From assembly GCA_017519185.1 (NCBI GenBank), contig JAFWSX010000006.1:96084-160083 (forward strand): 64,000 nucleotides of DNA. The letters run 5' to 3'. The position numbers and the translations under genes are program-made. This DNA comes from Bacteroidales bacterium. Lineage in GTDB: Bacteria; Bacteroidota; Bacteroidia; Bacteroidales; UBA932. The notes beneath the pieces are model-generated. The model did not search any database, was not told the origin of the DNA, and was given only the letters and a program-made list of their open reading frames with translations. Positions 1-64,000 of the stretch are shown in pieces (positions within the stretch are counted from its first letter, which is position 1; every line of letters begins with the position of its first letter).

Positions 1-432
1 CAACATATCCTGGGGATTGACAACCACACCTTTGTTCTTGGTGTCCGGCCTGAGAGCCGTTACAGAACCGGTAAGGTCGCTCTTCTTGACGGTACCGTAA
101 CCGATGACCACTACTTCGTCGAGGAATTCTGCGTCCTCTGCGAGAGTAACGGTTGCGGGTACGTCAGAAGCCTTGAAGGTCTGGGTGGAGTAGCCGATGC
201 AGCGGAATTCCACTATTGCATCAGCAGAGCTCACCGTCAGGCTGTAATTGCCGTCGAGGTCGGTCGAGGTGCCGTTGGTAGTACCCTGCTCGAGTACCGT
301 GGCGCCGATGACGGGACCTAACGCGTCGACAATCACACCCTTAACCTCGTATTTGCCGCTTTGGGCAAATACGCTTGCGGACAGCACAGCTGACGCCGTG
401 AAAGCCGCGAGGATGGTTAGGATTCTTTTCAT
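1..432 (-). CDS. SusC/RagA-type TonB-dependent outer-membrane receptor, N-terminal 144 codons only (gene continues past the window start)
   Basis: Hand translation of the minus strand from ATG 430-432 gives MKRILTILAAFTASAVLSASVFAQSGKYEVKGVIVDALGPVIGATVLEQGTTNGTSTDLDGNYSL...DEVVVIGYGTVKKSDLTGSV. That is a signal peptide, a carboxypeptidase-regulatory-like domain and the SusC-type GYGT.KK.DLTGSV box. It is open at the window edge and not on the ORF track. Confidence 0.85.
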   Translation of the reverse strand, partial: MKRILTILAAFTASAVLSASVFAQSGKYEVKGVIVDALGPVIGATVLEQGTTNGTSTDLDGNYSLTVSSADAIVEFRCIGYSTQTFKASDVPATVTLAEDAEFLDEVVVIGYGTVKKSDLTGSVTALRPDTKNKGVVVNPQDML

Positions 433-439
433 ACAATGT

Positions 440-1768
440 TTATTTGGTTTGTTTGGTATTTATGATTCTTACGGCCAGGGCACCGAGGCAGAGCAATACT
501 CCTGCAGAGAGGAGCATCATTGCCTGGTTGCCGCCGAGAACTTTCAGGAGGAGGCCGCCGAGTGCAGCGGCTATTATCTGCGGCAGGCAGATAGTACAGT
601 TGAACAGACCCAGATATGTTCCCATATGGGATGTTCCCTGCAGCGAGTTGGTCAGCAGGGTGAAGGGCAGGGCGAGCATTGCAGCCCAGGCGGCACCCAC
701 GAGCAGGTAGCTGACGAAGAGAGCATACTGGTTATGCAGGAACGCAGCGCTTGCGAATCCGACTGCACCGATGAGCAGGCTCACCACATAGGCAGTCTTG
801 ACATTCTTGAACTTCGGGATCATAATTGCCCAAAGTATCGAGCCGACGGCCTGCACGGCGAAGAGGACCCCGACCCAGTTGCCGGCGGCCTGATAACCTG
901 CGGAAGCGGTGTCGGTGGTGCCCCAGCAGTTTGCTGCTATCGCACCGTTGGTGTAGGTCCACATAAAGAGGAAGGCAGACCAGCAGAAGAACTGCACGAG
1001 TCCCACGGTCCAGAAGGTCTTGGGCGCTTTGGCAAGCAACTTTATGAAGCCCTGCTTCTCATCTGTCTCATCTTCGGCGGTTCCGTTGTACAGCCGGTAT
1101 TCCTCAGGGTTGTACTCCTTGACTTTTGCGAAGGTATAGAGCACGCAGGCAATGAGGATGGCTGCTCCGACATAGAAACTCCATACTACTGAAGGAGGTA
1201 TTACGCCTTTGGGGGCGGTGTTGGCAATCCCGATCCAGGTGAAGAAGATGGGGAGGAGGTAGCCTACGAGCGAGCCGGCGTTGCACAGCAGGCTCTGGAT
1301 GCTGTAGGCACGGGTCTTCTGCTCCTCGTTCACCATATCGCCGACCATCATCTTGAAAGGCTGCATCGCCACGTTGATTGATGTGTCGAGGAAGATGAGG
1401 GAGAAGAGGCCGAACCACATCGCTCCGTTGAGTCCGAGCAGCAGCCGGGTGGAGAAGTTGAGGCTTCCGGCGTTAGGCAGGAATGCCATCACGAGCACAG
1501 CTACGATAGCGCCCACCAGAAGGTAGGGCTTGCGGCGGCCGAGACGGCACCAGGTCTTGTCGGACCATTTGCCGATGAGTGGTTGAACTATCATTCCCAT
1601 CAGAGGGGGAAGTATCCAGAAAAAGCTCAGCTGGTGCGGGTCTGCACCGAGCGTGGCGAAAATGCGCGATATGTTTGCGCTCTGAAGCGCATAGGCGATC
1701 TGGACGCCGAAGAATCCGAAACTCAGATTCCACAGTTGCGCGGTTGACAGTGAGGGTTTGGTGGCCAT
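440..1768 (-). CDS. MFS sugar:cation symporter (GPH/SLC45-like, maltose/sucrose-carrier-like)
   Basis: 442-aa polytopic ORF. It has the loop motif GKWSDKTWCRLGRRKPY typical of sugar MFS carriers. It stops 7 bp before the SusC-like start codon on the same strand. Confidence 0.85.
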   Translation of the reverse strand: MATKPSLSTAQLWNLSFGFFGVQIAYALQSANISRIFATLGADPHQLSFFWILPPLMGMIVQPLIGKWSDKTWCRLGRRKPYLLVGAIVAVLVMAFLPNAGSLNFSTRLLLGLNGAMWFGLFSLIFLDTSINVAMQPFKMMVGDMVNEEQKTRAYSIQSLLCNAGSLVGYLLPIFFTWIGIANTAPKGVIPPSVVWSFYVGAAILIACVLYTFAKVKEYNPEEYRLYNGTAEDETDEKQGFIKLLAKAPKTFWTVGLVQFFCWSAFLFMWTYTNGAIAANCWGTTDTASAGYQAAGNWVGVLFAVQAVGSILWAIMIPKFKNVKTAYVVSLLIGAVGFASAAFLHNQYALFVSYLLVGAAWAAMLALPFTLLTNSLQGTSHMGTYLGLFNCTICLPQIIAAALGGLLLKVLGGNQAMMLLSAGVLLCLGALAVRIINTKQTK

Positions 1769-1882
1769 CAGATTAGTGTTATAACAAAAACTAAATTACA
1801 ATCCTTTCCGATGTCTTACACGCGCGCGCGATGGAATTCGGAGAAAATCAGGACGAATTTGCAGTTTTGATGGATGAATTTT

Positions 1883-1890
1883 TATATTTG
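1883..1890 (+). promoter_or_regulatory. Bacteroidetes -7 box TATATTTG
   Basis: Matches TAnnTTTG, 20 nt upstream of ATG 1911. Confidence 0.45.
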
Positions 1891-1910
1891 TACGACAGAA
1901 TTAGGTAAAA

Positions 1911-2663
1911 ATGGGAGGTCTTTCAAGAAAGACAGCATTCTGGCTGGTAATGGTCTTTACTGCGCTGCACGCGTTGACCTGTATCGCCTGCCGTGCGATG
2001 GGGGCGGAGGATACTCAGGCTCTGACCTTGCTCACACTGGCTATGGTTTTCATACTCTGCAACCAGAGCGGACTCAAGATATACTTCACTCTTGTGGCGC
2101 TGGTGATGATCAATGTGATGGCCTATCTCATAGGCAACGCCCTTCCCACCATGCTCATTCCGCTTATGGGTGAGAGCATGTGGGTATATGCCATCTCGAC
2201 TTCGTTTACTACCCTGGTACTTGGACTCATCCTCCTGTTGATGATACATTTTCTTTCGCGCAGTCCTCTCTTTGCCAATATGATGAAGGATCCCGTTCAG
2301 CCGGAAGCCTCACCCAAAGAATACAGACAGCGCTGGATCGTACGTTCAGGTGACCGTATCGTACCGGTCCCGACGGAGCAGATTGCCTGTTTCTATTCCA
2401 AGGACAAGTGCAACTACCTGCTCACTGATGACGGTGAACGCTACATCGTTGATTCCACAATGGATGAAATAATGAAAGGGCTGGATCCTGAGCGTTTCTT
2501 CCGCATCAACCGCAGCTGCATCCCCGCCCTGGCATCAATCGAAAGTGCCGTGGTCAGCTCCGGCCGCTACAAGGTGGAGGTAAAGCCCCAGCCGGATGAC
2601 GTTTCGACCCTTGTCACCCGTTCTCGCGAAGAAGAGTTCCTTCGCTGGCTCGAGAAAGCATAA
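1911..2663 (+). CDS. Membrane-anchored LytTR-domain DNA-binding protein (about 4 TM helices, no receiver domain)
   Basis: 250 aa. The N-terminal half is hydrophobic helices (AFWLVMVFTALHALTCIAC, IYFTLVALVMINVMAYLIG, VYAISTSFTTLVLGLILLLMIHFL). The C-terminal part, IVPVPTEQIACFYSKDKCNYLLTDDGERYIVDSTMDEIMKGLDPERFFRINRSCI, is a LytTR fold signature. Confidence 0.85.
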   Translation: MGGLSRKTAFWLVMVFTALHALTCIACRAMGAEDTQALTLLTLAMVFILCNQSGLKIYFTLVALVMINVMAYLIGNALPTMLIPLMGESMWVYAISTSFTTLVLGLILLLMIHFLSRSPLFANMMKDPVQPEASPKEYRQRWIVRSGDRIVPVPTEQIACFYSKDKCNYLLTDDGERYIVDSTMDEIMKGLDPERFFRINRSCIPALASIESAVVSSGRYKVEVKPQPDDVSTLVTRSREEEFLRWLEKA

Positions 2664-2670
2664 AAATACC

Positions 2671-2678
2671 TACATTTG
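2671..2678 (+). promoter_or_regulatory. -7 box TACATTTG
   Basis: Matches TAnnTTTG, 22 nt upstream of the cysS ATG. Confidence 0.5.
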
Positions 2679-2700
2679 CAATTCGTAAAACCTTTTAGCA

Positions 2701-4173
2701 ATGGCGCGAGAAATCTACCTGTACAACACGCTGACAAGAACCAAGCAACTGTTTGTCCCCATCAATCCCGGTCACGTGGGCATCTATGTCTGCGGCCCGA
2801 CTGTCTATGGCGACGCCCATCTCGGCCACGCGCGCCCCGGCATCACCTATGACGTGCTGGTGCGCCTGTTCCGCTATCTCGGCTACAAGGTGCGCTATGT
2901 TCGCAACATCACTGATGTAGGCCATCTGGAGCACGATGCTGACGAAGGTGAGGACAAGATTGCTAAGAAGGCTCGTCTGGAGCAGCTCGAGCCTATGGAA
3001 GTGGTGCAGTACTACACTCTCCGCTATCAGGCTGCGATGACGAAGCTCGGAGTGCAGCCCCCGTCAATCGAGCCCCGTGCCTCAGGTCACATTATCGAGC
3101 AGATAGAGCTGGTGAAGCAGATCCTGGATGCCGGCTACGCTTATGTCAGCAATGGTTCGGTTTACTTCGACGTTGAGAAATACAACAAAGACCACCGTTA
3201 TGGCGTGCTTTCAGGCCGCACCATCGACGAGATGATAGCAAACACCCGCGAACTTGACGGCCAGAGCGACAAACACAGCAGCTATGATTTCGCGCTTTGG
3301 AAGAAAGCGGCTCCTGAGCACATAATGCACTGGCCTTCTCCCTGGAGCGAAGGTTTTCCGGGTTGGCATCTTGAGTGCTCTGCAATGAGTGCAAAATATC
3401 TCGGCGAGGAATTCGACATCCACGGCGGCGGAATGGACCTTATGTTTCCGCACCACGAGTGCGAACTGGCCCAGAACACGGCTTCACGAGGCAAAGGTGG
3501 CGTTCACTACTGGATCCACAACAATATGATCACCATCAACGGGCAGAAGATGGGCAAGTCCTACGGCAACTTCATCACACTCGACGAGTTGTTCAACGGC
3601 ACACATCCCATCCTGAAGCAGGCCTACAGCCCTATGACCGTGCGTTTCTTTATTCTCCAGGCTCACTACCGCGGCACTCTCGACTTCAGTAACGAGGCTT
3701 TGCAGGCCGCTGAGAAGGGTTTGAAGAGACTTATGCAGGCGGCTGCAGAAGTAGAAGGCCTGAAGGTTGATGATGTTCCGGCTTCTGAGGAGATCTCCAA
3801 GATCAGGGAGAATGTCTACGAGGCTCTCTGCGACGACCTTAACACCCCCATCGCGCTGTCGAACCTGTTCGAGGCTGTCCGCATCGTCAATACCGTGGCT
3901 GACGGCAAGATGAAGATTTGCGCTGCCGACAGGGATATCCTGAAAGAACTCCTGAAGACCGTGGTCGGTGACGTGCTGGGCCTTGTCGACGAGAGGGAGC
4001 AGGGCGGCAACGAGAAGGTGATCGACGGTCTGATGGATATGATCCTTGCCTATCGAAAGGAAGCCAAGATGGCCAAGGACTGGGCTAAGAGCGACCAGAT
4101 CCGCGACGCGCTCGGAGCGCTTGGCATTGAGGTCAAGGATACAAAGGACGGAAGCACCTGGTCGCTGAAATAG
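2701..4173 (+). CDS. cysS: Cysteine--tRNA ligase
   Basis: 490 aa with class I aaRS HIGH (HLGHARP) and KMSKS (KMGKSYGN) motifs. It has the CysRS-typical [19 protein letters not shown] zinc site. Confidence 0.96.
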
Positions 4174-4175
4174 CG

Positions 4176-5555
4176 TCAGGCAAGGCTGCAGAGCAGAGTG
4201 GCGCTCGTGCAGTCAAGTACTTTCACGTTTACATAATCGCCGGCTTTGAGGTCGGAAGCCTTGAACACGCAGGACTTGTTCTGCGATGTGCGGCCGACCA
4301 TATCCTTGTCGGAACGTTTGGAGGGGCCTTCGATGAGAACCTCGAACACTTTGCCGATGTCGCGGCGGTTGCTTTCGAGCGACAGTGTGTTCTGCAGGGC
4401 GATGATTTCGTTCAGACGGGCTGTCTTCACTTCCGGGGGAACGTCATCCGGAAAATGCCTTGCAGCCTTGGTGCCCGGTCTTTCGGAATACTGGAACATG
4501 AATGCTGCGTCGAAGCCGACTTCCCTGAAAAGGCTCAGGGTGTCCTGATGGTCTGCTTCGGTCTCACCGCAGAAACCGGCGATGACGTCTGTAGTTATGG
4601 AGCAGTCAGGAATGATGCGGCGGATGGATGCGATGCGCTCCAGATACCATTCGCGCGTGTGCTTGCGGTTCATCTTCTCGAGCATCGCGTTGCTGCCTGA
4701 CTGGACGGGCAGGTGGATGTGGCGGCAAATGTTTTTGTGAGCTGCCATTGCATACAGCACCTCGTCGCTCATATCCTTGGGATGGGAAGTAGAGAAACGG
4801 ACTCTCAGTGAAGGGTCGATAAGTGCAACCTGTTCCAGCAGGGCCGCAAAGTTCATCGGCTGTTCGGAGCCGGGAGCTCCCTTCCAGTTGTAGGAATCCA
4901 CATTCTGACCAAGCAGGCTTATCTCCCTATAACCGTTGGCGAACAGTTCGCGGGCTTCGTGGAGTATGGTCTGCGGGTCGCGGCTGCGCTCAGCACCCCT
5001 TGTATAGGGTACTACGCAGTAGGAGCAGACGTTGTTGCACCCCCTCATTATGGATATGTACGCACTGACGGCATTCCTGTCCATACGGACCGGGGAGATG
5101 TCTGCGTAGGTCTCTTCGTGTGAAAGGATGGTGTTTATCTGTTTGCCGTCGGCAGTGACTGCGGCTATCAGCCTGGGAAGGTCACGGTATGCATCCGGTC
5201 CAGCCACGAGATCCACCACGGGATGGGCGAGCAGCTTTTCCTTGAGCCTCTCAGCCATACAGCCGAGAACGCCTACCACAAGTCCGGGATTTTTCTTCTT
5301 TTCCAGGCGGAACACTTCAAGGCGGCCGAGTATCCTCTGCTCGGCATTGTCTCTTATCGCGCAGGTGTTGATGAGCACGAGGGCTGCGTCATCAATCTTG
5401 TCGCAGAGAGCATATCCGGCCTTTTGGAGAATGGACAGCACTACTTCGCTGTCATTGACGTTCATCTGGCAGCCATAGGTCTCGATGTAGACCTGCAGAC
5501 GCTTGGGGTCGAAGATCGCTCTTACCGACTGGTATTCATTTTGCATTAACGGCAT
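4176..5555 (-). CDS. miaB: tRNA-2-methylthio-N6-dimethylallyladenosine synthase
   Basis: YIETYGCQMNVNDSE N-terminal cluster, radical-SAM CNNVCSYCVVPYTRG and a C-terminal TRAM domain. The track ORF extends to 5621. I chose ATG 5553-5555 (MPLMQNEYQ) because the extension runs through the divergent promoter. Confidence 0.93.
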   Translation of the reverse strand: MPLMQNEYQSVRAIFDPKRLQVYIETYGCQMNVNDSEVVLSILQKAGYALCDKIDDAALVLINTCAIRDNAEQRILGRLEVFRLEKKKNPGLVVGVLGCMAERLKEKLLAHPVVDLVAGPDAYRDLPRLIAAVTADGKQINTILSHEETYADISPVRMDRNAVSAYISIMRGCNNVCSYCVVPYTRGAERSRDPQTILHEARELFANGYREISLLGQNVDSYNWKGAPGSEQPMNFAALLEQVALIDPSLRVRFSTSHPKDMSDEVLYAMAAHKNICRHIHLPVQSGSNAMLEKMNRKHTREWYLERIASIRRIIPDCSITTDVIAGFCGETEADHQDTLSLFREVGFDAAFMFQYSERPGTKAARHFPDDVPPEVKTARLNEIIALQNTLSLESNRRDIGKVFEVLIEGPSKRSDKDMVGRTSQNKSCVFKASDLKAGDYVNVKVLDCTSATLLCSLA

Positions 5556-5572
5556 TCTATTAATTGTGACTG

Positions 5573-5580
5573 CAAAGATA
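5573..5580 (-). promoter_or_regulatory. -7 box TATCTTTG (minus strand) for miaB
   Basis: Left arm of the 5571-5598 palindrome, 17 nt upstream of the miaB ATG. Confidence 0.45.
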
Positions 5581-5588
5581 GTTTTTTC

Positions 5589-5596
5589 TATCTTTG
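5589..5596 (+). promoter_or_regulatory. -7 box TATCTTTG for the lipoprotein-SPOR-rpoN string
   Basis: Right arm of the same palindrome, 9 nt upstream of ATG 5606. Confidence 0.45.
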
Positions 5597-5605
5597 CACA
5601 AAGAT

Positions 5606-6109
5606 ATGAAAATGAGAACATCCCTGAAGAGAATGCTTGTGCTGGCCTTAACGGCGGCAGTCCTCTGCAGTTGCGCGGACTACAGCAAGATTGTCTTCAG
5701 CGATTTCCGTGTCTCGTCCATCGATTCTCTGAAATACAGTCTGACTGACATGAGAGCCATCGTGAACTCGTCGCTGTCTGTCGACAATCCTTATTTCGCA
5801 ATGACATTCAAGGATTTTGCGGCGGATATAGTTACTCAGGAAGGAGAGGCTGTCGCCGAGATAAGGATGGATGAAGGTGTCGAACTGGACATCGCAGCCA
5901 AAGCAAAAACAGAGCTTGAAGCTCCACTCAGGGTGCATGTCCCCAATCCCCTGAAGCTGCTCGCACTAGGACCGGATGCCCTCGGTGCATTGAGCGGAGA
6001 AGGCTATCTGGTCAACTACAGCCTTGCAGTTTCAAGAGGAGGAAAGTTTCATAAGATCAAGAAGAACAATGTTCCTCTGAACTCTTTCATAAAGTCTCAA
6101 GAAGAATGA
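5606..6109 (+). CDS. Hypothetical lipoprotein (possibly LEA_2/NDR1-HIN1-like beta-sandwich)
   Basis: MKMRTSLKRMLVLALTAAVLCSC is a signal peptide plus lipobox Cys. The track start at 5594 is a TTG. The ATGA overlap with the next gene suggests coupling. Confidence 0.7.
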   Translation: MKMRTSLKRMLVLALTAAVLCSCADYSKIVFSDFRVSSIDSLKYSLTDMRAIVNSSLSVDNPYFAMTFKDFAADIVTQEGEAVAEIRMDEGVELDIAAKAKTELEAPLRVHVPNPLKLLALGPDALGALSGEGYLVNYSLAVSRGGKFHKIKKNNVPLNSFIKSQEE

Positions 6110-6594
6110 AAAAGTTAATCATAATGGCTGTCCTGGCTTGTATGTCACTGTTCCACGCAGCGGCACAGGATGACCTTACTGCCGTCAGGGAGTCTGCTCT
6201 GGACTCAACCCTGTATGGTAAAAATGTCTTTACTGTCATAAGCCAGAGCCGGTCAGGTCAGGGCAAGATAACCATCGACCAGCCCAGTTCCCTGGTTTCG
6301 GCAATGGCAAGACACAAGACCAGCAACGCATCCAAGCAGATGAACGGCTACCGTGTGAGGATTTTCTTCGACAACAGCCGTAATGCCAGGGCGGTTTCCG
6401 AGCAGGTGGCCGGTTCTTTCTCGGCGATATATCCCAATGTGGCGGTATACCGTGAATATGAAAACCCGTATTTCAAGGTCACTGTGGGTAATTTCCGCAC
6501 TAAAGCCGATGCGACAAGGTTCCTCAACAATATCAAAGGTCAGTTCCCGTCAGGCTTCATAGTACGGGAAAGAATCACATATCCCAGCTTCTGA
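6106..6594 (+). CDS. SPOR-domain (septal peptidoglycan-binding) protein
   Basis: Signal peptide, then GYRVRIFFDNSRNARAVSEQ...YENPYFKVTVGNFRTKADATRFLNNIKGQFPSGFIV, the classical SPOR repeat pattern. Confidence 0.85.
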   Translation: MKKLIIMAVLACMSLFHAAAQDDLTAVRESALDSTLYGKNVFTVISQSRSGQGKITIDQPSSLVSAMARHKTSNASKQMNGYRVRIFFDNSRNARAVSEQVAGSFSAIYPNVAVYREYENPYFKVTVGNFRTKADATRFLNNIKGQFPSGFIVRERITYPSF

Positions 6595-6599
6595 CAGAT

Positions 6600-8018
6600 A
6601 TGGAAATGATCAAACAGTCTTTGCAGCAGAAGCAGGTCCAGAAGCTTTCTCCTCTCCAGATACAGACGATAAAGCTTTTGGAATTGCCTACCCTGGAGCT
6701 GGAGCAGAGGATCCAGAAGGAGCTCGAAGAAAACCCCGTGCTTGACGAGGTTAACGACGAGAACCCCGAGGAGGATGACGGCCTTCCCAAGAAGGTGTCG
6801 CTCAGCGACTATCCGGCAGACGACCAGACTCCCTCCTATAAGACCTATGTCAACAACCAGGGCAAGGATCTCAAACCGCAGTACAACACTTTTTCTGTCA
6901 AGGAGAGTTTCCATCAGAATCTCGAGTCCCAGCTCGGCTACTGTCATCTGACACCCAGAGCCCGCCAGATCGCCTCATTCATCATTGGAATGATCGATGA
7001 TGACGGCTATCTGCGCCGCGACCTTGAGTCACTTGCTGACGATATCTCGTTCCGTCTCAACATCGAGACAGATGTCAACGAGCTCGAAGACCTTCTGAGC
7101 ATAATTCAGGAGTTCGACCCTGTCGGTGTGGGAGCGAGGGACCTGCGCGAGTGCCTGCTGCTTCAGATCAAGGCTAAAACACACGACCAGGCTCAGCAGG
7201 ATGCCCAGGAAATCCTTGAGAACCACTTTGAGGAATTCACCAAGAAGCATTACTCGAAGATCCTCGCCAAGATGAAGATCAGCGAAGACAGGCTCAAAAA
7301 GGCGATTGAAGAGATAGTCCATCTGAATCCCCGTCCCGGAGGCCAGATCGACGACTCGTACAGCGAGCAGGCCCAGCAGGTGGTGCCTGATTTCGTCCTT
7401 GAACTGAAAGACGGCAAACCTGTTATGTCGATGCCCCGTTTCAATGTCCCCGAACTCAGGGTGAACAAGCGCTATGCCGACATCCTTATGGATTCCGCCT
7501 CCAAGTCTACAAAAGAAGGCAAGGAAGCAGTGACTTTCGTCAAGCAGAAACTGGATTCTGCCAAATGGTTCATCGAGGCGATCAAACAGAGGCAGCGCAC
7601 GCTCCAGAACACGATGAACGCCATAATCGAGTTCCAGTATGATTTCTTCATCGACGGCGACGAGACCAAGCTGAAGCCGATGGTCCTCAAGAATATAGCT
7701 GAGCGTACAGGGCTTGACATTTCTACAATTTCTCGTGTTGTGAACTGCAAATACATCCAGACACATTTCGGAATCTACCCCCTGAAGTATTTCTTCTCCG
7801 AAGGACTGATGACAGAAAGCGGTGAGGAAGTGTCTACCCGCGAGATAAAGAAGATCCTTACTGAAAGTATCGAGGCAGAAGACAAGTCCAAACCTCTGAC
7901 CGACGAGGAACTTGTGACCGTCCTCACGGAAAAAGGCTACAAGGTTGCCCGAAGGACCGTGGCCAAGTACAGGGAGCAGCTGAACATCCCCATAGCGCGC
8001 CTCCGCAAAGAGATATAA
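6600..8018 (+). CDS. rpoN: RNA polymerase sigma-54 factor
   Basis: 472 aa with an N-terminal Gln/Leu-rich activator-interaction region and a C-terminal RpoN box ARRTVAKYREQLNIP. Confidence 0.96.
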   Translation: MEMIKQSLQQKQVQKLSPLQIQTIKLLELPTLELEQRIQKELEENPVLDEVNDENPEEDDGLPKKVSLSDYPADDQTPSYKTYVNNQGKDLKPQYNTFSVKESFHQNLESQLGYCHLTPRARQIASFIIGMIDDDGYLRRDLESLADDISFRLNIETDVNELEDLLSIIQEFDPVGVGARDLRECLLLQIKAKTHDQAQQDAQEILENHFEEFTKKHYSKILAKMKISEDRLKKAIEEIVHLNPRPGGQIDDSYSEQAQQVVPDFVLELKDGKPVMSMPRFNVPELRVNKRYADILMDSASKSTKEGKEAVTFVKQKLDSAKWFIEAIKQRQRTLQNTMNAIIEFQYDFFIDGDETKLKPMVLKNIAERTGLDISTISRVVNCKYIQTHFGIYPLKYFFSEGLMTESGEEVSTREIKKILTESIEAEDKSKPLTDEELVTVLTEKGYKVARRTVAKYREQLNIPIARLRKEI

Positions 8019-8019
8019 A

Positions 8020-8060
8020 AATTCCGGCCAAGCAGATGCTGAAGCCGGAATTTCTTTTTT
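8020..8060. terminator. Bidirectional intrinsic terminator between rpoN and the acyl-CoA ligase gene
   Basis: 9-bp stem AATTCCGGC / GCCGGAATT. It is flanked by an A-run upstream and TTTCTTTTTT downstream. Confidence 0.75.
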
Positions 8061-8075
8061 ATATGTTGGTTTAGG

Positions 8076-9719
8076 CTATTTATACATAAATCTCTTGATG
8101 CTCATCTTCGGAGTCTTGGCGAAAGGTTCGCTGACCAGTTCAACTTTGGCAATCTGGCTGTAGCCTGGAAGTACGCGGTTGGTGGCAACCCTGATCTTCT
8201 CGGGGATTCCCGATACGGCCTCTGAATCGAGGGCATCCTTCTTGATGGCGTCCTGGTCGAGATAGACGAGTGCCACTATCTTGCCGCTGCGGTCCACTAC
8301 AACGCTCTCGGCGACGTAAGGCTGGTTGTTGATGATGGCCTCGAGTTCTTCAGGATAGATGTTCTGGCCGTTTGCACTCAGGATCATGCTCTTGCTGCGA
8401 CCCTTGATGAAGATGTTGCCGTCCTTGTCCATTATGCCGAGGTCTCCGGTGCGGAGGAATCCGTCCTCGGTGAAGGCATTGGCCGATGCTTCTGGATTCT
8501 TGAAATATCCGATGCAGATGTTCTCGCCTTTGGCCTGGATTTCACCGGCAATGTGCTGGGGGTCTTCCGAGTCGATGCGGACCGTAGCGCAGTCTACGGC
8601 TTTGCCGCAGGAACCGGCGACATATTTGGTCCAGTGCTCATATGCAAGCAGAGGGCAGGCTTCTGTCATACCATATCCTACCAGATAAGGGAATTTGATC
8701 CGCTTGAAGAGTTTCTCGACCTCGGGGTTGAGGGCAGCACCGCCCATTATGAACTCCTGAACGTTGCCGCCAAAAGCAGCAACCATACCGTCTTTGACTT
8801 TTTTGTAGATGATGTTGTTCAGTCCAGGGATCTTGGTGAGGACCTTGACGACGGGCTTGTCGAGGGTGGGTTTCACCTTGCTCTTGTAGATCTTCTCCAT
8901 CACGAGGGGAACAGTGATGAGCAGATAGGGTTTCACCTCGGCAAAAGCCTTGAGCAGGGTGGCGGGAGTCGGAGCCTTTCCAAGCCAGTAGATGCCTGTG
9001 CCGTTGCAGAGAGGATAGATGAACTCGATCACCAGGCCGTACATATGTGCCATCGGGAGCATCGAAACCATCTTGTCTCCTGCGGGTACGTGCCTTTGGC
9101 TGTAGTCGACGTTGGCGCTGAAGTTCCGGTAGGTGAGCATAACACCCTTGGGATCTCCTGTTGAACCGGAAGTGTAGCTGATGGTCGACAGGTTGTCCCA
9201 GTTGTCGGTAGGAAAAACGACGTTGTCGGGGCCGTAGCCGCCTTTCCATTTTGCTTCGAAGAGGGCGTCCATAGTCTCGTATGCCTTTCTGGTCTTTTCG
9301 TCTTTTGCCCAGAGACAGCTCCAGTTGTCTACGTCGATCGCGATGCGCAGCTGCGGCATCTTGTCGAGTTTCATCTTTTTCCACTTGGCTTCGTTGGTGA
9401 AGAGGGCGATGCTCTCAGAATGGTCAACGAGGAAAGAGGCACTTTCAGGAGTGAAGTCAGCCAGCAGGGGCACTATTACAGTCTCATAGGTGTTGACGGC
9501 CATATAGACCATACCCCAGCGTGCGCCGTTGCCGGAATAGAGGGCGATTTTCTCGCCTTTCTTGAATCCGAGTGCGTCAAATGCAAGATGGAACTTCTCA
9601 ATCTGGGTGGCCATCTGGCCATAAGTGAAAGATTCGCCGCCGATTGTGTTCAGCGCGACCTTGTTCCAGTATTTGCGGGTTGCGTCCTGGAGCCTTTGAA
9701 GATAGTGGGGATATGCCAT
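8076..9719 (-). CDS. AMP-dependent long-chain fatty acid--CoA ligase family protein
   Basis: AMP-binding signature ISYTSGSTGDPKGVML, plus GYGMTE and the C-terminal GDLG...G.I.I.GR motifs. The start was moved to ATG 9717-9719 (MAYPHYLQ). Confidence 0.9.
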   Translation of the reverse strand: MAYPHYLQRLQDATRKYWNKVALNTIGGESFTYGQMATQIEKFHLAFDALGFKKGEKIALYSGNGARWGMVYMAVNTYETVIVPLLADFTPESASFLVDHSESIALFTNEAKWKKMKLDKMPQLRIAIDVDNWSCLWAKDEKTRKAYETMDALFEAKWKGGYGPDNVVFPTDNWDNLSTISYTSGSTGDPKGVMLTYRNFSANVDYSQRHVPAGDKMVSMLPMAHMYGLVIEFIYPLCNGTGIYWLGKAPTPATLLKAFAEVKPYLLITVPLVMEKIYKSKVKPTLDKPVVKVLTKIPGLNNIIYKKVKDGMVAAFGGNVQEFIMGGAALNPEVEKLFKRIKFPYLVGYGMTEACPLLAYEHWTKYVAGSCGKAVDCATVRIDSEDPQHIAGEIQAKGENICIGYFKNPEASANAFTEDGFLRTGDLGIMDKDGNIFIKGRSKSMILSANGQNIYPEELEAIINNQPYVAESVVVDRSGKIVALVYLDQDAIKKDALDSEAVSGIPEKIRVATNRVLPGYSQIAKVELVSEPFAKTPKMSIKRFMYK

Positions 9720-9747
9720 GATTCTTTTTTTTTCGATATTGTGGCGG

Positions 9748-9755
9748 CAAATGTA
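9748..9755 (-). promoter_or_regulatory. -7 box TACATTTG (minus strand) for the acyl-CoA ligase gene
   Basis: Matches TAnnTTTG, 28 nt upstream of ATG 9719. Confidence 0.45.
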
Positions 9756-9825
9756 CCGGAGCATATACTATAAATAAAATAAATGTGATTAATGTGGCCT
9801 ATATTTGACGAAAAAGAGTAATTGA

Positions 9826-9887
9826 GTGACAAAAAGTCTATATTTGTGACAAAAATCAAGAAAGGCGAATTTCGTCACAACGTCACA
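9826..9887. promoter_or_regulatory. GTGAC-core repeat array (candidate operator)
   Basis: GTGACAAAAA occurs at 9826-9835 and 9846-9855, an exact 20-bp period. GTCACA occurs at 9874-9879 and 9882-9887, which is TGTGAC on the other strand. Confidence 0.4.
9839..9846 (+). promoter_or_regulatory. -7 box TATATTTG for the LytTR-yfhO unit
   Basis: Matches TAnnTTTG, 57 nt upstream of ATG 9904. A second copy, CTATATTTG, lies at 9799-9807. Confidence 0.45.
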
Positions 9888-9903
9888 CGACAGTACGGCA
9901 AGC

Positions 9904-10737
9904 ATGAAACCTAACAACCGTCTACTTGGCAAATACAGCAGTCAGCTATGGTATATCATACTGATTCCCTTGTTTTTCCTGGTATTTGTGATAGCCTACA
10001 ATCCTTTCAACATTGAAAGCAGCGAGCTCAGCCGCTACCCTGCGGTCTGGTCCGTGGAAAGCGGGCGATACCAGTTCAATATCGCTATGATAATGTGCAT
10101 CATATTGATGGTGCTGGTACTGTCCAGGACACTGCTTTACATATTGCGAAAGAGTCTGAGCAAGGACGGTGGAAATTACTTCGTCTGGATTTCCGGCGAG
10201 TTTCTCACTATGGCGCTTTTCACGGCATTGTACGTGTCGCTGATCACAAAAGGCGCCCTTTCTTATTTCAATGCGCTGCTTTATTCATTCATCTATCTTC
10301 TGGCAGTCTTGGTATATCCATATCTGGTGATTACTTTGTCCCAACTGCTCAAGTCAGCAAGTGCTTCGAAGGCTGCCGTCGTGGACGATACGGGAACCCG
10401 TATGCGCTTCTATGATGACAAGCACACGCTTAAGTTCGTAATCGCTGCTTCTGCCGTCCTCTATATAGAAGCGCAGGAAAATTATGTGCGCATCTACTAT
10501 ATTGACGCCGATCAGGTGAAAAGTTATCAGCTGAGGGCGACTATGAAGAAACTTGAAGAGAGCCTGTCGTCGAACGGACTAGTCCGTTGCCATCGATCTT
10601 ACTTCGTCAATCCCAAGCATATCCACGCCTTGCGCAAAGACAAGGATAATTATATTTACGCTGAAATCGACGACCTCGCGCATACTACGATTCCCATCAG
10701 CAAAAAGTATTACGACGAGGTGAGCGATCAGCTTTGA
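9904..10737 (+). CDS. Membrane-anchored LytTR-domain DNA-binding protein (about 4 TM helices, no receiver domain)
   Basis: 277 aa with four hydrophobic helices. The LytTR signature follows: VLYIEAQENYVRIYYIDADQVKSYQLRATMKKLEESLSSNGLVRCHRSYFVNPKHI. Confidence 0.85.
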   Translation: MKPNNRLLGKYSSQLWYIILIPLFFLVFVIAYNPFNIESSELSRYPAVWSVESGRYQFNIAMIMCIILMVLVLSRTLLYILRKSLSKDGGNYFVWISGEFLTMALFTALYVSLITKGALSYFNALLYSFIYLLAVLVYPYLVITLSQLLKSASASKAAVVDDTGTRMRFYDDKHTLKFVIAASAVLYIEAQENYVRIYYIDADQVKSYQLRATMKKLEESLSSNGLVRCHRSYFVNPKHIHALRKDKDNYIYAEIDDLAHTTIPISKKYYDEVSDQL

Positions 10738-10745
10738 TAATGATG

Positions 10746-10753
10746 TATATTTG
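10746..10753 (+). promoter_or_regulatory. -7 box TATATTTG directly before yfhO-like ATG
   Basis: Matches TAnnTTTG, only 5 nt upstream of ATG 10759. Confidence 0.35.
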
Positions 10754-10758
10754 CAATC

Positions 10759-13254
10759 ATGCTTAGAAAAATATTGCCCGATGTCATTGCCATAGTGGCA
10801 TTTGTCATCATATCTTTCGTCTACTTCTCACCTGCAGTCTTCCAGGGCCGCGTCCTTGCTGGAGATGACCACGTGGGAATGATCGGAGCCAACCAGGATG
10901 TAGTCGACTACAGAGATGCGACAGGAATATCTTCCCGCTGGACCAATTCCATATTCAGCGGCATGCCCAACTACCAGATGGCACCAAGCTATGATTCCCA
11001 GTTGCCTCTGAAGTTTATGGGAAAGGTCTACCATCTGTTCCTGCCGACCTACGTGTGGTATCTTTTCGTTCTTCTTCTGGGCTTCTACATAATGATGAGA
11101 GTTCTCGGCATGTCCGTTCTTCTTTCTGCGATGGGTGCCGTCATCTGGGCGTTTTCGTCATATTTCCTCATAATCATCGGTGCAGGGCACATCTGGAAGG
11201 TGACGGTGCTGGCATACGTTCCCCCGACCATAGCGGGCATTCTGCTTACATATCGGGGTAAATATCTTGTCGGAGGTCTTCTGGCCGCATTCTTCGCCGC
11301 ACTGCAGATATGCGCCAACCATATCCAGATGACTTACTATTTCCTTATCGTCATATTATTGCTTCTCGTTGCAGAAGCTGTGATGGCTGTTCGTGAAAAG
11401 CAGTTTCCGCGGTTCCTGAAAGCCACAGGAGTCTTGGCTATAGCCGCAATACTGGCAGTAGGGGTGAACATCTCTAACCTCTACCACACCTATGAGTACA
11501 GCAAGGAAAGTATGCGTAACGGAAGCGAACTGGTGAAGTCCGACAGCGAAAACCAGACTTCAGACGGTCTCGACAGGGATTATATCACTCAGTGGAGCTA
11601 TGGCGTCGGCGAGACCTTCTCTCTGCTGGTTCCGGATGTCAAGGGCGGCTCTTCCAGCATTCCTTTGAACAACCATAAGGCCGCCATCAGGAAGATTCCG
11701 GCTAACAACCGCCAGTATGTCGGACAGTTCGGCTCCTATTGGGGTGAGCAGCCTGGTACATCGGGCCCTGTGTATGTGGGTGCATTCGTTCTGTTCCTCT
11801 TCGTGCTAGGAATCTTCATAGTCAAGGGACCTGTGAAATGGGCTCTCGTGATAGCTACCGTATTGTCGATACTTCTCAGCTGGGGACATAACTTCATGTG
11901 GTTCACCAATCTGTTCATCGACCATTTCCCCCTCTACAGCAAGTTCAGGACGGTTTCATCGATACTCGTGATCGCTGAATTCACTATACCTTTCCTGGCC
12001 GTACTGGCCCTGAAGCAGATCATAGACGATCCGACGGTCATCAAGCGCCGCAAGGCAGCCTTCTGGGGCAGCGCCGCCCTGACCGGCGGTCTGGCTCTGC
12101 TGTTTGCCGTGATGCCCAGGCTATTCTTCCCGAGCTATGTTTCAAGTGCGGAACTGTCAGCTCTCAATACGCTCGACGAGCAGTCCCGGCTTATGCTGAC
12201 AGGCCTGATGGAAGATGTGCGTGTTTCGATTTTCACTGCCGATGCCTGGCGCAGTTTCGCAATAGTGGCAGTTGGAGTGGCTCTCCTGATGCTTTTCCGT
12301 GCAGGCAAGCTCAAGGCTAACGTTACAGTAGCCCTCTGTGCGGTTCTTTGTTTCGTGGATCTCTGGAGTGTCGACAAACGCTACCTCAACGACAGCCATT
12401 TCATTACTCCCAAGGCTTTGAACAAAGTGGCTGAGAAATCTCCGGCCGACGAGTATATTCTCCGTGATAACGACCCTGATTACCGCGTGCTGAACCTTTC
12501 GGCAAATGTATTCAATGACAACACGACGTCATACTGGCACAAGAGCATAGGCGGCTACAGTGCAGTGAAGCTCCGCCGTTATCAGGAAATGATCGAGGAG
12601 CATATCACTCCTGAAATAATGACCCTCTACGACGAGGTCGGCAAGACGAACGGTGATCTGGGCGCTATAGACGTCGCCAAGCTGCCTGTCCTCAATATGC
12701 TCAACACCCGCTATATAGAGTTCCCTCTATCCAGCGGGGAGACAATGCCGCTGCCCAACCCGAATGCGCTTGGAAACGGATGGTTTGTGGACAAGGTGAT
12801 TCCGGTGGAGGACGCCAATGCGGAGATCAGTCTGCTGCACGAAATCAATCCTGGCGAAGTGGCAGTGGTGGACAAGTCGTTCATCGACGCGGTCGGCAAC
12901 GGGGGAGCGGAAGGTACGGTCACATTGACCGAGTATGCCCCGAACAGACTGGTGTATGAAACCAGCAGTGCAAGAGCGGGCACAGTGGTGTTCTCAGAGG
13001 TCTACTACCCTTCGTGGCAGGCGTTCATAGACGGCAATGAAGTTAAAGTCGGCCGAGCTGACTATATCCTCAGAGCCCTTGCAGTTCCCGCCGGACAGCA
13101 TAAGGTGGAATTCGTGTTCGACCCTGTTTCACTGAAACGCACGGAACGGTTTGCCGGAATGTCTTTCGGCATTATGGTGGCAGCTGCATTGGTGATTCTC
13201 GGAAGCGCAGCCGGACGCTATTTGAAGAGAAGGCGCACTGCGAACCAGGCGTGA
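10759..13254 (+). CDS. YfhO-family polytopic membrane protein (GT-C-type extracytoplasmic glycosyltransferase-like)
   Basis: 831 aa. The N-terminal ~450 aa hold many TM helices, followed by a large soluble domain and a final TM helix. This is the size and layout of the bacterial YfhO family. Confidence 0.8.
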   Translation: MLRKILPDVIAIVAFVIISFVYFSPAVFQGRVLAGDDHVGMIGANQDVVDYRDATGISSRWTNSIFSGMPNYQMAPSYDSQLPLKFMGKVYHLFLPTYVWYLFVLLLGFYIMMRVLGMSVLLSAMGAVIWAFSSYFLIIIGAGHIWKVTVLAYVPPTIAGILLTYRGKYLVGGLLAAFFAALQICANHIQMTYYFLIVILLLLVAEAVMAVREKQFPRFLKATGVLAIAAILAVGVNISNLYHTYEYSKESMRNGSELVKSDSENQTSDGLDRDYITQWSYGVGETFSLLVPDVKGGSSSIPLNNHKAAIRKIPANNRQYVGQFGSYWGEQPGTSGPVYVGAFVLFLFVLGIFIVKGPVKWALVIATVLSILLSWGHNFMWFTNLFIDHFPLYSKFRTVSSILVIAEFTIPFLAVLALKQIIDDPTVIKRRKAAFWGSAALTGGLALLFAVMPRLFFPSYVSSAELSALNTLDEQSRLMLTGLMEDVRVSIFTADAWRSFAIVAVGVALLMLFRAGKLKANVTVALCAVLCFVDLWSVDKRYLNDSHFITPKALNKVAEKSPADEYILRDNDPDYRVLNLSANVFNDNTTSYWHKSIGGYSAVKLRRYQEMIEEHITPEIMTLYDEVGKTNGDLGAIDVAKLPVLNMLNTRYIEFPLSSGETMPLPNPNALGNGWFVDKVIPVEDANAEISLLHEINPGEVAVVDKSFIDAVGNGGAEGTVTLTEYAPNRLVYETSSARAGTVVFSEVYYPSWQAFIDGNEVKVGRADYILRALAVPAGQHKVEFVFDPVSLKRTERFAGMSFGIMVAAALVILGSAAGRYLKRRRTANQA

Positions 13255-13952
13255 TGCATCAGAGTGCTCGGCAGGCCATAATATTTGCGCATGATTGCGA
13301 ATCGCTCCTTGAGTGAAGCCTTCCGGTTGTCTATGGTTACTCCGCTGCCGTCTTCAAGGTAGTCCGCAACTATAAGGTGAGTGTTGTGAAGCGTTTCAGC
13401 TTTCTTCATTACTCGGATGCACCAGTCTACATCTGCTGAAAAACGGTATTTCGTGTCATAGGGCTCTGCAAGGTCCCTGCGTGCGTAGAAAGCCTGGTGG
13501 CAAACCAGCATTCCGTTCTTGAAACTCTTCCAGTCGAGATGTTCAGGCGGGCTAAGCCTGCGCATTCCGTAGATTTCGCCAACCATATTGGTAAGAGCAG
13601 TGTTTCCGTAAATCACTCCGGGAAGTTTGTCCAGTTTCTGCACCTGGTCTGCTATCTGCTCCAGCGTAGTATCCTCGTGGAAGCGGTCACCTGCGTTCAT
13701 AAACAGCACATAGTCGCCTGTCGCCAGCCTGAGGCCCTTGTTCATCGCATCGTAGAGCCCCTTGTCAGGCTCGCTGACAAGGATGTCGACCTTGCCCCGG
13801 TAACGGCCTATGATTTCCATTGTGGAGTCCTTGGATGCACCGTCGATTATGATGTATTCCTTGTCGGTCCAACTCTGGCCGATGACGCTCCTCAGGGTGC
13901 GCTCTATCGTCGCAGCCGCATTGTAGCAGATTGTTATTACGGAGAATTTCAT
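13218..13952 (-). CDS. Glycosyltransferase family 2
   Basis: MKFSVITICYNAAATIERTLRSV...IIIDGASKDST...D.GLYDAMNKG is the GT2 (GT-A) nucleotide-sugar binding pattern. It has an ATGA overlap with the upstream GT4 gene. Confidence 0.9.
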   Translation of the reverse strand: MKFSVITICYNAAATIERTLRSVIGQSWTDKEYIIIDGASKDSTMEIIGRYRGKVDILVSEPDKGLYDAMNKGLRLATGDYVLFMNAGDRFHEDTTLEQIADQVQKLDKLPGVIYGNTALTNMVGEIYGMRRLSPPEHLDWKSFKNGMLVCHQAFYARRDLAEPYDTKYRFSADVDWCIRVMKKAETLHNTHLIVADYLEDGSGVTIDNRKASLKERFAIMRKYYGLPSTLMHHAWFAVRLLFK

Positions 13953-15181
13953 TTGAAGAGGGATATGTATTGCTGTGCCACTACTTTTTCTGAATAGCAG
14001 CTTACTGCTTTTTCACGGGCGTTGTGGCACAGGGCCTGGTAGTCCGCTTCGTTCAGAACCCAGTTGATTCCTCGGGCAAGGTCGTCGGCAGATTTGTATC
14101 TGGCCACATATCCGTTCGACAGATGGTCTATCATCTCAGGTATGCCGCCTATTTCGAAACCTACGCAAGGAACCCCGCAGGAAAGGGATTCCATTATCGT
14201 GTTGGGCAGATTTTCCTGAAGGGAGGGAGTTACGAACACGTCTGCCGCATTGTAGAAATCTGCGAGCGAACTGCCTCCGCCGACATAGCCCAGAGCGTGG
14301 GAGGGCAGGGCAAGTGTGGAGCCAAGCGCCTCTCCGTTCTTTCCGAGTATCAAGACTTCCATATCGTCGGCAGAGTTTTCCCTGAGAATCCTGCAGCAGT
14401 CCTGGAAGTACTTCATTCCCTTGCGGATGTCGGTGGTTTTGACGGAGCAGAACAAGATCAGTTTCTTGTCGGAAGGAAGGCCCAGCCTGTGCCTGGCTTC
14501 AGCCTTGTCCGAAGGAGCATAGGTCGCAGTGTCTATCGGGTTCGGGATGGAGACAACTTTGTGTCCCTCTGCAATCCTGCTCTTGCCGCAGAGGCCGGCC
14601 AGCCACTTGCTGCAGCCGACGAACGTAATGTCAGCCCGTTCGAGAATCCCGGCTTTCCGGTCGTAAGTGTCGCGGGCCAGGTCGCGGAAGCCCCGTTTCG
14701 GCAGCAGAGGGCAGTCGTGGCACTCTGCATTGTAGCGAATGCAGTTGTCGGCGTGATGGCATATGCCGGTGAACGGCCACATGTCGTGCATTGTCCAGAT
14801 GATCGGCTTCCCGCTGGCAACGATCTTTTCGAGTCCGTTGAGAGAGATAAACCCCTGGTTGATCCAGTGGAGATGGATTATGTCAGCTTTGCGGAATGCC
14901 TTTGTCCTTGTTATGTCGATGCCGGAATTGGCTATGTCCACATAGAATAGGTTGTCACGGCTGAAACCGTTGGCAGCCCAGATAGACGCCCGCTCTCTCA
15001 GGAAACACCATTTCTTGCGGATGGCACCGCCCACCGGAATAACTCCTTCGCCGCCGCCTTCCAGGTTGCGGACCATCATCCGGGCGTCCACCCCTTCGTT
15101 GCGGAGGGCCTTGAGAATGCGGCCGCAGGCTATGGCGGCGCCACCGGTTGTCTCGGAAGTATTTACAAGCAGGACGTTCAT
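13949..15181 (-). CDS. Glycosyltransferase family 4
   Basis: 410 aa. The N-terminus VLLVNTSETTGGAAIA and the C-terminal E(x7)E-type region (PSLQENLPNTIMESLSCGVP) are typical of GT-B/GT4. Confidence 0.88.
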   Translation of the reverse strand: MNVLLVNTSETTGGAAIACGRILKALRNEGVDARMMVRNLEGGGEGVIPVGGAIRKKWCFLRERASIWAANGFSRDNLFYVDIANSGIDITRTKAFRKADIIHLHWINQGFISLNGLEKIVASGKPIIWTMHDMWPFTGICHHADNCIRYNAECHDCPLLPKRGFRDLARDTYDRKAGILERADITFVGCSKWLAGLCGKSRIAEGHKVVSIPNPIDTATYAPSDKAEARHRLGLPSDKKLILFCSVKTTDIRKGMKYFQDCCRILRENSADDMEVLILGKNGEALGSTLALPSHALGYVGGGSSLADFYNAADVFVTPSLQENLPNTIMESLSCGVPCVGFEIGGIPEMIDHLSNGYVARYKSADDLARGINWVLNEADYQALCHNAREKAVSCYSEKVVAQQYISLFK

Positions 15182-15226
15182 TGCAGCACGTTGTCATACG
15201 AAGATAGCAATAATCCTTAAATTGTT

Positions 15227-15234
15227 TAAATTTG
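15227..15234 (+). promoter_or_regulatory. -7 box TAAATTTG before the flippase gene
   Basis: Matches TAnnTTTG, 6 nt upstream of ATG 15241. Confidence 0.35.
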
Positions 15235-15240
15235 TATGCT

Positions 15241-16683
15241 ATGGCTGGATCGGAACTGAAGACAAAGACTATCAGGGGACTCTTCTGGGGAGGCTTCAAC
15301 AGCGGTATGAAGCAGGTCATCAGTGCGCTGATCGGCATTGTCCTGCTGAGCAGGCTGACTCCGGGCGATTATGGCCTTGTCGGGATGCTTGCCATCTTCA
15401 CCGGTATCGCCAGCACGTTGCAGGAGGGAGGCTTCACCTCGGCTCTCGCCAACCGCAAGGAATTCAGCCACGATGACTTCAATGCAGTATTCTGGTTCAA
15501 CAACATCATAAGCATACTGATGTATGTGGTGCTGTGGTTCTGTGCCCCGTTCATCGCAGATTTCTACGACCAGCCCGAACTGGTAAGGATTTCCAGGGTT
15601 CTTTTCCTGGCCTTTGTGTTCAATGGTCTCTCGCTGTCTTTCAATGCCTATCTGTTCCGTTTCCTGATGGTGCGGGAGAAGGCGGCCATAGAGATTGTTT
15701 CCAGCATCATTGCCGGTCTTGCAGCCATTTTCCTCGCCATTAAGGGATACGGCTACTGGGCCCTGGTGGTAAATACGGTGCTGATGAGTTTCATCGCGTC
15801 GCTGTTGAGGATAATAATCGTACCGTGGCATCCGAGCTTCAAGCTGAATTTCCGTCCCGTGTGGGAGATGTTCGGCTTCAGCTTCAAGCTGGTCATAGCG
15901 TCGTTTGTCACCCAACTGCAGAACAACATCTTCTCGGTCGTGCTGGGCAGAGCTTACACTGAGAGGGAGGTTGGCTTCTACTCCCAGGGCAACAAATGGA
16001 CCGTTATGGGGCAGACTATGATATCCGGCACTGTCAATAGTGTGGCCCAGCCGACGATTGCAAGAGTCGCGGAAGATTCCGAAAGGAGTCTGAAGGTGTT
16101 CCGCAAGTTTATGAGACTGACTGCATGCCTGGTGTGTCCGGCTATGCTGGGACTTGCATTCATCTCGCCGCAGCTCATCTATATCATCAACCCAGAGTTT
16201 ATGCCGAGCGTTGCGGTTATGCAGTTTTGCAGTCTTGGCTGCATAGCCCTGTCTCTGTCAAATATGTATTCCCAGATGAACATCGCTCACGGACGCAGCG
16301 ACCTTAATCTGCTTATTACAGTTCTCGGCGCCGCGCTACAGATTGCGATGGCTTTTGTGGTGTACAGATACGGAATAAACGTGATCGCCCTGACAATAGC
16401 TGTGTGCAACTTCGTGATACTTGCAGCCTGGCATCTGATCAGCGGCCGGCACGTCGGATATACTGTCCTTATGCTGCTCAAGGATGTGCTGCCATATGCG
16501 GGGCTTGCGACCCTTGTGATCATCGTGGCATTTTTTGCTACGAAATTCATATTCAACGCCGCTGTTCTTCTTTTTGCAAAAATCGTCGTTGTGGCAGTGC
16601 TCTATATCGTAGCATTGAAGATTCTTGACTCGGCCATCTATCGTGAGGCGAGGGTTTTCATCAAGAGACACTGGCGCCGTTAG
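15241..16683 (+). CDS. MOP-superfamily (Wzx-like) oligosaccharide flippase
   Basis: About 480 aa with 12-14 TM helices and the N-terminal pattern KTIRGLFWGGFNSGMKQVISALIGIVLLSRLLTP-like. The track start at 15232 is a TTG; the first ATG is at 15241. Confidence 0.82.
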   Translation: MAGSELKTKTIRGLFWGGFNSGMKQVISALIGIVLLSRLTPGDYGLVGMLAIFTGIASTLQEGGFTSALANRKEFSHDDFNAVFWFNNIISILMYVVLWFCAPFIADFYDQPELVRISRVLFLAFVFNGLSLSFNAYLFRFLMVREKAAIEIVSSIIAGLAAIFLAIKGYGYWALVVNTVLMSFIASLLRIIIVPWHPSFKLNFRPVWEMFGFSFKLVIASFVTQLQNNIFSVVLGRAYTEREVGFYSQGNKWTVMGQTMISGTVNSVAQPTIARVAEDSERSLKVFRKFMRLTACLVCPAMLGLAFISPQLIYIINPEFMPSVAVMQFCSLGCIALSLSNMYSQMNIAHGRSDLNLLITVLGAALQIAMAFVVYRYGINVIALTIAVCNFVILAAWHLISGRHVGYTVLMLLKDVLPYAGLATLVIIVAFFATKFIFNAAVLLFAKIVVVAVLYIVALKILDSAIYREARVFIKRHWRR

Positions 16684-17068
16684 CTCCTATGTGATATTGC
16701 CGCAGCTGCCTGCGGAGTTCCTTCTCCCTGCCCCCGCATAGGGAATTCAGCATAGCGTGGAATTCCGGGCCGTGGTTAAGCTGCTTCAGATGGCAGAGTT
16801 CGTGGAGAATCACATAGTCCCTCAATTCTTCGGGCAGACGCATCAGCTGCATGTTGAGGTTTATGTTGCCCTTTGTGCTGCAGCTTCCCCAGTTGGACAC
16901 ATTGTTCTTTATGAAGACCTTGTTGTATGCAAATCCGTGCTCGGCAGCCAGAGTGGCAAGCCGAGGAATAAGCCACGCCTTAGCCTCGGCCCTAAGGGTC
17001 TCGTCAGGAACAGCTTTGCGCCTTCTCCGGCGGAATCGGCGCAGCGGGGTGAAGATGCGGATTATCAC
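16661..17068 (-). CDS. DUF45/YgjP-like (M48/WLM-type) zinc metallopeptidase, short form
   Basis: Carries WGSCS...INLNMQLMRLP...YVILHELCHL (HExxH). GTG start with a GTGA overlap on the stop of the upstream GT2 gene. At 135 aa it looks shorter than my recollection of ~230 aa for the family. Confidence 0.7.
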   Translation of the reverse strand: MIIRIFTPLRRFRRRRRKAVPDETLRAEAKAWLIPRLATLAAEHGFAYNKVFIKNNVSNWGSCSTKGNINLNMQLMRLPEELRDYVILHELCHLKQLNHGPEFHAMLNSLCGGREKELRRQLRQYHIGANGASVS

Positions 17069-18075
17069 TTGAAGCGAAGCTGGTCGAAAGTCAGTTTCTT
17101 GCCGCTGAGGAAGAATTTGAACAGGATGCTGCCGCGAAGGTGGCCGATGTCATTGAATTCCTCTGAGAAAACGGAGTGGTCCTCGACTTTCTTGAGTTTG
17201 CGGTAGTCCCGGTGGGCGCGGAAGACGGCCTTGCAGGATTCCCATCTGAAAGTGACCAGATAGACCATTGCTGAGCAGAAGTCCAGTACCTTGCGTGTGG
17301 TGATTATGCTCCAACGTACGTTGCCCGGCAGATTCTTATAGAGCATCAGGAGGTTGTTGCGGTAGTTGTAATACAACTTCTGGGGGGCGTTGTTGGGAAG
17401 GGTGCCGCCGCCGACGTGGTAAACCTTGGCCTGAGGAACAGCCCACACCTGGAAGCCCAGCAACTTGGCGCGCCAGCAGAAATCAATCTCCTCCATATGG
17501 GCGAAGAACACATCGTCCAGCCCTCCGAGGTGGTGATACAGTGACGAGCGCACAACCATGCAGGCTCCGGTCGCCCAGAAAATCTCTTCTTCTTCGTCGT
17601 ACTGCCCGTGGTCCTTCTCAATGTTGCTCAGGATACGGCCGCGGCAGAAAGGATAGCCGAAGTGGTCGATGAAGCCGCCGCAGGCTCCGGCATATTCGAA
17701 AGTGTCCCTGGCTGCCTCTGACAGGATTTTCGGCTGGCAGATTCCGGCGTCAGGGTTGTCCTCCATAAAGTTGATGAGGGTTTCGGCCCAGCCGGGAGTC
17801 ACTTCAACGTCGGAATTGAGCAGTATGTAGTAGTCAGCCTCAATCTCCCTGAATGCGCGGTTATAGCCTTCGGTGAATCCGTAATTACGGTCGAACTCTA
17901 TCAGCTGCACATTCGGATGCTCGGCTTTAAGCCACTCGACTGAACCGTCTGTCGAACCGTTGTCGGCCACCACGAGGAAGAAATTCTCCTTCGGGGTGCA
18001 GGCCTCCAACACAGGCAGGAACCGCTTCATGAAATGCAGTCCGTTCCAGTTGAGTATGACTATCGCCGTATCCAT
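17065..18075 (-). CDS. Glycosyltransferase family 2 (rhamnosyl/galactosyl-transferase-like)
   Basis: AIVILNWNGLHFMKRFLPVL...VVADNGSTDGS...LLNSDVEV is the GT2 pattern. 336 aa. Confidence 0.9.
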   Translation of the reverse strand: MDTAIVILNWNGLHFMKRFLPVLEACTPKENFFLVVADNGSTDGSVEWLKAEHPNVQLIEFDRNYGFTEGYNRAFREIEADYYILLNSDVEVTPGWAETLINFMEDNPDAGICQPKILSEAARDTFEYAGACGGFIDHFGYPFCRGRILSNIEKDHGQYDEEEEIFWATGACMVVRSSLYHHLGGLDDVFFAHMEEIDFCWRAKLLGFQVWAVPQAKVYHVGGGTLPNNAPQKLYYNYRNNLLMLYKNLPGNVRWSIITTRKVLDFCSAMVYLVTFRWESCKAVFRAHRDYRKLKKVEDHSVFSEEFNDIGHLRGSILFKFFLSGKKLTFDQLRFK

Positions 18076-18106
18076 AGAGAATACAAATTTATAAGTTTTT
18101 TGGCAA

Positions 18107-19405
18107 TCAAAGAATTTCAGGCAGAATAAACAGGCGGTTGCTGTTGGACCCCTTCAGAAGGATGGTCTTGCCTTTGAGCGGGTGCGAGCCAAGATAGTCG
18201 CGCAGGGCCTCGGCGCTGTCGAAGAACTTGGCGCAGGAGGCTTCAGGCACCTGTGAGGAAGCAGCCTTGAACTCGCCCCTGCCCACCAGGAAGATCTCAC
18301 TGGTAATTGAGCAGGCTTTGCGCAATACGTCGGCGTGCGCCTGCAGCGAGAACTCTCCCAGTTCATACATGTCTCCCAGAATCAGGACTTTCTCCTTGAA
18401 GTCCGTCGCCGCGAAGTTTTCGAGCGATGTGAGCATGCTGGTGTGGTTGGCATTGTATGCATCGACAATAAGGGTGTTTGACTGCGTAGTAACCATCTGG
18501 GAGCGGTTGTTGGAAGGCACGTAAGCTTCTATTGCAGCTACCGCGGCATCTTCTTCAACTTCGAAATGCCTTGCCACGCAAAGGGCTGCGAGCACGTTGT
18601 CTGCATTGTATGCTCCTACCAGTCTGGTCCGGATCACCCGGCCGTCCGGCATACCGATGCGGAGGAACGGTTCCTGGACGTTGGCAGGCAGTATCTTCAC
18701 TCCCTGGAACCTGGCCCCATATGCTATTTTGACAAGTTTGTCACGCTTGTCCACCATGCCGCAGATGTCGCTGCTGTCCGCATTGTAGAAAACTGTCCCT
18801 GACGTGGCGTTCAGAAAATCGTAAAGCTCGCCCTTGGTTTTCTTGACACCTTCGAAAGACCCGAACCCCTCGAGGTGTGCGCGTCCGACATTAGTGATGA
18901 GTCCGCAGGTAGGAAGGGCAATTGATACGGAAGATGCTATCTCCCAGGGATGGCTTGCTCCCATCTCCACGATTGCAATCTGGTGATCTTCGTTCAGCCC
19001 AAGCAGGGTGAGAGGAACTCCGATGTGGTTGTTAAGGTTGCCCTTTGTGCAGAGAGTTCTGTATTTTGCACCGAGAACGGCGTTTACAAGCTCCTTGGTG
19101 GTTGTCTTGCCGTTTGTTCCGGTTATGCCGACCACAGGTATCTCGAAATGGAGACGATGTATCCTGGCCAGCTGCTGGAGTGCCTGCAGGGTATCTTGCA
19201 CCTTGACAAAACGGTCGTCAGCACCTTCCGGCGTTCTTTCGACCACTGCATATGCGGCTCCCTGCTCGAGGGCAGCTGCAGCGAAGTCGTTGCCGTCGAA
19301 GTTTTCTCCTTTCAGAGCAAAGAATACAGAGCCTGGAACAATGCGTCGGGTATCCGTGCAGACCTTGCGTCCGCACTCCTGAAAAATGTCATACAAATCT
19401 TTCAT
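18107..19405 (-). CDS. murF: UDP-N-acetylmuramoyl-tripeptide--D-alanyl-D-alanine ligase
   Basis: Mur ligase P-loop GITGTNGKTTTKEL. Length (432 aa) and the C-terminal domain pattern fit MurF. Confidence 0.93.
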   Translation of the reverse strand: MKDLYDIFQECGRKVCTDTRRIVPGSVFFALKGENFDGNDFAAAALEQGAAYAVVERTPEGADDRFVKVQDTLQALQQLARIHRLHFEIPVVGITGTNGKTTTKELVNAVLGAKYRTLCTKGNLNNHIGVPLTLLGLNEDHQIAIVEMGASHPWEIASSVSIALPTCGLITNVGRAHLEGFGSFEGVKKTKGELYDFLNATSGTVFYNADSSDICGMVDKRDKLVKIAYGARFQGVKILPANVQEPFLRIGMPDGRVIRTRLVGAYNADNVLAALCVARHFEVEEDAAVAAIEAYVPSNNRSQMVTTQSNTLIVDAYNANHTSMLTSLENFAATDFKEKVLILGDMYELGEFSLQAHADVLRKACSITSEIFLVGRGEFKAASSQVPEASCAKFFDSAEALRDYLGSHPLKGKTILLKGSNSNRLFILPEIL

Positions 19406-19408
19406 CGT

Positions 19409-19843
19409 CTATTTAGTGCCAGTTGAACCAAATCCGCCCGCACCGCGGCTGCTTTCGTCGAGCTGGTCGACTTCTTCCCATTCCACGTGTTCGTGGCGGG
19501 CTATCACCATCTGGGCTATCCTCTCTCCGGGTTCTATGGTAAACGGATCTTTAGAGAGGTTGACGAGCAGCACGCATACTTCGCCGCGGTAGTCCGAGTC
19601 GATGGTGCCGGGGCTGTTGGTGACGCTCAGGCCGTGCTTGGCTGCCAGCCCGCTTCTCGGGCGAATCTGGGCTTCGTAGCCTTCAGGAAGCTGGATGTAC
19701 AGTCCTGTCGGAATCATCGTGCGCTCCAGCATACCGAGTGTCACAGGCTCCTCGATGTTGGCCTTCAGGTCCACTCCGGCGGAATAGGGTGTTGCATAGG
19801 CCGGAGAAGGGTATCTTGATTTGTTGACGATCTTAACTTTCAT
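19409..19843 (-). CDS. dut: dUTP diphosphatase
   Basis: [28 protein letters not shown]...[10 protein letters not shown]...RIAQMV are dUTPase motifs 1-5. The track ORF is N-terminally over-extended to 19999. ATG 19841-19843 gives 144 aa. Confidence 0.94.
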
Positions 19844-21338
19844 ATGTCGGGTTGTTTGATGCGTTAAGTTTGCGGCGGCGGTAGAACAGTATGCTGACCA
19901 CCACGGGAACCATATAGCAGAGCAGAAGCAAGGTCTGGACTCCGAGTTTGGGCCAGAGCGACAGCTCAGGCACGAACAGCGATACGAAGTAGATGCCAAG
20001 GCCGAGAAGTATGCACAAGCCTATCTGCACCCAGTTATAGGGTATGGGGTAGTATTTGTTTCCCAGCCACAGGGAGATCGCCATCATTACGACGTAGCTG
20101 GCAACGTGTCCCCAGGCCGCAGCGTAATAGCTGAAGCGGGGCATGAATATTATGTTGATGGCGAGTGTGACTACAAGACCGGCAAGAGTGATCCATACGG
20201 CATAGCCGGTCTTGCCACTCAGCTTGTACCACATGCTTATATTGAACTGCATTCCCAGCAGCACATAGGCCATAAGCATTATGGGCGTTATGGAGAGGCC
20301 TTCGCGGAAGTTGCGGCCGAGGATGAGACCGATCTCGTCGAGATAGAGCGTTACCACCAGGAAACCGAACATGCAGAAGGCCACGAAATAGCTCATCACC
20401 TGTGCGTAAAGAGCCTTGTTGTCCTTGTCTTTCTCCCTCTGGAAAAAGAAAGGCTCAGCCGCATAGCGGAACATCTGCACGAACAGGGACATAATGACTG
20501 CGATCTTCACGCCGGCCTGATATACTCCAAGGTCGGCACGCCACAACTCAGGATCAGCGTTGAGGAAGCGCATCAGAATCCTGTCCATAAAGTCGTTCAG
20601 CACTCCGGGCAGGCCTGCTATCATCAAGGGGAGAGAATAGATTAGCAGTGAGCGGGTCAATTCCTTGTCAAGACGGAACCTGAGGCGGAAGATTTCCGGA
20701 ATAAGCAGTATCAGGCACAGCAGACAGCTTATGAGGATTGCGAATATTGCATAGGTATAATCAGGCACAGGACTCACGAAAGTGAGCATCCAGCTGTCCG
20801 GATGGGCTGCCGCAAACTTCGGGAAGCGAAGGTAAAGCAGCAGGTTCACTCCCAGTTCGGTAAGTATCTTGAGGGTTTTTATGATAGCGAACTTGACTGC
20901 CTTGTGCTCATAACGCAACCTGGCGAATATTATGGCAGTGATGGTGTCTATCCACAGGATGAGGCCCACATACTTTATGACACGGCCGTTGCCTTCATAT
21001 CCGAGGGCGGTGGAGATGCCGCCGGAGAAGGTGGAACAGCAGATGTAGAACAGCGCGCACAGCACAAAGACAATCGAGAAGGCAGTGGAGAAGACCTTTG
21101 AGGAATTGTTGATTTCCTTGATGGTAGCATATCGGAAACAGCCAGTCTCAAGACCCAGCGCCAGGACTACCTGCAGGATGGCAATGTAAGATAGGAATTC
21201 AGTGACGACACCGTAATCGGAACGGCTGAGTATCGCCGTATATACGGGAACCAGCATAAAGTTGACGACACGGGCCAGAATGGTGCTCAGACCATATATG
21301 GCGGTTTCGCCTGCCAGTTGTTTCAACGGATTTGCCAT
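19833..21338 (-). CDS. MOP-superfamily polysaccharide/lipid-linked oligosaccharide flippase
   Basis: About 500-aa polytopic protein starting [34 protein letters not shown], the Wzx/MurJ-like N-terminal pattern. Its 3' end overlaps the dut start by 11 bp. Confidence 0.82.
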
Positions 21339-21359
21339 CTCGGAGTCAAGAATACCATA

Positions 21360-21367
21360 CAAAAATA
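21360..21367 (-). promoter_or_regulatory. -7 box TATTTTTG (minus strand) for the flippase-dut-murF string
   Basis: Matches TAnnTTTG, 21 nt upstream of ATG 21338. Confidence 0.4.
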
Positions 21368-21378
21368 GGAAAAATGGC

Positions 21379-21386
21379 TAAATTTG
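21379..21386 (+). promoter_or_regulatory. -7 box TAAATTTG for the cyclophilin gene
   Basis: Matches TAnnTTTG, 20 nt upstream of ATG 21407. Confidence 0.45.
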
Positions 21387-21406
21387 CCCTGCAAATAATA
21401 AACATT

Positions 21407-22063
21407 ATGAAACGAGTACTCGCATTATCACTGATCGTAACTATGGCACTTTTATTCAGCGGTTGCAAGAATGGCAACAAGACTCCGAAAGATATCACTG
21501 CCGACCAGCCGTCTTTCTCACAGGGTGAAGTCGCAGAACCCGAAGAAATCGCAGAAGAGCCTGTCTTCAAGATTTCAACATCAATGGGTGACATCGTAAT
21601 CAAACTCTATAAGGAAACCCCTCTTCATCGCGACAATTTCGTCAAACTCGCCCGCAGCGGTTACTATGACGGTATGCTGTTCCACCGCGTCATCAAGAAC
21701 TTCATGATCCAGGGCGGTGACCCCTTCACCAAGCAGGAAGGCAAGGAAGCCCAGTATGGCACAGGCGGTCCTAACTACACCATTCCCGCCGAGATCGTTC
21801 CCGGCAAAACCCATAAGAAAGGAGCGCTTGCTGCAGCCCGTCGTGGAGACAACGTGAATCCTGAGAAGGCATCTTCAGGTTCGCAGTTCTATCTTGTCCA
21901 GAGCGAGGAAGGCTGCAAGCACCTCGACGGAGAATACACTATCTTCGGTGAAACGATTTCCGGACTTGACGTTATCGACAAAATCGCCTCTGTAGCCACC
22001 AACAACCGCAATCTTCCCCTTGAGCCTGTAAAAATTATTTCAGTAAAAGAAGTGAAAGAATAA
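21407..22063 (+). CDS. Cyclophilin-type peptidyl-prolyl cis-trans isomerase, lipoprotein
   Basis: MKRVLALSLIVTMALLFSGC lipobox, then FHRVIKNFMIQGGDP and the GSQFYL cyclophilin signature. Confidence 0.92.
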   Translation: MKRVLALSLIVTMALLFSGCKNGNKTPKDITADQPSFSQGEVAEPEEIAEEPVFKISTSMGDIVIKLYKETPLHRDNFVKLARSGYYDGMLFHRVIKNFMIQGGDPFTKQEGKEAQYGTGGPNYTIPAEIVPGKTHKKGALAAARRGDNVNPEKASSGSQFYLVQSEEGCKHLDGEYTIFGETISGLDVIDKIASVATNNRNLPLEPVKIISVKEVKE

Positions 22064-22067
22064 ATTG

Positions 22068-22083
22068 TGGCACGCCTATTGCT
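22068..22083 (+). promoter_or_regulatory. Candidate sigma-54 (-24/-12) promoter TGGCACGCCTATTGCT
   Basis: Matches TGGCACG-N4-TTGCW at every specified position. GG is at 22069-22070 and GC at 22081-22082. It starts 5 nt after the cyclophilin stop codon. Confidence 0.5.
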
Positions 22084-22093
22084 TTAACCTAAA

Positions 22094-22170
22094 TCGAGTT
22101 TTTCATAGGTTAAGTTTTTAGGTTAAAAATAATAACGGCCGTTTCCCAAAGGAACGGCCGTTATTATTTT
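22094..22170 (+). ncRNA. Candidate sigma-54-dependent small RNA (~75 nt)
   Basis: The predicted TSS is ~12 nt after the GC element. The AU-rich 5' part holds two AGGUUAA copies. It ends at the 13-bp-stem terminator. No CDS lies on this strand. Confidence 0.3.
22131..22170. terminator. Bidirectional intrinsic terminator (cyclophilin / pepD convergent pair)
   Basis: Perfect 13-bp stem AATAACGGCCGTT / AACGGCCGTTATT with a 9-nt loop. T-runs follow on both strands. Confidence 0.85.
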
Positions 22171-22184
22171 GTGCTATTCCGAAG

Positions 22185-23648
22185 TTATTTCTTCGGGGCG
22201 TCATTCAAGACAGCCACGATGAAATCCCAGAACTTGGCAACGCTCGACACGAGTACCCTCTCGTCGGGAGAGTGGGGTGAGCAGAGGGTCGGTCCGCACG
22301 ATACCATATCCCATTTCGGATATTTGGCACCCAGGATGCCGCACTCCAGGCCGGCGTGTACGGCCATTACTTCGGGTTCCCTGCCGTAAAGTCTCTTGTA
22401 GACCTTCTTCATCTCGGCCAGTATGGCTGAGTCCATGTTGGGTTTCCAGCCTGAGTATGCTCCAGAGAATGTTACTTTTGCTCCTGCAAGTTCGAAGACG
22501 TTGCGCATCTGTTCAGCCATGTCCATCTTTGAACTGTCGATGGAGCTGCGGATGAGGCTGCTGACAGTGAATACGCCGTTTTCTGTCTTGACTATGGCAA
22601 GGTTGCCGGAGGTTTCAACCATACCGGGCATATCGAGGCTCATCCTTGTGACTTCGTTGGTGCAGGCAGAAATCGCCTTGATCATCTTCAGCGCCACGTT
22701 GCCGGCAATGACTGTGTCCGCTTTCGCTTTCTTTGCAAAAATCTCGACGGCGGGATCGATCTTGCCCATCTCGTTCTTCACTTCTGAAAGTACGCGTGAA
22801 ACTGCTATGTCCACTGCGACGGCTTCAGCCTCAGGAACAGCTACGACGGCCACGCACTCTCGGGGGATGGCGTTGCGAAGGTTGCCGCCCTCGATGCAGG
22901 CCAGTTTGCCATTGTGGCTACGGAGCAGAGGCAGAAGCACTCTTGCCATTATCTTGTTGGCGTTGCCGCGGCCTTCGTTGATTTCCATTCCTGAATGGCC
23001 TCCGCGAAGCCCCTTGACAGTTACCTCATAAGCCACATATCCGGCAGGCAGGGCCTCTTCCTTGTATCTGCGGGTTACTGTGACATCCACTCCGCCGGCG
23101 CATCCGACATACAGTTCACCTTCGGTCTCGGAATCCATATTGATGAGGATTTCTCCTTTCAGCACGCCAGGGGCGAGTTTGAATGCTCCGGTCATTCCGG
23201 TTTCTTCATCCACGGTGAAAAGGGCTTCGATGGGGCCGTGTTGAATGTCCTTGGCCTCAAGGATAGCCATAGCGGTGGCTACGCCCATTCCATTGTCAGC
23301 TCCAAGAGTGGTGCCTGTGGCATATACCCACTGCTCACCGTCCTTCTCGACTATGCGGGGAGTGATCGGGTCCTTTTTGAAATCGTGCACGACATCGTTG
23401 TTCTTCTGGGGTACCATATCCATATGGCCCTGCAGGATGATGCCCTTGCGGTCTTCCATTCCGGGAGTGGCGGGTTTGCGGATGATTATGTTGCCCATCG
23501 GGTCCTTGATGGTCTCCAGGCCCAGGTCCTTGCCGAACTTCTCAAGGAAGGCAGAGACTTGCTCTTCGTGTTTCGAGGGTCTGGGAATGCGAGTGAGAGC
23601 GTAGAAGTTTTTCCACACTCTCTCGGGGTTAAGATGTGATATATCCAT
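22185..23648 (-). CDS. pepD: Aminoacyl-histidine (Xaa-His) dipeptidase, M20C
   Basis: 487 aa. The N-terminus is LNPERVWKNFYALTRIPRPSKHEEQV. It also has HMDMV, GADNGMG and DEETGMTGA metal-ligand motifs. Confidence 0.93.
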   Translation of the reverse strand: MDISHLNPERVWKNFYALTRIPRPSKHEEQVSAFLEKFGKDLGLETIKDPMGNIIIRKPATPGMEDRKGIILQGHMDMVPQKNNDVVHDFKKDPITPRIVEKDGEQWVYATGTTLGADNGMGVATAMAILEAKDIQHGPIEALFTVDEETGMTGAFKLAPGVLKGEILINMDSETEGELYVGCAGGVDVTVTRRYKEEALPAGYVAYEVTVKGLRGGHSGMEINEGRGNANKIMARVLLPLLRSHNGKLACIEGGNLRNAIPRECVAVVAVPEAEAVAVDIAVSRVLSEVKNEMGKIDPAVEIFAKKAKADTVIAGNVALKMIKAISACTNEVTRMSLDMPGMVETSGNLAIVKTENGVFTVSSLIRSSIDSSKMDMAEQMRNVFELAGAKVTFSGAYSGWKPNMDSAILAEMKKVYKRLYGREPEVMAVHAGLECGILGAKYPKWDMVSCGPTLCSPHSPDERVLVSSVAKFWDFIVAVLNDAPKK

Positions 23649-23652
23649 AATT

Positions 23653-24744
23653 CTATTTTAAAACTGAGTTCAAAGGGAATGAAACTGTCTGTCCGAACTG
23701 GTAGATGGGAACGCGTGTCTGGAGCAGCATCTGGCTGCCGTCCATAATGCGGGCGGTGGCGATGACCGGCACCCTGTAGTATACAGTGCTGGACGGAATC
23801 AGTTTGGAAGAAGCTATGCCTGCAGTGGAGACTGAAGGAGCCTTGTCAAAAGCCAGTTCAAGCACGATGGGGCGGCCTGAAACGTCATTGGCGGGCAGCA
23901 GGCCTTCGGTCTCGGAGAGCCTGAAAGCAACATACATCTGCTGCTTCGAAGATGCATTGGATGCAGTCGGGACAACATCGAAATTCATTGTCTGGACTGA
24001 TGTCGTGCTGGTTCCGTAGAACAGGCTCATATATTCCTGCTCAAGCCTGGTGATTTCGGCGATGGCCGCCTGCATTGCTTCTCCGCTGTATGTCGCATCG
24101 GTGTCACCGGTGATTATCTGCATACGGCTTCGGCGAAGGTCGAAAATAGTGTTGGCAGTTTCCTGGGCTTTCTTTTCGAGCGATTTCTCCACTACCTGGC
24201 TCTGAGAGACTGCAACCCTCTGGAAACCTTCGGCAGTGTTGACCGTCTTGTAGAGGGTAGTTGTTGCGCTGGTAAGGTTTCCTTCTACGTCCTTGCCTGC
24301 AAAAACGTCATTGTTGGCTATAGACGGGAATCTCCAGGCTTCGGGCTTGCCGGTGTAACTGTCGGAAGCCACTATAAGTCCCTGTGAGCACAACTGCAGG
24401 AAGTTGGCGGCAGCTGTTCCGCGGCCAGAAAGGTTGAGCGCAATCCTGGTCGCAGGATCGGCCTCGAGATAGGGCGCCATGTCGATGGACTTCAGAGTGT
24501 AGGTCACGGCGTCTTCGGTACGTGCCTCGGAGCCCATATATTTCTGCGCGAACTGAGCATAGGGACCTGCTACGAAGTTTTCTTTCTCGGCAGTCACTGT
24601 CAGCATTATCGAAGTGGAAGGCAGTGAATAGAGCACTACGCCTGAAGGCTGCTCCTGTCCGGCCTCGAGCATCTGGGCGTTCGCTGTCTGCAGGCAGGCA
24701 AACAGGCAGAACGATGCGAAAAGGATTTTAGTCAAATGTTTCAT
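23653..24744 (-). CDS. DUF4831-family secreted protein
   Basis: Signal peptide MKHLTKILFASFCLFACLQTANAQ. The C-terminal pattern is YYRVPVIATARI...IYQFGQTVSFPLN. The start was set to ATG 24742-24744 to avoid overlap with the upstream gene. Confidence 0.75.
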   Translation of the reverse strand: MKHLTKILFASFCLFACLQTANAQMLEAGQEQPSGVVLYSLPSTSIMLTVTAEKENFVAGPYAQFAQKYMGSEARTEDAVTYTLKSIDMAPYLEADPATRIALNLSGRGTAAANFLQLCSQGLIVASDSYTGKPEAWRFPSIANNDVFAGKDVEGNLTSATTTLYKTVNTAEGFQRVAVSQSQVVEKSLEKKAQETANTIFDLRRSRMQIITGDTDATYSGEAMQAAIAEITRLEQEYMSLFYGTSTTSVQTMNFDVVPTASNASSKQQMYVAFRLSETEGLLPANDVSGRPIVLELAFDKAPSVSTAGIASSKLIPSSTVYYRVPVIATARIMDGSQMLLQTRVPIYQFGQTVSFPLNSVLK

Positions 24745-24748
24745 ATCG

Positions 24749-25672
24749 TTATTGTTTGTTTTTTTCATAATTCCAAATATTCTTCCACCTGCGGTGGCTC
24801 CAGAGCCAGTTGGCCCTGTCATCTCTGATGTCACGCTCCAGAAGCGAGGCGAAGGCCTTCGTTATCTCTCCGGGCTGTGTCGCGCGGGCATCTTCGCATA
24901 TCGTCTCGCAGTTTATCACATACCGGCTTCGGCCTGAGCGGTTGATGCCGATGTATGCAACAGGCATGCCTGTCCTCCTTGCTATGGCCTCAGCCCCGGT
25001 GACCCACTCGGTACGAAGGCCGAGAAAGTCTGTCTCCAAGCCACCCTTGCCTTCGGGGCACTGGTCTGCGATGAAGAAATAGACCTTCCGCTCGTTCCTG
25101 TGCTCCAGCGCATAACGAAGAAAACTGCCCGACGAAACCAGATTCTTCCGTTTGAAACGGTGAAAACTGCGCAGATGCAGGAACAGTTCCTCGCTCAGGC
25201 GGTTCGACATCGGGTGGTAGGCACTCACCACGTTGTCATAGCCATAGGTGGCCTCGTCGCTGTAGACCGGAAGGCCGGGTAGCAACTCCCAGTTGCCGGT
25301 GTGTCCGAGCAGGACCGCCACGCTTCCATACTTCTCAAAGAGCCCCTCGAGAGCTTCTCCGCCCGTCACGCTGCATACACCTCTGCGTTTGATGTGCCGG
25401 TAGCTGCGGGTCAGGCTCCAGACAGTCTCGCAGATAATGTCAGCGATATGCTGATAATAGTCTCTCGAAAGAGTTGTCACGCCATCCTCCGTGAGGTCCG
25501 GAAAAGTTCCCGACAGGTTGGTGCGGATCACGCTCATCCGGTATTTCAGGACATCCCCGAGCAGCCAGGCTACGACGCGGGCCAGGACCCGGTGCACGCA
25601 CAGCGGCAGAAGCGACAGGAGCACTGTCGGCAACATCAGAAGATAAACCGCCAGTGTGCGTAAAAACTTCAT
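24749..25672 (-). CDS. Lipid A biosynthesis (LpxL/HtrB-like) lysophospholipid acyltransferase family protein
   Basis: N-terminal TM helix, an H(x)4E box (LLGHTGNWELLP) and 307 aa, typical for late acyltransferases. Confidence 0.82.
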   Translation of the reverse strand: MKFLRTLAVYLLMLPTVLLSLLPLCVHRVLARVVAWLLGDVLKYRMSVIRTNLSGTFPDLTEDGVTTLSRDYYQHIADIICETVWSLTRSYRHIKRRGVCSVTGGEALEGLFEKYGSVAVLLGHTGNWELLPGLPVYSDEATYGYDNVVSAYHPMSNRLSEELFLHLRSFHRFKRKNLVSSGSFLRYALEHRNERKVYFFIADQCPEGKGGLETDFLGLRTEWVTGAEAIARRTGMPVAYIGINRSGRSRYVINCETICEDARATQPGEITKAFASLLERDIRDDRANWLWSHRRWKNIWNYEKNKQ

Positions 25673-25724
25673 TCCAGAGGGCTGTTTTACATTTTATGCA
25701 GTTTCAAATTTAATTCAAAAATGC

Positions 25725-25732
25725 TAAATTTG
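25725..25732 (+). promoter_or_regulatory. -7 box TAAATTTG for the POT transporter gene
   Basis: Matches TAnnTTTG, 30 nt upstream of ATG 25763. Confidence 0.45.
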
Positions 25733-25762
25733 TTGTTCGAGTAAGCTAAAACTTAAATTCTT

Positions 25763-27457
25763 ATGTTTAAAGGACATCCTAAAGGCTTGTATGCATTGGC
25801 TCTTGCCAACACAGGCGAACGATTCGGTTATTACACGATGCTTGCCATCTTCATGCTGTTCCTCCAGGCTAAATTCGGATGGGGCGGCTCCCTGGCCAGC
25901 ACGACTTATGCAATTTTCCTGGCAGCAGTTTATTTCTTCCCGGTAGTGGGCGGTATCCTGGCCGACAAGATCGGCTACGGCAAATGCGTCGTGACGGGAA
26001 TCTGCGTAATGTTCCTGGGTTATGTGGCGCTCTCCATCCCCACTGCGGCCAACACTCTCGGTGTTGTGCTGATGCTCGGAGCCCTGCTCTTCATAGCTAT
26101 CGGTACGGGCCTTTTCAAAGGCAACCTGCAGGTGCTTGTGGGCAACCTCTACGATGACCCGAAATATTCTGCCAAGCGTGATTCCGCGTTCAGCCTGTTC
26201 TATATGGCCATAAACATAGGCGCGATGTTCGCTCCTGCTGCGGCAACCGCCATCACCAACAAGTTCCTCAGCAAGGCCGGCCTTATCTACAAGGCCGACA
26301 TCCCTGCGCTGGCCCATCAGTTCCTGAACGGTACAATTTCAGCTGAGAACACAGCCAAGCTGCAGGATCTTGCATCCATGATGCCCGGCAATGCGGCTTC
26401 GATGCCTCTCGACCAGTTCAGCTCATACTACATCGAGCATCTGGCGTCGTCATACAATATGGGATTCGCCATCGCCTGCGTATCTCTGATCGTGTCAATG
26501 CTTATCTACGTGCTCACCCGCAACTGGCACAAACACGTTGATGTCAATGCCAAGCAGGCGGCTGCCAAGGGCAATACCGACATCGTCGAGCTCACCCCGA
26601 AGCAGACCAAAGACCGCATCGTGGCCCTCTGCCTTGTGTTTGCAGTAGTCATATTCTTCTGGATGGCGTTCCACCAGAACGGACAGTCCCTCACCTGGTT
26701 CGCGCGTGATTACACTCAGGACCACGCCGACGGCTGGATAAGGATGGGCTTCAACATATGGGTGCTTGCGCTCATCGCAGCTTCGGTATACACACTGTTC
26801 GGAACCTTCCAGTCTGCGACGCGCAAAGGCAAGTTCATCTGCGGCTGCGTGACGGCTATACTTTGGCTCGGCGCGTACTGGATATACAGAGGAATTCCCA
26901 ATCCCCTCGAGATCCAGCCCCAGCTCTTCCAGCAGTTCAACCCCTTCTATGTAGTTGCCCTGACGCCGGTGTCAATGGCAATCTTCAGTTCGCTTGCCGC
27001 CAAGAAGAGCGAGAAGTATCCCAAGGGTATGGAGCCTTCTGCACCCAAGAAGATCGGCCTCGGAATGTTCGTGGCAGCTATAGGTTATGTGATAATGATG
27101 CTTGCCTCAAGAGGTCAGGCCTCTCCTGCAGAACTGGGCGGCACCGTTTCTCCCGACCCCGTGGTTCCGGCATACCTCATCTCTACCTACCTCGTGCTGA
27201 CTTTCGCCGAGCTGCTGCTCAGCCCTATGGGTATTTCATTCGTCACCAAGGTGGCTCCTCCGAAATACAAAGGCCTTATGATGGGTCTGTGGTTTGCTGC
27301 AACTGCTATCGGCAACTACCTCAGCTCTATTCCCGGACTGCTCTGGAACAAGGTTCCGCTGTGGGCCAACTGGGGTATCCTTATGGCACTCTGCGTCATC
27401 GCGGGAGTCATTATGTTCTCTATGCTCAAGAAGATTGAAGCCGCAACAGAGTCTTAG
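25763..27457 (+). CDS. Proton-dependent oligopeptide transporter (POT/PTR2, DtpT-like)
   Basis: PTR2 signatures GERFGYYTMLAIFMLF and FYMAINIGAMF. 564 aa, polytopic. Confidence 0.92.
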   Translation: MFKGHPKGLYALALANTGERFGYYTMLAIFMLFLQAKFGWGGSLASTTYAIFLAAVYFFPVVGGILADKIGYGKCVVTGICVMFLGYVALSIPTAANTLGVVLMLGALLFIAIGTGLFKGNLQVLVGNLYDDPKYSAKRDSAFSLFYMAINIGAMFAPAAATAITNKFLSKAGLIYKADIPALAHQFLNGTISAENTAKLQDLASMMPGNAASMPLDQFSSYYIEHLASSYNMGFAIACVSLIVSMLIYVLTRNWHKHVDVNAKQAAAKGNTDIVELTPKQTKDRIVALCLVFAVVIFFWMAFHQNGQSLTWFARDYTQDHADGWIRMGFNIWVLALIAASVYTLFGTFQSATRKGKFICGCVTAILWLGAYWIYRGIPNPLEIQPQLFQQFNPFYVVALTPVSMAIFSSLAAKKSEKYPKGMEPSAPKKIGLGMFVAAIGYVIMMLASRGQASPAELGGTVSPDPVVPAYLISTYLVLTFAELLLSPMGISFVTKVAPPKYKGLMMGLWFAATAIGNYLSSIPGLLWNKVPLWANWGILMALCVIAGVIMFSMLKKIEAATES

Positions 27458-27463
27458 TTTTCC

Positions 27464-28531
27464 ATGCGACGTTTCTGGCTTTTCGCGATTCTGTCAGCAG
27501 TCCTGTCGTTCCATTCTCCGGACTTGAGAGCGGAACCGGAAAGTCCGTTCGCATTCCAGGAAACGACTCTGGATTTCGGAAAGATCAAGGAGGCGGACGG
27601 TCCGGTCAGCGGCAGTTTCTATTTTGTCAACCGCTCCTCCAGGCCGGTCCAGATCGATCTTGTGACGACCAGCTGCGGCTGCACTACTGCCGATTATCCC
27701 ACCAGGCCAGTCGAGCCTGGCGAGATATGTGAGCTGGTGGTGCGTTTCAACCCCGCCAATATGTCCGGCAAGGTATACCGCGACGTGACGGTCATCACTC
27801 GTTCGAGCGAAGACCGACTGGTCATCACTGCCGATGTCGAGCCGACACCTGTCGGCCCTGAGCAGATGTACCCTGGCATAGTGGGCGGCGGAATACGTTC
27901 CCGCGACCTGTCATACCGTTTCGGCTACGCAGCGCAGGGACGCAGCCAGTCCCAGAGCATAACCCTCTACAACAACGGCGGCAAGACCGTTCTCCTCAAA
28001 GCTGAAAGCAGCAATCCTAACCTCACTGTCAAGTGCCCGTACTCCCTGAAACCTGGCACTGCCGATGCAATGACAGTGACCTACGACATTCCCGTTTCAG
28101 CTTCCAGCTACGGCGTGACCGACGACACCGTCATCCTCTATGTCGACGGAGTGAAAGCTGAGCACCCCATCCGCCTGAGCGCCATAATGGTCGACGATCT
28201 CGACCGCAACGACAAGAGCGCTCCTTCAATGAGGGTCGACCCGTCATATATCACAGTGAAAGACATCCGCAAGGGCAAGACCGTGCGCAGACATTTCTCC
28301 ATCTACAACGACGGACGCAAAGATCTCTTCATCCGTCACGTGAAGACCTCTGCCGGAGTCACCACGCCTCTCAAGGCCGGCACGAGCGTGCCGCCCGGTA
28401 AAAGCATTACCGTCGATGTCAGGGTAACTGCGCTCAAGCCGTCCTCGACCTCAGATGAGAACATCTATATCATTACCAACGACCCCCAGAGGCCACAGAA
28501 AGAAATAGTCATCAGGACTATAACAAAATAA
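27464..28531 (+). CDS. DUF1573-domain secreted protein (three PapD/ASH-like beta-sandwich repeats)
   Basis: Signal peptide, then DFGKIKEADGPVSGSFYFVNRSSRPVQIDLVTTSCGCTTADYPTRPVEPGE, the DUF1573 CGCT motif. Two further degenerate repeats follow. Confidence 0.8.
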   Translation: MRRFWLFAILSAVLSFHSPDLRAEPESPFAFQETTLDFGKIKEADGPVSGSFYFVNRSSRPVQIDLVTTSCGCTTADYPTRPVEPGEICELVVRFNPANMSGKVYRDVTVITRSSEDRLVITADVEPTPVGPEQMYPGIVGGGIRSRDLSYRFGYAAQGRSQSQSITLYNNGGKTVLLKAESSNPNLTVKCPYSLKPGTADAMTVTYDIPVSASSYGVTDDTVILYVDGVKAEHPIRLSAIMVDDLDRNDKSAPSMRVDPSYITVKDIRKGKTVRRHFSIYNDGRKDLFIRHVKTSAGVTTPLKAGTSVPPGKSITVDVRVTALKPSSTSDENIYIITNDPQRPQKEIVIRTITK

Positions 28532-28547
28532 CCTAAAACTTATACTC

Positions 28548-31184
28548 ATGAAAAAACTTTTCGTAGCTATGATTGCGATGTCGATGATGGTATTGACATC
28601 CTGCAAGAACAATGCTTCAGGCAATTATGAGTACCCGTTCCAGAATCCCAACCTGTCGACGGAGAAGAGGGTGGACAACATCATCTCCCTGCTGACTCCC
28701 GATGAGAAGATCGGACTTATGATGAACGGATCCATTTCGGTGGAGCGCCTCGGCATTCCTGCCTACAACTGGTGGTCAGAAGCCTGCCACGGCATCTGCA
28801 CCAACGGTGCTACCGTTTTCCCTCAGGCCATCGGCCTTGCTGCTACCTTTGACCAGGATATGCAGTATGACATCTACACGATGGTTTCCGACGAGGCCCG
28901 CGCCCACTGGAACATTACCAACCACAACCAGATGGACAAGACAGAGGCTACAGGAGGCATCTGGAACCAGGGACTTTCATTCTGGTGCCCTAACATCAAC
29001 ATCTTCCGTGATCCCCGCTGGGGCCGCGGCCAGGAGACTTACGGCGAGGATCCGTACCTGACAGGCACTATGGGAAGCGCTACGGTAAGAGGTATGCAGG
29101 GCAATGACAAAAGATATCTCAAGACCCATTCTTGTGCAAAGCACTATGCAGTGCACAGCGGTCCTGAGTCAGGCCGTCACCGTGACGACGTCTATGTTTC
29201 AATGCGTGATCTCTGGGAGACATATCTCCCCGCATTCAAGGAGCTTGTGACCGAAGCTGACGTGCAGGAAGTGATGTGCGCATACAACCGCTACGAAGGT
29301 GAACCTTGCTGCGGCAATGACAGGCTTCTTGTCGACATCCTCCGCAACAAGTGGGAATACAAGCATCTCGTGGTTTCTGACTGCGGTGCCATCAACAACT
29401 TCTACACCAAGGGCCAGCACGAAACCCATCCGGATGCTGCCACTGCCAGTGTTGACGGAGTTCTCTCAGGCACCGACATCGAGTGCGGTACCAGCTACAA
29501 GGCGCTCAAGACCGCCCTTGCCGACGGACTCATCAAGGAAAGCGACCTCGACGTCAGCCTGCGCCGCATTTTCACCAGCCGCTTCGAGCTTGGCCTCCAC
29601 GACCCTGAGTCGATGGATCCCTGGGCAAACCTCGGCGCAGAGACTATGAGCAGCCCCGAGCATACGGCAATGGCCCAGAGGGCGGCACGTGAGGCTATGG
29701 TACTCCTCAAGAACGACGGTATCCTTCCTCTCTCAAAGAACACCAAGACCATCGCTGTCGTCGGTCCCAACGCCGACAATGCAGGTATGCAGAACGGTAA
29801 CTACAGCGGTACTCCCACTGCAGAGAACACTCTTTCAATCCTCAACGCTCTCAAGAAAGCTGTTCCGGGTGTGAACATCATCTATGAAAAAGGCTGCGAA
29901 CTTGCCGATCCGTATCTGACTCTTGACCATATGGCCGACCTTAACGGCGGCAAAGGCCTCCACGGTGAATATTTCAATAACACCAATATGTCAGGCACTC
30001 CCGTTGCAACTGCTGACTACACCAACCTCAATCTCCGTACTTCAGGTGACTATCGCTTTGCTCCGGGTGTCGAGATGACCAACTTCTCAGCACGCTACAC
30101 AGGAACCTTCATTGCTGACTTTACCGGTGATATGAACTACAGCATCCGCGGTAACGACACCTGGAAGTTCACTGTCAACGGAAAAACCGTAGCAGAACAG
30201 AAGGAAGCCACCAATATGCGTTATGGCCGCGGCCAGGTTCCGCAGACTTCATTCCCCGTAGTGAAGGGTCGCACATACACTGTAGCCATCGACTATACAA
30301 AGGGCGAGACCGGTACTGCATATTTCGCATTCAACCTCAGCCAGCGCAAGCTTCCCGACTATGACGAGATTGCTGCCAAAGTTGCCGGCGCTGACGTAAT
30401 CATTATGGTAGGCGGCCTCTCTGCACAACTCGAGGGCGAAGAGATGATGGTGACCTATGACGGCTTCTCAGGCGGTGACCGTACCAAGATCGAACTTCCC
30501 GAGCCTCAGGTCAAACTCCTCCAGGCTGTACATTCTACCGGCAAACCGGTCGTATTCGTGAACTGCACAGGCAGCGCCATCGGCTTCGGAGCTATCGAGA
30601 ACCAGTACAATGCTCTTCTCCAGGCCTGGTACGGCGGACAGGCTGCAGGCATCGCTGTGGCTGACATCCTCTTCGGCGACTACAACCCTGCAGGACGTCT
30701 TCCCGTAACATTCTACGCTTCAACCAGCCAGCTTCCCGACTTCAAGGACTACAGCATGGAGAACCGCACTTACCGCTATTTCACCGGCAAACCTCTCTAT
30801 GCGTTCGGATATGGTCTCAGCTATACCAGCTTCACCTATGGCGACGCCAAGCTTTCAAAGAATTCAGTGAAGGCCGGCAAGGGTGTTGACATCACTATCC
30901 CCGTGACCAACTCAGGAAAGCGTGACGGAGACGAAGTAATCCAGGTTTACGTGAAGAGTCTTGACAATCCTGAGGCTCCCATCAAGGCCCTCAAGGGCTT
31001 CAAGCGTGTCAATATCGCTGCCGGTGCAACTGCAAGCGTGAAGATTACTCTCGAGCCCGATGCATTTGCGTACTACAGTGCAGCTATCGATGAACTTGCT
31101 CCGAGAGCCGGCAAATACCAGATCCTCTACGGCAGTTCGTCACGCGACGAAGACCTCAAGGCTCTGGATTTCCAGGTTCTTTGA
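28548..31184 (+). CDS. Glycoside hydrolase family 3 beta-glucosidase/beta-xylosidase with inserted PA14 domain, lipoprotein
   Basis: Lipobox MMVLTSC. GH3 motifs WWSEACHG, GRGQETYGEDPYL, KHYAVHSGPE and VVSDCGAI. A PA14-like insert (GLHGEYFNNTNMSG...) is followed by the C-terminal FnIII-like domain. Confidence 0.93.
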   Translation: MKKLFVAMIAMSMMVLTSCKNNASGNYEYPFQNPNLSTEKRVDNIISLLTPDEKIGLMMNGSISVERLGIPAYNWWSEACHGICTNGATVFPQAIGLAATFDQDMQYDIYTMVSDEARAHWNITNHNQMDKTEATGGIWNQGLSFWCPNINIFRDPRWGRGQETYGEDPYLTGTMGSATVRGMQGNDKRYLKTHSCAKHYAVHSGPESGRHRDDVYVSMRDLWETYLPAFKELVTEADVQEVMCAYNRYEGEPCCGNDRLLVDILRNKWEYKHLVVSDCGAINNFYTKGQHETHPDAATASVDGVLSGTDIECGTSYKALKTALADGLIKESDLDVSLRRIFTSRFELGLHDPESMDPWANLGAETMSSPEHTAMAQRAAREAMVLLKNDGILPLSKNTKTIAVVGPNADNAGMQNGNYSGTPTAENTLSILNALKKAVPGVNIIYEKGCELADPYLTLDHMADLNGGKGLHGEYFNNTNMSGTPVATADYTNLNLRTSGDYRFAPGVEMTNFSARYTGTFIADFTGDMNYSIRGNDTWKFTVNGKTVAEQKEATNMRYGRGQVPQTSFPVVKGRTYTVAIDYTKGETGTAYFAFNLSQRKLPDYDEIAAKVAGADVIIMVGGLSAQLEGEEMMVTYDGFSGGDRTKIELPEPQVKLLQAVHSTGKPVVFVNCTGSAIGFGAIENQYNALLQAWYGGQAAGIAVADILFGDYNPAGRLPVTFYASTSQLPDFKDYSMENRTYRYFTGKPLYAFGYGLSYTSFTYGDAKLSKNSVKAGKGVDITIPVTNSGKRDGDEVIQVYVKSLDNPEAPIKALKGFKRVNIAAGATASVKITLEPDAFAYYSAAIDELAPRAGKYQILYGSSSRDEDLKALDFQVL

Positions 31185-31185
31185 T

Positions 31186-31440
31186 TCAGGAAAGCTTGAG
31201 TGCGTCGATTTCGGCGTACTTGTCGAGGATGGAACGGGCTACCTTGAGCAGTTGCTCTCCCTTCTCTGTAAGGATGAGGGATTTATCGTAACGGATGAAA
31301 AGGGCGCAGCCCAGTTCCTCCTCAAGCTTCGCTATATGGTTGGAAACTGCAGGCTGGCTGATGCCGAGCGACGCTGCGGCTTTGCTGAAGTTGAGGCACT
31401 CGGCGGCTTCGCAGAAAGCTTTGAGACGGTTATCTGTCAT
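31186..31440 (-). CDS. LysR-type winged-HTH domain only (84 aa, no effector-binding domain)
   Basis: LKAFCEAAECLNFSKAAASLGISQPAVSNHIAKLEEELGCALFIR is the LysR N-terminal HTH. The ORF stops after the linker helix, 1 nt from the GH3 stop codon. Confidence 0.7.
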   Translation of the reverse strand: MTDNRLKAFCEAAECLNFSKAAASLGISQPAVSNHIAKLEEELGCALFIRYDKSLILTEKGEQLLKVARSILDKYAEIDALKLS

Positions 31441-31487
31441 AACAGGCCCAAAGTTAGCGATTTATTTGGTAATTAAGATTTAAGTTG

Positions 31488-31495
31488 TATCTTTG
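31488..31495 (+). promoter_or_regulatory. -7 box TATCTTTG for rpsF-rpsR-rplI
   Basis: Matches TAnnTTTG, 54 nt upstream of the rpsF ATG. A TTTG lies ~23 nt further upstream. Confidence 0.5.
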
Positions 31496-31496
31496 C

Positions 31497-31527
31497 AGCC
31501 CCTTTGGAAAAACCGAAGGGGCTTTTT
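31497..31527 (+). promoter_or_regulatory. Leader hairpin plus T-run upstream of rpsF
   Basis: AGCCCCTTTGG-AAAAA-CCGAAGGGGCT forms an 11-bp stem with one G.U pair. It is followed by TTTTA. Confidence 0.5.
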
Positions 31528-31549
31528 AACTAACAAATTATCAAAGAAC

Positions 31550-31918
31550 ATGTTTAACCAGTACGAAACCGTTTTCATCGCAACTCCCGTTTTGTCTGAA
31601 AGCCAGATGAAGGAAGCGGTAGCTAAGTACACCGACCTTATCAAAGGTAACAACGGTGAGGTTGTGTATGAGGAGGATTGGGGCCTGCGCAAGCTCGCTT
31701 ACCCTATCCAGAAGAAGACCACAGGTTTTTACCACTTGATCGAGTTCAAGGCAGAACCTGAATTTATCAACACTTTGGAGACCCAGTACAGGCGTGATGA
31801 GCGCATCATCCGCTTCCAGACTGTGGCTATGGACAAACACGCAGTGGCTTATGCTGAGCGCCGTCGCGCAAAGAAAGCCAACGCAACTGCAGAACAACCA
31901 GCTAATACGGAGGAATAA
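31550..31918 (+). CDS. rpsF: 30S ribosomal protein S6
   Basis: [19 protein letters not shown]...[16 protein letters not shown] is the S6 pattern. The track ORF start at 31493 is an over-extension through the leader. Confidence 0.95.
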
Positions 31919-31921
31919 ACA

Positions 31922-32185
31922 ATGGCACAGGACGATATCAGATATCTCAATCCCCCGACAGTCGAGGTTAGAAAGAAAAAATACTGCCGCTTCAAAAAAG
32001 CCGGTATCAAGTATGTAGATTACAAGGATCCTGAGTTTCTCAAGAAATTCCTCAACGAGCAGGGCAAGATCCTTCCCCGCCGTATCACCGGTACTTCTCT
32101 GAAATTCCAGCGCAAAGTGGCCCAGGCCATCAAGAGGGCTCGCCATCTTGCACTTCTTCCTTATGTTACTGACCTTTTGAAATAG
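31922..32185 (+). CDS. rpsR: 30S ribosomal protein S18
   Basis: [39 protein letters not shown]...[19 protein letters not shown] is the S18 pattern. Confidence 0.96.
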
Positions 32186-32196
32186 GAGGCTGCACT

Positions 32197-32673
32197 ATGG
32201 AAATCATTCTCAAACAAGACATCAAAAACCTCGGTCTGAAAGACGACATCGTAAAGGTTAAGAACGGTTACGCAGCCAATTATCTCATTCCTCAGGGAAT
32301 GGCTATTATGGCTACCCCCTCTGCAAAGAAGGTTCACGCTGAGAATCTCCGTCAGCGCGCCCACAAAGAGGCTAAGCTGGTGGCTGACGCTGAAGCTCTT
32401 GCAGCTAAGCTCGAAGGCCTCACCGTTAAAGTTCCTGCAAAGGTCAGCTCAAACGGCAAGGTGTTCGGTTCAGTAGGCAACATCCAGGTGGCTGAGGCTC
32501 TCGCCGCTATGGGTTACGAAATCGACCGCAAGAACATCGATATGGACGCCATCAAGGAAGTCGGCGTCTATGACGTGGCAGTTAAATGCTACCGAAACGT
32601 GAAAGCCACCCTTAAGGTGGAAGTTGCAGGCGAGGAAGCTGCTGAAGAGTCAGCAGAGGCTAAGGCTGAGTAA
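32197..32673 (+). CDS. rplI: 50S ribosomal protein L9
   Basis: MEIILKQDIKNLGLKDDIVKVKNGYAANYLIPQG is the L9 N-terminal domain. Gene order is S6-S18-L9. Confidence 0.95.
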   Translation: MEIILKQDIKNLGLKDDIVKVKNGYAANYLIPQGMAIMATPSAKKVHAENLRQRAHKEAKLVADAEALAAKLEGLTVKVPAKVSSNGKVFGSVGNIQVAEALAAMGYEIDRKNIDMDAIKEVGVYDVAVKCYRNVKATLKVEVAGEEAAEESAEAKAE

Positions 32674-32705
32674 GCCGTTGGAATCTGTTGAACCATATCA
32701 TACTG

Positions 32706-32740
32706 CTGACCGGGTTCTGACAATCCGGTCAGTTTTTTTT
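32706..32740 (+). terminator. Intrinsic terminator after rplI
   Basis: Stem CTGACCGG / CCGGTCAG followed by T8. Confidence 0.85.
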
Positions 32741-32741
32741 A

Positions 32742-32749
32742 TATATTTG
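32742..32749 (+). promoter_or_regulatory. -7 box TATATTTG for the YitT-like gene
   Basis: Matches TAnnTTTG, 16 nt upstream of ATG 32766. Confidence 0.45.
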
Positions 32750-32765
32750 GAGTGTTGACAGGAGT

Positions 32766-33656
32766 ATGAAGATAAAGATACACGATTCAGTGAAGGACTA
32801 CACCATGATGGTCGTAGGCTGTTTCCTTTATTCTTTCGGCGCTGTGCTTTTCGTCGAGCCTTATGGTTTCGCCCCTGGCGGGACATACGGTCTTGCAATG
32901 GTGTTCCACCATCTGTGGGGATGGAGGACCGAGGTCGCCGCGCTCTGTATGGATATTCCCCTACTCATCATAGGCTCCATAATCCTCGGAGCCAAGTTCG
33001 GCATCAAGACACTCATCTGCACGATCCTGCTGCCGCTGTTCATGCTCCTTGTCCATTCCGTCTACGGATATGACGCCCTGCTGGACCCGGGGCTCACCGA
33101 TTTCACACAGATGCATCAGCAGATGCTGTCGTCAGTGTTCGGCGGCGTGATCTACGGAGTCGGCCTCGGAATGGTCTACCGCACAGGCACAACGACCGGC
33201 GGTTCGGATGTCATCAATATGATAGTGCGTAAATATTTCCACATCTCGATGGGCACCGCATCTATCATTGTCGACGGCCTGATCACGCTGTCGACTGTCC
33301 TTGCTTTCGGCGACTGGGCCCTGCCTATGTATTCCTGGGTGATAATCTTCGTCGCTGCGGTGATCCAGGACCGCGTGATGCAGGGGGCGCCGTCAAAGAC
33401 GCTTATGATCATTACATCGAAGGTCGACGAGGTGCGTGACTATATCATTGAAGAGATGGGGCGTGGCGCCACCTTGATTCCCGGAACGGGGCTTTATGAG
33501 GGCAAGCAGCGTGACATCATCTATGTTGTGGTCAGCGGCCGCGAGGTGATACAGCTCCGCAAGCTGATAGCCGAGATCGACCCGAAGGCCTTCATCAACG
33601 TCATCAACAGTTCTGAGATTCTTGGAGAGGGCTTCAAGAGCATCCACTTCCAGTAG
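32766..33656 (+). CDS. YitT-family membrane protein (DUF161 repeats plus C-terminal DUF2179)
   Basis: 296 aa. It has the GGTYGLAMV and GTTTGGSDVI repeats and a C-terminal soluble domain, GATLIPGTGLYEG...VVSGREV..L..LI.EIDP.AFI. Confidence 0.85.
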   Translation: MKIKIHDSVKDYTMMVVGCFLYSFGAVLFVEPYGFAPGGTYGLAMVFHHLWGWRTEVAALCMDIPLLIIGSIILGAKFGIKTLICTILLPLFMLLVHSVYGYDALLDPGLTDFTQMHQQMLSSVFGGVIYGVGLGMVYRTGTTTGGSDVINMIVRKYFHISMGTASIIVDGLITLSTVLAFGDWALPMYSWVIIFVAAVIQDRVMQGAPSKTLMIITSKVDEVRDYIIEEMGRGATLIPGTGLYEGKQRDIIYVVVSGREVIQLRKLIAEIDPKAFINVINSSEILGEGFKSIHFQ

Positions 33657-33659
33657 GAG

Positions 33660-34679
33660 CTAAGCTTCTTTTACTTTTCCGGCCAGCATACCGCAGGCGG
33701 CGAGGATGTCTTCGCCGCGCGATGCCCTTATCGTGGTTGTGATTCCGGCTTTCATAAGCCTCTGTTCGAAGAGTTCCATAACCTCTGTGGGGCAGGTGCG
33801 CAGTTCGCTGTCCGGAATCTTGTGGAAACGGATGAGATTGACGCGGCAGGGAATGCCTTTCAACAGGGCGATTATGCCGTCGGCGTGGCGCTTGTCGTCG
33901 TTGATTCCGGCAAACATAGTGTACTCGAAACTTACCCGGCGCTGGCCGCTGAAGTCATATTTCCTGATCAGGGCGATAACGTCACGGATGTCGTGTTTGT
34001 GCTGCACGGGCATCAGTTCCTCTCGCTCCCCGGGGAAAGGATTGTGGAGACTGACGGCCAGATGGCATTTTGTGGTGTCCAGGAATTCTTTCAGTTTGTC
34101 GGGAATGCCTATGGTCGAGAGTGTGATGCGCTTCGGACTCCAGGCGAATCCCCATTCGGCCGTAAGGATCTCTATGACCTTGCTTATGTTGTCCCAGTTG
34201 TCAAGTGGCTCTCCCATACCCATAAAAACAGCATTGGTGAGCTCGTCGGCCTCGTCAATGCAGATGAACTGGGACAGGATTTCCGCCACTGTAAGATTAC
34301 CGTGGAAGCCTTGCCTTCCGGTCATGCAGAAATGGCAGCCCATCTTGCATCCGGCCTGGCAGGATACGCAAACCGTTGCCCGTTCTCCGTCGGGAATCAT
34401 CACCGTCTCGACAAATCTGCCTCCGGCGGTGGGGAATGTGTATTTCTTTGTGCCGTCAGTGGAGGTGATGCATCCGGCGGAAGTGCAGGCCCCGACCTTG
34501 CAGGTCAGTGACAGTTTTTCTCTTGCAGCCTTGGAAAGATTGGTCATCTGGGAGATGTCCGTAACCTTCTTTTTGTAAAGCCAGTCGGCCATCTGTTTTG
34601 CCGCAAAACGGGGGAGACCCTGCTCTTTGCACAGGGCTTCAAGCTCCGTCAGATTCATTCCCAGAAGTGCTGTTTCCAT
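33660..34679 (-). CDS. rlmN: 23S rRNA (adenine2503-C2)-methyltransferase / tRNA m2A37 methyltransferase
   Basis: Radical-SAM CQAGCKMGCHFCMTG, NAVFMGMGEPL and the C-terminal DILAACGML Cys. The start was set to ATG 34677-34679 (METALLGMNLTELE). Confidence 0.94.
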   Translation of the reverse strand: METALLGMNLTELEALCKEQGLPRFAAKQMADWLYKKKVTDISQMTNLSKAAREKLSLTCKVGACTSAGCITSTDGTKKYTFPTAGGRFVETVMIPDGERATVCVSCQAGCKMGCHFCMTGRQGFHGNLTVAEILSQFICIDEADELTNAVFMGMGEPLDNWDNISKVIEILTAEWGFAWSPKRITLSTIGIPDKLKEFLDTTKCHLAVSLHNPFPGEREELMPVQHKHDIRDVIALIRKYDFSGQRRVSFEYTMFAGINDDKRHADGIIALLKGIPCRVNLIRFHKIPDSELRTCPTEVMELFEQRLMKAGITTTIRASRGEDILAACGMLAGKVKEA

Positions 34680-34696
34680 GCCAAATATATGTTGTG

Positions 34697-34704
34697 CAAA
34701 AGTA
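34697..34704 (-). promoter_or_regulatory. -7 box TACTTTTG (minus strand) for rlmN
   Basis: Matches TAnnTTTG, 17 nt upstream of ATG 34679. Confidence 0.4.
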
Positions 34705-34714
34705 TGAAAAAGAT

Positions 34715-34722
34715 TAAATTTG
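34715..34722 (+). promoter_or_regulatory. -7 box TAAATTTG for recA
   Basis: Matches TAnnTTTG, 44 nt upstream of ATG 34767. Confidence 0.45.
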
Positions 34723-34766
34723 CCTGACAAACATCAGCGGTTTATTAACTCATAACAATCATTATT

Positions 34767-35795
34767 ATGGCTAAAGAAGAAGTAAACAAGCCGGCCGAAC
34801 CGAATTCGGAGAAGCTCAAGGCTCTGCAGGCCACCATCTCGAAGATCGAGAAGGACTACGGCAAAGGGACAATCATGAAGTTGGGAGATCAGCCTGATTG
34901 TTCAGTTTCTACAATCGCATCGGGCTCTATCGGGCTCGACCACGCACTCGGCATCGGAGGTTATCCCCGCGGCCGTGTCATTGAAATCTACGGACCGGAG
35001 TCAAGCGGTAAGACCACGCTCGCAATCCACGCGATAGCTGAAGCCCAGAAGACCGGAGGCATCGCCGCCATCATCGATGCCGAGCACGCCTTTGACCGCA
35101 CTTATGCCAAGAATCTCGGAGTGAACGTCGACACCCTGCTGATTTCGCAGCCGGACAACGGTGAGCAGGCCCTTGAAATCGCCGACAACCTCATCCGCAG
35201 CGGCGCCATCGACATCATCGTTATCGACTCAGTGGCCGCACTGACACCGAAGGCTGAGATAGAAGGAGAGATGGGCGACAGCAAGGTAGGCCTCCACGCC
35301 CGCCTGATGAGCCAGGCACTCCGCAAGCTCACTGCCAACATTTCCCGCACCAACACCTGCTGCATCTTCATCAACCAGCTCAGGGAGAAGATCGGCGTGA
35401 TGTTCGGCAATCCCGAGACCACAACCGGCGGAAATGCACTGAAGTTCTACGCTTCAGTCCGCATCGACGTCCGCAAGATAGGCCAACTTAAGGACGGCGA
35501 CGACGCCACCGGAAGCCGTACCCGCGTCAAGATCGTCAAGAACAAGATGGCTCCGCCTTTCCGCAAGGCCGAGTTTGACATTGTCTTCGGTGAAGGTATC
35601 TCAAAGATCGGTGAGATCATCGACCTTGGTGTCGAGTTCAACATAATCAACAAGGCAGGCAGCTGGTTCAGCTATGGTGACACCAAGATAGGCCAGGGCC
35701 GTGACGCCGTCAAACAGATACTTCTGGACAACCCTCAGCTCGCAGACGAGATCGAGGCAAAGATCCGTGAAGTCCTTACACAAATCAAAGACTAG
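34767..35795 (+). CDS. recA: Recombinase A
   Basis: Walker [22 protein letters not shown] and the L1/L2 loop regions. 342 aa. Confidence 0.97.
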
Positions 35796-35804
35796 TTTTA
35801 AGAA

Positions 35805-36794
35805 ATGGATATCGTTCTCAGCGGCATACGCCCTACCGGCCATCTTCATCTTGGCAACTACTTCGGGGCGCTGCGCAACTTCGTCAAGATTCAGGAAACA
35901 CACAAGTGCTTCTTTTTCATAGCAGACCTTCATTCCCTCACAACCCATCCGCATCCCGAGGATTTCCACAACGGAGTCCGCATCATCCTGTCGGAGTATC
36001 TGGCCGCAGGTCTCGACCCCGAGAAATGCGCCCTCTATGTGCAGAGTGACGTTCCGGAGGTGTCGGAGTTGTATGTCCTGCTGAATATGCTGGCATACAA
36101 GGGGGAGATGGAACGCACGGCTTCATTCAAGGACAAGGTGCGCCTTCAGCCCGACAATGTCAACACAGGCCTGCTGACCTATCCGGTGCTGATGGCTTCC
36201 GACATCCTCATCCACCGTTCGAAATACGTTCCGGTGGGCAAGGACCAGGAGCAGCACCTGGAGATAGCCCGCCTGCTTGCCCGCCGTTTCAACCATATGT
36301 ACGGCGTGGACGTGTTCCCGGAGCCCCAAGCCTTCAATTTCGGTGATGACCTCATCAAGGTTCCAGGCCTCGACGGAAGCGGAAAGATGGGCAAGAGCGA
36401 AGGGAACGGCGTATACCTTTATGAGGACGACAAGTCCATCACAAAGAAGGTTATGAGAGCCGTCACTGACAGCGGCCCGACAGAGCCGAATTCAAAGAAA
36501 CCTGAAGTAATCGAGAATCTCTTTACCCTGATGAAGCTGGTGAGTGAGCCCGAAACCGTTGCATTCTTCGAAGAGAAATGGAACGACTGCTCGATCCGCT
36601 ACGGCGATATGAAGAAGCAGCTTGCGGCCGACATCTGCAAGACCGTGGCTCCCATCCGCGAGAGAATCGATGCTATATACAATGACACCGACTATCTGCA
36701 CCGCGTGACAGCCCTGGGTCGCGACAAGGCCCGTGCTTCGGCTTCCGCCACCCTGCAGCTTGCCCGCGAGGCGGTCGGTTTCAAACCTTTCTAG
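35805..36794 (+). CDS. trpS: Tryptophan--tRNA ligase
   Basis: SGIRPTGHLHLGNYFGA (HIGH region), KMGKS (KMSKS) and GKDQEQHLE. 329 aa. Confidence 0.95.
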   Translation: MDIVLSGIRPTGHLHLGNYFGALRNFVKIQETHKCFFFIADLHSLTTHPHPEDFHNGVRIILSEYLAAGLDPEKCALYVQSDVPEVSELYVLLNMLAYKGEMERTASFKDKVRLQPDNVNTGLLTYPVLMASDILIHRSKYVPVGKDQEQHLEIARLLARRFNHMYGVDVFPEPQAFNFGDDLIKVPGLDGSGKMGKSEGNGVYLYEDDKSITKKVMRAVTDSGPTEPNSKKPEVIENLFTLMKLVSEPETVAFFEEKWNDCSIRYGDMKKQLAADICKTVAPIRERIDAIYNDTDYLHRVTALGRDKARASASATLQLAREAVGFKPF

Positions 36795-36816
36795 GCTATC
36801 ATAAACACTAAATACT

Positions 36817-38247
36817 ATGGCTGAAACTTCAACAAAAGAATCGAAAGGCTTCTATAAGTTGTCCTGGGGCCAGAGAATCGGCTTCGGTGCCGGAGACATG
36901 GCGCAGAACCTTGTCTACCAGACCATAAGCATCTGGCTGCTCTTCTTTTACACAAATGTCTTCGGGCTCAAGCCCGGCGCAGCTGCCCTGATGTTCCTTA
37001 TCGTCCGCCTCGTGGACGTCCTCTGGGATCCGGTTGTCGGTACCATCGTTGACAAGAAAAATCCCAAGTGGGGCAAATACCGTTCTTGGCTCATACTTGG
37101 CGGTATTCCGCTGGTCGGCCTTGCCATCCTCTGCTTCTGGAACGGTTTCAGCGGCTCTCTGCTGTATGCCTACATCACATATGTGGGTATGTCTATGTGC
37201 TACACTCTTGTGAATGTGCCTTATGGTGCTCTGAATGCTTCGCTTACCCGCGACACCAATGAGATCACCATCCTGACGTCCACCCGTATGTTCATGGCCA
37301 ATCTCGGCGCCCTCTGCGTGAAGTCTCTGCCCCTCATCATCGCCATCTTCGCTCCGAAGGTGCTCGATCCAGCCACCGGCAAGATGACAGCTGTCTACAA
37401 TACTCCTGAAGCGGCTCCCGCCTGGTTCATCACTATGACCATCTTCGCCCTGGCCGGCCTCGCCCTGCTGTTCTTCTGCTTCGCGAAGTGTAAAGAACGT
37501 GTCGTTATGGACGAGAAAGAGTCAGCCAACGTCAAGGTCAGCGACTTGTGGATGGAGTTCGGCCGCAACAAGCCTTTGCGGATAGTTGCCTTCTTCTTCA
37601 TCACTGCCTTTGCAATGATGAGCGTCAGCAACGCTGCAGATGCCTACTTCATGACTTTCAATGTGGGTGCGACTCCGCTTCTCACAACATTGTTCATGTG
37701 GCTTGGTACGATTCCGGCGTTTATATTTATGCCCCTCGTTCCGGCCATCAAGCGCAAGATCGGCAAGAAAGGAATGTTCTACCTCTTCCTTGGCGTTGCG
37801 ATACTCGGTATGATGATGATGTACACGTTCGTGTCCATCCCTGCCACCAAGAGCAACTTCGTGCTGCTCTGCATCGCCCAGTTCGTCAAGTCTACAGGCA
37901 TCATCACTGCTACCGGTTATATGTGGGCTCTCGTGCCTGAGGTTATCTCTTACGGTGAATATACGACCGGCAAGCGCATCGCCGGCATCGTAAATGCTCT
38001 TACAGGCATCTTCTTCAAAGCCGGTATGGCTCTTGGCGGCGTTGTTCCCGGTCTCGTACTCGCGTGGGTAGGTTTCAATGCCGATGCCGCCCAGCAGACT
38101 CCGCTTGCACTCCAGGGTATCCTCTGGCTTGTCTGCGTCATCCCGGCGATCCTGCTCCTCCTTGCCATCTTCATCATCAGCAAGTATGAGCTCAGCGACG
38201 AGCGAATGGACGAGATCAACCGCGAAATCGAAGCCCGTCACGCATAG
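36817..38247 (+). CDS. Glycoside-pentoside-hexuronide (GPH):cation symporter family MFS transporter
   Basis: GFGAGDMAQNLVYQ, and DPVVGTIVDKKNPKWGKYRSW as the GPH D-x-x-x-D/R-x-G-K-x-R-P/S-W loop. 12 TM helices, 476 aa. Confidence 0.9.
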   Translation: MAETSTKESKGFYKLSWGQRIGFGAGDMAQNLVYQTISIWLLFFYTNVFGLKPGAAALMFLIVRLVDVLWDPVVGTIVDKKNPKWGKYRSWLILGGIPLVGLAILCFWNGFSGSLLYAYITYVGMSMCYTLVNVPYGALNASLTRDTNEITILTSTRMFMANLGALCVKSLPLIIAIFAPKVLDPATGKMTAVYNTPEAAPAWFITMTIFALAGLALLFFCFAKCKERVVMDEKESANVKVSDLWMEFGRNKPLRIVAFFFITAFAMMSVSNAADAYFMTFNVGATPLLTTLFMWLGTIPAFIFMPLVPAIKRKIGKKGMFYLFLGVAILGMMMMYTFVSIPATKSNFVLLCIAQFVKSTGIITATGYMWALVPEVISYGEYTTGKRIAGIVNALTGIFFKAGMALGGVVPGLVLAWVGFNADAAQQTPLALQGILWLVCVIPAILLLLAIFIISKYELSDERMDEINREIEARHA

Positions 38248-38274
38248 TCTGCACTAAGGCTCATTCTGATATGA

Positions 38275-38307
38275 CTGCGGACCGCAATCAGCGGCCCGCA
38301 GTTTTTT
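38275..38307 (+). terminator. Intrinsic terminator after the GPH symporter gene
   Basis: Stem CTGCGGACCGC / GCGGCCCGCAG (one mismatch) with a 5-nt loop, followed by T6. Confidence 0.8.
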
Positions 38308-38314
38308 ATGCACG

Positions 38315-38373
38315 CTCTGCACGTTTTGAAAGTCCTCTGCGAGTTTTGAAAGCGCCGGTTTCCCCGTTTTGAG
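38315..38373 (+). promoter_or_regulatory. Tandem direct repeats (candidate activator/operator site)
   Basis: CTCTGCACGTTTTGAAAG lies at 38315-38332 and CTCTGCGAGTTTTGAAAG at 38335-38352, 16/18 identical with an exact 20-bp period. A third half-copy, CGTTTTGAG, at 38365-38373 overlaps the -33 TTTG. Confidence 0.55.
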
Positions 38374-38396
38374 CATAGACAGATAAGGATATGCAG

Positions 38397-38404
38397 TATC
38401 TTTG
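38397..38404 (+). promoter_or_regulatory. -7 box TATCTTTG for the small ORF / lipoprotein unit
   Basis: Matches TAnnTTTG, with TTTG at 38368-38371 in a -33-like position. It is 82 nt upstream of ATG 38487. Confidence 0.5.
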
Positions 38405-38486
38405 AAACCATTACAATTAACTTGCTGATAATCAATTGTTGTTTAACAGAATTCTTAAGTCAGGATAATATATATAAAACAATACT

Positions 38487-38630
38487 ATGGAAAAACGTTA
38501 CAAGGAACTCTATGAAGCGCCGTTGACAGAAGTCGTGGAGCTGAATACGAATGCAGGAATTCTCTCTGCCACAACAGAAGATTACACAATGTCAGGCAAC
38601 AGCTATGACGATTCTGATTTTCACGAGTAG
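38487..38630 (+). CDS. Unannotated 47-aa acidic small protein (hypothetical)
   Basis: Hand translation gives MEKRYKELYEAPLTEVVELNTNAGILSATTEDYTMSGNSYDDSDFHE*. It has no signal peptide and no Cys. It ends 12 nt before the lipoprotein ATG on the same strand, and is below the 60-aa cutoff of the ORF track. Confidence 0.4.
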   Translation: MEKRYKELYEAPLTEVVELNTNAGILSATTEDYTMSGNSYDDSDFHE

Positions 38631-38642
38631 GAGGGCAGCAGT

Positions 38643-41600
38643 ATGAAACAAAGAATTACCATTATTATTGCAGCGTTTGCTTTCTTAGCCCTTGTATCCT
38701 GCACAGATGGGATAGTTTCCAATGTCGATCCTGTGCAATCGGCCAATCCCGAAGGTGGCGTAGTGTTCACAGCCACTACGGAAGGCCCAGCCACGAAAAC
38801 AACTTTATCAGGTGATGATGAGAACGGCTACCAGGTCAACTGGCAGAGCGGAGACATGATTGCCGTAAGAAACTATGTATTCGGAACACCACCTGTAGTA
38901 TTCTACACTACCACCAGCAATACCACCTACGGTGAGTTTACCTACGACAGTGGTGCTGAAGAATTGACAAACCCGCCTTACTATGCCTTTTATCCTGCAG
39001 AATACTGGAGTGAACAAAATGCAGCATATCCTGTAGTCCAGAAACACGTCCCTGGAGCGGTAAAGGCTCCGATGTTTGCCTATAGCGAAACCAATCATCT
39101 CCAGTTCAAGAATATCGGCGGTCTTGTCAGGATTAACCTCAAAACTCCTTTGACAGGAAAAAAGATCAAGAAAATCTATCTCTATTCCACCTCCCAGAGC
39201 TTGAGCGGCACCATTACAAACATAACCTCACTTAACAGCAATCCTACCGCAACTGTTGACAAAAACAGTCCGGCCCAGCATCCTGTGGTATTGGAATGCT
39301 GCAATGAAGGCGTGGAGATAGGTTCCTCTCCTACGCCATTCTACATCGCAGTTCCGGCAAACACCTATACCGAACTCACGATAGGTGTAATCACCGTAGA
39401 CGGCATAAAGCAGACTTACACCCTGAATTCAGACAAGAGCATAGTTGTAGAGAGAAGTGCCATTACCGACATAAACCTTACTTTCAACAAGGATCCTGAA
39501 ATCATCGACCTCAGCGAAAACGGTACGGCCAACACCTATATAGTAAATACTGTGGGCTACTATAAGTTCAAGGCTACCGTAAAGGGTAACGGCGGGCTCG
39601 ACCCTGTCACCGGAACAACGGCCACGGAGATAAACAAGAACGACATCAGCGGAGTAACGGTACTATGGGACCTCAAGCAGAGAGGCAATGTCGTATACCA
39701 CGACGGAAAAATGCAGTCCCATCATATTGTTTACCACGACGGCTACATATATTTCTACAAAAACTATAACCTTGAAGGAAACTCTTATGTGGCCATTTTC
39801 AAGGACAAGGAAGGCGGAACCGACGGAGTCTATGACAAGGGAATAGATGAGATCCTCTGGAGCTGGCTCATCTGGGCGACACAAAATCCTTCCAGCGTGG
39901 TTTACAACGGCAACGAGTTCATGGACCGCAACATCGGCTCTGTTACTACCGGAACTTTCGACGACGGAAAATACACCGCAGGTTTCAGCTATCAGTGGGG
40001 AAGACCTGCCCCGTTCGCGTCTTCATTAGGGCAGGCATATACTCCTTTCAATTACGTCCCTCCAAGAACCTCTGTCTTCTCATTTGAAAACATAGGAAAC
40101 GGAACTACCGTAGACCACGCCACTTCACATCCAGTCACATTCTTCTACCATGGCAGCAGAAGCAACTGGATGCCGGATAATGCAACTTGCATGACCCTTT
40201 GGTCAGATGACGTCAAAACCATTTATGACCCGTCACCAATAGGCTGGAAAGTTCCTTCAAAGGCCCAACTGACCGGAATAACATCTGCAGTGTCCTTCTA
40301 TGGATCCGGTTTTATCGGCCCTGGCAGCAGTTCAGATTTCGGATATGGAAATCCTGGCTCCGTTTTGCTGTGGAGCAGTACCTGTGACGACAGTGACGGT
40401 TTCATTGGAGCCTGGGCTAACGCGTATGGCTCAATGTATAAAAAATATGGAAGTTGGCCTGACGTATATATGATGGCCGGTATGCCTGTCCGTCCTGTAA
40501 GAGACGAGTCAACTATGACCTGGGTCGACCTCAGTGCTTCCGGTACAGCCAACAGCTACATAGTTCCCGGATCCGGCAACTACAAGTTCAAGGCAACTGT
40601 AAGGGGCAACGGCGCTGCAGACCTTGCCGGAGTAAGCAAGAACATCAGCGCATCCGAAATTGCCTCCGCATCTCTGGTTTGGGCTAGCTACGGCACAACA
40701 ACAGCTCCGGGAGAAGCTGAGATGTTGTTCAACGTTCATTATCAGGATGGCTATGTCTATTTCCGTGTTCCCGACACTTTCAGGGCAGGCAATGCTGTGG
40801 TTGCAGTAATGAATGCTTCCAACCAGTATCTGTGGAGCTGGCATCTCTGGTTCACCGATGCAGACATTGAAGGCAAAGCCCAGACATATCCAAGCGGAGC
40901 CCAGATGATGGACCGCAACCTGGGGGCCCTGAGCGCCACCTACAATTCATCCAACACGGCAGACTGGGGGCTTATGTACCAGTGGGGAAGGAAGGAACCG
41001 TTCCTGAACTCCTGGAGCAATCAGTATAGCTCCGGCTATATTTCATCATCCAATGCAGGAACTGTGTACAGGCCGGCCGTTTGGGGAACCAATGAAAGCA
41101 TTGTAACTGCATATCAGGCCAATTCTACCGTTGCTGCGGTAAACAGACTGTCACCTACATATCTTTACAGCAGCTGGTACATAAGCAGTTCTCAGTCTGG
41201 TCAGTTGGAATGGGCTTCTGACATGACGGACAATCTCTGGGCAGAAGACAAGACCATCTTTGACCCTTGCCCTGCCGGGTGGAAGGTTCCGGACAAAGCT
41301 GTCTGGGAAGGTTCCTTCATGACCAGCCTTGCCAATGCAACATTCTCCAACAATGGATTCACCGTTTCCGGCATCAGATACCCCAGCACCGCTGTCAGAC
41401 TGCCTCAATCCATTTACATAAACGGCACCAAATACAACAACGGCGGTCTAATACTTGAGAACCAGTCTGATTACCATGTCTTTCTCTGGGCTTTCAACGG
41501 ACAGTTGCACAAGGAGAAATTCAATTATGAAAACGAAGGGCAATATTCACAGGCTCTCCCTGTAGCACCCGGGGTTTATTCAAATCCTCCGATAAGAAGC

Positions 41601-41729
41601 TCTTTCGTCCAAGAGTATGACTTTTCTATAGCATATACTGCGTGGCGACAGGATGCAGGAATGCCAAGTCACTCTACATCTTATTTCTATAGGACCAGAG
41701 CCGGCGCCGTACGCTGCGTTCGGGAATAA
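38643..41729 (+). CDS. Large surface lipoprotein: fimbrillin(Mfa)-like N-terminal region plus two tandem ~340-aa modules, each ending in a FISUMP-like (Fibrobacter succinogenes major paralogous, lectin-like) domain
   Basis: Lipobox AFLALVSC. The N-terminal VVFTATTEG..TKTTL...VNWQSGDMIAV pattern matches Bacteroidales fimbrillin-like proteins. The repeated motif sets are GTAN(T/S)YIV...YKFKATV(K/R)GNG, LWSW(L/H)(I/L)W, MDRN(I/L)G, YQWGR, DP(S/C)P(I/A)GWKVP and VR(P/C)VR(D)E. Confidence 0.85.
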   Translation: MKQRITIIIAAFAFLALVSCTDGIVSNVDPVQSANPEGGVVFTATTEGPATKTTLSGDDENGYQVNWQSGDMIAVRNYVFGTPPVVFYTTTSNTTYGEFTYDSGAEELTNPPYYAFYPAEYWSEQNAAYPVVQKHVPGAVKAPMFAYSETNHLQFKNIGGLVRINLKTPLTGKKIKKIYLYSTSQSLSGTITNITSLNSNPTATVDKNSPAQHPVVLECCNEGVEIGSSPTPFYIAVPANTYTELTIGVITVDGIKQTYTLNSDKSIVVERSAITDINLTFNKDPEIIDLSENGTANTYIVNTVGYYKFKATVKGNGGLDPVTGTTATEINKNDISGVTVLWDLKQRGNVVYHDGKMQSHHIVYHDGYIYFYKNYNLEGNSYVAIFKDKEGGTDGVYDKGIDEILWSWLIWATQNPSSVVYNGNEFMDRNIGSVTTGTFDDGKYTAGFSYQWGRPAPFASSLGQAYTPFNYVPPRTSVFSFENIGNGTTVDHATSHPVTFFYHGSRSNWMPDNATCMTLWSDDVKTIYDPSPIGWKVPSKAQLTGITSAVSFYGSGFIGPGSSSDFGYGNPGSVLLWSSTCDDSDGFIGAWANAYGSMYKKYGSWPDVYMMAGMPVRPVRDESTMTWVDLSASGTANSYIVPGSGNYKFKATVRGNGAADLAGVSKNISASEIASASLVWASYGTTTAPGEAEMLFNVHYQDGYVYFRVPDTFRAGNAVVAVMNASNQYLWSWHLWFTDADIEGKAQTYPSGAQMMDRNLGALSATYNSSNTADWGLMYQWGRKEPFLNSWSNQYSSGYISSSNAGTVYRPAVWGTNESIVTAYQANSTVAAVNRLSPTYLYSSWYISSSQSGQLEWASDMTDNLWAEDKTIFDPCPAGWKVPDKAVWEGSFMTSLANATFSNNGFTVSGIRYPSTAVRLPQSIYINGTKYNNGGLILENQSDYHVFLWAFNGQLHKEKFNYENEGQYSQALPVAPGVYSNPPIRSSFVQEYDFSIAYTAWRQDAGMPSHSTSYFYRTRAGAVRCVRE
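39501..41726 (+). repeat. Internal tandem duplication inside the lipoprotein gene (module 1 39501-40520, module 2 40521-41726)
   Basis: GACCTCAGCGAAAACGGTACGGCCAACACCTATATAGT at ~39507 matches GACCTCAGTGCTTCCGGTACAGCCAACAGCTACATAGT at ~40527. The offset is exactly 1020 bp (340 codons), and the protein motifs repeat in the same order. Confidence 0.8.
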
Positions 41730-41743
41730 AAAGAGAAAAAGGA

Positions 41744-41751
41744 TATCTTTG
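41744..41751 (+). promoter_or_regulatory. -7 box TATCTTTG immediately before the TM-AraC gene
   Basis: Matches TAnnTTTG, 5 nt upstream of ATG 41757. Confidence 0.35.
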
Positions 41752-41756
41752 CAGGT

Positions 41757-43418
41757 ATGAAGCGTTCCGTCCTCATACTTCTTGCTATCCTCGCCGCGGC
41801 GTGCCAAAGTCCAGGTGTTGTGGACCCGTCCAGTCACGACGGTTATGAGTTCCACAAGATGTACGTCGAGCTGCTGCCGGACCTAAACGTACCGCGCAGC
41901 GGGCATAAGCTGGCTTATGTCGGCGGAGAACTGACGGTGATAGGGGGGCACACGACTGGTTTCATTCCCACGTCCACGGCCGAGTACTACAGCGATGGAG
42001 AGTGGCATCTTGTGAACACTCTGTACCCGCACGATTGCGGCTTCTGCGTCGTCCTTCCGTCTGAGGAAATCATAGTCGGCGGCGGCTGCGCCGAACCCTT
42101 CGGTATCGGGCAGACATGGGCTGTGGAGAAGTATGACCCCATATCACACAGTTTCTCCCCGCTTCCGATCCTTGACAGCAAACGTGGAGCCAACGTAATG
42201 GCGGCCCGATTTTCCGACGGCCGCATAATAGTGGCAGGCAACTGGTATGCAGAAGATGTGATATCAACCTACTCGCCCGAATCCGGAGGAACGATCCTTC
42301 GGATTCCGACAATAGGGCGTGCCCATCCGCTTATATTGCAGACCTCGCCTGACAATGCTGTTGTCTTGGGTTCTGTAGGCGAGCGGAATGACATCCTGCC
42401 TCCTGTGGCGGACCGTTTGAGTGGAGATTCTTTCGAAGTGCCGCTGTTGCAGGAGTGGGAGGATTGGTTAATCCCGGGGGGGCAGCAGATGAGTCACTTG
42501 TTCATTGGTGACGAGACAGTGGGTGGTTATGCCTGGCTCTTTCCTGCCGCACGCAAGTCAGATGGTCAGCTGGCTCTGATCAAAGTGGTGGGAGAGACAT
42601 TCTCCGTGCTGGAAACCGAGAAACCACTGCTGATGGATAGTCCTTATAGGGAGCCTCTTTCGCTTTATCCCATGCTGCTTGCCGACAGAGATCGGGAATG
42701 CGCCTGGATAATCCGCACTGTCATTGGAACGAGTGATATCTCTGTGACCAAAGTAGATTATGGCGAAGCTCTTCGTGGCGGCAAGGCTCCGGTAAGCGAC
42801 TATCGTGCTGAACTGCCGGACGGCCTGCTTGCTCCGTGTGAGATTTGGGCGACACTCCTGCCCGGAGGCCGCATCGCCGTTGTCGGGGGCCTTACTTCTC
42901 CGGACAACTATAACCCCAGTGCCGCCGCATTCATCCTGCATACGGAGCCGGAACAGCCAAGTGTAATCCAATGGTGGATGATTGTTTGTGCTTTAGTGCT
43001 GCTTGGCGCTGCCGGAGTTTTTCTGGCCTTTCGTTCCGGAAAAGGCAGGAATGGGCGCGAACAGGTGCCGGAGGGCCCGATGGATGAACTTATGAAGCGT
43101 ATTGCGGTTCAGATGGAGGAAAACCATCTGTTCCTGAGGCCGGGTCTGACAAAAGAAGAAGTTGCACTGGCCGTCGGCTCCAATTCCCGCTATGTGTCCG
43201 ACTGCATCAATCTTAAAGCCGGCTGCTCATTCATCGATTTTGTAAACGATTACCGCATCCGGTATGCACAGCGGCTTTTGTATGAGAATCCTGATATGCG
43301 TGTCGGCGAAATCAGCGAAGAATCCGGCTTCTCCAGCGAAGTCACATTCTACCGCAATTTCAAGGCACGCACCGGCCAGACTCCTACAGAGTGGCTGGCT
43401 TCACAAAGCCGTATGTAA
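41757..43418 (+). CDS. Membrane-spanning one-component regulator: lipoprotein-type signal, periplasmic Kelch/beta-propeller-like domain, one TM helix, cytoplasmic AraC-type HTH
   Basis: MKRSVLILLAILAAAC signal with lipobox. Kelch-like repeats include PRSGHKLAYVGGELTVIGGH, IIVGGG and RIIVAGNWY. The TM helix WWMIVCALVLLGAAGVFLAF is at ~42972-43034. The C-terminal AraC signature is YVSDCINLKAGCSFIDFVNDYRIRYAQRLL...ISEESGFSSEVTFYRNFKARTGQTPTEW. Confidence 0.85.
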   Translation: MKRSVLILLAILAAACQSPGVVDPSSHDGYEFHKMYVELLPDLNVPRSGHKLAYVGGELTVIGGHTTGFIPTSTAEYYSDGEWHLVNTLYPHDCGFCVVLPSEEIIVGGGCAEPFGIGQTWAVEKYDPISHSFSPLPILDSKRGANVMAARFSDGRIIVAGNWYAEDVISTYSPESGGTILRIPTIGRAHPLILQTSPDNAVVLGSVGERNDILPPVADRLSGDSFEVPLLQEWEDWLIPGGQQMSHLFIGDETVGGYAWLFPAARKSDGQLALIKVVGETFSVLETEKPLLMDSPYREPLSLYPMLLADRDRECAWIIRTVIGTSDISVTKVDYGEALRGGKAPVSDYRAELPDGLLAPCEIWATLLPGGRIAVVGGLTSPDNYNPSAAAFILHTEPEQPSVIQWWMIVCALVLLGAAGVFLAFRSGKGRNGREQVPEGPMDELMKRIAVQMEENHLFLRPGLTKEEVALAVGSNSRYVSDCINLKAGCSFIDFVNDYRIRYAQRLLYENPDMRVGEISEESGFSSEVTFYRNFKARTGQTPTEWLASQSRM

Positions 43419-43446
43419 GCCGGGCGGCGTTTGATTCTGGCCGGAA

Positions 43447-45024
43447 TCAATAAGTCGTCTTGATGCGCGAGGCTGTCAGTGTTATGTCTCGGTTCGAAGA
43501 AGCCGGGGCAGGATTGCCTTGGAACCTGCGCTGCTCCGGAGCTACGATCGTTATAGTGAGGTCATCTCTGTCGGGGGAGAAGTTGAAGCGGAAGCGTTCC
43601 TGACAACCGTTGTTGAACAATGACAGGTAATAGGCCCCCAACTCATCGGCTCCTGTCCAGGCACACCAGCCCGCAGTTGTCATCGGCGTGGTGTTCATCG
43701 TGTTGGCATAGACGGTCCCGCCGAAAAGCAGGGTTCTGTCCGTGCTGCCCATCTGCCAGTTGTCCAGGCCGAAAGGTATGTTGTGGATGGCTTCGCCTGT
43801 CTCAAGGGTAAGAGTCATATTGCCCTTGGCGTCGAAACGGAAGGAGATTCCGGTGAGTCCGTATGAGTTCTGGTGCATCCTGTAGCGCAGGGTGCGGGAA
43901 CGTTCTGCCGGTGCGGCAGATGGCTCGGGGAACGGCTTCTTCAGGGCATAGGGCTCGATGGCCGCCTGCAGGTCAAAGTTCTTGTTGGGCTTGAGTTTCT
44001 TGTCGCTCATTCCGTCCAGCAGATTGTATATGAGTTGGTTGAATCCGGCTTCATCGCCAATCTGGCCGTTCGATGCCACCACAAGGTCGTATTCAGGGAT
44101 AACCATTATCAGTTGGTTCTGGCCACCGATGGCTCGCCAGGAATTGTGCCGTCCCATCCATATCTGGTATCCGTAGCCCTGTCCGCCGTCATCCTTGTTG
44201 TTTTCCTCTTCGGAAAGACCCGGTCGCTGGAAAATGTGAGGCGTTGTCATACCCTCCACCCATTCGCGGTTCAGCAGTTGCTTGCCTTGCCATACGCCTT
44301 TGTTCTTCAGAAAAATGCCGAACTTGGCCAGGTCCGAAGTCTTGCTGTGCATGCCGCCGTTGCCCATATTGCGGCCGTCCAGGTCCATCTCCCATGTTAC
44401 GTCGCGGATTCCCAGAGGATCCAGCAGGCGCGGTTTCAGGTATTCATACAGAGTAAGGCCGGTCACGCGGGTGATGATTTGTGAGAGCATATGGGAACAG
44501 GTTATATTGTAGGCGAACGATGTGCCCGGTTCGTGGGCGTAGTCCATAGCCAGGAAAGAGCGCACCTGATCGTCACCGGAGCCGGGATACTGTGTGCGGG
44601 CATGACCGGCCGACATCGTCAGAAGGTGTTCCACAGTCAGTCGTTCCAGTTCCGGGGCAGTCTTTTCCGGCATCAGGTCGGGGAAGAAATCCGTTACCTT
44701 GTCGCTCACTTTCAGCAGCCCCTCCTGCACTGCAAAACCGACTGCTGCACCAGTGAAGGTCTTGGTGGCAGAATACATTGCGTGAGGGTACTGCGGGCCA
44801 TAGGGCGCCCACCAGTGCTCGGCCACCACTTTGTCGTGCCTGAGCAGCATCAGTCCGTGGACCTCGTAACCGCCCTCTTCCAGGGCACGGAACCAGTCTG
44901 AAATGGCTTCCGAGCGGATGCCTTCCGCCTCCGGAGTGCTGCGTTGCAAACCGTCGTCATATACCTGTGCTGACAGTCCAAAGGAGATGCAGAGGACTGC
45001 TAAAAGGATAATAGTCTTTTTCAT
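43447..45024 (-). CDS. Serine hydrolase of the beta-lactamase/class C-like (transpeptidase-fold) family, secreted, with C-terminal extra domain
   Basis: Signal peptide, an S-x-x-K active-site motif (YSATKTF), and a ~150-aa C-terminal extension after the hydrolase fold. Confidence 0.85.
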   Translation of the reverse strand: MKKTIILLAVLCISFGLSAQVYDDGLQRSTPEAEGIRSEAISDWFRALEEGGYEVHGLMLLRHDKVVAEHWWAPYGPQYPHAMYSATKTFTGAAVGFAVQEGLLKVSDKVTDFFPDLMPEKTAPELERLTVEHLLTMSAGHARTQYPGSGDDQVRSFLAMDYAHEPGTSFAYNITCSHMLSQIITRVTGLTLYEYLKPRLLDPLGIRDVTWEMDLDGRNMGNGGMHSKTSDLAKFGIFLKNKGVWQGKQLLNREWVEGMTTPHIFQRPGLSEEENNKDDGGQGYGYQIWMGRHNSWRAIGGQNQLIMVIPEYDLVVASNGQIGDEAGFNQLIYNLLDGMSDKKLKPNKNFDLQAAIEPYALKKPFPEPSAAPAERSRTLRYRMHQNSYGLTGISFRFDAKGNMTLTLETGEAIHNIPFGLDNWQMGSTDRTLLFGGTVYANTMNTTPMTTAGWCAWTGADELGAYYLSLFNNGCQERFRFNFSPDRDDLTITIVAPEQRRFQGNPAPASSNRDITLTASRIKTTY

Positions 45025-45055
45025 AGTGCTTGATAGTTTCCAGCTATGAAGTTAT

Positions 45056-45088
45056 GAAAAAAGCAGCGAATAACTTCGCTGCTTTTTT
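45056..45088 (-). terminator. Intrinsic terminator downstream of tRNA-Leu
   Basis: Stem GCAGCGAA / TTCGCTGC with loop TAAC. It is flanked by A7 and T6, so a U-run follows the stem on either strand. Confidence 0.8.
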
Positions 45089-45090
45089 AG

Positions 45091-45175
45091 TGCCCGGAAC
45101 AGGGCTCGAACCTGCACAGACTATTCGTCCACTAGTCCCTGAAACTAGCGCGTCTACCAATTCCGCCATCCGGGC
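45091..45175 (-). tRNA. tRNA-Leu (anticodon CAG)
   Basis: The reverse complement folds as a cloverleaf. Acceptor GCCCGGA/TCCGGGC, anticodon arm CTAGT-TTCAGGG-ACTAG, a long variable arm, T-loop GGTTCGAGCC. No encoded CCA. Confidence 0.92.
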
Positions 45176-45188
45176 TCAGGGCTGGGTG

Positions 45189-45196
45189 CAAATGTA
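45189..45196 (-). promoter_or_regulatory. -7 box TACATTTG (minus strand) for tRNA-Leu
   Basis: Matches TAnnTTTG, 13 nt upstream of the mature tRNA 5' end. Confidence 0.45.
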
Positions 45197-45209
45197 ATAC
45201 AATTTTTCT

Positions 45210-45217
45210 TAAATTTG
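45210..45217 (+). promoter_or_regulatory. -7 box TAAATTTG for the GH2 gene
   Basis: Matches TAnnTTTG, 30 nt upstream of ATG 45248. Confidence 0.45.
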
Positions 45218-45238
45218 CTATTCCACCTGTTAAACTAA

Positions 45239-48403
<3,165 letters not shown>

Positions 48404-48429
48404 AAATTTGGTCTAACGATAAAATTAAT

Positions 48430-48437
48430 TACATTTG
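48430..48437 (+). promoter_or_regulatory. -7 box TACATTTG for tRNA-Asn
   Basis: Matches TAnnTTTG, 19 nt upstream of the tRNA 5' end. Confidence 0.45.
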
Positions 48438-48456
48438 CAGTCCCGAAAGGGAAAAT

Positions 48457-48530
48457 TCCTCTTTAGCTCAGTTGGTTAGAGCACCTGACTGTTAATCAGG
48501 GGGTCCTGGGTTCAAGTCCCCGAAGAGGAG
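48457..48530 (+). tRNA. tRNA-Asn (anticodon GUU)
   Basis: Acceptor TCCTCTT/AAGAGGA, D-arm GCTCAGTTGGTTAGAGC, anticodon arm CCTGA-CTGTTAA-TCAGG, T-loop GGTTCAAGTCC. By hand folding there is one U-C mismatch in the T-stem. Confidence 0.85.
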
Positions 48531-48535
48531 CGCAA

Positions 48536-48571
48536 ACGGGCAAGTCTTATGGCTTGTCCGTTTTGTTTTTT
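48536..48571 (+). terminator. Intrinsic terminator after tRNA-Asn
   Basis: Stem ACGGGCAAG / CTTGTCCGT (one G.U pair) followed by TTTTGTTTTTT. Confidence 0.8.
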
Positions 48572-48987
48572 CAATTAGTTGTCGGCGTTTTACCAGTCTT
48601 CTCGAAAACCATCTCAGCGCCATACTTTTTACCGACCAGTACACCTTTCCGGTAATATAATTCCATCAAATCACCGTCCTCCAGGCTTATTGTCAGTATG
48701 CCGTGACGGTATTTGTATTTTCCGCGGGAATCCCAGCCTGATTCCCATCCTGGATTCGTGTCCACCTCGCCATTTTCGTTTACATACATCGAAGGGTAGG
48801 GTGGCATCACCGACTGTGAGCGCACTATCACTTCACTTCTGGATACGAATATCAACGTAGTGGTTACAGTCATCGTGCCTGCATCGGCAACGAATTCCTC
48901 CCTCTCGTTAGTCCATATCGAGTGATTGAAGACCGGTCTTGCGGCAAGAACGATCATAATAGATGAAAGAAGGCGGATGATATTCAT
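48571..48987 (-). CDS. Hypothetical secreted protein (138 aa)
   Basis: ORF with an N-terminal hydrophobic signal (MNIIRLLSSIMIVLAA). I recognise no motif. The coding call rests on length, the signal peptide and its fit between neighbouring genes. Confidence 0.55.
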   Translation of the reverse strand: MNIIRLLSSIMIVLAARPVFNHSIWTNEREEFVADAGTMTVTTTLIFVSRSEVIVRSQSVMPPYPSMYVNENGEVDTNPGWESGWDSRGKYKYRHGILTISLEDGDLMELYYRKGVLVGKKYGAEMVFEKTGKTPTTN

Positions 48988-49032
48988 CTGTCAAAACTTT
49001 TTTATATCTATAAAGTTAACGTATAAAAATCG

Positions 49033-49040
49033 TATTTTTG
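49033..49040 (+). promoter_or_regulatory. -7 box TATTTTTG for lemA
   Basis: Matches TAnnTTTG, 23 nt upstream of ATG 49064. Confidence 0.4.
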
Positions 49041-49063
49041 TTAAAACAATTATACTTAAAACT

Positions 49064-49627
49064 ATGGTAACAATCATTATCATCGCCATCATAGTACTGC
49101 TCGTACTGTGGGTGATTTCAGTCCAGAACAAACTCGTCAAGCTCGATGAGTTTGCCAACAATGCTCTCAAGCAGATCAATGTCCAGCAGATGACTCGTTT
49201 TGACTCGCTGAAGACAATGATCAACGCTGCCCGTGAATATGCAAAGGACGTCGAGTCAAAGACGATCATCGAAGCCATAGAAGCCCGCCGTCCGGTGCAG
49301 TCTGCCAATCCTACACCGGAACAAATCAATCAGAATGAAGCTTTGCTGGGTCAGGCTTTGCACAACTTCAATGTAGTAGTCGAGCGCTATCCCGAGCTCA
49401 AGTCGATGGACCTGTATAAGAACGCTCAGAATGAATACAGCAAGAACGAGGACCAGGTCCGCGTCTCACGTATGACATTCAACGATGCTGTGACCAAGTT
49501 CAACATGCAGACCCGTATGTTCCCCGGCAGCGTAGTGGCAAGGATGCTGGGTTTTGCTCCCAAGCAGTACCTTGAGGAGGACAGTTCAAAGGCCGACATT
49601 CCTGACATTTTCCCTGACAAGCAATAA
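49064..49627 (+). CDS. lemA: LemA-family membrane protein
   Basis: N-terminal TM helix MVTIIIIAIIVLLVLWVISVQNKLV, then the LemA pattern (..RYPELKS...Y..N...LE..E..I...R..FN.AV..FN......FP..). The track ORF start at 48926 is an over-extension. Confidence 0.88.
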   Translation: MVTIIIIAIIVLLVLWVISVQNKLVKLDEFANNALKQINVQQMTRFDSLKTMINAAREYAKDVESKTIIEAIEARRPVQSANPTPEQINQNEALLGQALHNFNVVVERYPELKSMDLYKNAQNEYSKNEDQVRVSRMTFNDAVTKFNMQTRMFPGSVVARMLGFAPKQYLEEDSSKADIPDIFPDKQ

Positions 49628-49628
49628 C

Positions 49629-51353
49629 ATGCGACAAATATTTGCCTTCTTTCTGGCCCTGTCCCTGACAAGCGCCCTGGCTTTCCCGTCGTATTCGCAG
49701 GAGATTAGGGATATCGAGACTACCGTCAGCCTGTATCCTGACGGCAGCGCTCAGGTCGTGCAGAAATGGGACGTCACCGTGGTTGACGGCACGGAGTGGT
49801 ATATACCGATATCAAACCCCGGCAAAAGCTATATCCACGATTTCCGCGTGTTCGAAAATGGCATCGAATATGCGAATGACGGCCGCAACTGGAATTCGAA
49901 CCGTTCGCTCTCAGCCAAGACCAGGCGCTGCGGAATAGTGGAGAAGAGAGGAGGCGATATAGAACTTTGCTGGGGTCAGGGTGAATACGGTGACCATGTC
50001 TATACCATATCATATATTATTGACAATCTGGTGCAGTCGTATGAGGAATGCGACGGCTTCCACTGGCATTTCCTCAACGATGAATGGTCGGCTGAACCCG
50101 ACCACGCCTCTATAAAGATTGTCAATGAAACAGGTAAGGACACCTGGTATTGGAATGACCAGGATTCCTCCAATGTCCGTTTCTGGGGATTCGGCATGGT
50201 CGGAGATTCCTGGCTTGAGGATGGGACTATCTGTTTCGAGTCAACTGAACCTTTCCGCTACAACAGTTTCTTTTCCGCTCTTGTAGGATTTGACAAGGGT
50301 ATGTTCTCTCCTGCTGTTGAGGGTGACGGAACGTTTGAGCAGCTGAAGGAGGAGGCGATGAAAGGCAGCGACTATGATGACGGGACCATGTCGAGGGGAG
50401 ATAAGATCTTCATGGCCATTTTCCTGCTCATTTGCCTGGCCATACCGCTGCTCATTGTAGGCTTGGTTGTGTTCAAAATCATAAGGAGACTGTACCGTAA
50501 GGTCTCAGGACGCCGCTATGACAAGAAGATTTTCGGAAAGGACAAGATAGACGGCTGGTGGAGGGATATCCCTCTCGAAGGCAGCCCTACAGCGTTGTAC
50601 AGTCTGCTCCAGTCGGGAGATTTCCTTAAACCCGACAAGAACAAGATGTTTTCGGATCTTGTGAGCGCCTATTTCCTGAAGTGGATACAAGATGGTTTGA
50701 TTGCGGTGGAAAAGGATCCCAAGAAACAGGACCGGGTCAACCTGCGTTTCGTCAAGGATGCCGCTGAGGCAGGATCTGAGGATGTAATGGAGAATACGGT
50801 GTACTGTGCTGCCCTTGCAGCAGCAGGAGACAACCGCATCCTGGAGGCCAACGAGTTCAAGAACTGGTCTTTCAAAAACGACAAGATCGTGGCCGGATGG
50901 CCGGAGGTTGCACAATCATCCGGAAGCGCCGTCTGGAAGAGTGCAACACAGGAAGACCGTTGCCACGCAGTGGAATTCAAGAACTTCCTCAATGATTTTA
51001 CACTTGCATCTGAACACGAGGCCCCTGCAGTCGGGCTGTGGAAGCAATATCTGGTTATGGCAGCTGCTCTCGGCGTTGCTGAGCAGGTTTCCAGAAATTT
51101 CGAGAAACTGTTCCCGAAGGTAATGGAGGAATATGCGCGCCAGACCAATATGCTTGATCCTGCAACGACCTATTATGTCCTGCGCAGCTTGAACCGGTCA
51201 TCGTCGGCGATGATGTCTTCTGCGATGGAGCGTCAGGCAATGCGCGCGGCCAAGGCTGCTGCTGCCAGAAGGGCTTCAGGCGGAGGCGGCTCGATATCAT
51301 TCGGAGGCGGCGGAGGCGGCTTCGGCGGCGGCCACGGCGGTGGTTCGAGATAG
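49629..51353 (+). CDS. DUF2207-domain membrane protein with Gly-rich C-terminal tail
   Basis: Signal peptide MRQIFAFFLALSLTSALAF and a DUF2207-like N-terminal beta-rich domain (YPDGSAQVVQKWDVT...). A single TM helix IFMAIFLLICLAIPLLIVGLVVF and a C-terminal helical domain follow. The tail is GGGGSISFGGGGGGFGGGHGGGSR. The ATG lies 1 nt after the lemA stop. Confidence 0.8.
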   Translation: MRQIFAFFLALSLTSALAFPSYSQEIRDIETTVSLYPDGSAQVVQKWDVTVVDGTEWYIPISNPGKSYIHDFRVFENGIEYANDGRNWNSNRSLSAKTRRCGIVEKRGGDIELCWGQGEYGDHVYTISYIIDNLVQSYEECDGFHWHFLNDEWSAEPDHASIKIVNETGKDTWYWNDQDSSNVRFWGFGMVGDSWLEDGTICFESTEPFRYNSFFSALVGFDKGMFSPAVEGDGTFEQLKEEAMKGSDYDDGTMSRGDKIFMAIFLLICLAIPLLIVGLVVFKIIRRLYRKVSGRRYDKKIFGKDKIDGWWRDIPLEGSPTALYSLLQSGDFLKPDKNKMFSDLVSAYFLKWIQDGLIAVEKDPKKQDRVNLRFVKDAAEAGSEDVMENTVYCAALAAAGDNRILEANEFKNWSFKNDKIVAGWPEVAQSSGSAVWKSATQEDRCHAVEFKNFLNDFTLASEHEAPAVGLWKQYLVMAAALGVAEQVSRNFEKLFPKVMEEYARQTNMLDPATTYYVLRSLNRSSSAMMSSAMERQAMRAAKAAAARRASGGGGSISFGGGGGGFGGGHGGGSR

Positions 51354-51357
51354 TTGA

Positions 51358-51813
51358 CTACCCTTCCAGTATCTGCCCGGCGGCGTTCTTGGTGTCTACC
51401 TTTTCAATGACACGTTCAAGTATGCCGTCTTCAGAGAATATGAATGTACGGCGGAGCGTCCCAAGGACGGTCTTGCCGTACATCTTTTTTTCGCCCCAGG
51501 CACCGAAGCTCTGCAGCATTTCGGTCGAAGTGTCGGCCAGCAGCCTGAACGGAAGTTCATATTTGGCACGGAAGCCTGTGTGGGATTTCGCGGAATCCTT
51601 GCTGACGCCGATGACATTGTAGCCTGCGGCTGTCAGCGCTGCATAGTTGTCGCGGAAACTGCAGGCCTCGGCAGTGCAGCCGGAGGTGTTGTCCTTCGGG
51701 TAAAAGTAAATTATAGTCTTGCGGCCGTTGCCGATGAGGTCCTGCGACCTTACCATGTTGCCGTCCTGGTCCATGACCTCGAAATCCGGCATTCTGTCTC
51801 CGATTTTCAGCAT
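51358..51813 (-). CDS. bcp: Thioredoxin-dependent thiol peroxidase (peroxiredoxin Bcp/PrxQ)
   Basis: MLKIGDRMPDFEVMDQDGN...IIYFYPKDNTSGCTAEACSFRD carries the peroxidatic Cys motif. ATG 51811-51813 gives 151 aa; the track ORF is over-extended. Confidence 0.93.
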   Translation of the reverse strand: MLKIGDRMPDFEVMDQDGNMVRSQDLIGNGRKTIIYFYPKDNTSGCTAEACSFRDNYAALTAAGYNVIGVSKDSAKSHTGFRAKYELPFRLLADTSTEMLQSFGAWGEKKMYGKTVLGTLRRTFIFSEDGILERVIEKVDTKNAAGQILEG

Positions 51814-51833
51814 ATTGAGTTGATTGGTATACA

Positions 51834-51841
51834 CAAATATA
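51834..51841 (-). promoter_or_regulatory. -7 box TATATTTG (minus strand) for bcp
   Basis: Matches TAnnTTTG, 20 nt upstream of ATG 51813. Confidence 0.45.
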
Positions 51842-51867
51842 ATCTTTTGCTTCAGAGTTTTTTTGAT

Positions 51868-51875
51868 TAAATTTG
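51868..51875 (+). promoter_or_regulatory. -7 box TAAATTTG for the phosphatase-oxidoreductase-PmoA-like string
   Basis: Matches TAnnTTTG, 23 nt upstream of ATG 51899. Confidence 0.45.
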
Positions 51876-51898
51876 TTTGAATGATAATTCCCTGCAAA

Positions 51899-53044
51899 AT
51901 GAAAAAAATTCTTAGCACCATCATCCTGCTGGCAATGACATTCCCGGTGTTCGCCCAGGAAATCGAGAAGACCGAGTTCACCGGCTACGTCGGAGAAACT
52001 ACCGTACAGCACCAAGGTTCATACACTCCTGATTTCAAGTATGACGGAAGCAACAGAAAAGTCCGCAACGTCATCCTTCTGATCGGCGACGGAATGGGAC
52101 TTGCCGCAGTCAACGCCGGTATGTATGCCAACGGCGGCGAGCTGACCCTTACCAACCTGCATAACTTCGGATTCGTTCGTACCCAGAGCGATGACAATTT
52201 CACTACAGACTCGGCAGCTTCCGGTACGGCATATGCCACCGGCCAGAAAACGACCAACGGCTTTGTCGGAATGGATCCTGCTAAAAATGCAATACCGAAC
52301 ATCCCTGAAAAGATATCTCCTCTGGGCTTTGCCTGCGGAGTGGTTTCAACTGATGACCTGAACGGAGCTACACCTGCATCATTCTTCGCACATCAGGATT
52401 CCCGCAACAAAACTGATGAGATCTGGGCCGACCTTCCCGCTGCTCACCTCGATTTTGTTTCTGCAGGATCTACAGACGTCTTTGAAAAGCGCCCTGAGGA
52501 GACCAGGACAGCCATCGAAAAGCGCTACACAATGGTCGACCGTCTCAGCGAGGTTGACGGCGCCGCAGCTCCGGTGATGTACCTTCCGCCCAGCGTACAG
52601 CTTGCTGACCGTGGTGACTATCTCCCTGCTACGACACGCAAGGCCATCGAATATCTGTCAAAACAGAGCAAGAAAGGTTTCTTCCTGATGGTGGAAGGTG
52701 CCCGAATAGACAAAGAAGAGCACAGCAACAACACCTACGGATTCGTACGAGAGATGCTTGACTTCGACAAAGCCATAGAGGAAGCCATCCGTTTCGCAGA
52801 AAAAGACGGTCATACCCTTGTCCTCATCAGTGCAGACCACGAGACTGGCGGTGTTGCTCTCCGTGGCGGTGACCCTGAGAAAGGCTTTATCCGCACAGCT
52901 TTCGCCTCTACCGGCCATACGGCCATAACTGTTCCGATATATGCCTATGGCCCGCAGTCCCAGCAGTTCCGCTGCTTCCTCGAGAACAGTGATGTCAGCA
53001 ACCTCATCGTGGAGATTCTGGCAGGCAAGAAATCAAAGAAGTAA
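51899..53044 (+). CDS. Alkaline phosphatase (PhoA family), secreted
   Basis: Signal peptide MKKILSTIILLAMTFPVFAQE, VILLIGDGMG, the active-site DSAASGTAYATGQKT, and the EGARIDKEEH and SADHETGG metal ligands. Confidence 0.92.
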   Translation: MKKILSTIILLAMTFPVFAQEIEKTEFTGYVGETTVQHQGSYTPDFKYDGSNRKVRNVILLIGDGMGLAAVNAGMYANGGELTLTNLHNFGFVRTQSDDNFTTDSAASGTAYATGQKTTNGFVGMDPAKNAIPNIPEKISPLGFACGVVSTDDLNGATPASFFAHQDSRNKTDEIWADLPAAHLDFVSAGSTDVFEKRPEETRTAIEKRYTMVDRLSEVDGAAAPVMYLPPSVQLADRGDYLPATTRKAIEYLSKQSKKGFFLMVEGARIDKEEHSNNTYGFVREMLDFDKAIEEAIRFAEKDGHTLVLISADHETGGVALRGGDPEKGFIRTAFASTGHTAITVPIYAYGPQSQQFRCFLENSDVSNLIVEILAGKKSKK

Positions 53045-53067
53045 TTAACCTACCAAACATAATTGCT

Positions 53068-54417
53068 ATGAACAGACGAGAATTTCTCAAGACTGCCGGT
53101 TTTGCAGCAGCTGGAATGGTTGCGAGCACTCACGGCATGAGCGCGAAAAGCTACAGTCGCATAATGGGTGCCAACGACAGGGTAAATGTCGCCGTGGTCG
53201 GCTACTCAGACCGTTTCAGAGGATCCCTTCTTCCTGCATTCCAGGCCAACTGCCAGAAGCAGAATTTCGACATCATCGGTGTGTCGGATCTTTGGAGGCT
53301 CCGCAGGGAAGATGCTAAGTCCAACCTGGAAACGAAGTTCGGCCACAACATCAGGACTTATGTGAACAACGACCAGATGTATGAAGACAAGGACATTGAT
53401 GCAGTCATCATATCTACAGCCGATTTCCAGCACGCGCGGCACGCAGCCGAGGCTGCCCAGAACGGCAAGGATGCTTATGTCGAGAAACCGTTCGCCGAGA
53501 CTATGGAAGACGCCCGATATGCCAAAGCTGCCATCGAAAAGGCAGGCACCATCGTGCAGATCGGTTCTCAGCGCCGCAGCGCTCCCAACTACCACGCAGC
53601 TAACGATTTTCTGCGTTCAGGCAAGTTCGGCGACATAGTAATGGTTGAAATGACCTGGAATGTCAACCAGCCCGGCCGCTGGCGCCGTCCCACCACCGTT
53701 CCTCTTCTCAAGAAGGAAGACACAGACTGGAACCGTTTCCTTCTGAACCGTCCCCGTCAGGCTTTCGACCCTCGCAAGTATCTTGAGTTCCGTTTGTTCT
53801 GGCCGTTCTCATCGGGTATCCCCGGTCAGTGGATGGCTCACCAGATCGATACAGTCCACTGGTTCACAGGCTACAACTATCCCCGCAGCGTGGCTGCCAA
53901 CGGCGGCATCTACCTCTGGAAGGATGGCCGTACCAACTACGATACGATGACTGCAGTGCTTGACTACGGTCCTGCAGACGATCCTTCAAAGGGTTTCCAG
54001 GTAGTCTACTCTTCTCGCTTTACCAACGCTGCCGGCGGCACCAAGGAGATTTACTACTCCAACGGTGGTGAGCTCAACCTCGACACCAATATGGTAACTT
54101 CAAACGGATATCTGACTGCCCGTGAGGCAAGGACAATGGGCATGGAGGAGTTCAAGCTTGATACGTTCTCACTGTCTGAAGGCATAAAAGTTTCAACGGA
54201 TGCCAACACTGGCGGAGATCCTATGACTACAGCCCATATGCTCAACTGGATGGAGTGTGTCCGCAGCCGCAAGCAGCCTAATGCCAACTATATGGCAGGC
54301 TACAACCATTCGATTGCCTGCATTATGGTAACCGCAGCCCTGCGAACTCACGAATATACTGTCTTCGACCCCGCCACTCAGGAAGTGATGGCCGGAGGAA
54401 AGGTATTCCAATACTGA
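53068..54417 (+). CDS. Tat-exported Gfo/Idh/MocA-family NAD(P)-dependent oxidoreductase
   Basis: Twin-arginine signal [20 protein letters not shown], a Rossmann N-terminus [10 protein letters not shown], and the EKP motif (DAYVEKPFA). Confidence 0.9.
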
Positions 54418-54422
54418 CAGCC

Positions 54423-55442
54423 GTGAAACGATTGCTTATTTTGCTGCCATTGCTGACCCTGCTGGCTTGCAGTGATGGAGGAAAGGCCGATGTTGCCTTT
54501 GTCCGCGATGATGCCGCCAGGAAGGTGGACATCACCATAGACGGGGAGTATTTCACCTCGTACATTTACCCGGTGGATATGGAGAAGCCGGTTCTATGGC
54601 CTATTGTCACGGCTTCAGGGAAAGATATTACCCGAGGCTTCCCGTTCGCTCCCAGAGCCTTCGAGAGTACGGACCATCCGCACCAGGTGGGTCTGTGGTT
54701 CAATTTCGGGAATGTCAACGGGCTAGACTTCTGGAACAACTCATACGCTATCCCGGCTTCACGCAAGGCTTCTTACGGCTCGGTCGTCTTTGACCGGATA
54801 GTTTCTGCAGGCGACGGCCGTCTGGTCACCCTGTCAAACTGGGTCGACTACGAAGGCAATGTGCTTATGACAGAAGAGACTACTTTCGTTTTCGACGGTA
54901 CGAAGGACGAACGTTCTATCGTCAGGACTGCCAGGCTCACTGCAGTGGATCCGGTCGTTTTCAACGAGAGCAAGGAAGGAATGCTTGGCCTCCGTGTCGA
55001 CAGAGCTTTCCAGAAACCCTCTGACAAGCCTGAAAAGTATACTGACGCCAACGGCATAGTGACGGAAGTCGCTACTGTCAACAACGAAGGTGTATGTGGT
55101 GAGTACGTAAACAGTCTCGGTGACAGGGGAGACGATGTTTGGTCGAAACGTGCCGAGTGGACAATGCTCAACGGCACGAAAGACGGTGATGACATATCCA
55201 TCCTGATTATCGATTCCAAGTACAACCCCAACTTCCCTGCCTGGTCCCACGCACGGGGCTATGGTCTGTTTGCAGTCAACAATATGGGCGGCCGCGAGTT
55301 CGACCGTTCACTTCCGGAAGCGGCAGAGTACAGGTTGCAACCCGGTGAAAGGGTTAACTTCATCTATAAGATCATAATCAAGGACCACGGCTTTTTCACA
55401 AGTCAGGAAGCTGAAGCCCGTGCAAGGGAATTCAACAGGTAA
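54423..55442 (+). CDS. PmoA-like / DUF6807-family lipoprotein
   Basis: GTG start. Lipobox LLTLLACS. The central motif [24 protein letters not shown] matches my recollection of the PmoA-family (PF14100-like) proteins that accompany Gfo/Idh/MocA genes. Confidence 0.75.
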
Positions 55443-55446
55443 ATAC

Positions 55447-55454
55447 TATATTTG
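55447..55454 (+). promoter_or_regulatory. -7 box TATATTTG before the HU-like gene
   Basis: Matches TAnnTTTG, 6 nt upstream of ATG 55461. Confidence 0.35.
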
Positions 55455-55460
55455 TAGGCT

Positions 55461-56246
55461 ATGAAAGACGTGGACATCTTTGCCGCCTGCCTCAAGGAGC
55501 TGCTGCTGGAGAACGACACCGTGACCGTTCCCGGCCTCGGCAGCTTCATTACACGGCTTATGCCCGCTTCTTTTTCAGACCGTGGCCGCACCATCAACCC
55601 TCCCTACAGGAAACTGTCTTTCCGCGCCTCGGAACTTGGCGATGCGGATGTCTTTACTGACTGCCTTGCTACCCGTCTGGCCGAGGGCAGCGACCCGGCA
55701 GCCTGGCTGCAGTCCTTTGTCAAGGAGTTCAAGGAAGAACTGGAGAAAACCAAACGCGTTGACCTTGCATCCCTCGGGGCTATGAGGGCTACAGCGCAGA
55801 ACGACTATTTCTTCGTTGCTTCTGACGACCTTGACATCTATCCCGAAGGACTGGGACTCGAGGCCGTGACCATCAAGTCCAGCCAGCCGATGGAGGAAGA
55901 ACCGGTTACTGAGCCGGAGTCTGAGGCCGAACAGGATACTGAAGCAGAACCGGAACCGGAACCCAAGACCGAGCCGGCGCCTGCTCCCGCTGCGGAATCT
56001 ATACACGCACCAGTCCCTGAGGCGCAGCCTGCATCCCAGCCTGTTCAGACTGCCGAGGCTCCCGCTGAAAAGCCCCGCCGCAAGCTGCAATGGTGGGCCA
56101 TCGCGCTCATTGTCCTCGCAGCCGTCATTCTGCTCCTGATACTGTCTGTGATTTTCAAGGACATACTTCCCTGGGGAGAAGCAGTCGACAACTTCATAAA
56201 CCACCTTCTCTATTCCGAGGAGGAACTCCGTATCCTTAATTCCTGA
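55461..56246 (+). CDS. HU-CCDC81-like (bacterial HU-fold) domain protein with acidic Pro/Glu-rich linker and C-terminal TM helix
   Basis: The N-terminus LLLENDTVTVPGLGSFITR...RTINPPYRKLSFR matches the HU_CCDC81_bac pattern. A P/E-rich low-complexity region follows, then the TM helix WWAIALIVLAAVILLLILSVIF. Confidence 0.7.
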   Translation: MKDVDIFAACLKELLLENDTVTVPGLGSFITRLMPASFSDRGRTINPPYRKLSFRASELGDADVFTDCLATRLAEGSDPAAWLQSFVKEFKEELEKTKRVDLASLGAMRATAQNDYFFVASDDLDIYPEGLGLEAVTIKSSQPMEEEPVTEPESEAEQDTEAEPEPEPKTEPAPAPAAESIHAPVPEAQPASQPVQTAEAPAEKPRRKLQWWAIALIVLAAVILLLILSVIFKDILPWGEAVDNFINHLLYSEEELRILNS

Positions 56247-56250
56247 CGCA

Positions 56251-58278
56251 ATGATTGACAGGGCTACGGTCGACAGGATTCTCGACGCCACGCGCATCGA
56301 AGAGGTGATAGGGGATTTCGTTTCCCTGAAGCGGCGCGGTGCGAACTATCTCGGCCTCTGTCCGTTCCACCAGGACAAGAACCCTTCCCTCAGCGTGTCT
56401 TCGACGAAGCAGATATTCAAATGTTTCGCCTGCGGCAAGGCAGGAACTGCGGTCTCATTCATTATGGAGCACGAGAAGCTCTCATACCCTGAAGCCCTCA
56501 AGTACCTTGCTAAGAAATATGGCATTGAAGTAGTCGAGAAGGAGCAGACTCCGGAGGAAATAGCAGCCCGTCTGAAAGGAGAGAGTCTGCTAATAGTCAA
56601 CGAATATGCCCAAAAGCACTACCAGCAGCTGCTGTGGGATGCTGCCCGCACCCATCTTGTAGGCCTCAGCTATTTCAAGGAACGCAAGTTTACCGATGAA
56701 ACAATCAGAAAGTTCGGGCTGGGTTTCGCTCCTGCAGGAGGCAAGTCCTTTGCGGCTACCGCACTGGAGGAAGGTTACAAGGAAGAATATCTTGTCGACA
56801 GCGGACTCTGCATAAAACGTGACGACGGTTCGTTGAGCGACCGTTTCTATGACCGCGTGATGTTTCCCATCCATTCGCTGAGCGGCCGTGTCATAGCTTT
56901 CGGAGGCCGTATCCTGACCAGCGACAAGAGCAAGGCGAAGTACATCAACTCACCGGAGACGGAAGTGTATGTGAAAAACCGCTCCCTCTACGGCATTTAT
57001 TTCGCCAAGTCAGCTATAGCCAACAAAGACTGCTGCCTTCTGGTGGAGGGATATACAGATGTGATCTCGATGCATCAGGCTGGCATTGAGAATGTGGTCG
57101 CCTCTTCCGGCACATCCCTGACCGTTGGCCAGATATCTCTGATAAAGCGATTCACCGACAAGATAATAGTCATCTACGACGGTGATGCAGCCGGCATCAA
57201 GGCTTCCATCCGCGGAATCGACATGATCCTTCAGCAGGGTATGAAGGTGGAGGTTGTTCTTCTGCCGCCAGAGGACGATCCGGATTCCTTTGCCAAGGCT
57301 CATACCCGCGAGGAGATAGAAGAGTTCATAGCATCGAACAAGTGCGACTTCATCACCTTCAAGACAAATCTCCTCCTCAAGGAAATTGACAACGACCCGT
57401 ACAGAAGGTCGCAACTCATAAACGACATCATCGAATCCGTGTCGATGATTCCCGACCAGATTGAACGCAACGTCTACGTCGGCCAGGTAGCCACACGTTT
57501 TGACATAAAGGAAGACTCGATATTCCAGAAGATAAGGCAGCTGCGTACGAGGAGGAATTCGCAGGAACAGGCCCGGAACCGTGTGATGAATTCCGGCCCT
57601 GCAGTATCGCTTCCGGGCGAATATGAGCCCGTCCCGGCTGGATATGAAGACAGTCAACCGGTCGAAACTGTCGAGACCGCTCCTCAGCCGCTCACAGACG
57701 CTTTCCTTGCCGTCAACGAGAAGGAAATAGTCTATTATCTTCTCAAGTTCGGAGAATATCCGCTCTATACAGACAACAGTCTGCATTATGGCAGGAATAT
57801 CAGAGTCGCTGATGTCCCCACTGTCGCCGGGTACATACGCAAGTCTCTTGAAGAGGATGACCTGCAGTTCGAGAATCCGGTCTACAGAAAGATATATGAC
57901 GAGTATTTCTCAAGACCCCGCGAAGAGGACGAGGACTGTGAGGTCGCGCAGGGAAAGATAATCCGTTTCTTCTCCACACACCCGGACCAGAATGTCAGTG
58001 CGACAATGATGGATGTCATATGCGACAACTATCCCATCACTGTCAAGGTCTACCGCGACTCACTCACGCCGGAAGAGCAGATGCTCGGCAAGAATGTCCC
58101 CCGCGCTGTCATCGCCTACCGCATCAAGGTCATTGACCGCCTGTGCGCGGCCACCGTCAAGGAGGTGGACGCCGCCTTCAAGAGAGGAGACGGAGAATCG
58201 TGCAAGGAGAAGATGCGCTTCCTGTCGGCTCTGAATACTGTTAAAAATAATCTTACCAAAGAATTGAATAGGCTGTAA
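56251..58278 (+). CDS. dnaG: DNA primase
   Basis: Zinc finger CPFHQDKNPSLSVS...FKCFACGKAG, the RNA-polymerase core, and Toprim EGYTDVISMHQAG...DGDAAG. Confidence 0.95.
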   Translation: MIDRATVDRILDATRIEEVIGDFVSLKRRGANYLGLCPFHQDKNPSLSVSSTKQIFKCFACGKAGTAVSFIMEHEKLSYPEALKYLAKKYGIEVVEKEQTPEEIAARLKGESLLIVNEYAQKHYQQLLWDAARTHLVGLSYFKERKFTDETIRKFGLGFAPAGGKSFAATALEEGYKEEYLVDSGLCIKRDDGSLSDRFYDRVMFPIHSLSGRVIAFGGRILTSDKSKAKYINSPETEVYVKNRSLYGIYFAKSAIANKDCCLLVEGYTDVISMHQAGIENVVASSGTSLTVGQISLIKRFTDKIIVIYDGDAAGIKASIRGIDMILQQGMKVEVVLLPPEDDPDSFAKAHTREEIEEFIASNKCDFITFKTNLLLKEIDNDPYRRSQLINDIIESVSMIPDQIERNVYVGQVATRFDIKEDSIFQKIRQLRTRRNSQEQARNRVMNSGPAVSLPGEYEPVPAGYEDSQPVETVETAPQPLTDAFLAVNEKEIVYYLLKFGEYPLYTDNSLHYGRNIRVADVPTVAGYIRKSLEEDDLQFENPVYRKIYDEYFSRPREEDEDCEVAQGKIIRFFSTHPDQNVSATMMDVICDNYPITVKVYRDSLTPEEQMLGKNVPRAVIAYRIKVIDRLCAATVKEVDAAFKRGDGESCKEKMRFLSALNTVKNNLTKELNRL

Positions 58279-58283
58279 TTTAC

Positions 58284-58291
58284 TACATTTG
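58284..58291 (+). promoter_or_regulatory. -7 box TACATTTG for metG
   Basis: Matches TAnnTTTG, 28 nt upstream of ATG 58320. Confidence 0.5.
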
Positions 58292-58319
58292 CACACTTCA
58301 AACCAATAAAAACTGAATT

Positions 58320-60380
58320 ATGAGCGATTACAAAAGGATTCTCGTCACAAGCGCGCTGCCGTATGCAAACGGCCCTGTACATATCGGACACCTTGCAGGA
58401 GTGTATGTTCCTGCAGACATATATGTTAGGTATCAGCGAATGCGCGGCCGCGAGGTCCTGTTCGTGTGCGGTTCAGACGAGCACGGCGTGCCCGTTACCC
58501 AGCGTGCCCGCAAAGAGGGCATAACCCCTCAGCAGGTCGTAGACCGCTACCACTCGCTCATCAAGAAGTCTTTCGAAGATTTCGGCATCGGTTTCGACAT
58601 CTATTCACGCACTACTTCGGCCACTCACCACGAGTTTGCCTCTCAATTTTTCCGCAAGCTTTATGACGACGGGAAGCTGATAGAGCGCACGAGCAAGCAG
58701 TATTATGACGAGGAGGTTCAGGAATTCCTGACAGACCGCGATATCGTCGGAGAATGTCCCCACTGCGGAAACCCGGATGCTTACGGCAACCAGTGCGAGA
58801 AATGCGGTCGCGACCTTTCTCCCGAAGAGCTGATCAATCCCAGGAGCAAACGCAGCAAGTCGACACCTGTCCTGCGCGAGACAAAGAACTGGTATCTTCC
58901 CCTCAACGAGTACGAACCGTGGCTTCGCGAATGGATTCTGGAGCAACATAAGGAATGGCGTCCGAATGTCTACGGTCAGTGCAAGAGCTGGCTCGACTCA
59001 GGGCTGCAGCCCCGCGCGATGACCCGCGACCTTGACTGGGGCATTCCGGTTCCGGTGGAAGGTGCCGAAGGCAAGGTGTTGTATGTGTGGTTCGATGCGC
59101 CGATAGGATATATTTCCAATACCAAGGAATTGTGTGAGCGGGAACCCGGCAAGTGGGGCGAATGGCAGAAATGGTGGCAGGACGAAGAGACAAAGCTCGT
59201 GCATTTCATCGGCAAGGACAACATCGTGTTCCACTGCATCATCTTCCCCTCTATGATGAAGGCCCACGGTCAATATATTATGCCTGACAATGTTCCTGCC
59301 AACGAGTTCCTGAACCTTGAGAACGACAAGATATCGACATCCAAGAACTGGGCTGTATGGCTGAACGAATATCTCGAGGATTTCCCCGGAATGCAGGATG
59401 TGCTGCGCTACGTGCTTACAGCAAATGCACCCGAGACGAAGGACAACGACTTTACCTGGAAAGACTTCCAGGCCCGCAACAACAGCGAGCTGGTGGCCAT
59501 TTACGGTAACTTCGTGAACCGCGCTGTGGTTCTTACCCACAAATATTTCGGCGGCAAGGTTCCGGCCGATGCCAAGCCCGAAGCCATCGATGCCGAGACT
59601 CTGGCCCAGCTTCCCCAGATCAAGGCGGCTATTGAAGATTACATTGAGCACTACAAGTTCCGCGAGGCCTTGAAAGAGGCTATGAACCTGGCCCGCATCG
59701 GCAATAAATACATTTCAGACACAGAGCCCTGGAAGGTTGCCAAGACAGACCTCGACCGCACTGCATCAATACTCTACACTTCGTTGCAGATTTGTGCCAA
59801 TCTGGCGATAGCATTCTCTCCTTTCCTGCCTTTCTCATCAGCCAAGCTTCAGCAGATGCTCTGCCTCGACACCCTGTCCTGGGACCAGCTCGGCAATGCA
59901 GGTATATTGCCGGCAGGCCATCAGATTGCACCTGCGCAGTTGATGTTCGCAAAGATAGAGGATGCGCAGATAGATGCCCAGATTGCCAAACTGCAGGCAT
60001 CCAAGGCTGCCCACGAAGCTGCCGCCAAGGTTTCTGCTCCGGCTCCTGCAAAGGCAGAATGCGTATTCGAGGATTTCGAGAAGATGGACATCCGCACTGC
60101 TACCGTCCTCGAGGCTGAGAAAGTGCCCAATACCGACAAGTTGCTCCATCTCAAGATAGATACAGGCCTTGATGTCCGCGAACTGGTGAGCGGCATCGCC
60201 CAGTATTACACTCCTGAAGAGATGATAGGCAAGCAGATCTGCATCCTTGCCAATCTCAAGCCCCGCAAAATCAAAGGCATCGTTTCCCAGGGAATGATCC
60301 TGATGGCCCAGCAGCCGGACGGCAAGATGAGGGTTGTAAGTCCGGAAGAAAGGCTCGACAACGGTGCGACGATAGGATAG
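58320..60380 (+). CDS. metG: Methionine--tRNA ligase (with C-terminal tRNA-binding EMAP/Trbp111-like domain)
   Basis: [14 protein letters not shown] (HIGH), the Zn knuckle CPHCGN...CEKCG, KISTSKN (KMSKS), and a C-terminal OB-fold ...[25 protein letters not shown]. Confidence 0.96.
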
Positions 60381-60393
60381 CGGGGGAGTTCCG

Positions 60394-60843
60394 ATGACCG
60401 AGGAGCAGATCTATAACCGGATGATGGCACTCTGCAGCCGCCGCGAATATTGCAGGAGCGACATAGCGGCCAAGATTGCAGCGCTGTCGGACAGTGTGGA
60501 TGCTGACTCGATGATCTGCAAACTCTGCGAAGAAAGGTTTATAGACGAAAGCAGATACGCCGAGGCGTTTGTAAGGGACAAGAGCAGGCTGCAGGGGTGG
60601 GGTGAGATGAAAATACGCTATGCCTTGCAGCGCAAAGGGCTTGACAAGGCAACTATTTCAGAGGCCCTGGAGCAGCTCGACGGAGATGAACAGTTGGAAA
60701 GACTGGCGAAATTTATGAAGGCTAAGGCACAGACACTGAAGTCCGCTACTCCGGAGGAGAAAAGGACAAAACTGATGCGCTTCGCTGTGTCAAGGGGGTT
60801 CACATACGCCCAGGCAGATGAAGTTTGTAAAAAGATACAATAG
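60394..60843 (+). CDS. recX: Regulatory protein RecX
   Basis: 149 aa of three-helix repeats. ALCSRREYCRSDIAAKI...RYAEAFVRDKSRLQGWGEMKIRYALQRKGL is the RecX pattern. Confidence 0.85.
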   Translation: MTEEQIYNRMMALCSRREYCRSDIAAKIAALSDSVDADSMICKLCEERFIDESRYAEAFVRDKSRLQGWGEMKIRYALQRKGLDKATISEALEQLDGDEQLERLAKFMKAKAQTLKSATPEEKRTKLMRFAVSRGFTYAQADEVCKKIQ

Positions 60844-60848
60844 AACAT

Positions 60849-61929
60849 ATGGTTACCTCAGAACAGCTTAAAGACATTAAACAGCGGTTAGAGACGTTGG
60901 GGAGGTGTCTTTGACATCCCTGCCAAACGAAGCGAACTTGCAAGGCAGCAGGAGCTGACGCTGGCTCCCGATTTCTGGAACGATCCCAAGGCGGCAGAAG
61001 TCACTGTAAAGAAGATTTCCGCCATCAAATTCTGGGTTGACGGCTATGCAAAAGCCTCAAGCCTGATGGACGACTGCAACACTCTCGTTGAATTCGGAGA
61101 GGATGCCGCTGCTGACCTGGATGCGGCCTATGCCCAGCTTGCTTCCCAGGTCGAGAGCCTTGAGATGCGCAATATGCTCAGCGCGGAAGGCGACAACCTC
61201 GGAGCCATCCTAAAGATCAATTCGGGTGCAGGCGGCACTGAAGCCAATGACTGGAGCTCGATGCTGATGCGTATGTATATGCGCTGGGGCGAGCGCAACG
61301 GATATAAGGTTGAGGTGAGCGACCTGCTGGAAGGAGATGAGGCTGGCATAAAATCAGTGACCATAGAGTTCGAAGGAGAGTATGCCTACGGCTACCTGAA
61401 AGCAGAAAACGGCGTCCACCGCCTGGTGCGCATCTCTCCCTACAATGCCCAGGGCAAGCGTCAGACCACCTTCTCAAGCGTGTTCGTCTATCCCCTTGTG
61501 GACGACACCATCCAGATAGAGATCAATCCTTCCGACCTGGAATGGGACACATACCGCAGCAGCGGGGCAGGTGGCCAGAATGTCAACAAGGTGGAAACCG
61601 GTGTGCGCGTGAAGCACATACCCACCGGCATCGTGGTGGAGAACACCGAGACCCGCAGCCAGCTTGACAACCGGCAGAATGCGCTGAGGATACTGAAATC
61701 TCATCTGTATGACCTTGAGCTCAAGAAACGCCAGGAGAAGCAGGCGGAGCTCGAAGGGCAGAAAAAGAAAATAGAATGGGGCAGCCAGATCCGCAGCTAT
61801 GTGCTTCATCCCTACAAGATGGTCAAGGATCTGCGCACCGGTTATGAGACTTCCGACACGCAGGGAGTCCTCGACGGAGATCTTAACGACTTTATGAAGG
61901 TCTATCTTATGAGCAACGGAAACAATTAA
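60849..61929 (+). CDS. prfB: Peptide chain release factor 2, expressed through a +1 programmed ribosomal frameshift at CTT TGA C (60909-60915)
   Basis: Frame 0 reads ATG 60849 ...MVTSEQLKDIKQRLETLGRCL then TGA at 60912-60914. The +1 frame continues DIPAKRSELARQQELTLAPDFWNDPK... into the track ORF 61066-61929, which contains SGAGGQNVNKVETGVR (GGQ) and the RF2-type SPY/SPF region. Confidence 0.93.
60899..60915 (+). promoter_or_regulatory. prfB frameshift cassette: internal SD-like GGGGAGG, 3-nt spacer, CTT TGA C
   Basis: GGGGAGG at 60899-60905, TGT spacer, CTT at 60909-60911, TGA at 60912-60914, C at 60915. This is the same architecture as the E. coli prfB autoregulatory site. Confidence 0.9.
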
Positions 61930-61942
61930 AACCTAAAGATAT

Positions 61943-63556
61943 ATGGAATTCAAATATGCACCTATGTTTCAGCTTGGTCCCGATACCACTGAATACTACT
62001 GCCTGACGAAAGACGGTGTGTCTGTCGGCGAGTTCGAGGGACATAAGATATTGAAAGTGGCTCCCGAAGCCCTGGAAATGCTGGCCAATGCGGCCTTCAG
62101 GGACGTTAACTTCCTGCTCCGCCGTGCCCACAACCAGCAGGTGGCTTCAATCCTTTCCGACCCTGAGGCGAGCGACAATGACAAATACGTTGCCCTGACC
62201 TTCCTTCGCAATGCGGAAGTAGCAGCAAAGGGCAAGCTCCCTTTCTGCCAGGACACAGGAACAGCTATCATCCACGGCGAGAAGGGCCAGCAGGTATGGA
62301 CCGGCTTCTGTGACGAAGAGGCTCTTTCTCGCGGCGTCTACAAGACCTACACCGAGGAGAACCTCCGCTACAGCCAGAACGCTCCGCTGAATATGTATGA
62401 CGAAGTCAACACCAAATGCAACCTTCCCGCACAGATCGACATCGAAGCCGCTGAAGGTATGGAATACCGCTTCCTCTGCGTAGTGAAGGGCGGCGGATCT
62501 GCCAACAAGACATATCTCTACCAGGAGACCAAGGCCCGCATTCAGAATCCCGGAACACTGGTTCCTTTCCTCACAGAAAAGATGCGTACTCTGGGAACTG
62601 CTGCCTGCCCTCCTTACCACATCGCATTCGTAATCGGCGGTACTTCTGCCGAGAAGAATCTTCTCACCGTGAAGCTGGCTTCTACCCATTATTATGACGG
62701 CCTGCCTACCACCGGAGATGAGACCGGCCGTGCTTTCCGCGACGTGGAACTGGAGAAGCAGCTCCTTGAGGAGGCACACAAGATAGGTCTCGGTGCCCAG
62801 TTCGGAGGCAAGGCGTTTGCCCACGACATCCGCGTGGTCCGTCTGCCCCGTCACGGTGCAAGCTGCCCCATCGGCCTCGGCGTAAGCTGCTCGGCAGACC
62901 GTAACATCAAGGCCAAGATCAATGCTGACGGTGTATGGATCGAGAAGATGGACGACAAGCCCGGCGAGCTGATTCCCGAGGAGCTCCGCAATGCCGGTGA
63001 AGGCGGCGGCGTTGTGATAGATCTCAACCAGCCGATGTCCGAAATCTGCAAGACCCTCTCCAAGTATCCTGTTTCTACCCGTGTCAGCCTCAACGGTACA
63101 ATCATCGTGGCCCGCGATATCGCTCACGCGAAGCTGAAAGCCCGTCTGGATGCAGGTGAGGACCTTCCTGGCTATTTCAAGAACCATCCCGTGCTCTATG
63201 CAGGTCCCGCCAAGACTCCTGCCGGAATGCCTTGCGGCTCGATGGGCCCGACTACTGCCAACCGTATGGATCCTTACGTTGATGAATTCCAGGATCACGG
63301 CGGCTCAATGGTGATGATTGCCAAGGGCAACAGGACAAAGGCCGTTACCGACGCCTGCAAGAAACACGGCGGATTCTATCTGGGAAGCATCGGAGGCCCT
63401 GCAGCCGTGCTGTCGATGAACTCCATCAAGAGCATCGAGTGCGTGGAATATCCCGAACTCGGTATGGAGGCCATCTGGCGCATCGAAGTCAAGGATTTCC
63501 CTGCCTTCATCCTCGTGGACGACAAAGGCAACGATTTCTTCGCAGGAAAATTATAG
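61943..63556 (+). CDS. Class I (Fe-S) fumarate hydratase
   Basis: 537 aa. It has [11 protein letters not shown], the C-terminal beta-domain GPTTANRMD and GKGNR. It is a single-chain FumA/FumB type. Confidence 0.93.
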
Positions 63557-63562
63557 TAAGAA

Positions 63563-64000
63563 CTATCCCAGGCTCTGCTGCCATTTCCAGGCAGACTTCA
63601 GAGTCTCTTCCAAAGGACGCTCGGCTTTCCAGCCGAGCTCTTTGTTTGCATAGCTGGTATCAGCCCATACGGCCTCGATGTCACCGGCCCTGCGACCTGC
63701 AATCTTGTAGTTCAGTTTCAAGTTGTTGACCTTTTCGAAAGTCTTGACGATTTCCAGGGTAGACACGCCGCGGCCGGTACCAATGTTGAAGATTTCGTAG
63801 TCAGCCTTGCTGCGGCCTTCGATCATTCGGTTCACTGCCACTACGTGTGCCTTGGCAAGATCTACGACGTCGATGTAGTCGCGTATGCAGGTTCCGTCAG
63901 GTGTGTTGTAGTCATCGCCGAAGATGCTGAGCATCGGGCGTATTCCGGCTGCTGTCTGGGTAACGAAAGGAATCAGGTTGTTCGGCACACCGCGCGGCAA
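63563..64000 (-). CDS. galE: UDP-glucose 4-epimerase, C-terminal 145 codons (gene continues past the window end)
   Basis: ...TPDGTCIRDYIDVVDLAKAHV...IFNIGTGRGVSTLEIV...GRRAGDIEAVWADTS.A...LGWKA is the GalE C-terminal pattern. Confidence 0.9.
   Translation of the reverse strand: MPRGVPNNLIPFVTQTAAGIRPMLSIFGDDYNTPDGTCIRDYIDVVDLAKAHVVAVNRMIEGRSKADYEIFNIGTGRGVSTLEIVKTFEKVNNLKLNYKIAGRRAGDIEAVWADTSYANKELGWKAERPLEETLKSAWKWQQSLG

What the first reader, a model, noticed from the sequence alone, without database searches (positions are those of the whole stretch)
22068..22170. Full-consensus sigma-54 promoter aimed at a gene-free 75-nt stretch closed by a terminator: candidate RpoN-dependent sRNA
TGGCACG-CCTA-TTGCT at 22068-22083 on the plus strand matches the sigma-54 -24/-12 consensus (TGGCACG-N4-TTGCW) at every specified position.
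- It begins 5 nt after the cyclophilin stop codon.
- No CDS follows on that strand, because pepD is convergent.
- About 37 nt downstream of the predicted start (~22094) lies a perfect 13-bp-stem terminator with a T-run.
- The implied ~75-nt RNA has an AU-rich 5' part with two AGGUUAA copies, a possible seed.
- rpoN with a canonical RpoN box is in the same window.
- I checked the other TGGCAC and GTGCCA occurrences I could find by eye, and none has a correctly spaced TTGC.

A 10-12 nt consensus match is expected well under once per 64 kb by chance. I know of no described sigma-54-driven sRNA at this locus in Bacteroidales.
Basis: partly seen in the sequence, partly recalled or inferred. Interest (0 to 1): 0.65.

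Follow-up and report, generated by a model that had tools for sequence, protein, structure and literature searches.

The report
Sigma-54-driven FopS-like small RNA gene
The short gap between two genes holds a real small regulatory RNA gene, a relative of the FopS/GibS RNAs of gut Bacteroides, and here and in dozens of related uncultured bacteria it sits behind a textbook sigma-54 promoter, which links this RNA family to an alternative stress-type transcription programme not reported for it before.

Summary
TGGCACG-CCTA-TTGCT at 22068-22083(+) is the only exact sigma-54 consensus match in the window (0 of 100 shuffles). A 20-bp hairpin with a U-run follows, and rpoN, with an RpoN box, lies at 6600-8018.

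The roughly 77-nt RNA (22096 to about 22172) belongs to the FopS/GibS type of Bacteroides sRNAs. It is 27/34 identical to the FopS-10 5' end. Its Rfam RF04319 score is 38 bits, below the gathering score of 56.

A metagenome scan used only a 19-nt piece of the RNA body. It found 98 unique relatives:
- 73 carry GG-N10-GC at a fixed distance upstream, against 0 at a control offset. The logo is TGGCAC-N5-TTGCA.
- About 8 carry a Bacteroides sigma-A box aimed at the same start site.

Sequence conservation begins at the predicted start, and the terminator stem covaries. A model built without the window copy scores it at 57 bits (E 1e-11).

The seed is antisense to A-rich translation start regions. 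The best site in the window is the start of a GH3 lipoprotein gene (28548). It ranks 1 of 135 candidate start regions and is conserved in a relative.

Still inferred: sigma-54 dependence, expression and the target. No activator-binding site was found. Novelty: a new variant of a known kind.

The parts
22068..22083 (+). Sigma-54 type promoter. The -24 element is TGGCACG (GG at 22069-70). The -12 element is TTGCT (GC at 22081-82).
   Evidence: Only exact consensus match in the window. The same element is kept in orthologous spacers. It sits at a fixed distance in 73 of 98 family members.
22094..22097 (+). Predicted transcription start, 12-14 nt after the C of the -12 GC.
   Evidence: The Rfam FopS model and the B. 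thetaiotaomicron FopS-10/GibS 5' ends align to 22096. Across the family, sequence conservation resumes at about +2. No experimental 5' end is available.
22096..22172 (+). FopS/GibS-type small RNA of about 77 nt.
   Evidence: Own model R1: 57.1 bits, E 1.3e-11 over 22090-22174. Rfam RF04319: 38.3 bits, full-length match, below the gathering score of 56. 27/34 identity to FopS-10, the best position in the window.
22096..22126 (+). Mostly unstructured U-rich 5' seed, GAGUUUUUCAUAGGUUAAGUUUUUAGGUUAA, antisense to a translation start region.
   Evidence: Only a weak local hairpin is predicted. It is invariant in the orthologues. Its reverse complement reads UUAACCUAAAAACUUAACCU-AUG-AAAAACUC.
22126..22170 (.). 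Bidirectional intrinsic terminator: a 20-bp hairpin between an A-run and a U-run. It is shared by the sRNA, the cyclophilin mRNA and convergent pepD.
   Evidence: Fold at -35.3 kcal/mol, z = -7.8. All 12 stem pairs covary across the family. The same hairpin follows pepD alone in L005 and L148.
6600..8018 (+). rpoN, the sigma-54 gene.
   Evidence: Pfam Sigma54_AID, Sigma54_CBD and Sigma54_DBD. RpoN box ARRTVAKYRE.
28515..28565 (+). Candidate target site: the translation start region of the GH3 lipoprotein gene (28548-31184), AUAACCUAAAACUUAUACUC-AUG-AAAAAACUUUUCG.
   Evidence: The opposite strand matches the sRNA model at 36.8 bits, E 8e-7. It has the best predicted duplex of 135 candidate start regions, -24.4 kcal/mol against a mean of -12.7 (sd 3.6). 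The site is conserved in L148. GH3 domains and a lipoprotein signal peptide are present. The target role is inferred only.
21332..22063 (+). Cyclophilin gene immediately upstream. It has no terminator of its own before the sRNA.
22185..23648 (-). Convergent pepD (M20 aminoacyl-histidine dipeptidase) gene that uses the same hairpin.

Best explanation
Window 22096 to about 22172(+) encodes a trans-acting small RNA of about 77 nt. It has the FopS/GibS architecture: an unstructured U-rich 5' seed followed directly by an intrinsic terminator. RNA polymerase carrying sigma-54 (RpoN, encoded at 6600-8018) transcribes it from the -24/-12 promoter at 22068-22083.

The seed is the mirror image of an A-rich translation start region of an exported protein (UAACCUAAAACUUA...AUGAAAAAACU). 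By pairing across the start codon it would block ribosome loading, as shown experimentally for FopS on susC and for GibS in B. thetaiotaomicron. The best candidate target in this window is the GH3 lipoprotein gene at 28548.

In Bacteroidota, sigma-54 drives chaperone and envelope-stress genes. The likely logic is therefore a stress-induced brake on the synthesis of exported proteins.

What is shown:
- the motif;
- family membership;
- co-conservation of promoter and RNA;
- a start site shared with sigma-A-type paralogues;
- terminator covariation;
- seed-to-target complementarity.

What is inferred:
- actual transcription and its RpoN dependence;
- the activator and the signal;
- target repression.
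For: **Motif.** It is a unique exact consensus match, with 0 exact matches in 100 shuffles.

**Independent family test.** The metagenome scan used only the 19-mer TTTTCATAGGTTAAGTTTT from the RNA body.
- 73 of 98 unique members have GG-N10-GC 20-23 nt upstream. None does at a control offset, and none of 15 chance matches to the 19-mer has a strict -24/-12 match.
- The logo is T-GGCAC-RG-nn-TT(T/C)GC(A/T)A. Information collapses between -7 and +1 and returns at +2.
- About 8 members instead carry the Bacteroides sigma-A box TAnnTTTG, 12-13 nt before the core, which points to the same start.
- In 1.44 Mb of fetched loci, only one other strict sigma-54 match exists apart from those in front of this RNA.

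**Membership of the window copy.**
- Model R1, built without the window copy or its near-orthologues L103 and L148, scores the window at 57.1 bits, E 1.3e-11.
- Rfam's best non-tRNA hit in the whole window is FopS.
- The copy shows 27/34 identity to the FopS-10 5' end, with the 5' ends aligned at 22096.

**Structure and orthologues.**
- The terminator has compensatory changes in 12 of 12 pairs. Pairing is 88.8%, against about 40% when the register is slid.
- Orthologues L004 and L006 keep the promoter and seed unchanged, while the -10 to +1 stretch varies.

**Sigma-54 in this organism and phylum.**
- rpoN is present.
- Sigma-54 promoters of this form work in Bacteroidota and drive chaperone and envelope genes (PMC9723704; PMC12316311).

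**Target.**
Against: - There are no expression data. The organism is an uncultured rumen Bacteroidales MAG.
- No enhancer-binding-protein gene was seen among the window ORFs scanned.
- No shared upstream activator site appeared in 33 non-redundant upstream regions, using a crude k-mer and palindrome search.
- The Rfam FopS score is below gathering. Eight other family loci gave no Rfam hit at E <= 0.01.
- The characterised FopS genes use sigma-ABfr promoters (PMC11697453). The B. thetaiotaomicron gibS 5' flank also lacks a -24/-12 element.
- The cyclophilin gene has no terminator of its own, so read-through and processing could also yield this RNA.
- Target complementarity is AU-rich. It could partly reflect a start-region composition common in this phylum.
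- The 19-mer query biases the sample toward one sequence clade.
Confidence: 0.75

Rival explanations
1. The RNA is real but is made only as the 3' UTR of the cyclophilin mRNA and released by processing. On this view the -24/-12 match does not work as a promoter.
For: No terminator lies between the cyclophilin stop (22063) and the sRNA, so the mRNA must run to the shared hairpin. One B. thetaiotaomicron paralogue, FopS-14, is 3' UTR-derived (PMC11697453). No activator site was found.
Against: It does not explain why a canonical GG-N10-GC element sits at a fixed distance in 73 of 98 members spread over at least 33 unrelated upstream contexts. It also does not explain why sigma-A boxes replace that element at the same position in other members. 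Both routes could coexist.
Confidence: 0.1
2. The conserved upstream element is a promoter or operator read by something other than sigma-54, such as an ECF sigma factor or a repressor.
For: Bacteroidales encode many ECF sigma factors. No enhancer-binding protein or activator site was identified. The non-canonical B. thetaiotaomicron motif PM2 remains unassigned (PMC7366714).
Against: The logo matches the sigma-54 consensus at every diagnostic position: the TGGCAC and TTGC blocks, the invariant 10-nt GG-to-GC spacing, and a start about 12-14 nt after the GC. The same motif type is a validated sigma-54 promoter in Flavobacterium (PMC9723704). PM2 is described as boxes at -10 and -30, which is a different geometry.
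Confidence: 0.08
3. A chance sigma-54 look-alike sits next to an ordinary bidirectional terminator between two convergent genes, and there is no RNA gene.
For: The hairpin also serves pepD, and it follows pepD without the sRNA in L005 and L148. Convergent genes commonly share a terminator.
Against: About 0.015 exact matches are expected per window. The 50 nt between motif and hairpin are conserved across about 100 metagenomic loci and match a characterised sRNA family.
Confidence: 0.02

Closest known systems
FopS, the family of paralogous sRNAs of Bacteroides thetaiotaomicron (Rfam RF04319; PMC11697453)
   Same: - Length of about 70-80 nt, with a single-stranded 5' seed followed directly by a Rho-independent terminator.
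- The seed sequence GUUUUUCAUAG...AGGUUAA, 27/34 identical to FopS-10, with the 5' ends aligned.
- Multicopy tendency: four contigs carry two copies.
- Copies occur on predicted viral contigs.
- The seed is antisense to translation start regions of exported-protein mRNAs.
   Different: - The promoter is a sigma-54 -24/-12 element, not sigma-ABfr TAnnTTTG.
- The Rfam score is 38 bits, below the gathering score of 56, and 8 other loci of the clade are missed entirely.
- The hosts are rumen and other non-Bacteroides Bacteroidales, whereas FopS was reported as conserved within Bacteroidaceae.
- Only one copy lies in this 64 kb.
- The predicted target is a GH3 lipoprotein gene rather than susC BT_3983.
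GibS (Rfam RF04182; PMC7366714)
   Same: It shares the R1 seed at the extreme 5' end (GUGUUUUUCAUAGUAUUAG). It pairs across the start codons of its target mRNAs.
   Different: GibS is about 145 nt long with a second seed (R2) and more structure. The window scores only 23 bits against it. The B. thetaiotaomicron gibS 5' flank has no GG/GC element.
Sigma-54-dependent sRNAs of Proteobacteria: Qrr1-4 (LuxO), GlmY/GlmZ (GlrR), NrsZ (NtrC). This entry rests on my own knowledge and was not checked here.
   Same: These are short trans-acting sRNAs transcribed from -24/-12 promoters. For GlmY/GlmZ, the promoter class (sigma-54, sigma-70 or both) differs between species for homologous sRNAs. That parallels the sigma-54 versus sigma-A split seen here.
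   Different: There is no sequence homology. They depend on Hfq or RapZ, whereas Bacteroidota lack Hfq. Their activators and upstream sites are known, and none was found here.
Sigma-E-dependent envelope-stress sRNAs MicA, RybB and MicL of Enterobacteria. This entry rests on my own knowledge.
   Same: The proposed logic is the same: an alternative sigma factor of a stress regulon drives an sRNA that lowers synthesis of outer-membrane proteins or lipoproteins. MicL also lies at the 3' end of a protein-coding gene and has its own promoter.
   Different: The sigma factor differs, there is no homology, and those sRNAs depend on Hfq. The stress link here is inferred only from the known sigma-54 regulon in Bacteroidota and the bile and membrane-stress induction of FopS.

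Membership tests
FopS sRNA family (Rfam RF04319) | Match to the Rfam covariance model at or above its gathering score (56 bits) | tested here: not met
   The score is 38.3 bits over the full model 1-71. E is 1e-4 for the local scan and 0.045 for the whole window. Eight other family loci gave no hit at E <= 0.01.
FopS sRNA family (Rfam RF04319) | Conserved single-stranded 5' seed (R1/R1') starting at the transcript's 5' end | tested here: met
   27/34 ungapped identity to the FopS-10 5' sequence. Position 22096 is the only one in the window reaching at least 22/34. The fold leaves the 5' part essentially open.
FopS sRNA family (Rfam RF04319) | Seed followed directly by a Rho-independent terminator, total length about 70-80 nt | tested here: met
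   The stem covaries across the family.
FopS sRNA family (Rfam RF04319) | Canonical sigma-ABfr promoter (TAnnTTTG at -7) | tested here: not met
   No TAnnTTTG lies upstream of 22096. A sigma-54 element is there instead. Only about 8 of 98 relatives have the sigma-A box.
FopS sRNA family (Rfam RF04319) | Multicopy in one genome (12-15 paralogues in Bacteroides) | tested here: inconclusive
   There is one sRNA copy in the 64-kb window. Contigs L083, L090, L166 and L189 each carry two. The whole genome is not available.
FopS sRNA family (Rfam RF04319) | Binding by RbpB and repression of SusC-type translation | not testable with these tools
   Only in silico pairing to the GH3 start region could be assessed.
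Sigma-54 (RpoN) dependent promoter | GG at -24 and GC at -12 with exact 10-nt spacing, within TGGCAC-N5-TTGCW | tested here: met
   The match is exact. The family logo reproduces the consensus.
Sigma-54 (RpoN) dependent promoter | Transcript start about 12 nt downstream of the -12 GC | tested here: met
   This is indirect. Homology to the dRNA-seq-mapped FopS/GibS 5' ends places +1 at 22096, 14 nt after C22082. Family conservation resumes at +2.
Sigma-54 (RpoN) dependent promoter | rpoN present in the genome | tested here: met
   Window 6600-8018, with three sigma-54 domains and the RpoN box.
Sigma-54 (RpoN) dependent promoter | A cognate enhancer-binding protein and its upstream activator site | tested here: inconclusive
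   No Sigma54_activat protein was found among about 34 window ORFs scanned. No shared k-mer or palindrome was found in 33 non-redundant upstream regions. The rest of the genome was not seen.
Sigma-54 (RpoN) dependent promoter | Loss of transcription without RpoN | not testable with these tools
   This needs genetics or in vitro transcription.

The most novel reading that the evidence does not exclude
Across most Bacteroidales outside the genus Bacteroides, the FopS/GibS-type sRNAs form the RNA arm of the sigma-54 stress regulon, the regulon that drives the GroES, DnaK and Lon type genes in this phylum. On this reading they act like the sigma-E-dependent MicA, RybB and MicL, throttling translation of exported glycan-degrading and outer-membrane proteins under proteotoxic or envelope stress. 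Sigma-54 control would be the ancestral state. The sigma-A promoters of B. thetaiotaomicron FopS would be a later promoter swap.
Probability: 0.35. Interest if true: 0.75.

Novelty: new variant of a known kind. Interest (0 to 1): 0.62.

Why it matters
FopS and GibS are the best-studied trans-acting sRNAs of gut Bacteroides. Their upstream regulator is described as unknown (PMC11697453). FopS conservation was reported within Bacteroidaceae.

This locus changes that picture in three ways:
- The same seed-plus-terminator RNA is widespread in rumen, human-gut and digester Bacteroidales.
- In most of those lineages it sits behind a canonical sigma-54 promoter. In others a sigma-A box is aimed at the same start.
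- That gives a concrete regulatory input to test: RpoN plus an enhancer-binding protein.

The finding also offers:
- a natural example of promoter-class switching within one sRNA family;
- a route to linking sigma-54, whose role in Bacteroidota is poorly known, to post-transcriptional control of secreted glycoside hydrolases and transporters;
- a covariance model that finds family members the current Rfam model misses.

Tried and rejected
- **Rfam at gathering thresholds** found only two tRNAs in the window and nothing at family members. The FopS link appeared only with E-value thresholds.
- **The simple terminator scanner** missed the hairpin because its stem is long and AU-extended.
- **pepD-anchored loci.** Only L004 and L006, of 80 loci, carry the RNA. 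Absence in L001-L003 is not loss. There pepD lies next to the LysR-like/rpsF region, which in the window is the far end of the block seen inverted in L148.
- **Second model hit, 28494-28563(-).** I considered it as a second sRNA gene and rejected that. It has no GG at -24, only a weak 5-bp hairpin, and it lies antisense across the GH3 start codon. It is better read as a target site.
- **Third model hit, 31458-31536(+), 13 bits.** This is the promoter and leader hairpin region upstream of an S6-like ribosomal protein gene, not an sRNA.
- **Whole-window duplex-energy scan.** It was uninformative because GC-rich coding sites with long internal loops out-score AU-rich pairings. Restricting the scan to start regions gave a clear ranking.
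- **Fuzzy-regex target search** timed out.
- **Activator-site search** by k-mer and palindrome found nothing.
- **BLAST of the family consensus** against the phage and plasmid collections found nothing.
- **PM2, the non-canonical B. thetaiotaomicron motif.** I considered it as a possible disguised sigma-54 promoter. Its described -10/-30 geometry, and the gibS 5' flank recovered from an oligonucleotide, do not fit.
- **Other near-consensus sites** at 2 mismatches (for example 24956-24971(-) and 29993-30008(+)) occur at chance frequency.
- **Literature searches** for sigma-54 or RpoN together with Bacteroides sRNAs returned nothing relevant.

Full report
**1. The observation**

The sequence reads ...GAA TAA ATTG TGGCACG CCTA TTGCT TTAACCTAAATCGAGTTTTTCATAGGTTAAGTTTTTAGGTTAAAAATAATAACGGCCGTTTCCCAAAGGAACGGCCGTTATTATTTTGTG....
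- The -24/-12 match is at 22068-22083(+), with GG at 22069-70 and GC at 22081-82.
- It is the only site in the window at 0 or 1 mismatch. No exact match occurred in 100 dinucleotide-preserving shuffles. At 2 mismatches the count is at chance.
- The flanks are a cyclophilin ORF ending at 22063 and a convergent M20 dipeptidase (pepD) at 22185-23648(-).
- Positions 22126-22170 fold into a 20-bp hairpin between an A-run and a U-run (-35.3 kcal/mol, z = -7.8). This is a bidirectional terminator.
- rpoN lies at 6600-8018, with all three sigma-54 domains and the RpoN box ARRTVAKYRE.

**2. Orthologous loci**

A pepD-anchored scan of one genome per species returned 80 loci, and the window's closest relatives are rumen Bacteroidales MAGs.
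- Only L004 and L006 keep the cyclophilin-pepD arrangement.
- Both keep the promoter: TGGCACGCCTATTGCT in L006 and TGGCACACCTATTGCT in L004. Both also keep the downstream stretch AGTTTTTCATAGGTTAAG-TTTTAGGTTA unchanged.
- By contrast, the -10 to +1 stretch, the third-codon positions of cyclophilin and the terminator stem differ.
- L001-L003 lack the element next to pepD. There pepD lies next to the LysR-like/rpsF region, which in the window is the far end of a block that is inverted in L148 (section 7). This is not evidence of loss.

**3. A large family, found with a promoter-free query**

I scanned the metagenome collection with TTTTCATAGGTTAAGTTTT, a 19-mer taken from the RNA body only. It returned 120 loci with 124 matches. 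Of these, 107 share the architecture [upstream element] - about 13 nt - CGAATAGTT-core-AGGTTA(GAATTGCG or AAAGGAA) - GC-rich hairpin - T-run.

Among 98 unique copies (a set that also includes the window and L006):
- 73 have GG-N10-GC with the C of the GC 20-23 nt before the core. None does at a control offset 30 nt further upstream.
- None of the 15 chance matches to the 19-mer has a strict -24/-12 match.
- The position table gives T(-26) GGCAC (-21) R G n n T T (T/C) G C (A/T) A. Information falls to near zero from -7 to +1 and rises again at +2 (C-G-A-A-T-A-G...). This is the signature of a promoter followed by a conserved transcript.
- Several further members have the same -24 block with TTGT or TTGGC at -12.
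- About 8 members, including human-gut contigs, instead have the Bacteroides sigma-A box TAnnTTTG ending 12-13 nt before the core. That places the start at the same CGAAUAG. Two unrelated promoter types converging on one start site is strong evidence that both are promoters.
- In all 1.44 Mb of fetched loci, only one strict TGGCAY-N5-TTGCW match exists that is not in front of this RNA.
- The upstream flanks fall into at least 33 unrelated contexts.

**4. Membership of the window copy**

A covariance model (R1) was built from 75 family members. The window and its near-orthologues L103 and L148 were excluded.
- It scores window 22090-22174 at 57.1 bits, E 1.3e-11.
- It scores L004 and L006 at 64.9 and 54.3 bits.
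- All 12 terminator pairs show compensatory changes. Pairing is 88.8%, against 38-46% when the register is slid, and 0 of 500 shuffles reach the observed covariation.

**5. Relation to known RNAs**

With E-value thresholds, Rfam's best hit is RF04319, BTncRNA_FopS. It covers 22096-22173 and the full model at 38.3 bits, below the gathering score of 56. E is 1e-4 locally and 0.045 for the whole window, where it is the only non-tRNA hit.

What the literature says about FopS:
- It is a 14-member family in B. thetaiotaomicron.
- It shares the R1 seed with GibS and is bound by RbpB.
- It represses translation of susC BT_3983 by pairing at the translation start region, and it is induced by bile salts.
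- Its conservation was reported within Bacteroidaceae (PMC11697453).

Sequence comparison:
- Oligonucleotides in that paper give the FopS-10 and GibS 5' ends as GTGTTTTTCATAGTATTAG....
- The window from 22096 is 27/34 identical without gaps. No other window position reaches 22/34.
- So the experimentally mapped FopS/GibS 5' end aligns 14 nt after the C of the -12 GC, where a sigma-54 start is expected.

Limits of the relationship:
- Eight other family loci are not detected by Rfam at E <= 0.01.
- The window has no sigma-A box.
- The B. thetaiotaomicron gibS 5' flank (...TCTGTTATATTTATG) has no -24/-12 element.

The locus is therefore a divergent clade of the FopS/GibS kind with a different promoter class. 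It is not a member of RF04319 by Rfam's own criterion.

**6. How it probably works**

The reverse complement of the seed reads like a translation start region: UAACCUAAAA(A)CUUAACCU-AUG-AAAAA(A)CU, which would begin Met-Lys-Lys-Leu.

Evidence for a target at the GH3 gene:
- Model R1 hits the window's minus strand at 28494-28563 (36.8 bits, E 8e-7).
- On the plus strand, this is the start of a GH3 glycoside hydrolase lipoprotein (MKKLFVAMIAMSMMVLTSC...).
- The minus strand there has no GG at -24 and only a weak hairpin. I read it as a target site, not a second gene.
- Among 135 candidate start regions of 52 genes, this one gives the best duplex with the sRNA 5' region: -24.4 kcal/mol, against a mean of -12.7 and sd of 3.6. 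The pairing runs from the upstream UAACCUAAAACUUA across the AUG.
- The site is conserved in the orthologous GH3 gene of L148, where it matches the seed even better.
- Several of the chance 19-mer matches from the metagenome scan are start codons of long ORFs with signal-peptide-like N-termini. The seed therefore mirrors a recurrent start-region type of exported proteins.

By analogy with the experimentally shown action of FopS and GibS, pairing across the start codon would block translation initiation.

Sigma-54 promoters of this form are functional in Bacteroidota. They drive groES-groEL, dnaK, grpE-dnaJ, htpG, lon and envelope genes (PMC9723704; PMC12316311). This suggests the physiological logic of a stress-induced brake on exported-protein synthesis. 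That last step is inference.

**7. Caveats and rivals**

Caveats:
- No expression data exist for this uncultured organism.
- No enhancer-binding-protein gene was found among the window ORFs scanned.
- No shared upstream activator site emerged.

Rivals:
- The cyclophilin gene lacks its own terminator. Its mRNA must therefore contain the sRNA as a 3' UTR, and processing could add to or replace promoter-driven synthesis. One B. thetaiotaomicron paralogue is 3' UTR-derived.
- A non-sigma-54 reader of the motif is possible but fits the logo poorly.
- A pure chance match is excluded in practice.

**8. Novelty**

Full-text searches combining sigma-54 or RpoN with Bacteroides or Bacteroidetes and sRNA terms found no report of a sigma-54-driven FopS/GibS-type sRNA. 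A 2025 cross-phylum sigma-54 regulon survey does not mention sRNAs.
- The RNA kind is known.
- The promoter class, the breadth of the clade and the sigma-54/sigma-A switch are new.
- I rate the finding a new variant of a known kind, of moderate to high interest for Bacteroidota RNA biology.

Noticed in passing
window 22126-31540; L148 1480-10620: The block of about 9.3 kb from pepD through DUF4831, the lipid A acyltransferase-like gene (LpxL-type), the POT transporter and DUF1573 to GH3 is inverted in L148 relative to the window and L006. In L148 the GH3 gene, the predicted target, abuts the sRNA terminator. pepD there carries its own copy of the same near-palindromic hairpin. The hairpins may be the recombination sites.
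   Followed up: partly
window 22084-22093 versus 22117-22126: TTAACCTAAA lies between the -12 element and the predicted start, and it is complementary to the second AGGTTAA repeat (9-bp helix). TTAACCT at -10 to -4 is conserved in the subfamily with AAAGGAA-type 3' halves. In read-through transcripts from cyclophilin it could mask part of the seed. A sigma-54-initiated RNA would lack it.
   Followed up: no
L083 (314- and 5575+), L090 (314- and 6916+), L166, L189: Four metagenome contigs carry two sRNA copies in inverted orientation a few kb apart (5.2 kb in L083, 6.6 kb in L090). Each of the eight copies has its own sigma-54-type promoter. This shows the family is multicopy, and it could mark invertible or mobile segments.
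   Followed up: no
L202 780-798, L210 833-851; L203, L205, L207: Predicted viral contigs (IMG/VR) carry the RNA. L202 and L210 have a complete sigma-54-type copy (ATGGCATAGAAATTGCAAT...). L203, L205 and L207 have the seed fused to a different 3' part. This echoes the phage-borne FopS copy noted in PMC11697453.
   Followed up: partly
L161, L165, L171, L143/L114, L086, L139, L102: Most matches to the 19-mer that are not sRNA genes are the reverse strand of start codons (AAAACTTAACCT-ATG-AAAA) of long ORFs with signal-peptide-like N-termini. L161 has three such starts (two of them near-matches) in about 13 kb. This looks like a recurrent translation start region for exported proteins in Bacteroidota.
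   Followed up: partly
window 24956-24971 (-): AGGCATGCCTGTTGCA keeps GG-N10-GC (2 mismatches to the consensus). It lies upstream of the DUF4831-pepD gene pair, inside the 3' end of the lipid A acyltransferase-like ORF. The number of such 2-mismatch sites in the window is at chance level.
   Followed up: no
window 31190-31540: A short LysR-type ORF with only the HTH region lies on the minus strand. It is followed by a sigma-A-like box (TATCTTTG) and a GC hairpin (31489-31525) upstream of an S6-like ribosomal protein gene starting at about 31551. Model R1 gives a weak hit here (13.4 bits, E 0.25). The same region lies next to pepD in L001-L003.
   Followed up: partly
window 22081-22168: Rfam's Thr_leader model scores 36 bits here in the small local scan. 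I take this as an artefact of the long AU-extended hairpin plus U-run, because no threonine operon follows.
   Followed up: no

Follow-up and report, generated by a model that had tools for sequence, protein, structure and literature searches.

Membrane-bound regulators are abundant in Bacteroidota, and those of the ToxR/TcpP/CadC kind (transmembrane transcription regulators, TTRs) are widespread and enriched in Bacteroidia (PMC10269533). TTRs are one-component proteins anchored in the membrane, with the sensor outside and DNA binding inside, and adhesins and pili are frequent among their targets. The regulator considered here is encoded by a plus-strand cassette at positions 38313-43418 of the window (the whole 64,000-nucleotide stretch of DNA that was analyzed, from an uncultured member of the Bacteroidales living in a rumen or gut). 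It shares this general plan, but its topology is reversed (sensor N-terminal, DNA-binding domain C-terminal), it is AraC-type rather than winged-helix OmpR-type, and the cassette has no ToxS/TcpH-like partner gene. The words "AraC" and "Kelch" are absent from the main text of the survey of TTRs (PMC10269533).

The hybrid two-component systems (HTCS) of Bacteroides, as in polysaccharide utilisation loci, likewise combine an inner-membrane location, a periplasmic beta-propeller-type sensor, a cytoplasmic AraC-type HTH_18 domain, and an adjacent target locus, and the regulator's family profile finds a match in the HTH domain of 12aw_A, an HTCS protein of known structure. However, Pfam finds no HisKA, HATPase, or receiver domain in the window's regulator, so a phosphorelay like that of HTCS is not expected. 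It differs also in its propeller (Kelch-type, not Reg_prop/YYY), in having one transmembrane helix plus a lipoprotein-type signal, and in its predicted target, a single lipoprotein operon and not a SusC/D locus. An AraC-type HTH regulator gene beside a presumed surface-protein target also recalls NCBIfam TIGR04094 ("YSIRK-targeted surface antigen transcriptional regulator"). Members of that family are cytoplasmic proteins of Gram-positive bacteria and have neither propeller nor transmembrane segment, and the match is to the HTH only (E = 6e-5, 22 bits where the cut-off is 200), so far below the cut-off that membership was rejected.

The surface protein of the cassette has its own relatives. 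With type V pilins (FimA/Mfa1) and Bacteroidales "putative cell adhesion proteins" (BF1858, BACOVA_04980, BF2867, Mfa3) it shares a lipoprotein precursor and a two-lobed beta-sandwich N-terminal fold, and the basic residue conserved past its first strand lies close to the cleavage sites of FimA and Mfa1, Arg46/Arg49 (PMC8512630). Unlike type V pilins, it has a large C-terminal extension with two lectin-like modules, and its operon is without stalk or anchor pilin genes. The operon differs also in its dedicated upstream small ORF; to our knowledge, none has been described for fim or mfa operons. The C-terminal modules resemble FISUMP (Fibrobacter succinogenes major paralogous, PF09603/TIGR02145) and Lcl_C/DUF1566 (PF07603) in the motifs NLGA...G.Y.WG and GW[KR][VM]P, and a C-type-lectin fold has been reported for DUF1566 (PMC11661182). 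The window protein nonetheless falls below every Pfam threshold, and its domains are larger, with long insertions, each after a beta-sandwich.

We read the cassette as an autoregulated surface-lipoprotein operon consisting of two nested modules, in which the regulator would be an activator and the payload is exchanged (probability roughly 0.62). The comparative basis consists of gene order, co-occurrence, operator conservation, co-variation of operator and HTH, payload swapping, and the folds of the well-modelled parts.

Composition of the cassette

The first-pass annotation described a single plus-strand unit, and each of its parts was recovered at or near the coordinates first assigned:

38274-38309, +: intrinsic terminator of the upstream GPH (glycoside-pentoside-hexuronide transporter) gene and left boundary of the cassette; inverted repeat ACTGCGGACCGC/GCGGCCCGCAGT, then a T-run
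38313-38332, +: operator repeat 1, CGCTCTGCACGTTTTGAAAG, core GTTTTGAAAG at 38323-38332; direct-repeat families D1 and D2, columns conserved in the 13-locus alignment A9
38333-38352, +: operator repeat 2, TCCTCTGCGAGTTTTGAAAG, core at 38343-38352; 20 bp after repeat 1, conserved in A9
38353-38374, +: operator repeat 3, CGCCGGTTTCCCCGTTTTGAGC, weaker, degenerate, and promoter-proximal; third D1 copy, at the position of a -33 element
38397-38404, +: Bacteroidetes-type -7 box, TATCTTTG, consensus TAnnTTTG; 22-23 nt after repeat 3 in 13/13 aligned loci
38405-38486, +: AT-rich 5' leader between the -7 box and the small ORF (GC 0.42)
38487-38630, +: small ORF, 47-aa acidic protein, divergent member of an unnamed small-protein family (HMM match, E = 5e-11)
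38643-41729, +: lipoprotein gene, 1028 aa (ORF)
38643-38702, +: its signal peptide and lipobox, MKQRITIIIAAFAFLALVS-C20, read from the sequence; C20 invariant in alignment A3
38760-39497, +: type V pilin-like (FimA/Mfa fold) stalk, aa ~40-285 (AF2 pLDDT 70-90, Foldseek)
39498-40508, +: head module 1, aa 286-622, beta-sandwich (aa ~290-430) and FISUMP/Lcl_C-like domain (duplication, AF2, hhalign)
40509-41726, +: head module 2, aa 623-1028, beta-sandwich (aa ~630-740) and longer FISUMP/Lcl_C-like domain (same evidence)
41757-43418, +: transmembrane one-component regulator, 553 aa, with a lipoprotein-type signal at Cys16 (Pfam, PDB profile, AF2, Foldseek)
41850-42941, +: its beta-propeller, aa 32-395 (Kelch matches, AF2 model)
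42972-43040, +: its transmembrane helix, aa 406-428 (AF2 model)
43152-43412, +: its AraC-type HTH_18 domain, aa 466-552 (Pfam, AF2 model)

The gaps between the three genes are 12 nt (small ORF to lipoprotein) and 27 nt (lipoprotein to regulator). The cassette had been set apart from its flanks by low GC. That is true of the leader, small ORF, and lipoprotein gene (0.42-0.49, locally up to 0.54), but the GC of the regulator gene (0.54-0.58) equals that of the flanks.

The earlier description of the regulator as a membrane-spanning Kelch/AraC protein agrees with its Pfam matches (HTH_18, E = 2.7e-16, Kelch_6, and Kelch_1, all above their cut-offs) and with the transmembrane helix of the AF2 model (pLDDT 78.7). 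Foldseek returned Kelch and 7-blade lectin propellers, and PDB profile matches of the family, which has more than 528 full-length homologues, were to Kelch propellers and the HTCS HTH domain. Basic residues after the transmembrane helix are consistent with a cytoplasmic C-terminus.

The lipoprotein had been called bivalent and lectin-like. An internal duplication (aa ~290-620 against 625-1028, 29% identity, E = 4e-28) does produce two heads, with motifs MDRNIG...YQWGR and DPSPIGWKVP in the first and MDRNLG...YQWGR and DPCPAGWKVP in the second, but the type V pilin fold of the N-terminal third had gone unrecognised. Foldseek matched this stalk to structures of the type V pilin superfamily (E = 1e-8 to 1e-3; top matches BF1858, BACOVA_04980, BACOVA_04982 [fimbrial protein], PG_0181, BF2867, and Mfa3), with moderate TM-scores to solved pilins, 0.48-0.50 of target. 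After its first strand, in a low-confidence loop 32 residues past the lipidated Cys, comes a near-invariant T51-K52. The lectin-like character has partial support. Homologues at 38-47% identity carry PF09603 or PF07603, FISUMP, Lcl_C, Laminin_G_3, and Big_2 Pfam domains occur in homologues and sister payloads (the latter matching Lcl_C), and hhalign against FISUMP/Lcl_C-like lipoproteins gave 94% probability, over 32 columns only. The window lipoprotein itself, however, has no direct Pfam or NCBIfam match, and its lectin-like parts are modelled at pLDDT below 50-60. Its likely role is to bind glycans or cells while displayed on the outer membrane, although just one acidic residue follows the lipidated Cys (TDGIV...), so that a surface-export signal is not evident.

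Promoter and operator repeats

The hairpin of the GPH terminator (38274-38302, with 12-nt arms, 92% complementarity, and a T-run after) is found also in a sister locus, L086. After it come the direct repeats (n = 3, ~21 bp), of which repeats 1 and 2 are in 20-bp phase. The exact 10-mer GTTTTGAAAG has two copies in the whole window, both at the cassette promoter. All 13 loci of A9 show three in-phase repeats, 22-23 unconserved nucleotides, and then TAnnTTTG, which we take to be the consensus of the Bacteroides -7 promoter box; in repeat 3, the conserved columns read ...GTTTT(T/C)(T/C)CGTTTTGA. Judging from this alignment, the box at 38397-38404 is likely the promoter element of the cassette. 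A sigma-70-like match at 38443-38471 was rejected as a promoter, being no better than chance. The 5' leader has no Rfam match. About 50 nt of it are missing from the sister-strain allele when the window is aligned with L086, and for that reason the payload probably has its left recombination junction in the leader.

Pairing of operator and regulator

A motif-cluster search of 82 loci found 13 clusters. In twelve cases the cluster comes 54-77 nt before the leading gene of an operon that has the regulator as its last gene, and this holds for every kind of payload (even one of 231 aa without a small ORF). Outside such positions, the searched loci contain practically no clusters. The regulators of a second operator type (B) form one clade, and a third type marks another group of regulators. 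Twenty-three positions in the C-terminal DNA-binding region discriminate A-type from B-type regulators, and two A clades have recognition-helix residues in common despite an overall identity of just 48-50%. In these comparisons operator type tracks regulator clade and HTH residues, as would a cognate pair, and the first-pass view of the repeats as a cis-element tied to the regulator is borne out to this extent.

A same-strand lipoprotein gene lies immediately upstream in ~26 of about 32 loci whose regulators are at least ~41% identical. Regulators at ~35% identity are found in other contexts, often with a secreted-protein gene downstream, so the arrangement is not universal. Co-occurrence had been expected from the other direction as well, and six further lipoprotein loci (L001-L003, L083-L085) all have the small ORF directly upstream, with a Kelch-TM-AraC regulator directly downstream in five and convergent in the sixth. 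The components of the proposed three-gene cassette do occur together, but as two nested modules rather than one obligate system. The promoter repeats and the regulator would make up the first, a conserved frame.

The small ORF and the pilin-like stalk

Members of the small-ORF family share the consensus M-x4-K-x2-YEAP-x2-EV-x-EV-x3-GVIC-x-S, then an acidic/aromatic tail (alignments A2 and A7). An exhaustive search gave 1,493 clusters at 50% identity, all of 37-107 aa. The window's copy has Leu and Ala in place of a Cys and a Ser at least 90% conserved in the family and, having lost these near-invariant residues, may be decaying. In 2.24 Mb of loci, every member has a lipoprotein gene within -20 to +15 nt downstream, and the stop-to-start distances include overlapping ATGA arrangements. 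These lipoproteins nearly always begin with a type V pilin-like domain, regulator present or not. The small ORF precedes 28/32 pilin-stalk proteins and 0/4 stalk-less payloads. Its tail class co-varies with the class of the stalk domain; co-variation of adjacent genes can stem from linkage instead of interaction. The ratio of non-synonymous to synonymous change (pN/pS) is 0.28-0.78, below 1 in all informative pairs. The specific partner of the small protein would seem to be the pilin-stalk lipoprotein and not the regulator, and the pair would constitute the second module, able to travel with or without the regulator.

Exchange of the lipoprotein

The chromosomal site of the window's cassette is occupied in L086 (GPH 99% identical) by the same repeats, a 346-aa stalk-less lipoprotein, and a regulator only 69% identical to that of the window. 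L087 (GPH 97% identical) has no cassette at this site. At another site, which EamA and radical-SAM genes flank, the payloads are of 231 aa, of 429 aa with a small ORF, and of 963 aa with a small ORF. The window lipoprotein is 80% identical to a relative whose regulator is only 39% identical. These patterns show that the lipoprotein is freely swapped within the promoter/regulator frame, even at the same site in a sister strain.

Proposed mechanism and alternatives

According to the model, the Kelch-type propeller of the regulator would lie in the periplasm, one helix would cross the inner membrane, and the AraC-type double HTH would be cytoplasmic. Three regulator molecules would occupy the three ~21-bp direct repeats (core CGTTTTGAAAGT). 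Since the last repeat is at the -33 position, 22 nt upstream of the TAnnTTTG box, bound regulator would recruit RNA polymerase like a class II AraC-type activator. A periplasmic ligand meeting the propeller would lead to positive feedback, because the regulator gene is the last in the operon. The payload (a pilin-fold stalk bearing two heads that each combine a beta-sandwich with a C-type-lectin-like FISUMP/Lcl_C domain) would be displayed on the outer membrane, there to bind glycans or cells; the roles in adhesion or with phage raised in the first-pass annotation may be imagined on the same footing. The 47-aa acidic protein would be translationally coupled to the lipoprotein, and our best guess is that it is a cytoplasmic or co-translated factor on which synthesis or export of the stalk domain depends. 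Recombination would exchange the payload inside the conserved frame.

Perhaps the regulator is instead a repressor, or dual, and when on the repeats blocks RNA polymerase until a periplasmic signal arrives, giving negative autoregulation. Repeat 3 overlaps the -33 position, the repeat-to-box spacing is fixed, and the TTTG of repeat 3 is 25 nt from the -7 box. The -33/-7 spacing of Bacteroides promoters is about 19-21 nt, so with the longer spacer this TTTG need not be a functional -33, and the repeats could act by occlusion. However, AraC/XylS proteins on direct repeats abutting or overlapping -35 are typically activators (AraC, MelR, RhaS, MarA), and no second TTTG is well placed to serve as a -33 at the canonical distance, as one would expect of an activator-dependent promoter, which makes repression unlikely. 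Far less credible still is an incidental adjacency, where the repeats serve another regulator and the targets of the Kelch-AraC protein are unrelated loci. An upstream lipoprotein gene is indeed missing for about half of the family's more distant members, but operator type shifts with the clade and HTH residues of the regulator even as payloads differ, the operator stays with the regulator beside the 231-aa payload, and motif clusters hardly occur elsewhere in the loci searched.

The function of the lipoprotein might also be different. If it is the adhesin at the tip of a type V pilus, cleaved after Lys52 and assembled by donor-strand exchange with stalk and anchor pilins encoded elsewhere, then the match of its N-terminal domain to FimA/Mfa-superfamily structures, including the tip protein Mfa3, the nearness of T51-K52 to the cleavage sites of FimA and Mfa1 (PMC8512630), and the two tandem pilin-like genes of L001 would all make sense. 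We consider this doubtful, given that the window cassette and most sister cassettes have no stalk or anchor pilin gene, that the TM-scores are moderate, and that stalk-less lectin lipoproteins fill the same frame, which suggests that the heads work without a filament. Nor do we know of a gingipain-like protease in these organisms. A comparable degree of doubt attaches to the idea that the small ORF is only a leader cistron, perhaps decaying in the window, that feeds ribosomes to the lipoprotein start in a host that makes weak use of Shine-Dalgarno sequences. The close or overlapping stop-to-start junctions, the lost Cys and Ser, and pN/pS values up to 0.78 in some close pairs (with very few changes) fit such a role, but a pure coupling device needs no 28-residue N-terminal consensus (YEAP..EV.EV...GVIC.S), and this one is kept across the 1,493 clusters. 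The pN/pS below 1 in every informative pair, the co-variation of tail and stalk classes, and the stalk-less lipoproteins that do without the small ORF in the same frame also speak against it.

An autoregulated, activator-driven operon with an exchangeable payload would be of a kind already known, in which a transmembrane one-component regulator controls a neighbouring surface-protein gene. Exchange of the payload would give strain-level variation in surface specificity.

Organization of the cassette and its surroundings

The gene unit noticed in the first-pass annotation between the terminator of the GPH (glycoside-pentoside-hexuronide transporter) gene and a convergent hydrolase gene is present with all its parts, on the plus strand:

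Features of the cassette and its borders (window positions)
38274-38302, followed by a T-run: terminator hairpin of the GPH gene, the left border of the cassette
38487-38630, plus: small ORF, 47 aa
38643-41729, plus: lipoprotein gene, 1028 aa, after a gap of 12 nt
41757-43418, plus: regulator gene, 553 aa, after a gap of 27 nt
43447-45024, minus: hydrolase gene (beta-lactamase fold), convergent with the cassette

At a GC fraction of 0.42-0.49, the lipoprotein gene over most of its length and, 5' of it, the small ORF and leader bear out the earlier impression of a cassette poorer in GC than its flanks; the regulator gene does not, its 0.54-0.58 being at the level of the flanks.

No Rfam family matches the cassette region or its leader at E <= 1, and a known RNA element in the leader was dropped as a candidate on that ground. 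A SusC/SusD pair was sought in the cassette and is absent, none of the three genes encoding a TonB-dependent transporter or SusD. In this the cassette differs from a polysaccharide utilization locus (PUL), where SusC and SusD are adjacent; it adjoins instead the GPH transporter and the beta-lactamase-fold hydrolase. An origin as a defence system or from phage was also dropped, as PADLOC models match none of the three cassette proteins and no relatives of the regulator were found on viral contigs.

The hydrolase, previously labeled a serine hydrolase, has 3-succinylated cholic acid synthase as its best NCBIfam match (E = 7e-85, 285 bits against a cut-off of 800) and, on that similarity, may be distantly related to a bile-acid-modifying enzyme in rumen or gut Bacteroidales. 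Farther on, 1.7 kb downstream of the cassette, a beta-galactosidase-like gene (45248-48403) is flanked by tRNA-Leu(CAG) (45090-45175, minus) and tRNA-Asn(GTT) (48457-48531, plus); no integrase was seen beside either tRNA gene in the window.

Recurrence of the components and exchange of the payload

If the cassette were one functional unit, its regulator, its lipoprotein, and the short ORF upstream should be found together elsewhere, and they do recur together, whether one starts from the lipoprotein or from the regulator. Lipoproteins 80% and 71% identical to that of the window occur in L001-L003 (L-numbers denote homologous loci fetched from other genomes) in another genome context, beside uvrC, where the order is a 48-aa ORF, an 829-aa Laminin_G_3 lipoprotein, a second 48-aa ORF, a lipoprotein of ~1000 aa, and an HTH_18 regulator. 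With remoter relatives of the lipoprotein (L083-L085), a member of the small-ORF family lies directly 5' in all three loci and an HTH_18 regulator lies downstream in two; in the third, a convergent regulator follows another Big_2/Lcl_C protein.

The regulator-side survey covers 79 loci with relatives of the regulator, mostly from MAGs of rumen Bacteroidales and also from Prevotella, Alloprevotella, and the isolate Phocaeicola oris 14-104, at locus L079. Where the regulator is at least about 41% identical to that of the window, a lipoprotein gene lies immediately 5' on the same strand in about 26 of 32 cases. The payload, by which we mean what lies between operator and regulator, may be a small ORF with a pilin-like lipoprotein of 429-1236 aa, a BACON lipoprotein with a pilin-like protein of ~960 aa, or a minimal FISUMP/Lcl_C-like lipoprotein of 231-237 aa that has neither the pilin-like N-terminal stalk nor a small ORF. 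Among regulators of ~35% identity, a gene for a secreted protein or lipoprotein often lies immediately 3' instead, and in this branch the payload seems to have flipped from upstream to downstream of the regulator. A conserved lipoprotein of ~334 aa (MSKMMKAVAALMLMTAVVFTAGCNKPEDEPNN...) is found immediately 3' of the regulator (~150 nt) in L042-L058, L065, and L080, all of the same branch.

The BACON arrangement, a lipoprotein of ~250-325 aa and then a pilin-like protein of ~900-990 aa with no small ORF, is seen in L010, L012, L014, L018, L019, and L028-L030 (at ~6100-10000 in each). C-termini were read for three of the BACON proteins, and all three finish with an acidic/aromatic tail (...GEDYGYGESHGWD) that recalls the tail of the small ORF; in some loci the protein with this tail has ~265 aa and comes before a pilin-like protein of ~960 aa. 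Homology between the two was dropped, since an HMM comparison gave no significant match (best E = 7.7, unrelated proteins), and the likeness is taken as compositional only.

The lipoprotein of the window is 80% identical to that of L001, yet the regulators of the two loci are just 39% identical, and the regulators nearest to that of the window (63-68% identity) accompany unrelated payloads. At the EamA transporter/radical-SAM site, the same operator and regulator are found with a payload of 231 aa, of a small ORF plus 429 aa, or of a small ORF plus 963 aa. Four genomes there present four differing payloads in one operator-regulator frame:

Loci at the EamA/radical-SAM site
L006, 8287-11584
L008, 9056-11581
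L026, 9150-11650
L083, 4712-9631

The site occupied in the window, recA-trpS-GPH, can be followed in relatives. L086, a metagenomic contig whose GPH gene is 99% identical, shares with the window the terminator, all three repeats, and the -7 box; its payload is a 346-aa stalk-less lipoprotein, and its regulator is only 69% identical to that of the window. The same site holds two metabolic genes and no cassette in L087 (a 97% relative) and an ABC transporter in L098 (91%). The GPH genes of L086, L087, L098, and L121 are 91-99% identical to that of the window, and what lies 3' of GPH (equivalent to window 38248-45200) differs; the contents of the first three mark this region as a strain-variable hotspot. 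The presence or absence of the whole unit and its change of allele bear out the idea that the cassette is self-contained. In L121 a ribosomal-protein operon follows recA-trpS-GPH, possibly through rearrangement or an assembly join.

To judge from these comparisons, the payload is exchanged inside a conserved frame of promoter and regulator. The cassette had been pictured as a single sense-and-display unit, a picture that is supported and at the same time recast: what recurs is better described as a socket of regulator and operator, holding an exchangeable module of small ORF and pilin-stalk lectin.

A probable operator that tracks the regulator

The cassette promoter carries two 18-nt direct repeats, CTCTGC(AC/GA)GTTTTGAAAG, 20 bp apart, and a third, weaker copy 23 bp onward. 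The whole 64-kb window has just two exact copies of the core GTTTTGAAAG, both in this promoter. Across 82 loci, 13 clusters of core motifs spaced 19-24 bp apart were found, and 12 of the 13 lie 54-77 nt 5' of the first gene in an operon whose last gene encodes the regulator, a position independent of payload type. Thirteen promoters of this kind, aligned, exhibit three in-phase repeats (consensus TTTTTCnCGTTTTGAAAGTC, GnCTGCGCGTTTTGAAAGTn, and nCGGTTTTTTCGTTTTGA), then 22-23 unconserved nucleotides, then TAnnTTTG, which we take to be the Bacteroides -7 consensus. This box is preferred to a sigma-70-like promoter at 38443-38471, which was rejected because it lacks conservation and because shuffled sequence yields as many matches of this kind.

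Eight regulators forming one monophyletic clade have a second element, unrelated to the first (...ATGAGAACAGGATTCCGGTCCATGAGACAAATGGTCCGG..., type B), 5' of their operons, and a third marks one more regulator group. When regulators are grouped by operator type (the repeats of the window being type A), 23 positions in the C-terminal DNA-binding region discriminate A-type from B-type regulators. Two A-type clades are just 48-50% identical overall, yet they have recognition-helix residues in common (e.g., SN.RY.SDCIN vs TN.AYVRGCIS). That operator type tracks regulator clade and helix-turn-helix (HTH) residues is what binding of the regulator to its own promoter would predict, and the repeats would then be a conserved operator tied to it. 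An AraC-type domain with two HTH motifs spans, as a monomer, roughly 20 bp, as established for MarA and Rob, and such a footprint would fit the length of the repeats. Co-occurrence and the co-variation of operator with HTH support the earlier model in which a propeller sensor, the repeats as its operator, and a surface binder work together; activation, a ligand, surface exposure, and binding are what we infer for the cassette proteins. The promoter-proximal repeat falls at the -33 position, which favors activation and hence the regulator as an activator at the cassette promoter. A repressor at the same promoter is the less favored reading, though one to be kept in mind.

Some loci carry, just 5' of the operator, GC-rich tandem repeats (e.g., GGCCCCGCAAAGGGGCGTTTCGCGGGCCAGATGG) that recur every ~39-51 bp and could form hairpins; they look like REP-type intergenic repeats:

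GC-rich tandem repeats
L024, ~7610-7760
L032, ~7760-7900
L016, ~12250-12340

The Kelch-AraC regulator

Pfam recognizes HTH_18 (E = 2.7e-16, 60.1 bits vs a cut-off of 33.6) and HTH_AraC (31.6 bits vs 26.6, aa 470-548) in the regulator and, near its N-terminus, Kelch_6 (28.3 bits vs 25.3) and Kelch_1 (21.6 vs 20.1). A profile of 14 members matches Kelch propellers (Keap1, KLHL, and designed Kelch) and also AraC-type HTH domains, one of them from a hybrid two-component system protein of solved structure. The AF2 model (pLDDT 78.7) consists of a signal helix, an all-beta region (aa 32-395), a long helix (406-428), and a C-terminal domain of seven helices (441-552, pLDDT ~90). In Foldseek, Kelch proteins, galactose oxidase, and seven-bladed lectins match the beta region with probability 1.0; the region is read as a Kelch-type beta-propeller, the putative sensor domain. 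The C-terminal domain, with its two HTH motifs, places the protein in the AraC/XylS family.

The long helix corresponds to a hydrophobic stretch, WWMIVCALVLLGAAGVFLAF, between propeller and HTH domain. With a DNA-binding domain and a predicted transmembrane (TM) segment in one chain, the regulator fits the class of transmembrane transcription regulators (TTRs). Since its N-terminus bears a lipoprotein-type signal (LAAAC, Cys16) and a basic stretch (RSGKGRNGRE) follows the TM helix, the propeller should be periplasmic and the HTH domain cytoplasmic. In hybrid two-component systems (HTCS), the sensor is followed by kinase and receiver domains before the AraC HTH is reached, but Pfam and NCBIfam find no HisKA, HATPase_c, or receiver domain in this regulator, where ~40 residues alone separate TM helix and HTH domain.

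The family is large, with 528 proteins at E <= 1e-3; the 120 listed are all full length, and their sources name them only generically, as in "AraC family transcriptional regulator". A 2023 survey, whose main text contains neither "AraC" nor "Kelch", found an enrichment of TTRs in Bacteroidia, most of them of hybrid kinase form (PMC10269533). Nothing relevant to a Kelch/AraC membrane regulator was found in the literature searched. Set against known systems, the pair would be a new variant, in which an AraC-type transmembrane regulator that is not a hybrid and that senses through a Kelch domain would control a lectin lipoprotein with a type V pilin fold.

The lipoprotein

The lipoprotein has a signal peptide and a lipobox (MKQRITIIIAAFAFLALVS-C20) whose cysteine is invariant in 23 homologues; signal peptide II and cysteine would make it a lipoprotein precursor, as type V pilins are. 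Its sequence matches no Pfam or NCBIfam model at E <= 0.1, FISUMP (PF09603) and Lcl_C (PF07603) included, and nothing in the PDB at E <= 1. Internally it is duplicated, aa ~290-620 resembling 625-1028 (29% identity, E = 4e-28).

The AF2 model, from an alignment of 23 sequences, has a mean pLDDT of 67. It is confident at aa ~40-285 (pLDDT 70-90) and in two beta-sandwiches (aa ~290-430 and 630-740); the segments that follow each sandwich are modeled poorly, pLDDT in the head domains being mostly below 60. The top Foldseek matches in the PDB all belong to the Bacteroidales pilin superfamily (3t2l, 3ufi, 4eps, 4rdb, 4h40, and 5nf4; probability ~1.0, TM-score to the target 0.22-0.50), with "cell adhesion" or fimbrial matches to BF1858, BACOVA_04980, BACOVA_04982, PG_0181, and BF2867, and Mfa3 further down. 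The model points to the two-domain beta-sandwich pilin fold of FimA and Mfa. Type V pilins are made as lipoprotein precursors and cut after Arg46 (FimA) or Arg49 (Mfa1), which opens a donor-strand groove (PMC8512630). A near-invariant Thr51-Lys52 after the first strand of the window lipoprotein is at a similar position, suggestive only of a counterpart to the cleavage site. Type V pilus operons encode stalk and anchor pilins, which polymerize through a C-terminal donor strand, but that of the window has one pilin-like gene only.

The poorly modeled segments carry MDRN(I/L)G...YQWGR and DP(S/C)PxGWKVP. Full-length homologues of 34-47% identity match PF09603 (Fib_succ_major) or PF07603 (Lcl_C/DUF1566), and hhalign aligns the lipoprotein profile to FISUMP/Lcl_C-like lipoproteins with 94% probability and E = 1.4e-7, spanning 32 columns only. 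None of the 50 Foldseek matches listed is a CLec structure, and the sole tie to the C-type-lectin fold is the report of that fold for DUF1566 (PMC11661182). The protein had been called bivalent and lectin-like. The duplication upholds the first term; the second, for heads that are poorly modeled and lack a Pfam match of their own, is plausible only.

A family of small proteins

An HMM made from three copies of the small ORF finds 29 members in the first 82 loci, each followed by a lipoprotein gene at -20 to +15 nt. An exhaustive profile search of 1.84 billion representatives finds 1,493 clusters at E <= 1e-3, of which the best 150 are 37-107 aa long and in no case one domain within a longer annotated protein. 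Members share a sharply defined consensus, M-E-x-K-x-K-x-L-YEAP-x3-V-x-EV-x2-EGVIC-x-S and then a short acidic tail with an aromatic/aliphatic end; pN/pS for close pairs is 0.28-0.78, with few changes. The members examined are named only "hypothetical protein", Pfam and NCBIfam models do not match them, and the literature searched held nothing relevant to a small protein 5' of fimbrillin genes. Within these libraries and literature, the family appears to be undescribed.

The 2.24 Mb fetched encode 32 pilin-like N-domain proteins. A strict match to the small ORF lies 5' of 25, a divergent member 5' of three more, and the rest belong mostly to the BACON-preceded group. Stalk-less payloads lack the small ORF (4 of 4), and distant members of the family are followed by a lipoprotein gene where no Kelch-AraC regulator is close by. 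Also, the class of the small-ORF tail (...Y-D/G-D/E-x-D-F vs ...E-E-x-W/L/I) co-varies with the class of stalk domain, in 21 of 25 cases by strict pattern and in 25 of 25 by inspection. Co-occurrence and co-variation both argue that the small protein belongs with the stalk domain rather than with the regulator. As it has no signal peptide, it would presumably work in the cytoplasm or during translation.

The copy in the window scores 37 bits, lower than the family, and has Leu and Ala in place of the Cys and Ser whose conservation in the family is at least 90% (GILSA for GVICxS); it may be a functional variant or a decaying copy. Its only close relative is the protein P0260 (98% identity). In its N-terminal half (YEAPLTEV) it resembles the first of the small ORFs in L001 and not the one that lies 5' of the orthologous lipoprotein; this suggests a recombination junction between small ORF and lipoprotein gene. 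Read-through from one to the other was dropped: in the window they lie 156 nt apart and in frame, but in L001 the distance is 158 nt and the frame differs. Pairs of small ORF and lipoprotein gene are frequently found in tandem, two or three at a time; the two pairs of L021 are near-identical duplicates on the strand opposite to the regulator operon:

Tandem arrays
L164, 5001-8753
L001, 5150-11054
L021, 4166-8016

A possible fixed socket for exchanged adhesins

Perhaps the ~45-aa YEAP...GVIC.S proteins are an undescribed, obligate partner in the biogenesis of type V pilin-fold lipoproteins of Bacteroidota, either a cytoplasmic chaperone or targeting factor acting before export or a peptide whose acidic/aromatic tail fits the donor-strand groove of the stalk, while operator and Kelch-TM-AraC regulator stay in place as a fixed expression socket, and recombination brings differing adhesin payloads into it, so that surfaces vary from strain to strain. 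We put the probability of this reading, taken whole, at about 0.3.

In gut and rumen communities the Bacteroidota predominate, and it is surface lipoproteins that set what they bind: glycans, other cells, hosts, perhaps phages. Exchange of the payload even where the neighboring gene is 99% identical would be a compact route to strain-level variation in surface specificity. The regulators, with more than 500 full-length homologues, would be a large membrane-spanning family that does without a phosphorelay, and since comparative data give the operator directly, the circuit from sensor to promoter is immediately testable and could be reused as a genetic part. Proteins of ~45 aa are easily missed in annotation, and some 1,500 clusters of them, coupled to genes for pilin-fold lipoproteins, stand unannotated. 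We know of no dedicated partner for pilin-like proteins in the current model of the type V pilus; if the reading is true, the small protein would be a missing component in how Bacteroidota build pilin-like surface proteins.

Follow-up and report, generated by a model that had tools for sequence, protein, structure and literature searches.

In Bacteroidales of the gut and rumen, surface lipoproteins that lack annotation are very numerous. A pilin-type N-terminal domain joined to a C-type-lectin head is an established design of Bacteroides adhesins (bioRxiv 10.1101/2024.11.15.621889), and the DUF1566 domain (PF07603) of Legionella pneumophila Lcl, which is C-type-lectin-like, binds glycosaminoglycans of the host (PMC11162425). 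Here we describe a lipoprotein gene from a gut-type, uncultured member of the Bacteroidales, located in a 64,000-nucleotide stretch of DNA (the window). With about an even chance of being right, we read its product as a two-headed, lectin-like cell-surface adhesin that is lipid-anchored in the outer membrane and unpolymerised.

The gene occupies positions 38,643–41,729 of the forward strand, on which all the features of this locus described below also lie, and starts with MKQRITIIIAAFAFLALVSC. Translation confirmed the lipoprotein of 1028 aa with an LVSC lipobox that had been proposed from a sequence-only reading. The signal peptide and lipobox (LVS-C20) extend over 38,643–38,702. As in type V pilins, which are made as lipoprotein precursors, the lipobox follows a hydrophobic signal sequence, and its cysteine is conserved across the homologs; in the mature protein, the lipid on the N-terminal Cys20 would serve, and presumably persist, as the membrane anchor. 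Scanning of the whole protein with Pfam and NCBIfam gave no matches, and a PDB sequence search with the full protein gave no meaningful one. Among the candidates that were scored, the family has 1487 matches (E ≤ 0.001).

The export signal of Bacteroidetes lipoproteins is a pair of acidic residues preceded by a basic or polar one, at +3 to +5 after Cys+1 (PMC5080379). The lipoprotein described here continues from its cysteine as C-T-D-G-I-V, and CTDG, with a single acidic residue, falls short of the minimal signal, whereas in most homologs the positions +3 to +5 include acidic residues, as in that signal (C-T-Q-E-D-K in the closest homologs, C-Q-R-E-x-D or C-V-K-E-P in many others). This weak motif (PMC5080379) would suit a lipoprotein that faces the periplasm or is carried as vesicle cargo and has a periplasmic ligand, for example in cooperation with the Kelch-AraC sensor encoded next to it, a partner with a periplasmic Kelch domain. 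We find such a role decidedly improbable in view of the acidic residues of the homologs and of an architecture typical of surface proteins, with a pilin-fold base, multiple heads and LRR, LamG and Big_2 partners; moreover, BovT and BfiT have no pilin-like N domain.

The N domain (residues 21–285; 38,703–39,497) is predicted to form a base with the two-domain beta-sandwich fold of type V pilins. Its AF2 model (about 265 aa; pLDDT 82, pTM 0.81) matched 3ufi, 3t2l, 4k4k, 4eps, 3sy6, 4rdb, 5dhm and 5nf4 in Foldseek at E 1.5e-7 to 4e-3; for the first six of these, E was 1.5e-7 to 1.5e-5, the probability 1.00 and TMq 0.32–0.50 (best 0.50). The top matches are pilin or “cell adhesion” structures of the Bacteroidales FimA/Mfa superfamily, and past about E 7e-5 the list mixes in Gram-positive pilins, the B. 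anthracis TIE protein and BT_0210 (4ecn). The Pfam models P_gingi_FimA, Mfa_like_1 and Mfa2 matched neither the protein nor its N piece. Thus, the fimbrillin-like N-terminus of the sequence-only reading stands as a predicted pilin fold (Foldseek E 1.5e-7) and not as a match to any Pfam fimbrillin model. A search of the same genome with the N domain returned only a paralog on contig C14, in which the base is fused to BspA-like LRRs, and in relatives it is fused to Laminin_G plus A-B heads of the kind described below. The base is therefore a general pedestal for binding domains, and in this protein its approximately 265 residues would hold two non-identical heads off the membrane.

One residue of the base, Lys52, stands where type V pilins are cleaved, and cleavage at this point would remove the lipid anchor. 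It belongs to the sequence ATK-T after the first strand, is nearly invariant in homologs and, in the AF2 model, lies in a low-confidence loop right after strand 1, 32 residues from the lipidated cysteine; FimA-like ORFs of the same genome show a like pattern of a strand plus TK(S/A) or SK(S) at the same distance.

These features lend weight to a serious rival of the lipid-anchored adhesin, namely the tip adhesin of a type V pilus whose genes lie at another locus, with a stalk from contig C4 or C26. Cleavage after Lys52 would shed the lipid together with the first strand, a stalk pilin would insert its donor strand into the groove so vacated, and the heads would be displayed at the filament tip. 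The pilin fold of the base and the position and conservation of Lys52 agree with this, as does the pattern shared with the FimA-family ORFs; furthermore, the genome has two pilus-like loci (C4:22150–31561 and C26:69078–78993), and tip pilins tolerate C-terminal heads, with BfrT cleaved at R43 (bioRxiv 10.1101/2024.11.15.621889). However, known tip adhesin genes immediately follow those for the anchor and the stalk (bioRxiv 10.1101/2024.11.15.621889), and no stalk or anchor pilin gene was found in any of the 8+ related cassettes examined. Searches of the genome with PF06321, PF13149 and PF08842 found no pilin-family gene on this contig, which bears out the earlier view that the locus is not a type V pilus operon; PF06321 matched on contigs C4 and C26 only, and the other two models had no matches. 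The base also lacks a match to the Pfam FimA or Mfa models and any detectable sequence similarity to the C4 and C26 pilins, the C14 paralog being the only result of the own-genome search, and the conserved lysine may be structural or ancestral. We regard a role at a pilus tip as possible, though doubtful. Because the C-terminus is occupied by a head, the protein has no free donor strand. As a lipid-anchored adhesin, it would not be polymerised.

Two tandem modules (residues 286–630 and 631–1028) follow the base, as had been read from the sequence. They align over 282 columns with 29% identity (E 3e-28), and the duplication is seen in the DNA too, as blocks 1020 nt apart. All of the motifs that had been quoted for them were recovered: GTANTYIV, YKFKATVKGNG, LWSWLIW, MDRNIG, YQWGR, DPSPIGWKVP and VRPVRDE in module 1, and GTANSYIV, YKFKATVRGNG, LWSWHLW, MDRNLG, YQWGR, DPCPAGWKVP and VRCVRE in module 2. 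The first part of module 1, domain A1 (residues 286–419; 39,498–39,899), bears the motifs GTANxYIV, YKFKATVKGNG and LWSWxIW. Its AF2 model is all-beta with pLDDT of about 70–91, and Foldseek returned only weak Ig-like matches (E ≥ 0.03). Domain A2 (residues 628–748; 40,524–40,886) is a paralog of A1. Neither Pfam nor PDB sequences gave a match to the A domain, even with a profile, and it is carried by 546 representative proteins (clusters).

The remainder of each module is a divergent FISUMP-like head, B1 (residues 420–627; 39,900–40,523), recognised from the B alignment and hhalign, and B2 (residues 749–1028 plus the stop codon; 40,887–41,729), recognised from a weak PF09603 match and hhalign. 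Both show the FISUMP signature, CPxGW(H)xP with a C-terminal SVRCV(K/R)(D/E), although B1 has lost its two signature cysteines (DPSP, PVRPVRDE) and has GRPAPF in place of GRKDPF; B2 has kept both cysteines (DPCPAGWKVP, AVRCVRE) and contains large insertions. Across 221 B domains, the pair is C/C in 124, S/P in 48, C/P in 34, S/C in 14 and C/A in one. With 29% identity between them, and with differences both in the cysteine pair and at loop residues that are conserved, the two heads probably bind different ligands; glycans from the host, from the diet or from other microbes are the most plausible candidates.

TIGR02145 had no match at E ≤ 10 on five pieces of the protein, while a control, the L003 protein of the same genome, scored 113.9 bits (E 1.3e-32). 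PF09603 had no match on B1 and matched B2 at E 0.0068, with 17.1 bits over profile positions 62–187 against a cut-off of 33.9. Weak matches to PF09603 were obtained for 7 of 21 related B domains and to PF07603 (Lcl_C) for 5 of 21, with no direct PF07603 match on the lipoprotein described here. Comparison of the B alignment with a canonical FISUMP alignment by hhalign gave 97.4% probability (E 1.5e-11) over 125 columns, in which the blocks CPxGW.VP, P.GYR, WWS and the terminal SVRCVKD were matched; an independent run with 42 B representatives and 33 canonical domains gave 97.6–98.0% (E 1.4e-12 to 3.4e-12). The canonical alignment was needed for this, as the B profile aligned with a single FISUMP sequence at the CPxGW motif only. 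According to these profile comparisons, B is a remote relative of FISUMP and not a member by curated models; the kinship named in the sequence-only reading is upheld by hhalign, and the assignment to TIGR02145 or, at 17 bits, to PF09603 is not.

PDB sequence searches with the B profile and with the canonical FISUMP profile matched no solved structure. In the AF2 model of module 1, pLDDT was below 50 at residues 153–237 and 262–329 (the B domain), and for this reason Foldseek on module 1 gave just the weak Ig-like matches from A. By remote sequence homology, B may be called lectin-like, and each head would consist of an all-beta domain fused to a divergent FISUMP/DUF1566-type (C-type-lectin-like) domain. 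The strongly conserved polar blocks of B that are absent from canonical FISUMP (MDRNLGA, YQWGRKDPF and KTIYDPCP) could alternatively point to catalysis instead of binding, for example to an enzyme that modifies glycans or proteins and is built on a C-type-lectin or FGE-like scaffold. This seems to us highly improbable, given that Pfam, NCBIfam and PDB sequences yielded no enzyme-family match, that B1 has PA for the KD of GRKDPF, a replacement unlikely for a catalytic dyad, and that the relatives of known function bind ligands (PMC11162425).

The lipoprotein gene had been described as solitary, which proved incorrect, as it belongs to a small, conserved cassette and has a short ORF upstream and a Kelch-TM-AraC regulator gene downstream; an MFS transporter gene and a beta-lactamase-family gene are the other neighbours. 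The start of the cassette is bounded by the intrinsic terminator of the upstream MFS transporter gene, an inverted repeat at 38,273–38,303 whose RNA hairpin (−21.2 kcal/mol, z −3.2) is followed by UUUUUU. Three direct repeats of the CTCTGCxxGTTTTGA type, at spacings of 20 and 23 bp (38,313–38,372), precede the presumed cassette promoter TATCTTTG (38,397–38,404) and may be sites at which the AraC-type regulator binds. The promoter, assigned by reading the sequence, fits TAnnTTTG, the Bacteroidetes −7 promoter consensus. A sigma-70 promoter scan, which is ill-suited to Bacteroidetes promoters, found sites no commoner than in shuffled sequence. From this promoter of its own, the cassette would be transcribed as the small ORF, an AGGAGG box, the lipoprotein gene and the regulator gene.

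The first cistron (38,487–38,630) encodes an acidic product of 47 aa (MEKRYKELYEAPLTEVVELNTNAGILSATTEDYTMSGNSYDDSDFHE) with no signal peptide and no Pfam match. Its homologs, counted in loci L005, L008, L010 and five same-genus loci, have 42–51 aa (most 45–51) and stop 10–15 nt before related pilin-base lipoprotein genes; a word-index search found 11 clusters, and a local HMM search found the ORF at every fetched family locus. The Shine-Dalgarno-like AGGAGG box (38,629–38,634) overlaps the stop codon of the small ORF and ends 8 nt before the lipoprotein ATG, and the two elements lie together 5′ of the lipoprotein gene in every related locus examined. Shine-Dalgarno boxes are rarely used in the phylum. 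The AGGAGG box was present in 9/9 family loci, as compared to AGGAG or GGAGG within 20 nt upstream of 45 of the 1111 long ORFs of the genome.

A gap of 27 nt, in which no site resembling a terminator was found, separates the stop codon of the lipoprotein gene from the regulator gene (41,757–43,418; 553 aa). The regulator has a lipoprotein-type signal, a Kelch-repeat domain (Kelch_6, Kelch_1), one TM segment and an AraC-type HTH (HTH_18, 2.7e-16). Orthologs aligning over the full length with 39% identity close the cassettes in L005 and L008, and an ortholog is also present in L059 and L061. This membrane-spanning protein probably controls the cassette.

A more far-reaching proposal, which we think unlikely, is a mobile sense-and-display cassette, in which a Kelch-AraC one-component switch would serve one to three pilin-base lectin lipoproteins with the peptide of about 47 aa as a dedicated cofactor. 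The periplasmic Kelch propeller would sense, and the AraC output would switch on the lipoprotein genes; each of these would obligatorily be preceded by the acidic peptide and the genome-rare Shine-Dalgarno box. The peptide might, for example, be a leader that couples translation, an escort in the cytoplasm or an anti-activator. The cassette would also move between genomic sites.

As regards mobility, the lipoprotein gene has a GC content of 48.7%, compared with 53–56% in its neighbours and 53.0% in the genome; for both GC and GC3 it stands at the 6th percentile among the 1043 long ORFs of the genome, and thus is lower in GC, yet no extreme outlier. The nucleotide similarity shared with five genomes of the same genus stops at 38,307, exactly at the cassette edge. 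Together, the composition and this synteny break indicate an accessory, relocated locus. The AT-richness that had suggested acquisition is corroborated, whereas acquisition itself is only suggested; the cassette has neither mobility genes nor flanking repeats. A mobile element was rejected on the same grounds (no direct or inverted flanking repeats, no integrase). An invertible promoter for phase variation was also dismissed, the only inverted repeat within 38,200–38,700 being the terminator hairpin, as was diversification by a DGR, since RVT_1 matched nothing in the genome, which is 100% complete, and no TR/VR-like repeat occurs within 38,200–43,600.

Our analysis shows that one sizeable lipoprotein family combines a pedestal of pilin fold with repeated heads, in each of which an all-beta domain is joined to a FISUMP-like one, and it flags two domains, A and B, missed by curated libraries. 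The family thereby gains a testable function, adhesion or ligand capture, and the strictly conserved small ORF, the Shine-Dalgarno box and the Kelch-AraC partner may provide a simple genetic handle on adhesin switching.

Among known systems, the Bacteroides type V pilus tip adhesins BfrT, BthT and BunT, which have C-type-lectin heads, and their static homolog BovFim1C (PDB 4EPS), which is among the top Foldseek matches of the N domain, resemble the protein (bioRxiv 10.1101/2024.11.15.621889): all are made as lipoprotein precursors in which a linking beta domain joins an N domain of pilin fold to a C-terminal head of lectin type. They have one head, whereas two tandem divergent FISUMP-like heads are found here; in addition, the genome described here has no reverse transcriptase and no TR/VR repeat, the locus has no anchor or stalk genes, and the dedicated partners are the small acidic ORF and the Kelch-TM-AraC regulator. 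[quoted passage not shown] Lcl belongs to the same broad sequence superfamily as B and is likewise an adhesin head on a stalk, but it is a collagen-stalked trimer without disulfides that is secreted by a type II system. BT_0210 (PDB 4ECN) and the BspA-like LRR lipoproteins share the combination of a pilin-like N-terminal base with a non-pilin binding domain, the payload being leucine-rich repeats there and A-B heads here, and the C14 paralog has exactly that design. Overall, the lipoprotein varies a known adhesin design, and the picture of pilin-based lectin adhesins is extended by it rather than changed.

The forward-strand open frame 38643..41729 encodes a lipoprotein of 1028 aa, with a signal peptide and then the lipobox LVS-C20 at the start of its translation. 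A base (N, residues 21-285) is followed by two tandem head modules, A1/B1 and A2/B2. Residues 286-630 and 631-1028 are 29% identical over 282 columns (E 3e-28), and the duplication is also seen in the DNA as short blocks 1020 nt apart. The ORF and the repeat described in the sequence-only reading were borne out: all the motifs quoted there were found in both modules, and the duplication is far beyond chance.

That reading had also assigned the heads to FISUMP and the N-terminus to the fimbrillins; at the level of curated family membership, HMM support for both assignments fails. Pfam-A and NCBIfam returned nothing for the whole lipoprotein, even at E ≤ 1, and a search of PDB sequences also gave nothing. 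The lipoprotein was scanned as five pieces as well, among which only the last (B2) matched PF09603 (Fib_succ_major), at E 0.0068; its 17.1 bits fall short of the cut-off, 33.9. TIGR02145 matched none of the pieces at E ≤ 10, whereas the control, a canonical FISUMP lipoprotein encoded elsewhere in this genome, scored 1.3e-32. The Pfam fimbrillin models matched neither the whole lipoprotein nor its pieces.

Fold comparison gave a different result for the N domain. The model of residues 20-290 (pLDDT 82, pTM 0.81) had as its best Foldseek PDB matches structures of the Bacteroidales type V pilin superfamily, namely BACOVA_04980 (3ufi), BF1858, BACUNI_00621, the tip pilin BACOVA_04982 (4eps), BF1861 and PG_0181, with Mfa4 and Mfa3 further down the list. 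The E-values ranged from 1.5e-7 to about 4e-3 and the TM-scores reached 0.50; beyond about E 7e-5, Gram-positive pilins and the TIE protein were mixed in. The LRR protein BT_0210 (4ecn) was also among the matches. The pilin matches suggest that the N-terminus is fimbrillin-like, a claim which thus stands by modelled fold but not by sequence models.

The A domain gave a confident all-beta model (pLDDT about 70-91) with weak, generic Ig-like structural matches (E ≥ 0.03), and its 24-sequence profile found no relative in Pfam or the PDB. Among 1.84 billion library representatives, 546 proteins contain it (E ≤ 0.001), each with between one and six copies. For the B domain the AF2 model had a pLDDT below 50. 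Among 21 related B domains, PF09603 was matched by seven (best 6.5e-7) and PF07603 (Lcl_C) by five. In a profile-profile comparison with canonical FISUMP domains drawn from genomes of the same order, the B profile reached 97.4% probability (E 1.5e-11, 125 columns), and a larger independent comparison gave 97.6-98.0%. The alignment pairs WMAENL with MDRNLGA and CPxGWHVP with DPCPxGWKVP; P.GYR, WWSS and the terminal SVRCVKD are further paired blocks. One further conserved segment, YQWGRKDPF ... HPTTF, is present in B but absent from the canonical domains. Because the profile-profile and the weak PF09603/PF07603 evidence are consistent, B is, as judged by sequence, a remote, remodelled relative of FISUMP.

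Both signature cysteines are kept in B2 and lost in B1 (DPSP, VRPV), which has GRPAPF where GRKDPF is expected. Among 221 B domains the pair is C/C in 124, S/P in 48, C/P in 34, S/C in 14 and C/A in one, a split compatible with a disulfide dispensed with in some lineages. A FISUMP/DUF1566-like domain (PF09603, 18.6 bits) also forms the C-terminal end of a 585-aa protein on contig C19 of the same genome (L004, 190-1947), where it follows a long run of coiled-coil-like repeats (LIEAAVK...), each of about 33 residues. This lollipop architecture is reminiscent of Legionella Lcl, the DUF1566 domain of which is C-type-lectin-like and binds glycosaminoglycans (PMC11162425).

The gene had been described as solitary; it belongs instead to a cassette that is conserved in related loci. 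The strong terminator of the upstream MFS transporter gene (38273-38303) is followed by three phased direct repeats, a TAnnTTTG box (found by reading the sequence) and a 47-codon acidic ORF (38487-38630; with the gap, 38487-38642), and an AGGAGG box lies between this ORF and the lipoprotein gene. The regulator gene (41757..43418, forward strand) begins 27 nt after the lipoprotein gene; its 553-aa product combines a lipoprotein-type signal with Kelch repeats, one TM segment and an HTH of the AraC type. No terminator-like site was found in the 27-nt gap. A second copy of the Bacteroidetes -7-box-like octamer TATCTTTG lies at 41743-41750, 6 nt upstream of the regulator ATG, and points to a nearly leaderless promoter that the regulator gene might have of its own besides.

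Homologs of the lipoprotein with 81% and 71% identity occur in the same cassette in another chromosomal neighbourhood, adjoining uvrC. There the small ORF and lipoprotein gene are followed by one or two more such units, whose lipoproteins share the N base and carry LamG/A-B heads, and the cassette ends with a regulator ortholog (39% identical over its full length). Five further same-genus loci show the same pairing: every such lipoprotein gene has a small-ORF family member whose end lies 10-15 nt upstream of it, and two of the five have the regulator. AGGAGG stands ahead of the lipoprotein ATG in 9/9 family loci; among the long ORFs of this genome the figure is about 4%.

The small-ORF family comprises acidic peptides of 42-51 aa (most 45-51 aa) with no signal peptide and the consensus M..K..YEAP.tEv..l..EG.iC.SGd.E.y.dG..YGD.DF. 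Besides the window, it is present in the related cassettes L005 (7834-7989, 11036-11182, as in L010, and 13757-13903) and L057-L061. In a relative, the corresponding site (L062 7256-9551, contig C1 of G055) has a distant homolog (E 6e-4), which is followed 1 nt later, without an AGGAGG box, by a different lipoprotein of 717 aa.

Of the scored candidates in the homology search, 1487 are relatives of the lipoprotein at E ≤ 0.001, and all those named come from uncultured Bacteroidales. Modularity was mapped by placing the five pieces on the best 120 relatives, in which one to four A-B units come after the N domain and some members also contain inserts of the Big_2, Laminin_G_3 or beta-helix kind; in the relatives mapped, A never occurs without B, nor B without A. 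An N-base paralog (31% identity) on contig C14 of the same genome (L002, 1040-3376) is joined to a long BspA-type leucine-rich repeat array; its gene comes directly after that of a Big_2-repeat protein and has no small ORF before it.

Composition and synteny bear on the suggestion that the gene is more AT-rich than its neighbours and was acquired. Ranked among 1043 long ORFs (GC3 mean 66.3, sd 7.5), its GC (48.7%) and GC3 (53.4%) both stand at the 6th percentile; the N-domain part lies at the 3rd-4th percentile, and the regulator GC3 at the 14th. Five same-genus genomes match the window at the nucleotide level (86-89% identity across rlmN-recA-trpS-MFS); in all five the similarity ends at exactly 38307, and the sequence beyond is different in each. 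The breakpoints 38307/38308 and 43443/43444 are common to the five. In one of these genomes a beta-lactamase-family gene lies about 490 bp after the MFS gene, inverted and with no cassette; in the window this gene is on the far side of the cassette. The LemA-DUF2207 pair (48.9-51.3 kb in the window) directly adjoins the MFS gene in two of the five; the entire 38-51 kb stretch has therefore undergone rearrangement among members of the genus. Full-length relatives have a patchy distribution inside the genus, and the sampling of 12 other families of the order found none. The cassette is accessory and sits at a rearrangement-prone site. The lower GC and the synteny break agree with the earlier suggestion, but no flanking repeats or mobility genes were found at the cassette, and horizontal acquisition is, on these sequence features, plausible. 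A diversity-generating retroelement was excluded, since the genome has no reverse transcriptase.

As the C-terminus is taken up by the heads, the lipoprotein cannot be a stalk subunit. Given this position of the heads and the lack of stalk or anchor pilin genes in any cassette examined, we favour, at about an even chance, the reading that the lipoprotein would act as a stand-alone, lipid-anchored, two-headed adhesin. The genome also carries two type V pilus-like loci (C4:22150-31561 and C26:69078-78993), with six and five lipoprotein genes (334-1108 aa), in which P_gingi_FimA matches four C4 ORFs and one C26 ORF, and Pfam reveals no Mfa2-type anchor. In several of these ORFs, a strand-plus-TK(S/A) motif follows the lipobox Cys at a distance of about 25-35 residues. 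The main rival, possible but tentative, is that the lipoprotein would be the tip adhesin of pili built from these loci. Type V tip adhesins are made as lipoprotein precursors, exported to the surface and cut at a basic residue (bioRxiv 10.1101/2024.11.15.621889); Lys52 of the lipoprotein, in ATK-T, is nearly invariant, lies in a low-confidence loop following the first strand of the model, and has a context mirroring the TK(S/A) pattern of the genome's own FimA-like ORFs. A periplasmic location seems improbable. In its favour, the post-Cys CTDG of the lipoprotein, with one acidic residue, falls short of the minimal export signal (PMC5080379); most homologs are nearer to it.

The papers found describe neither the tandem A-B head, missed by every curated model, nor the strictly coupled small ORF and its SD box, nor the Kelch-TM-AraC partner. 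The lipoprotein belongs to a recurrent family and is not a singular find. Its overall design, a pilin-like base with putative lectin-type heads, is already known: the tip adhesins of Bacteroides type V pili are likewise built from a pilin N domain bearing a lectin-type head (bioRxiv 10.1101/2024.11.15.621889).
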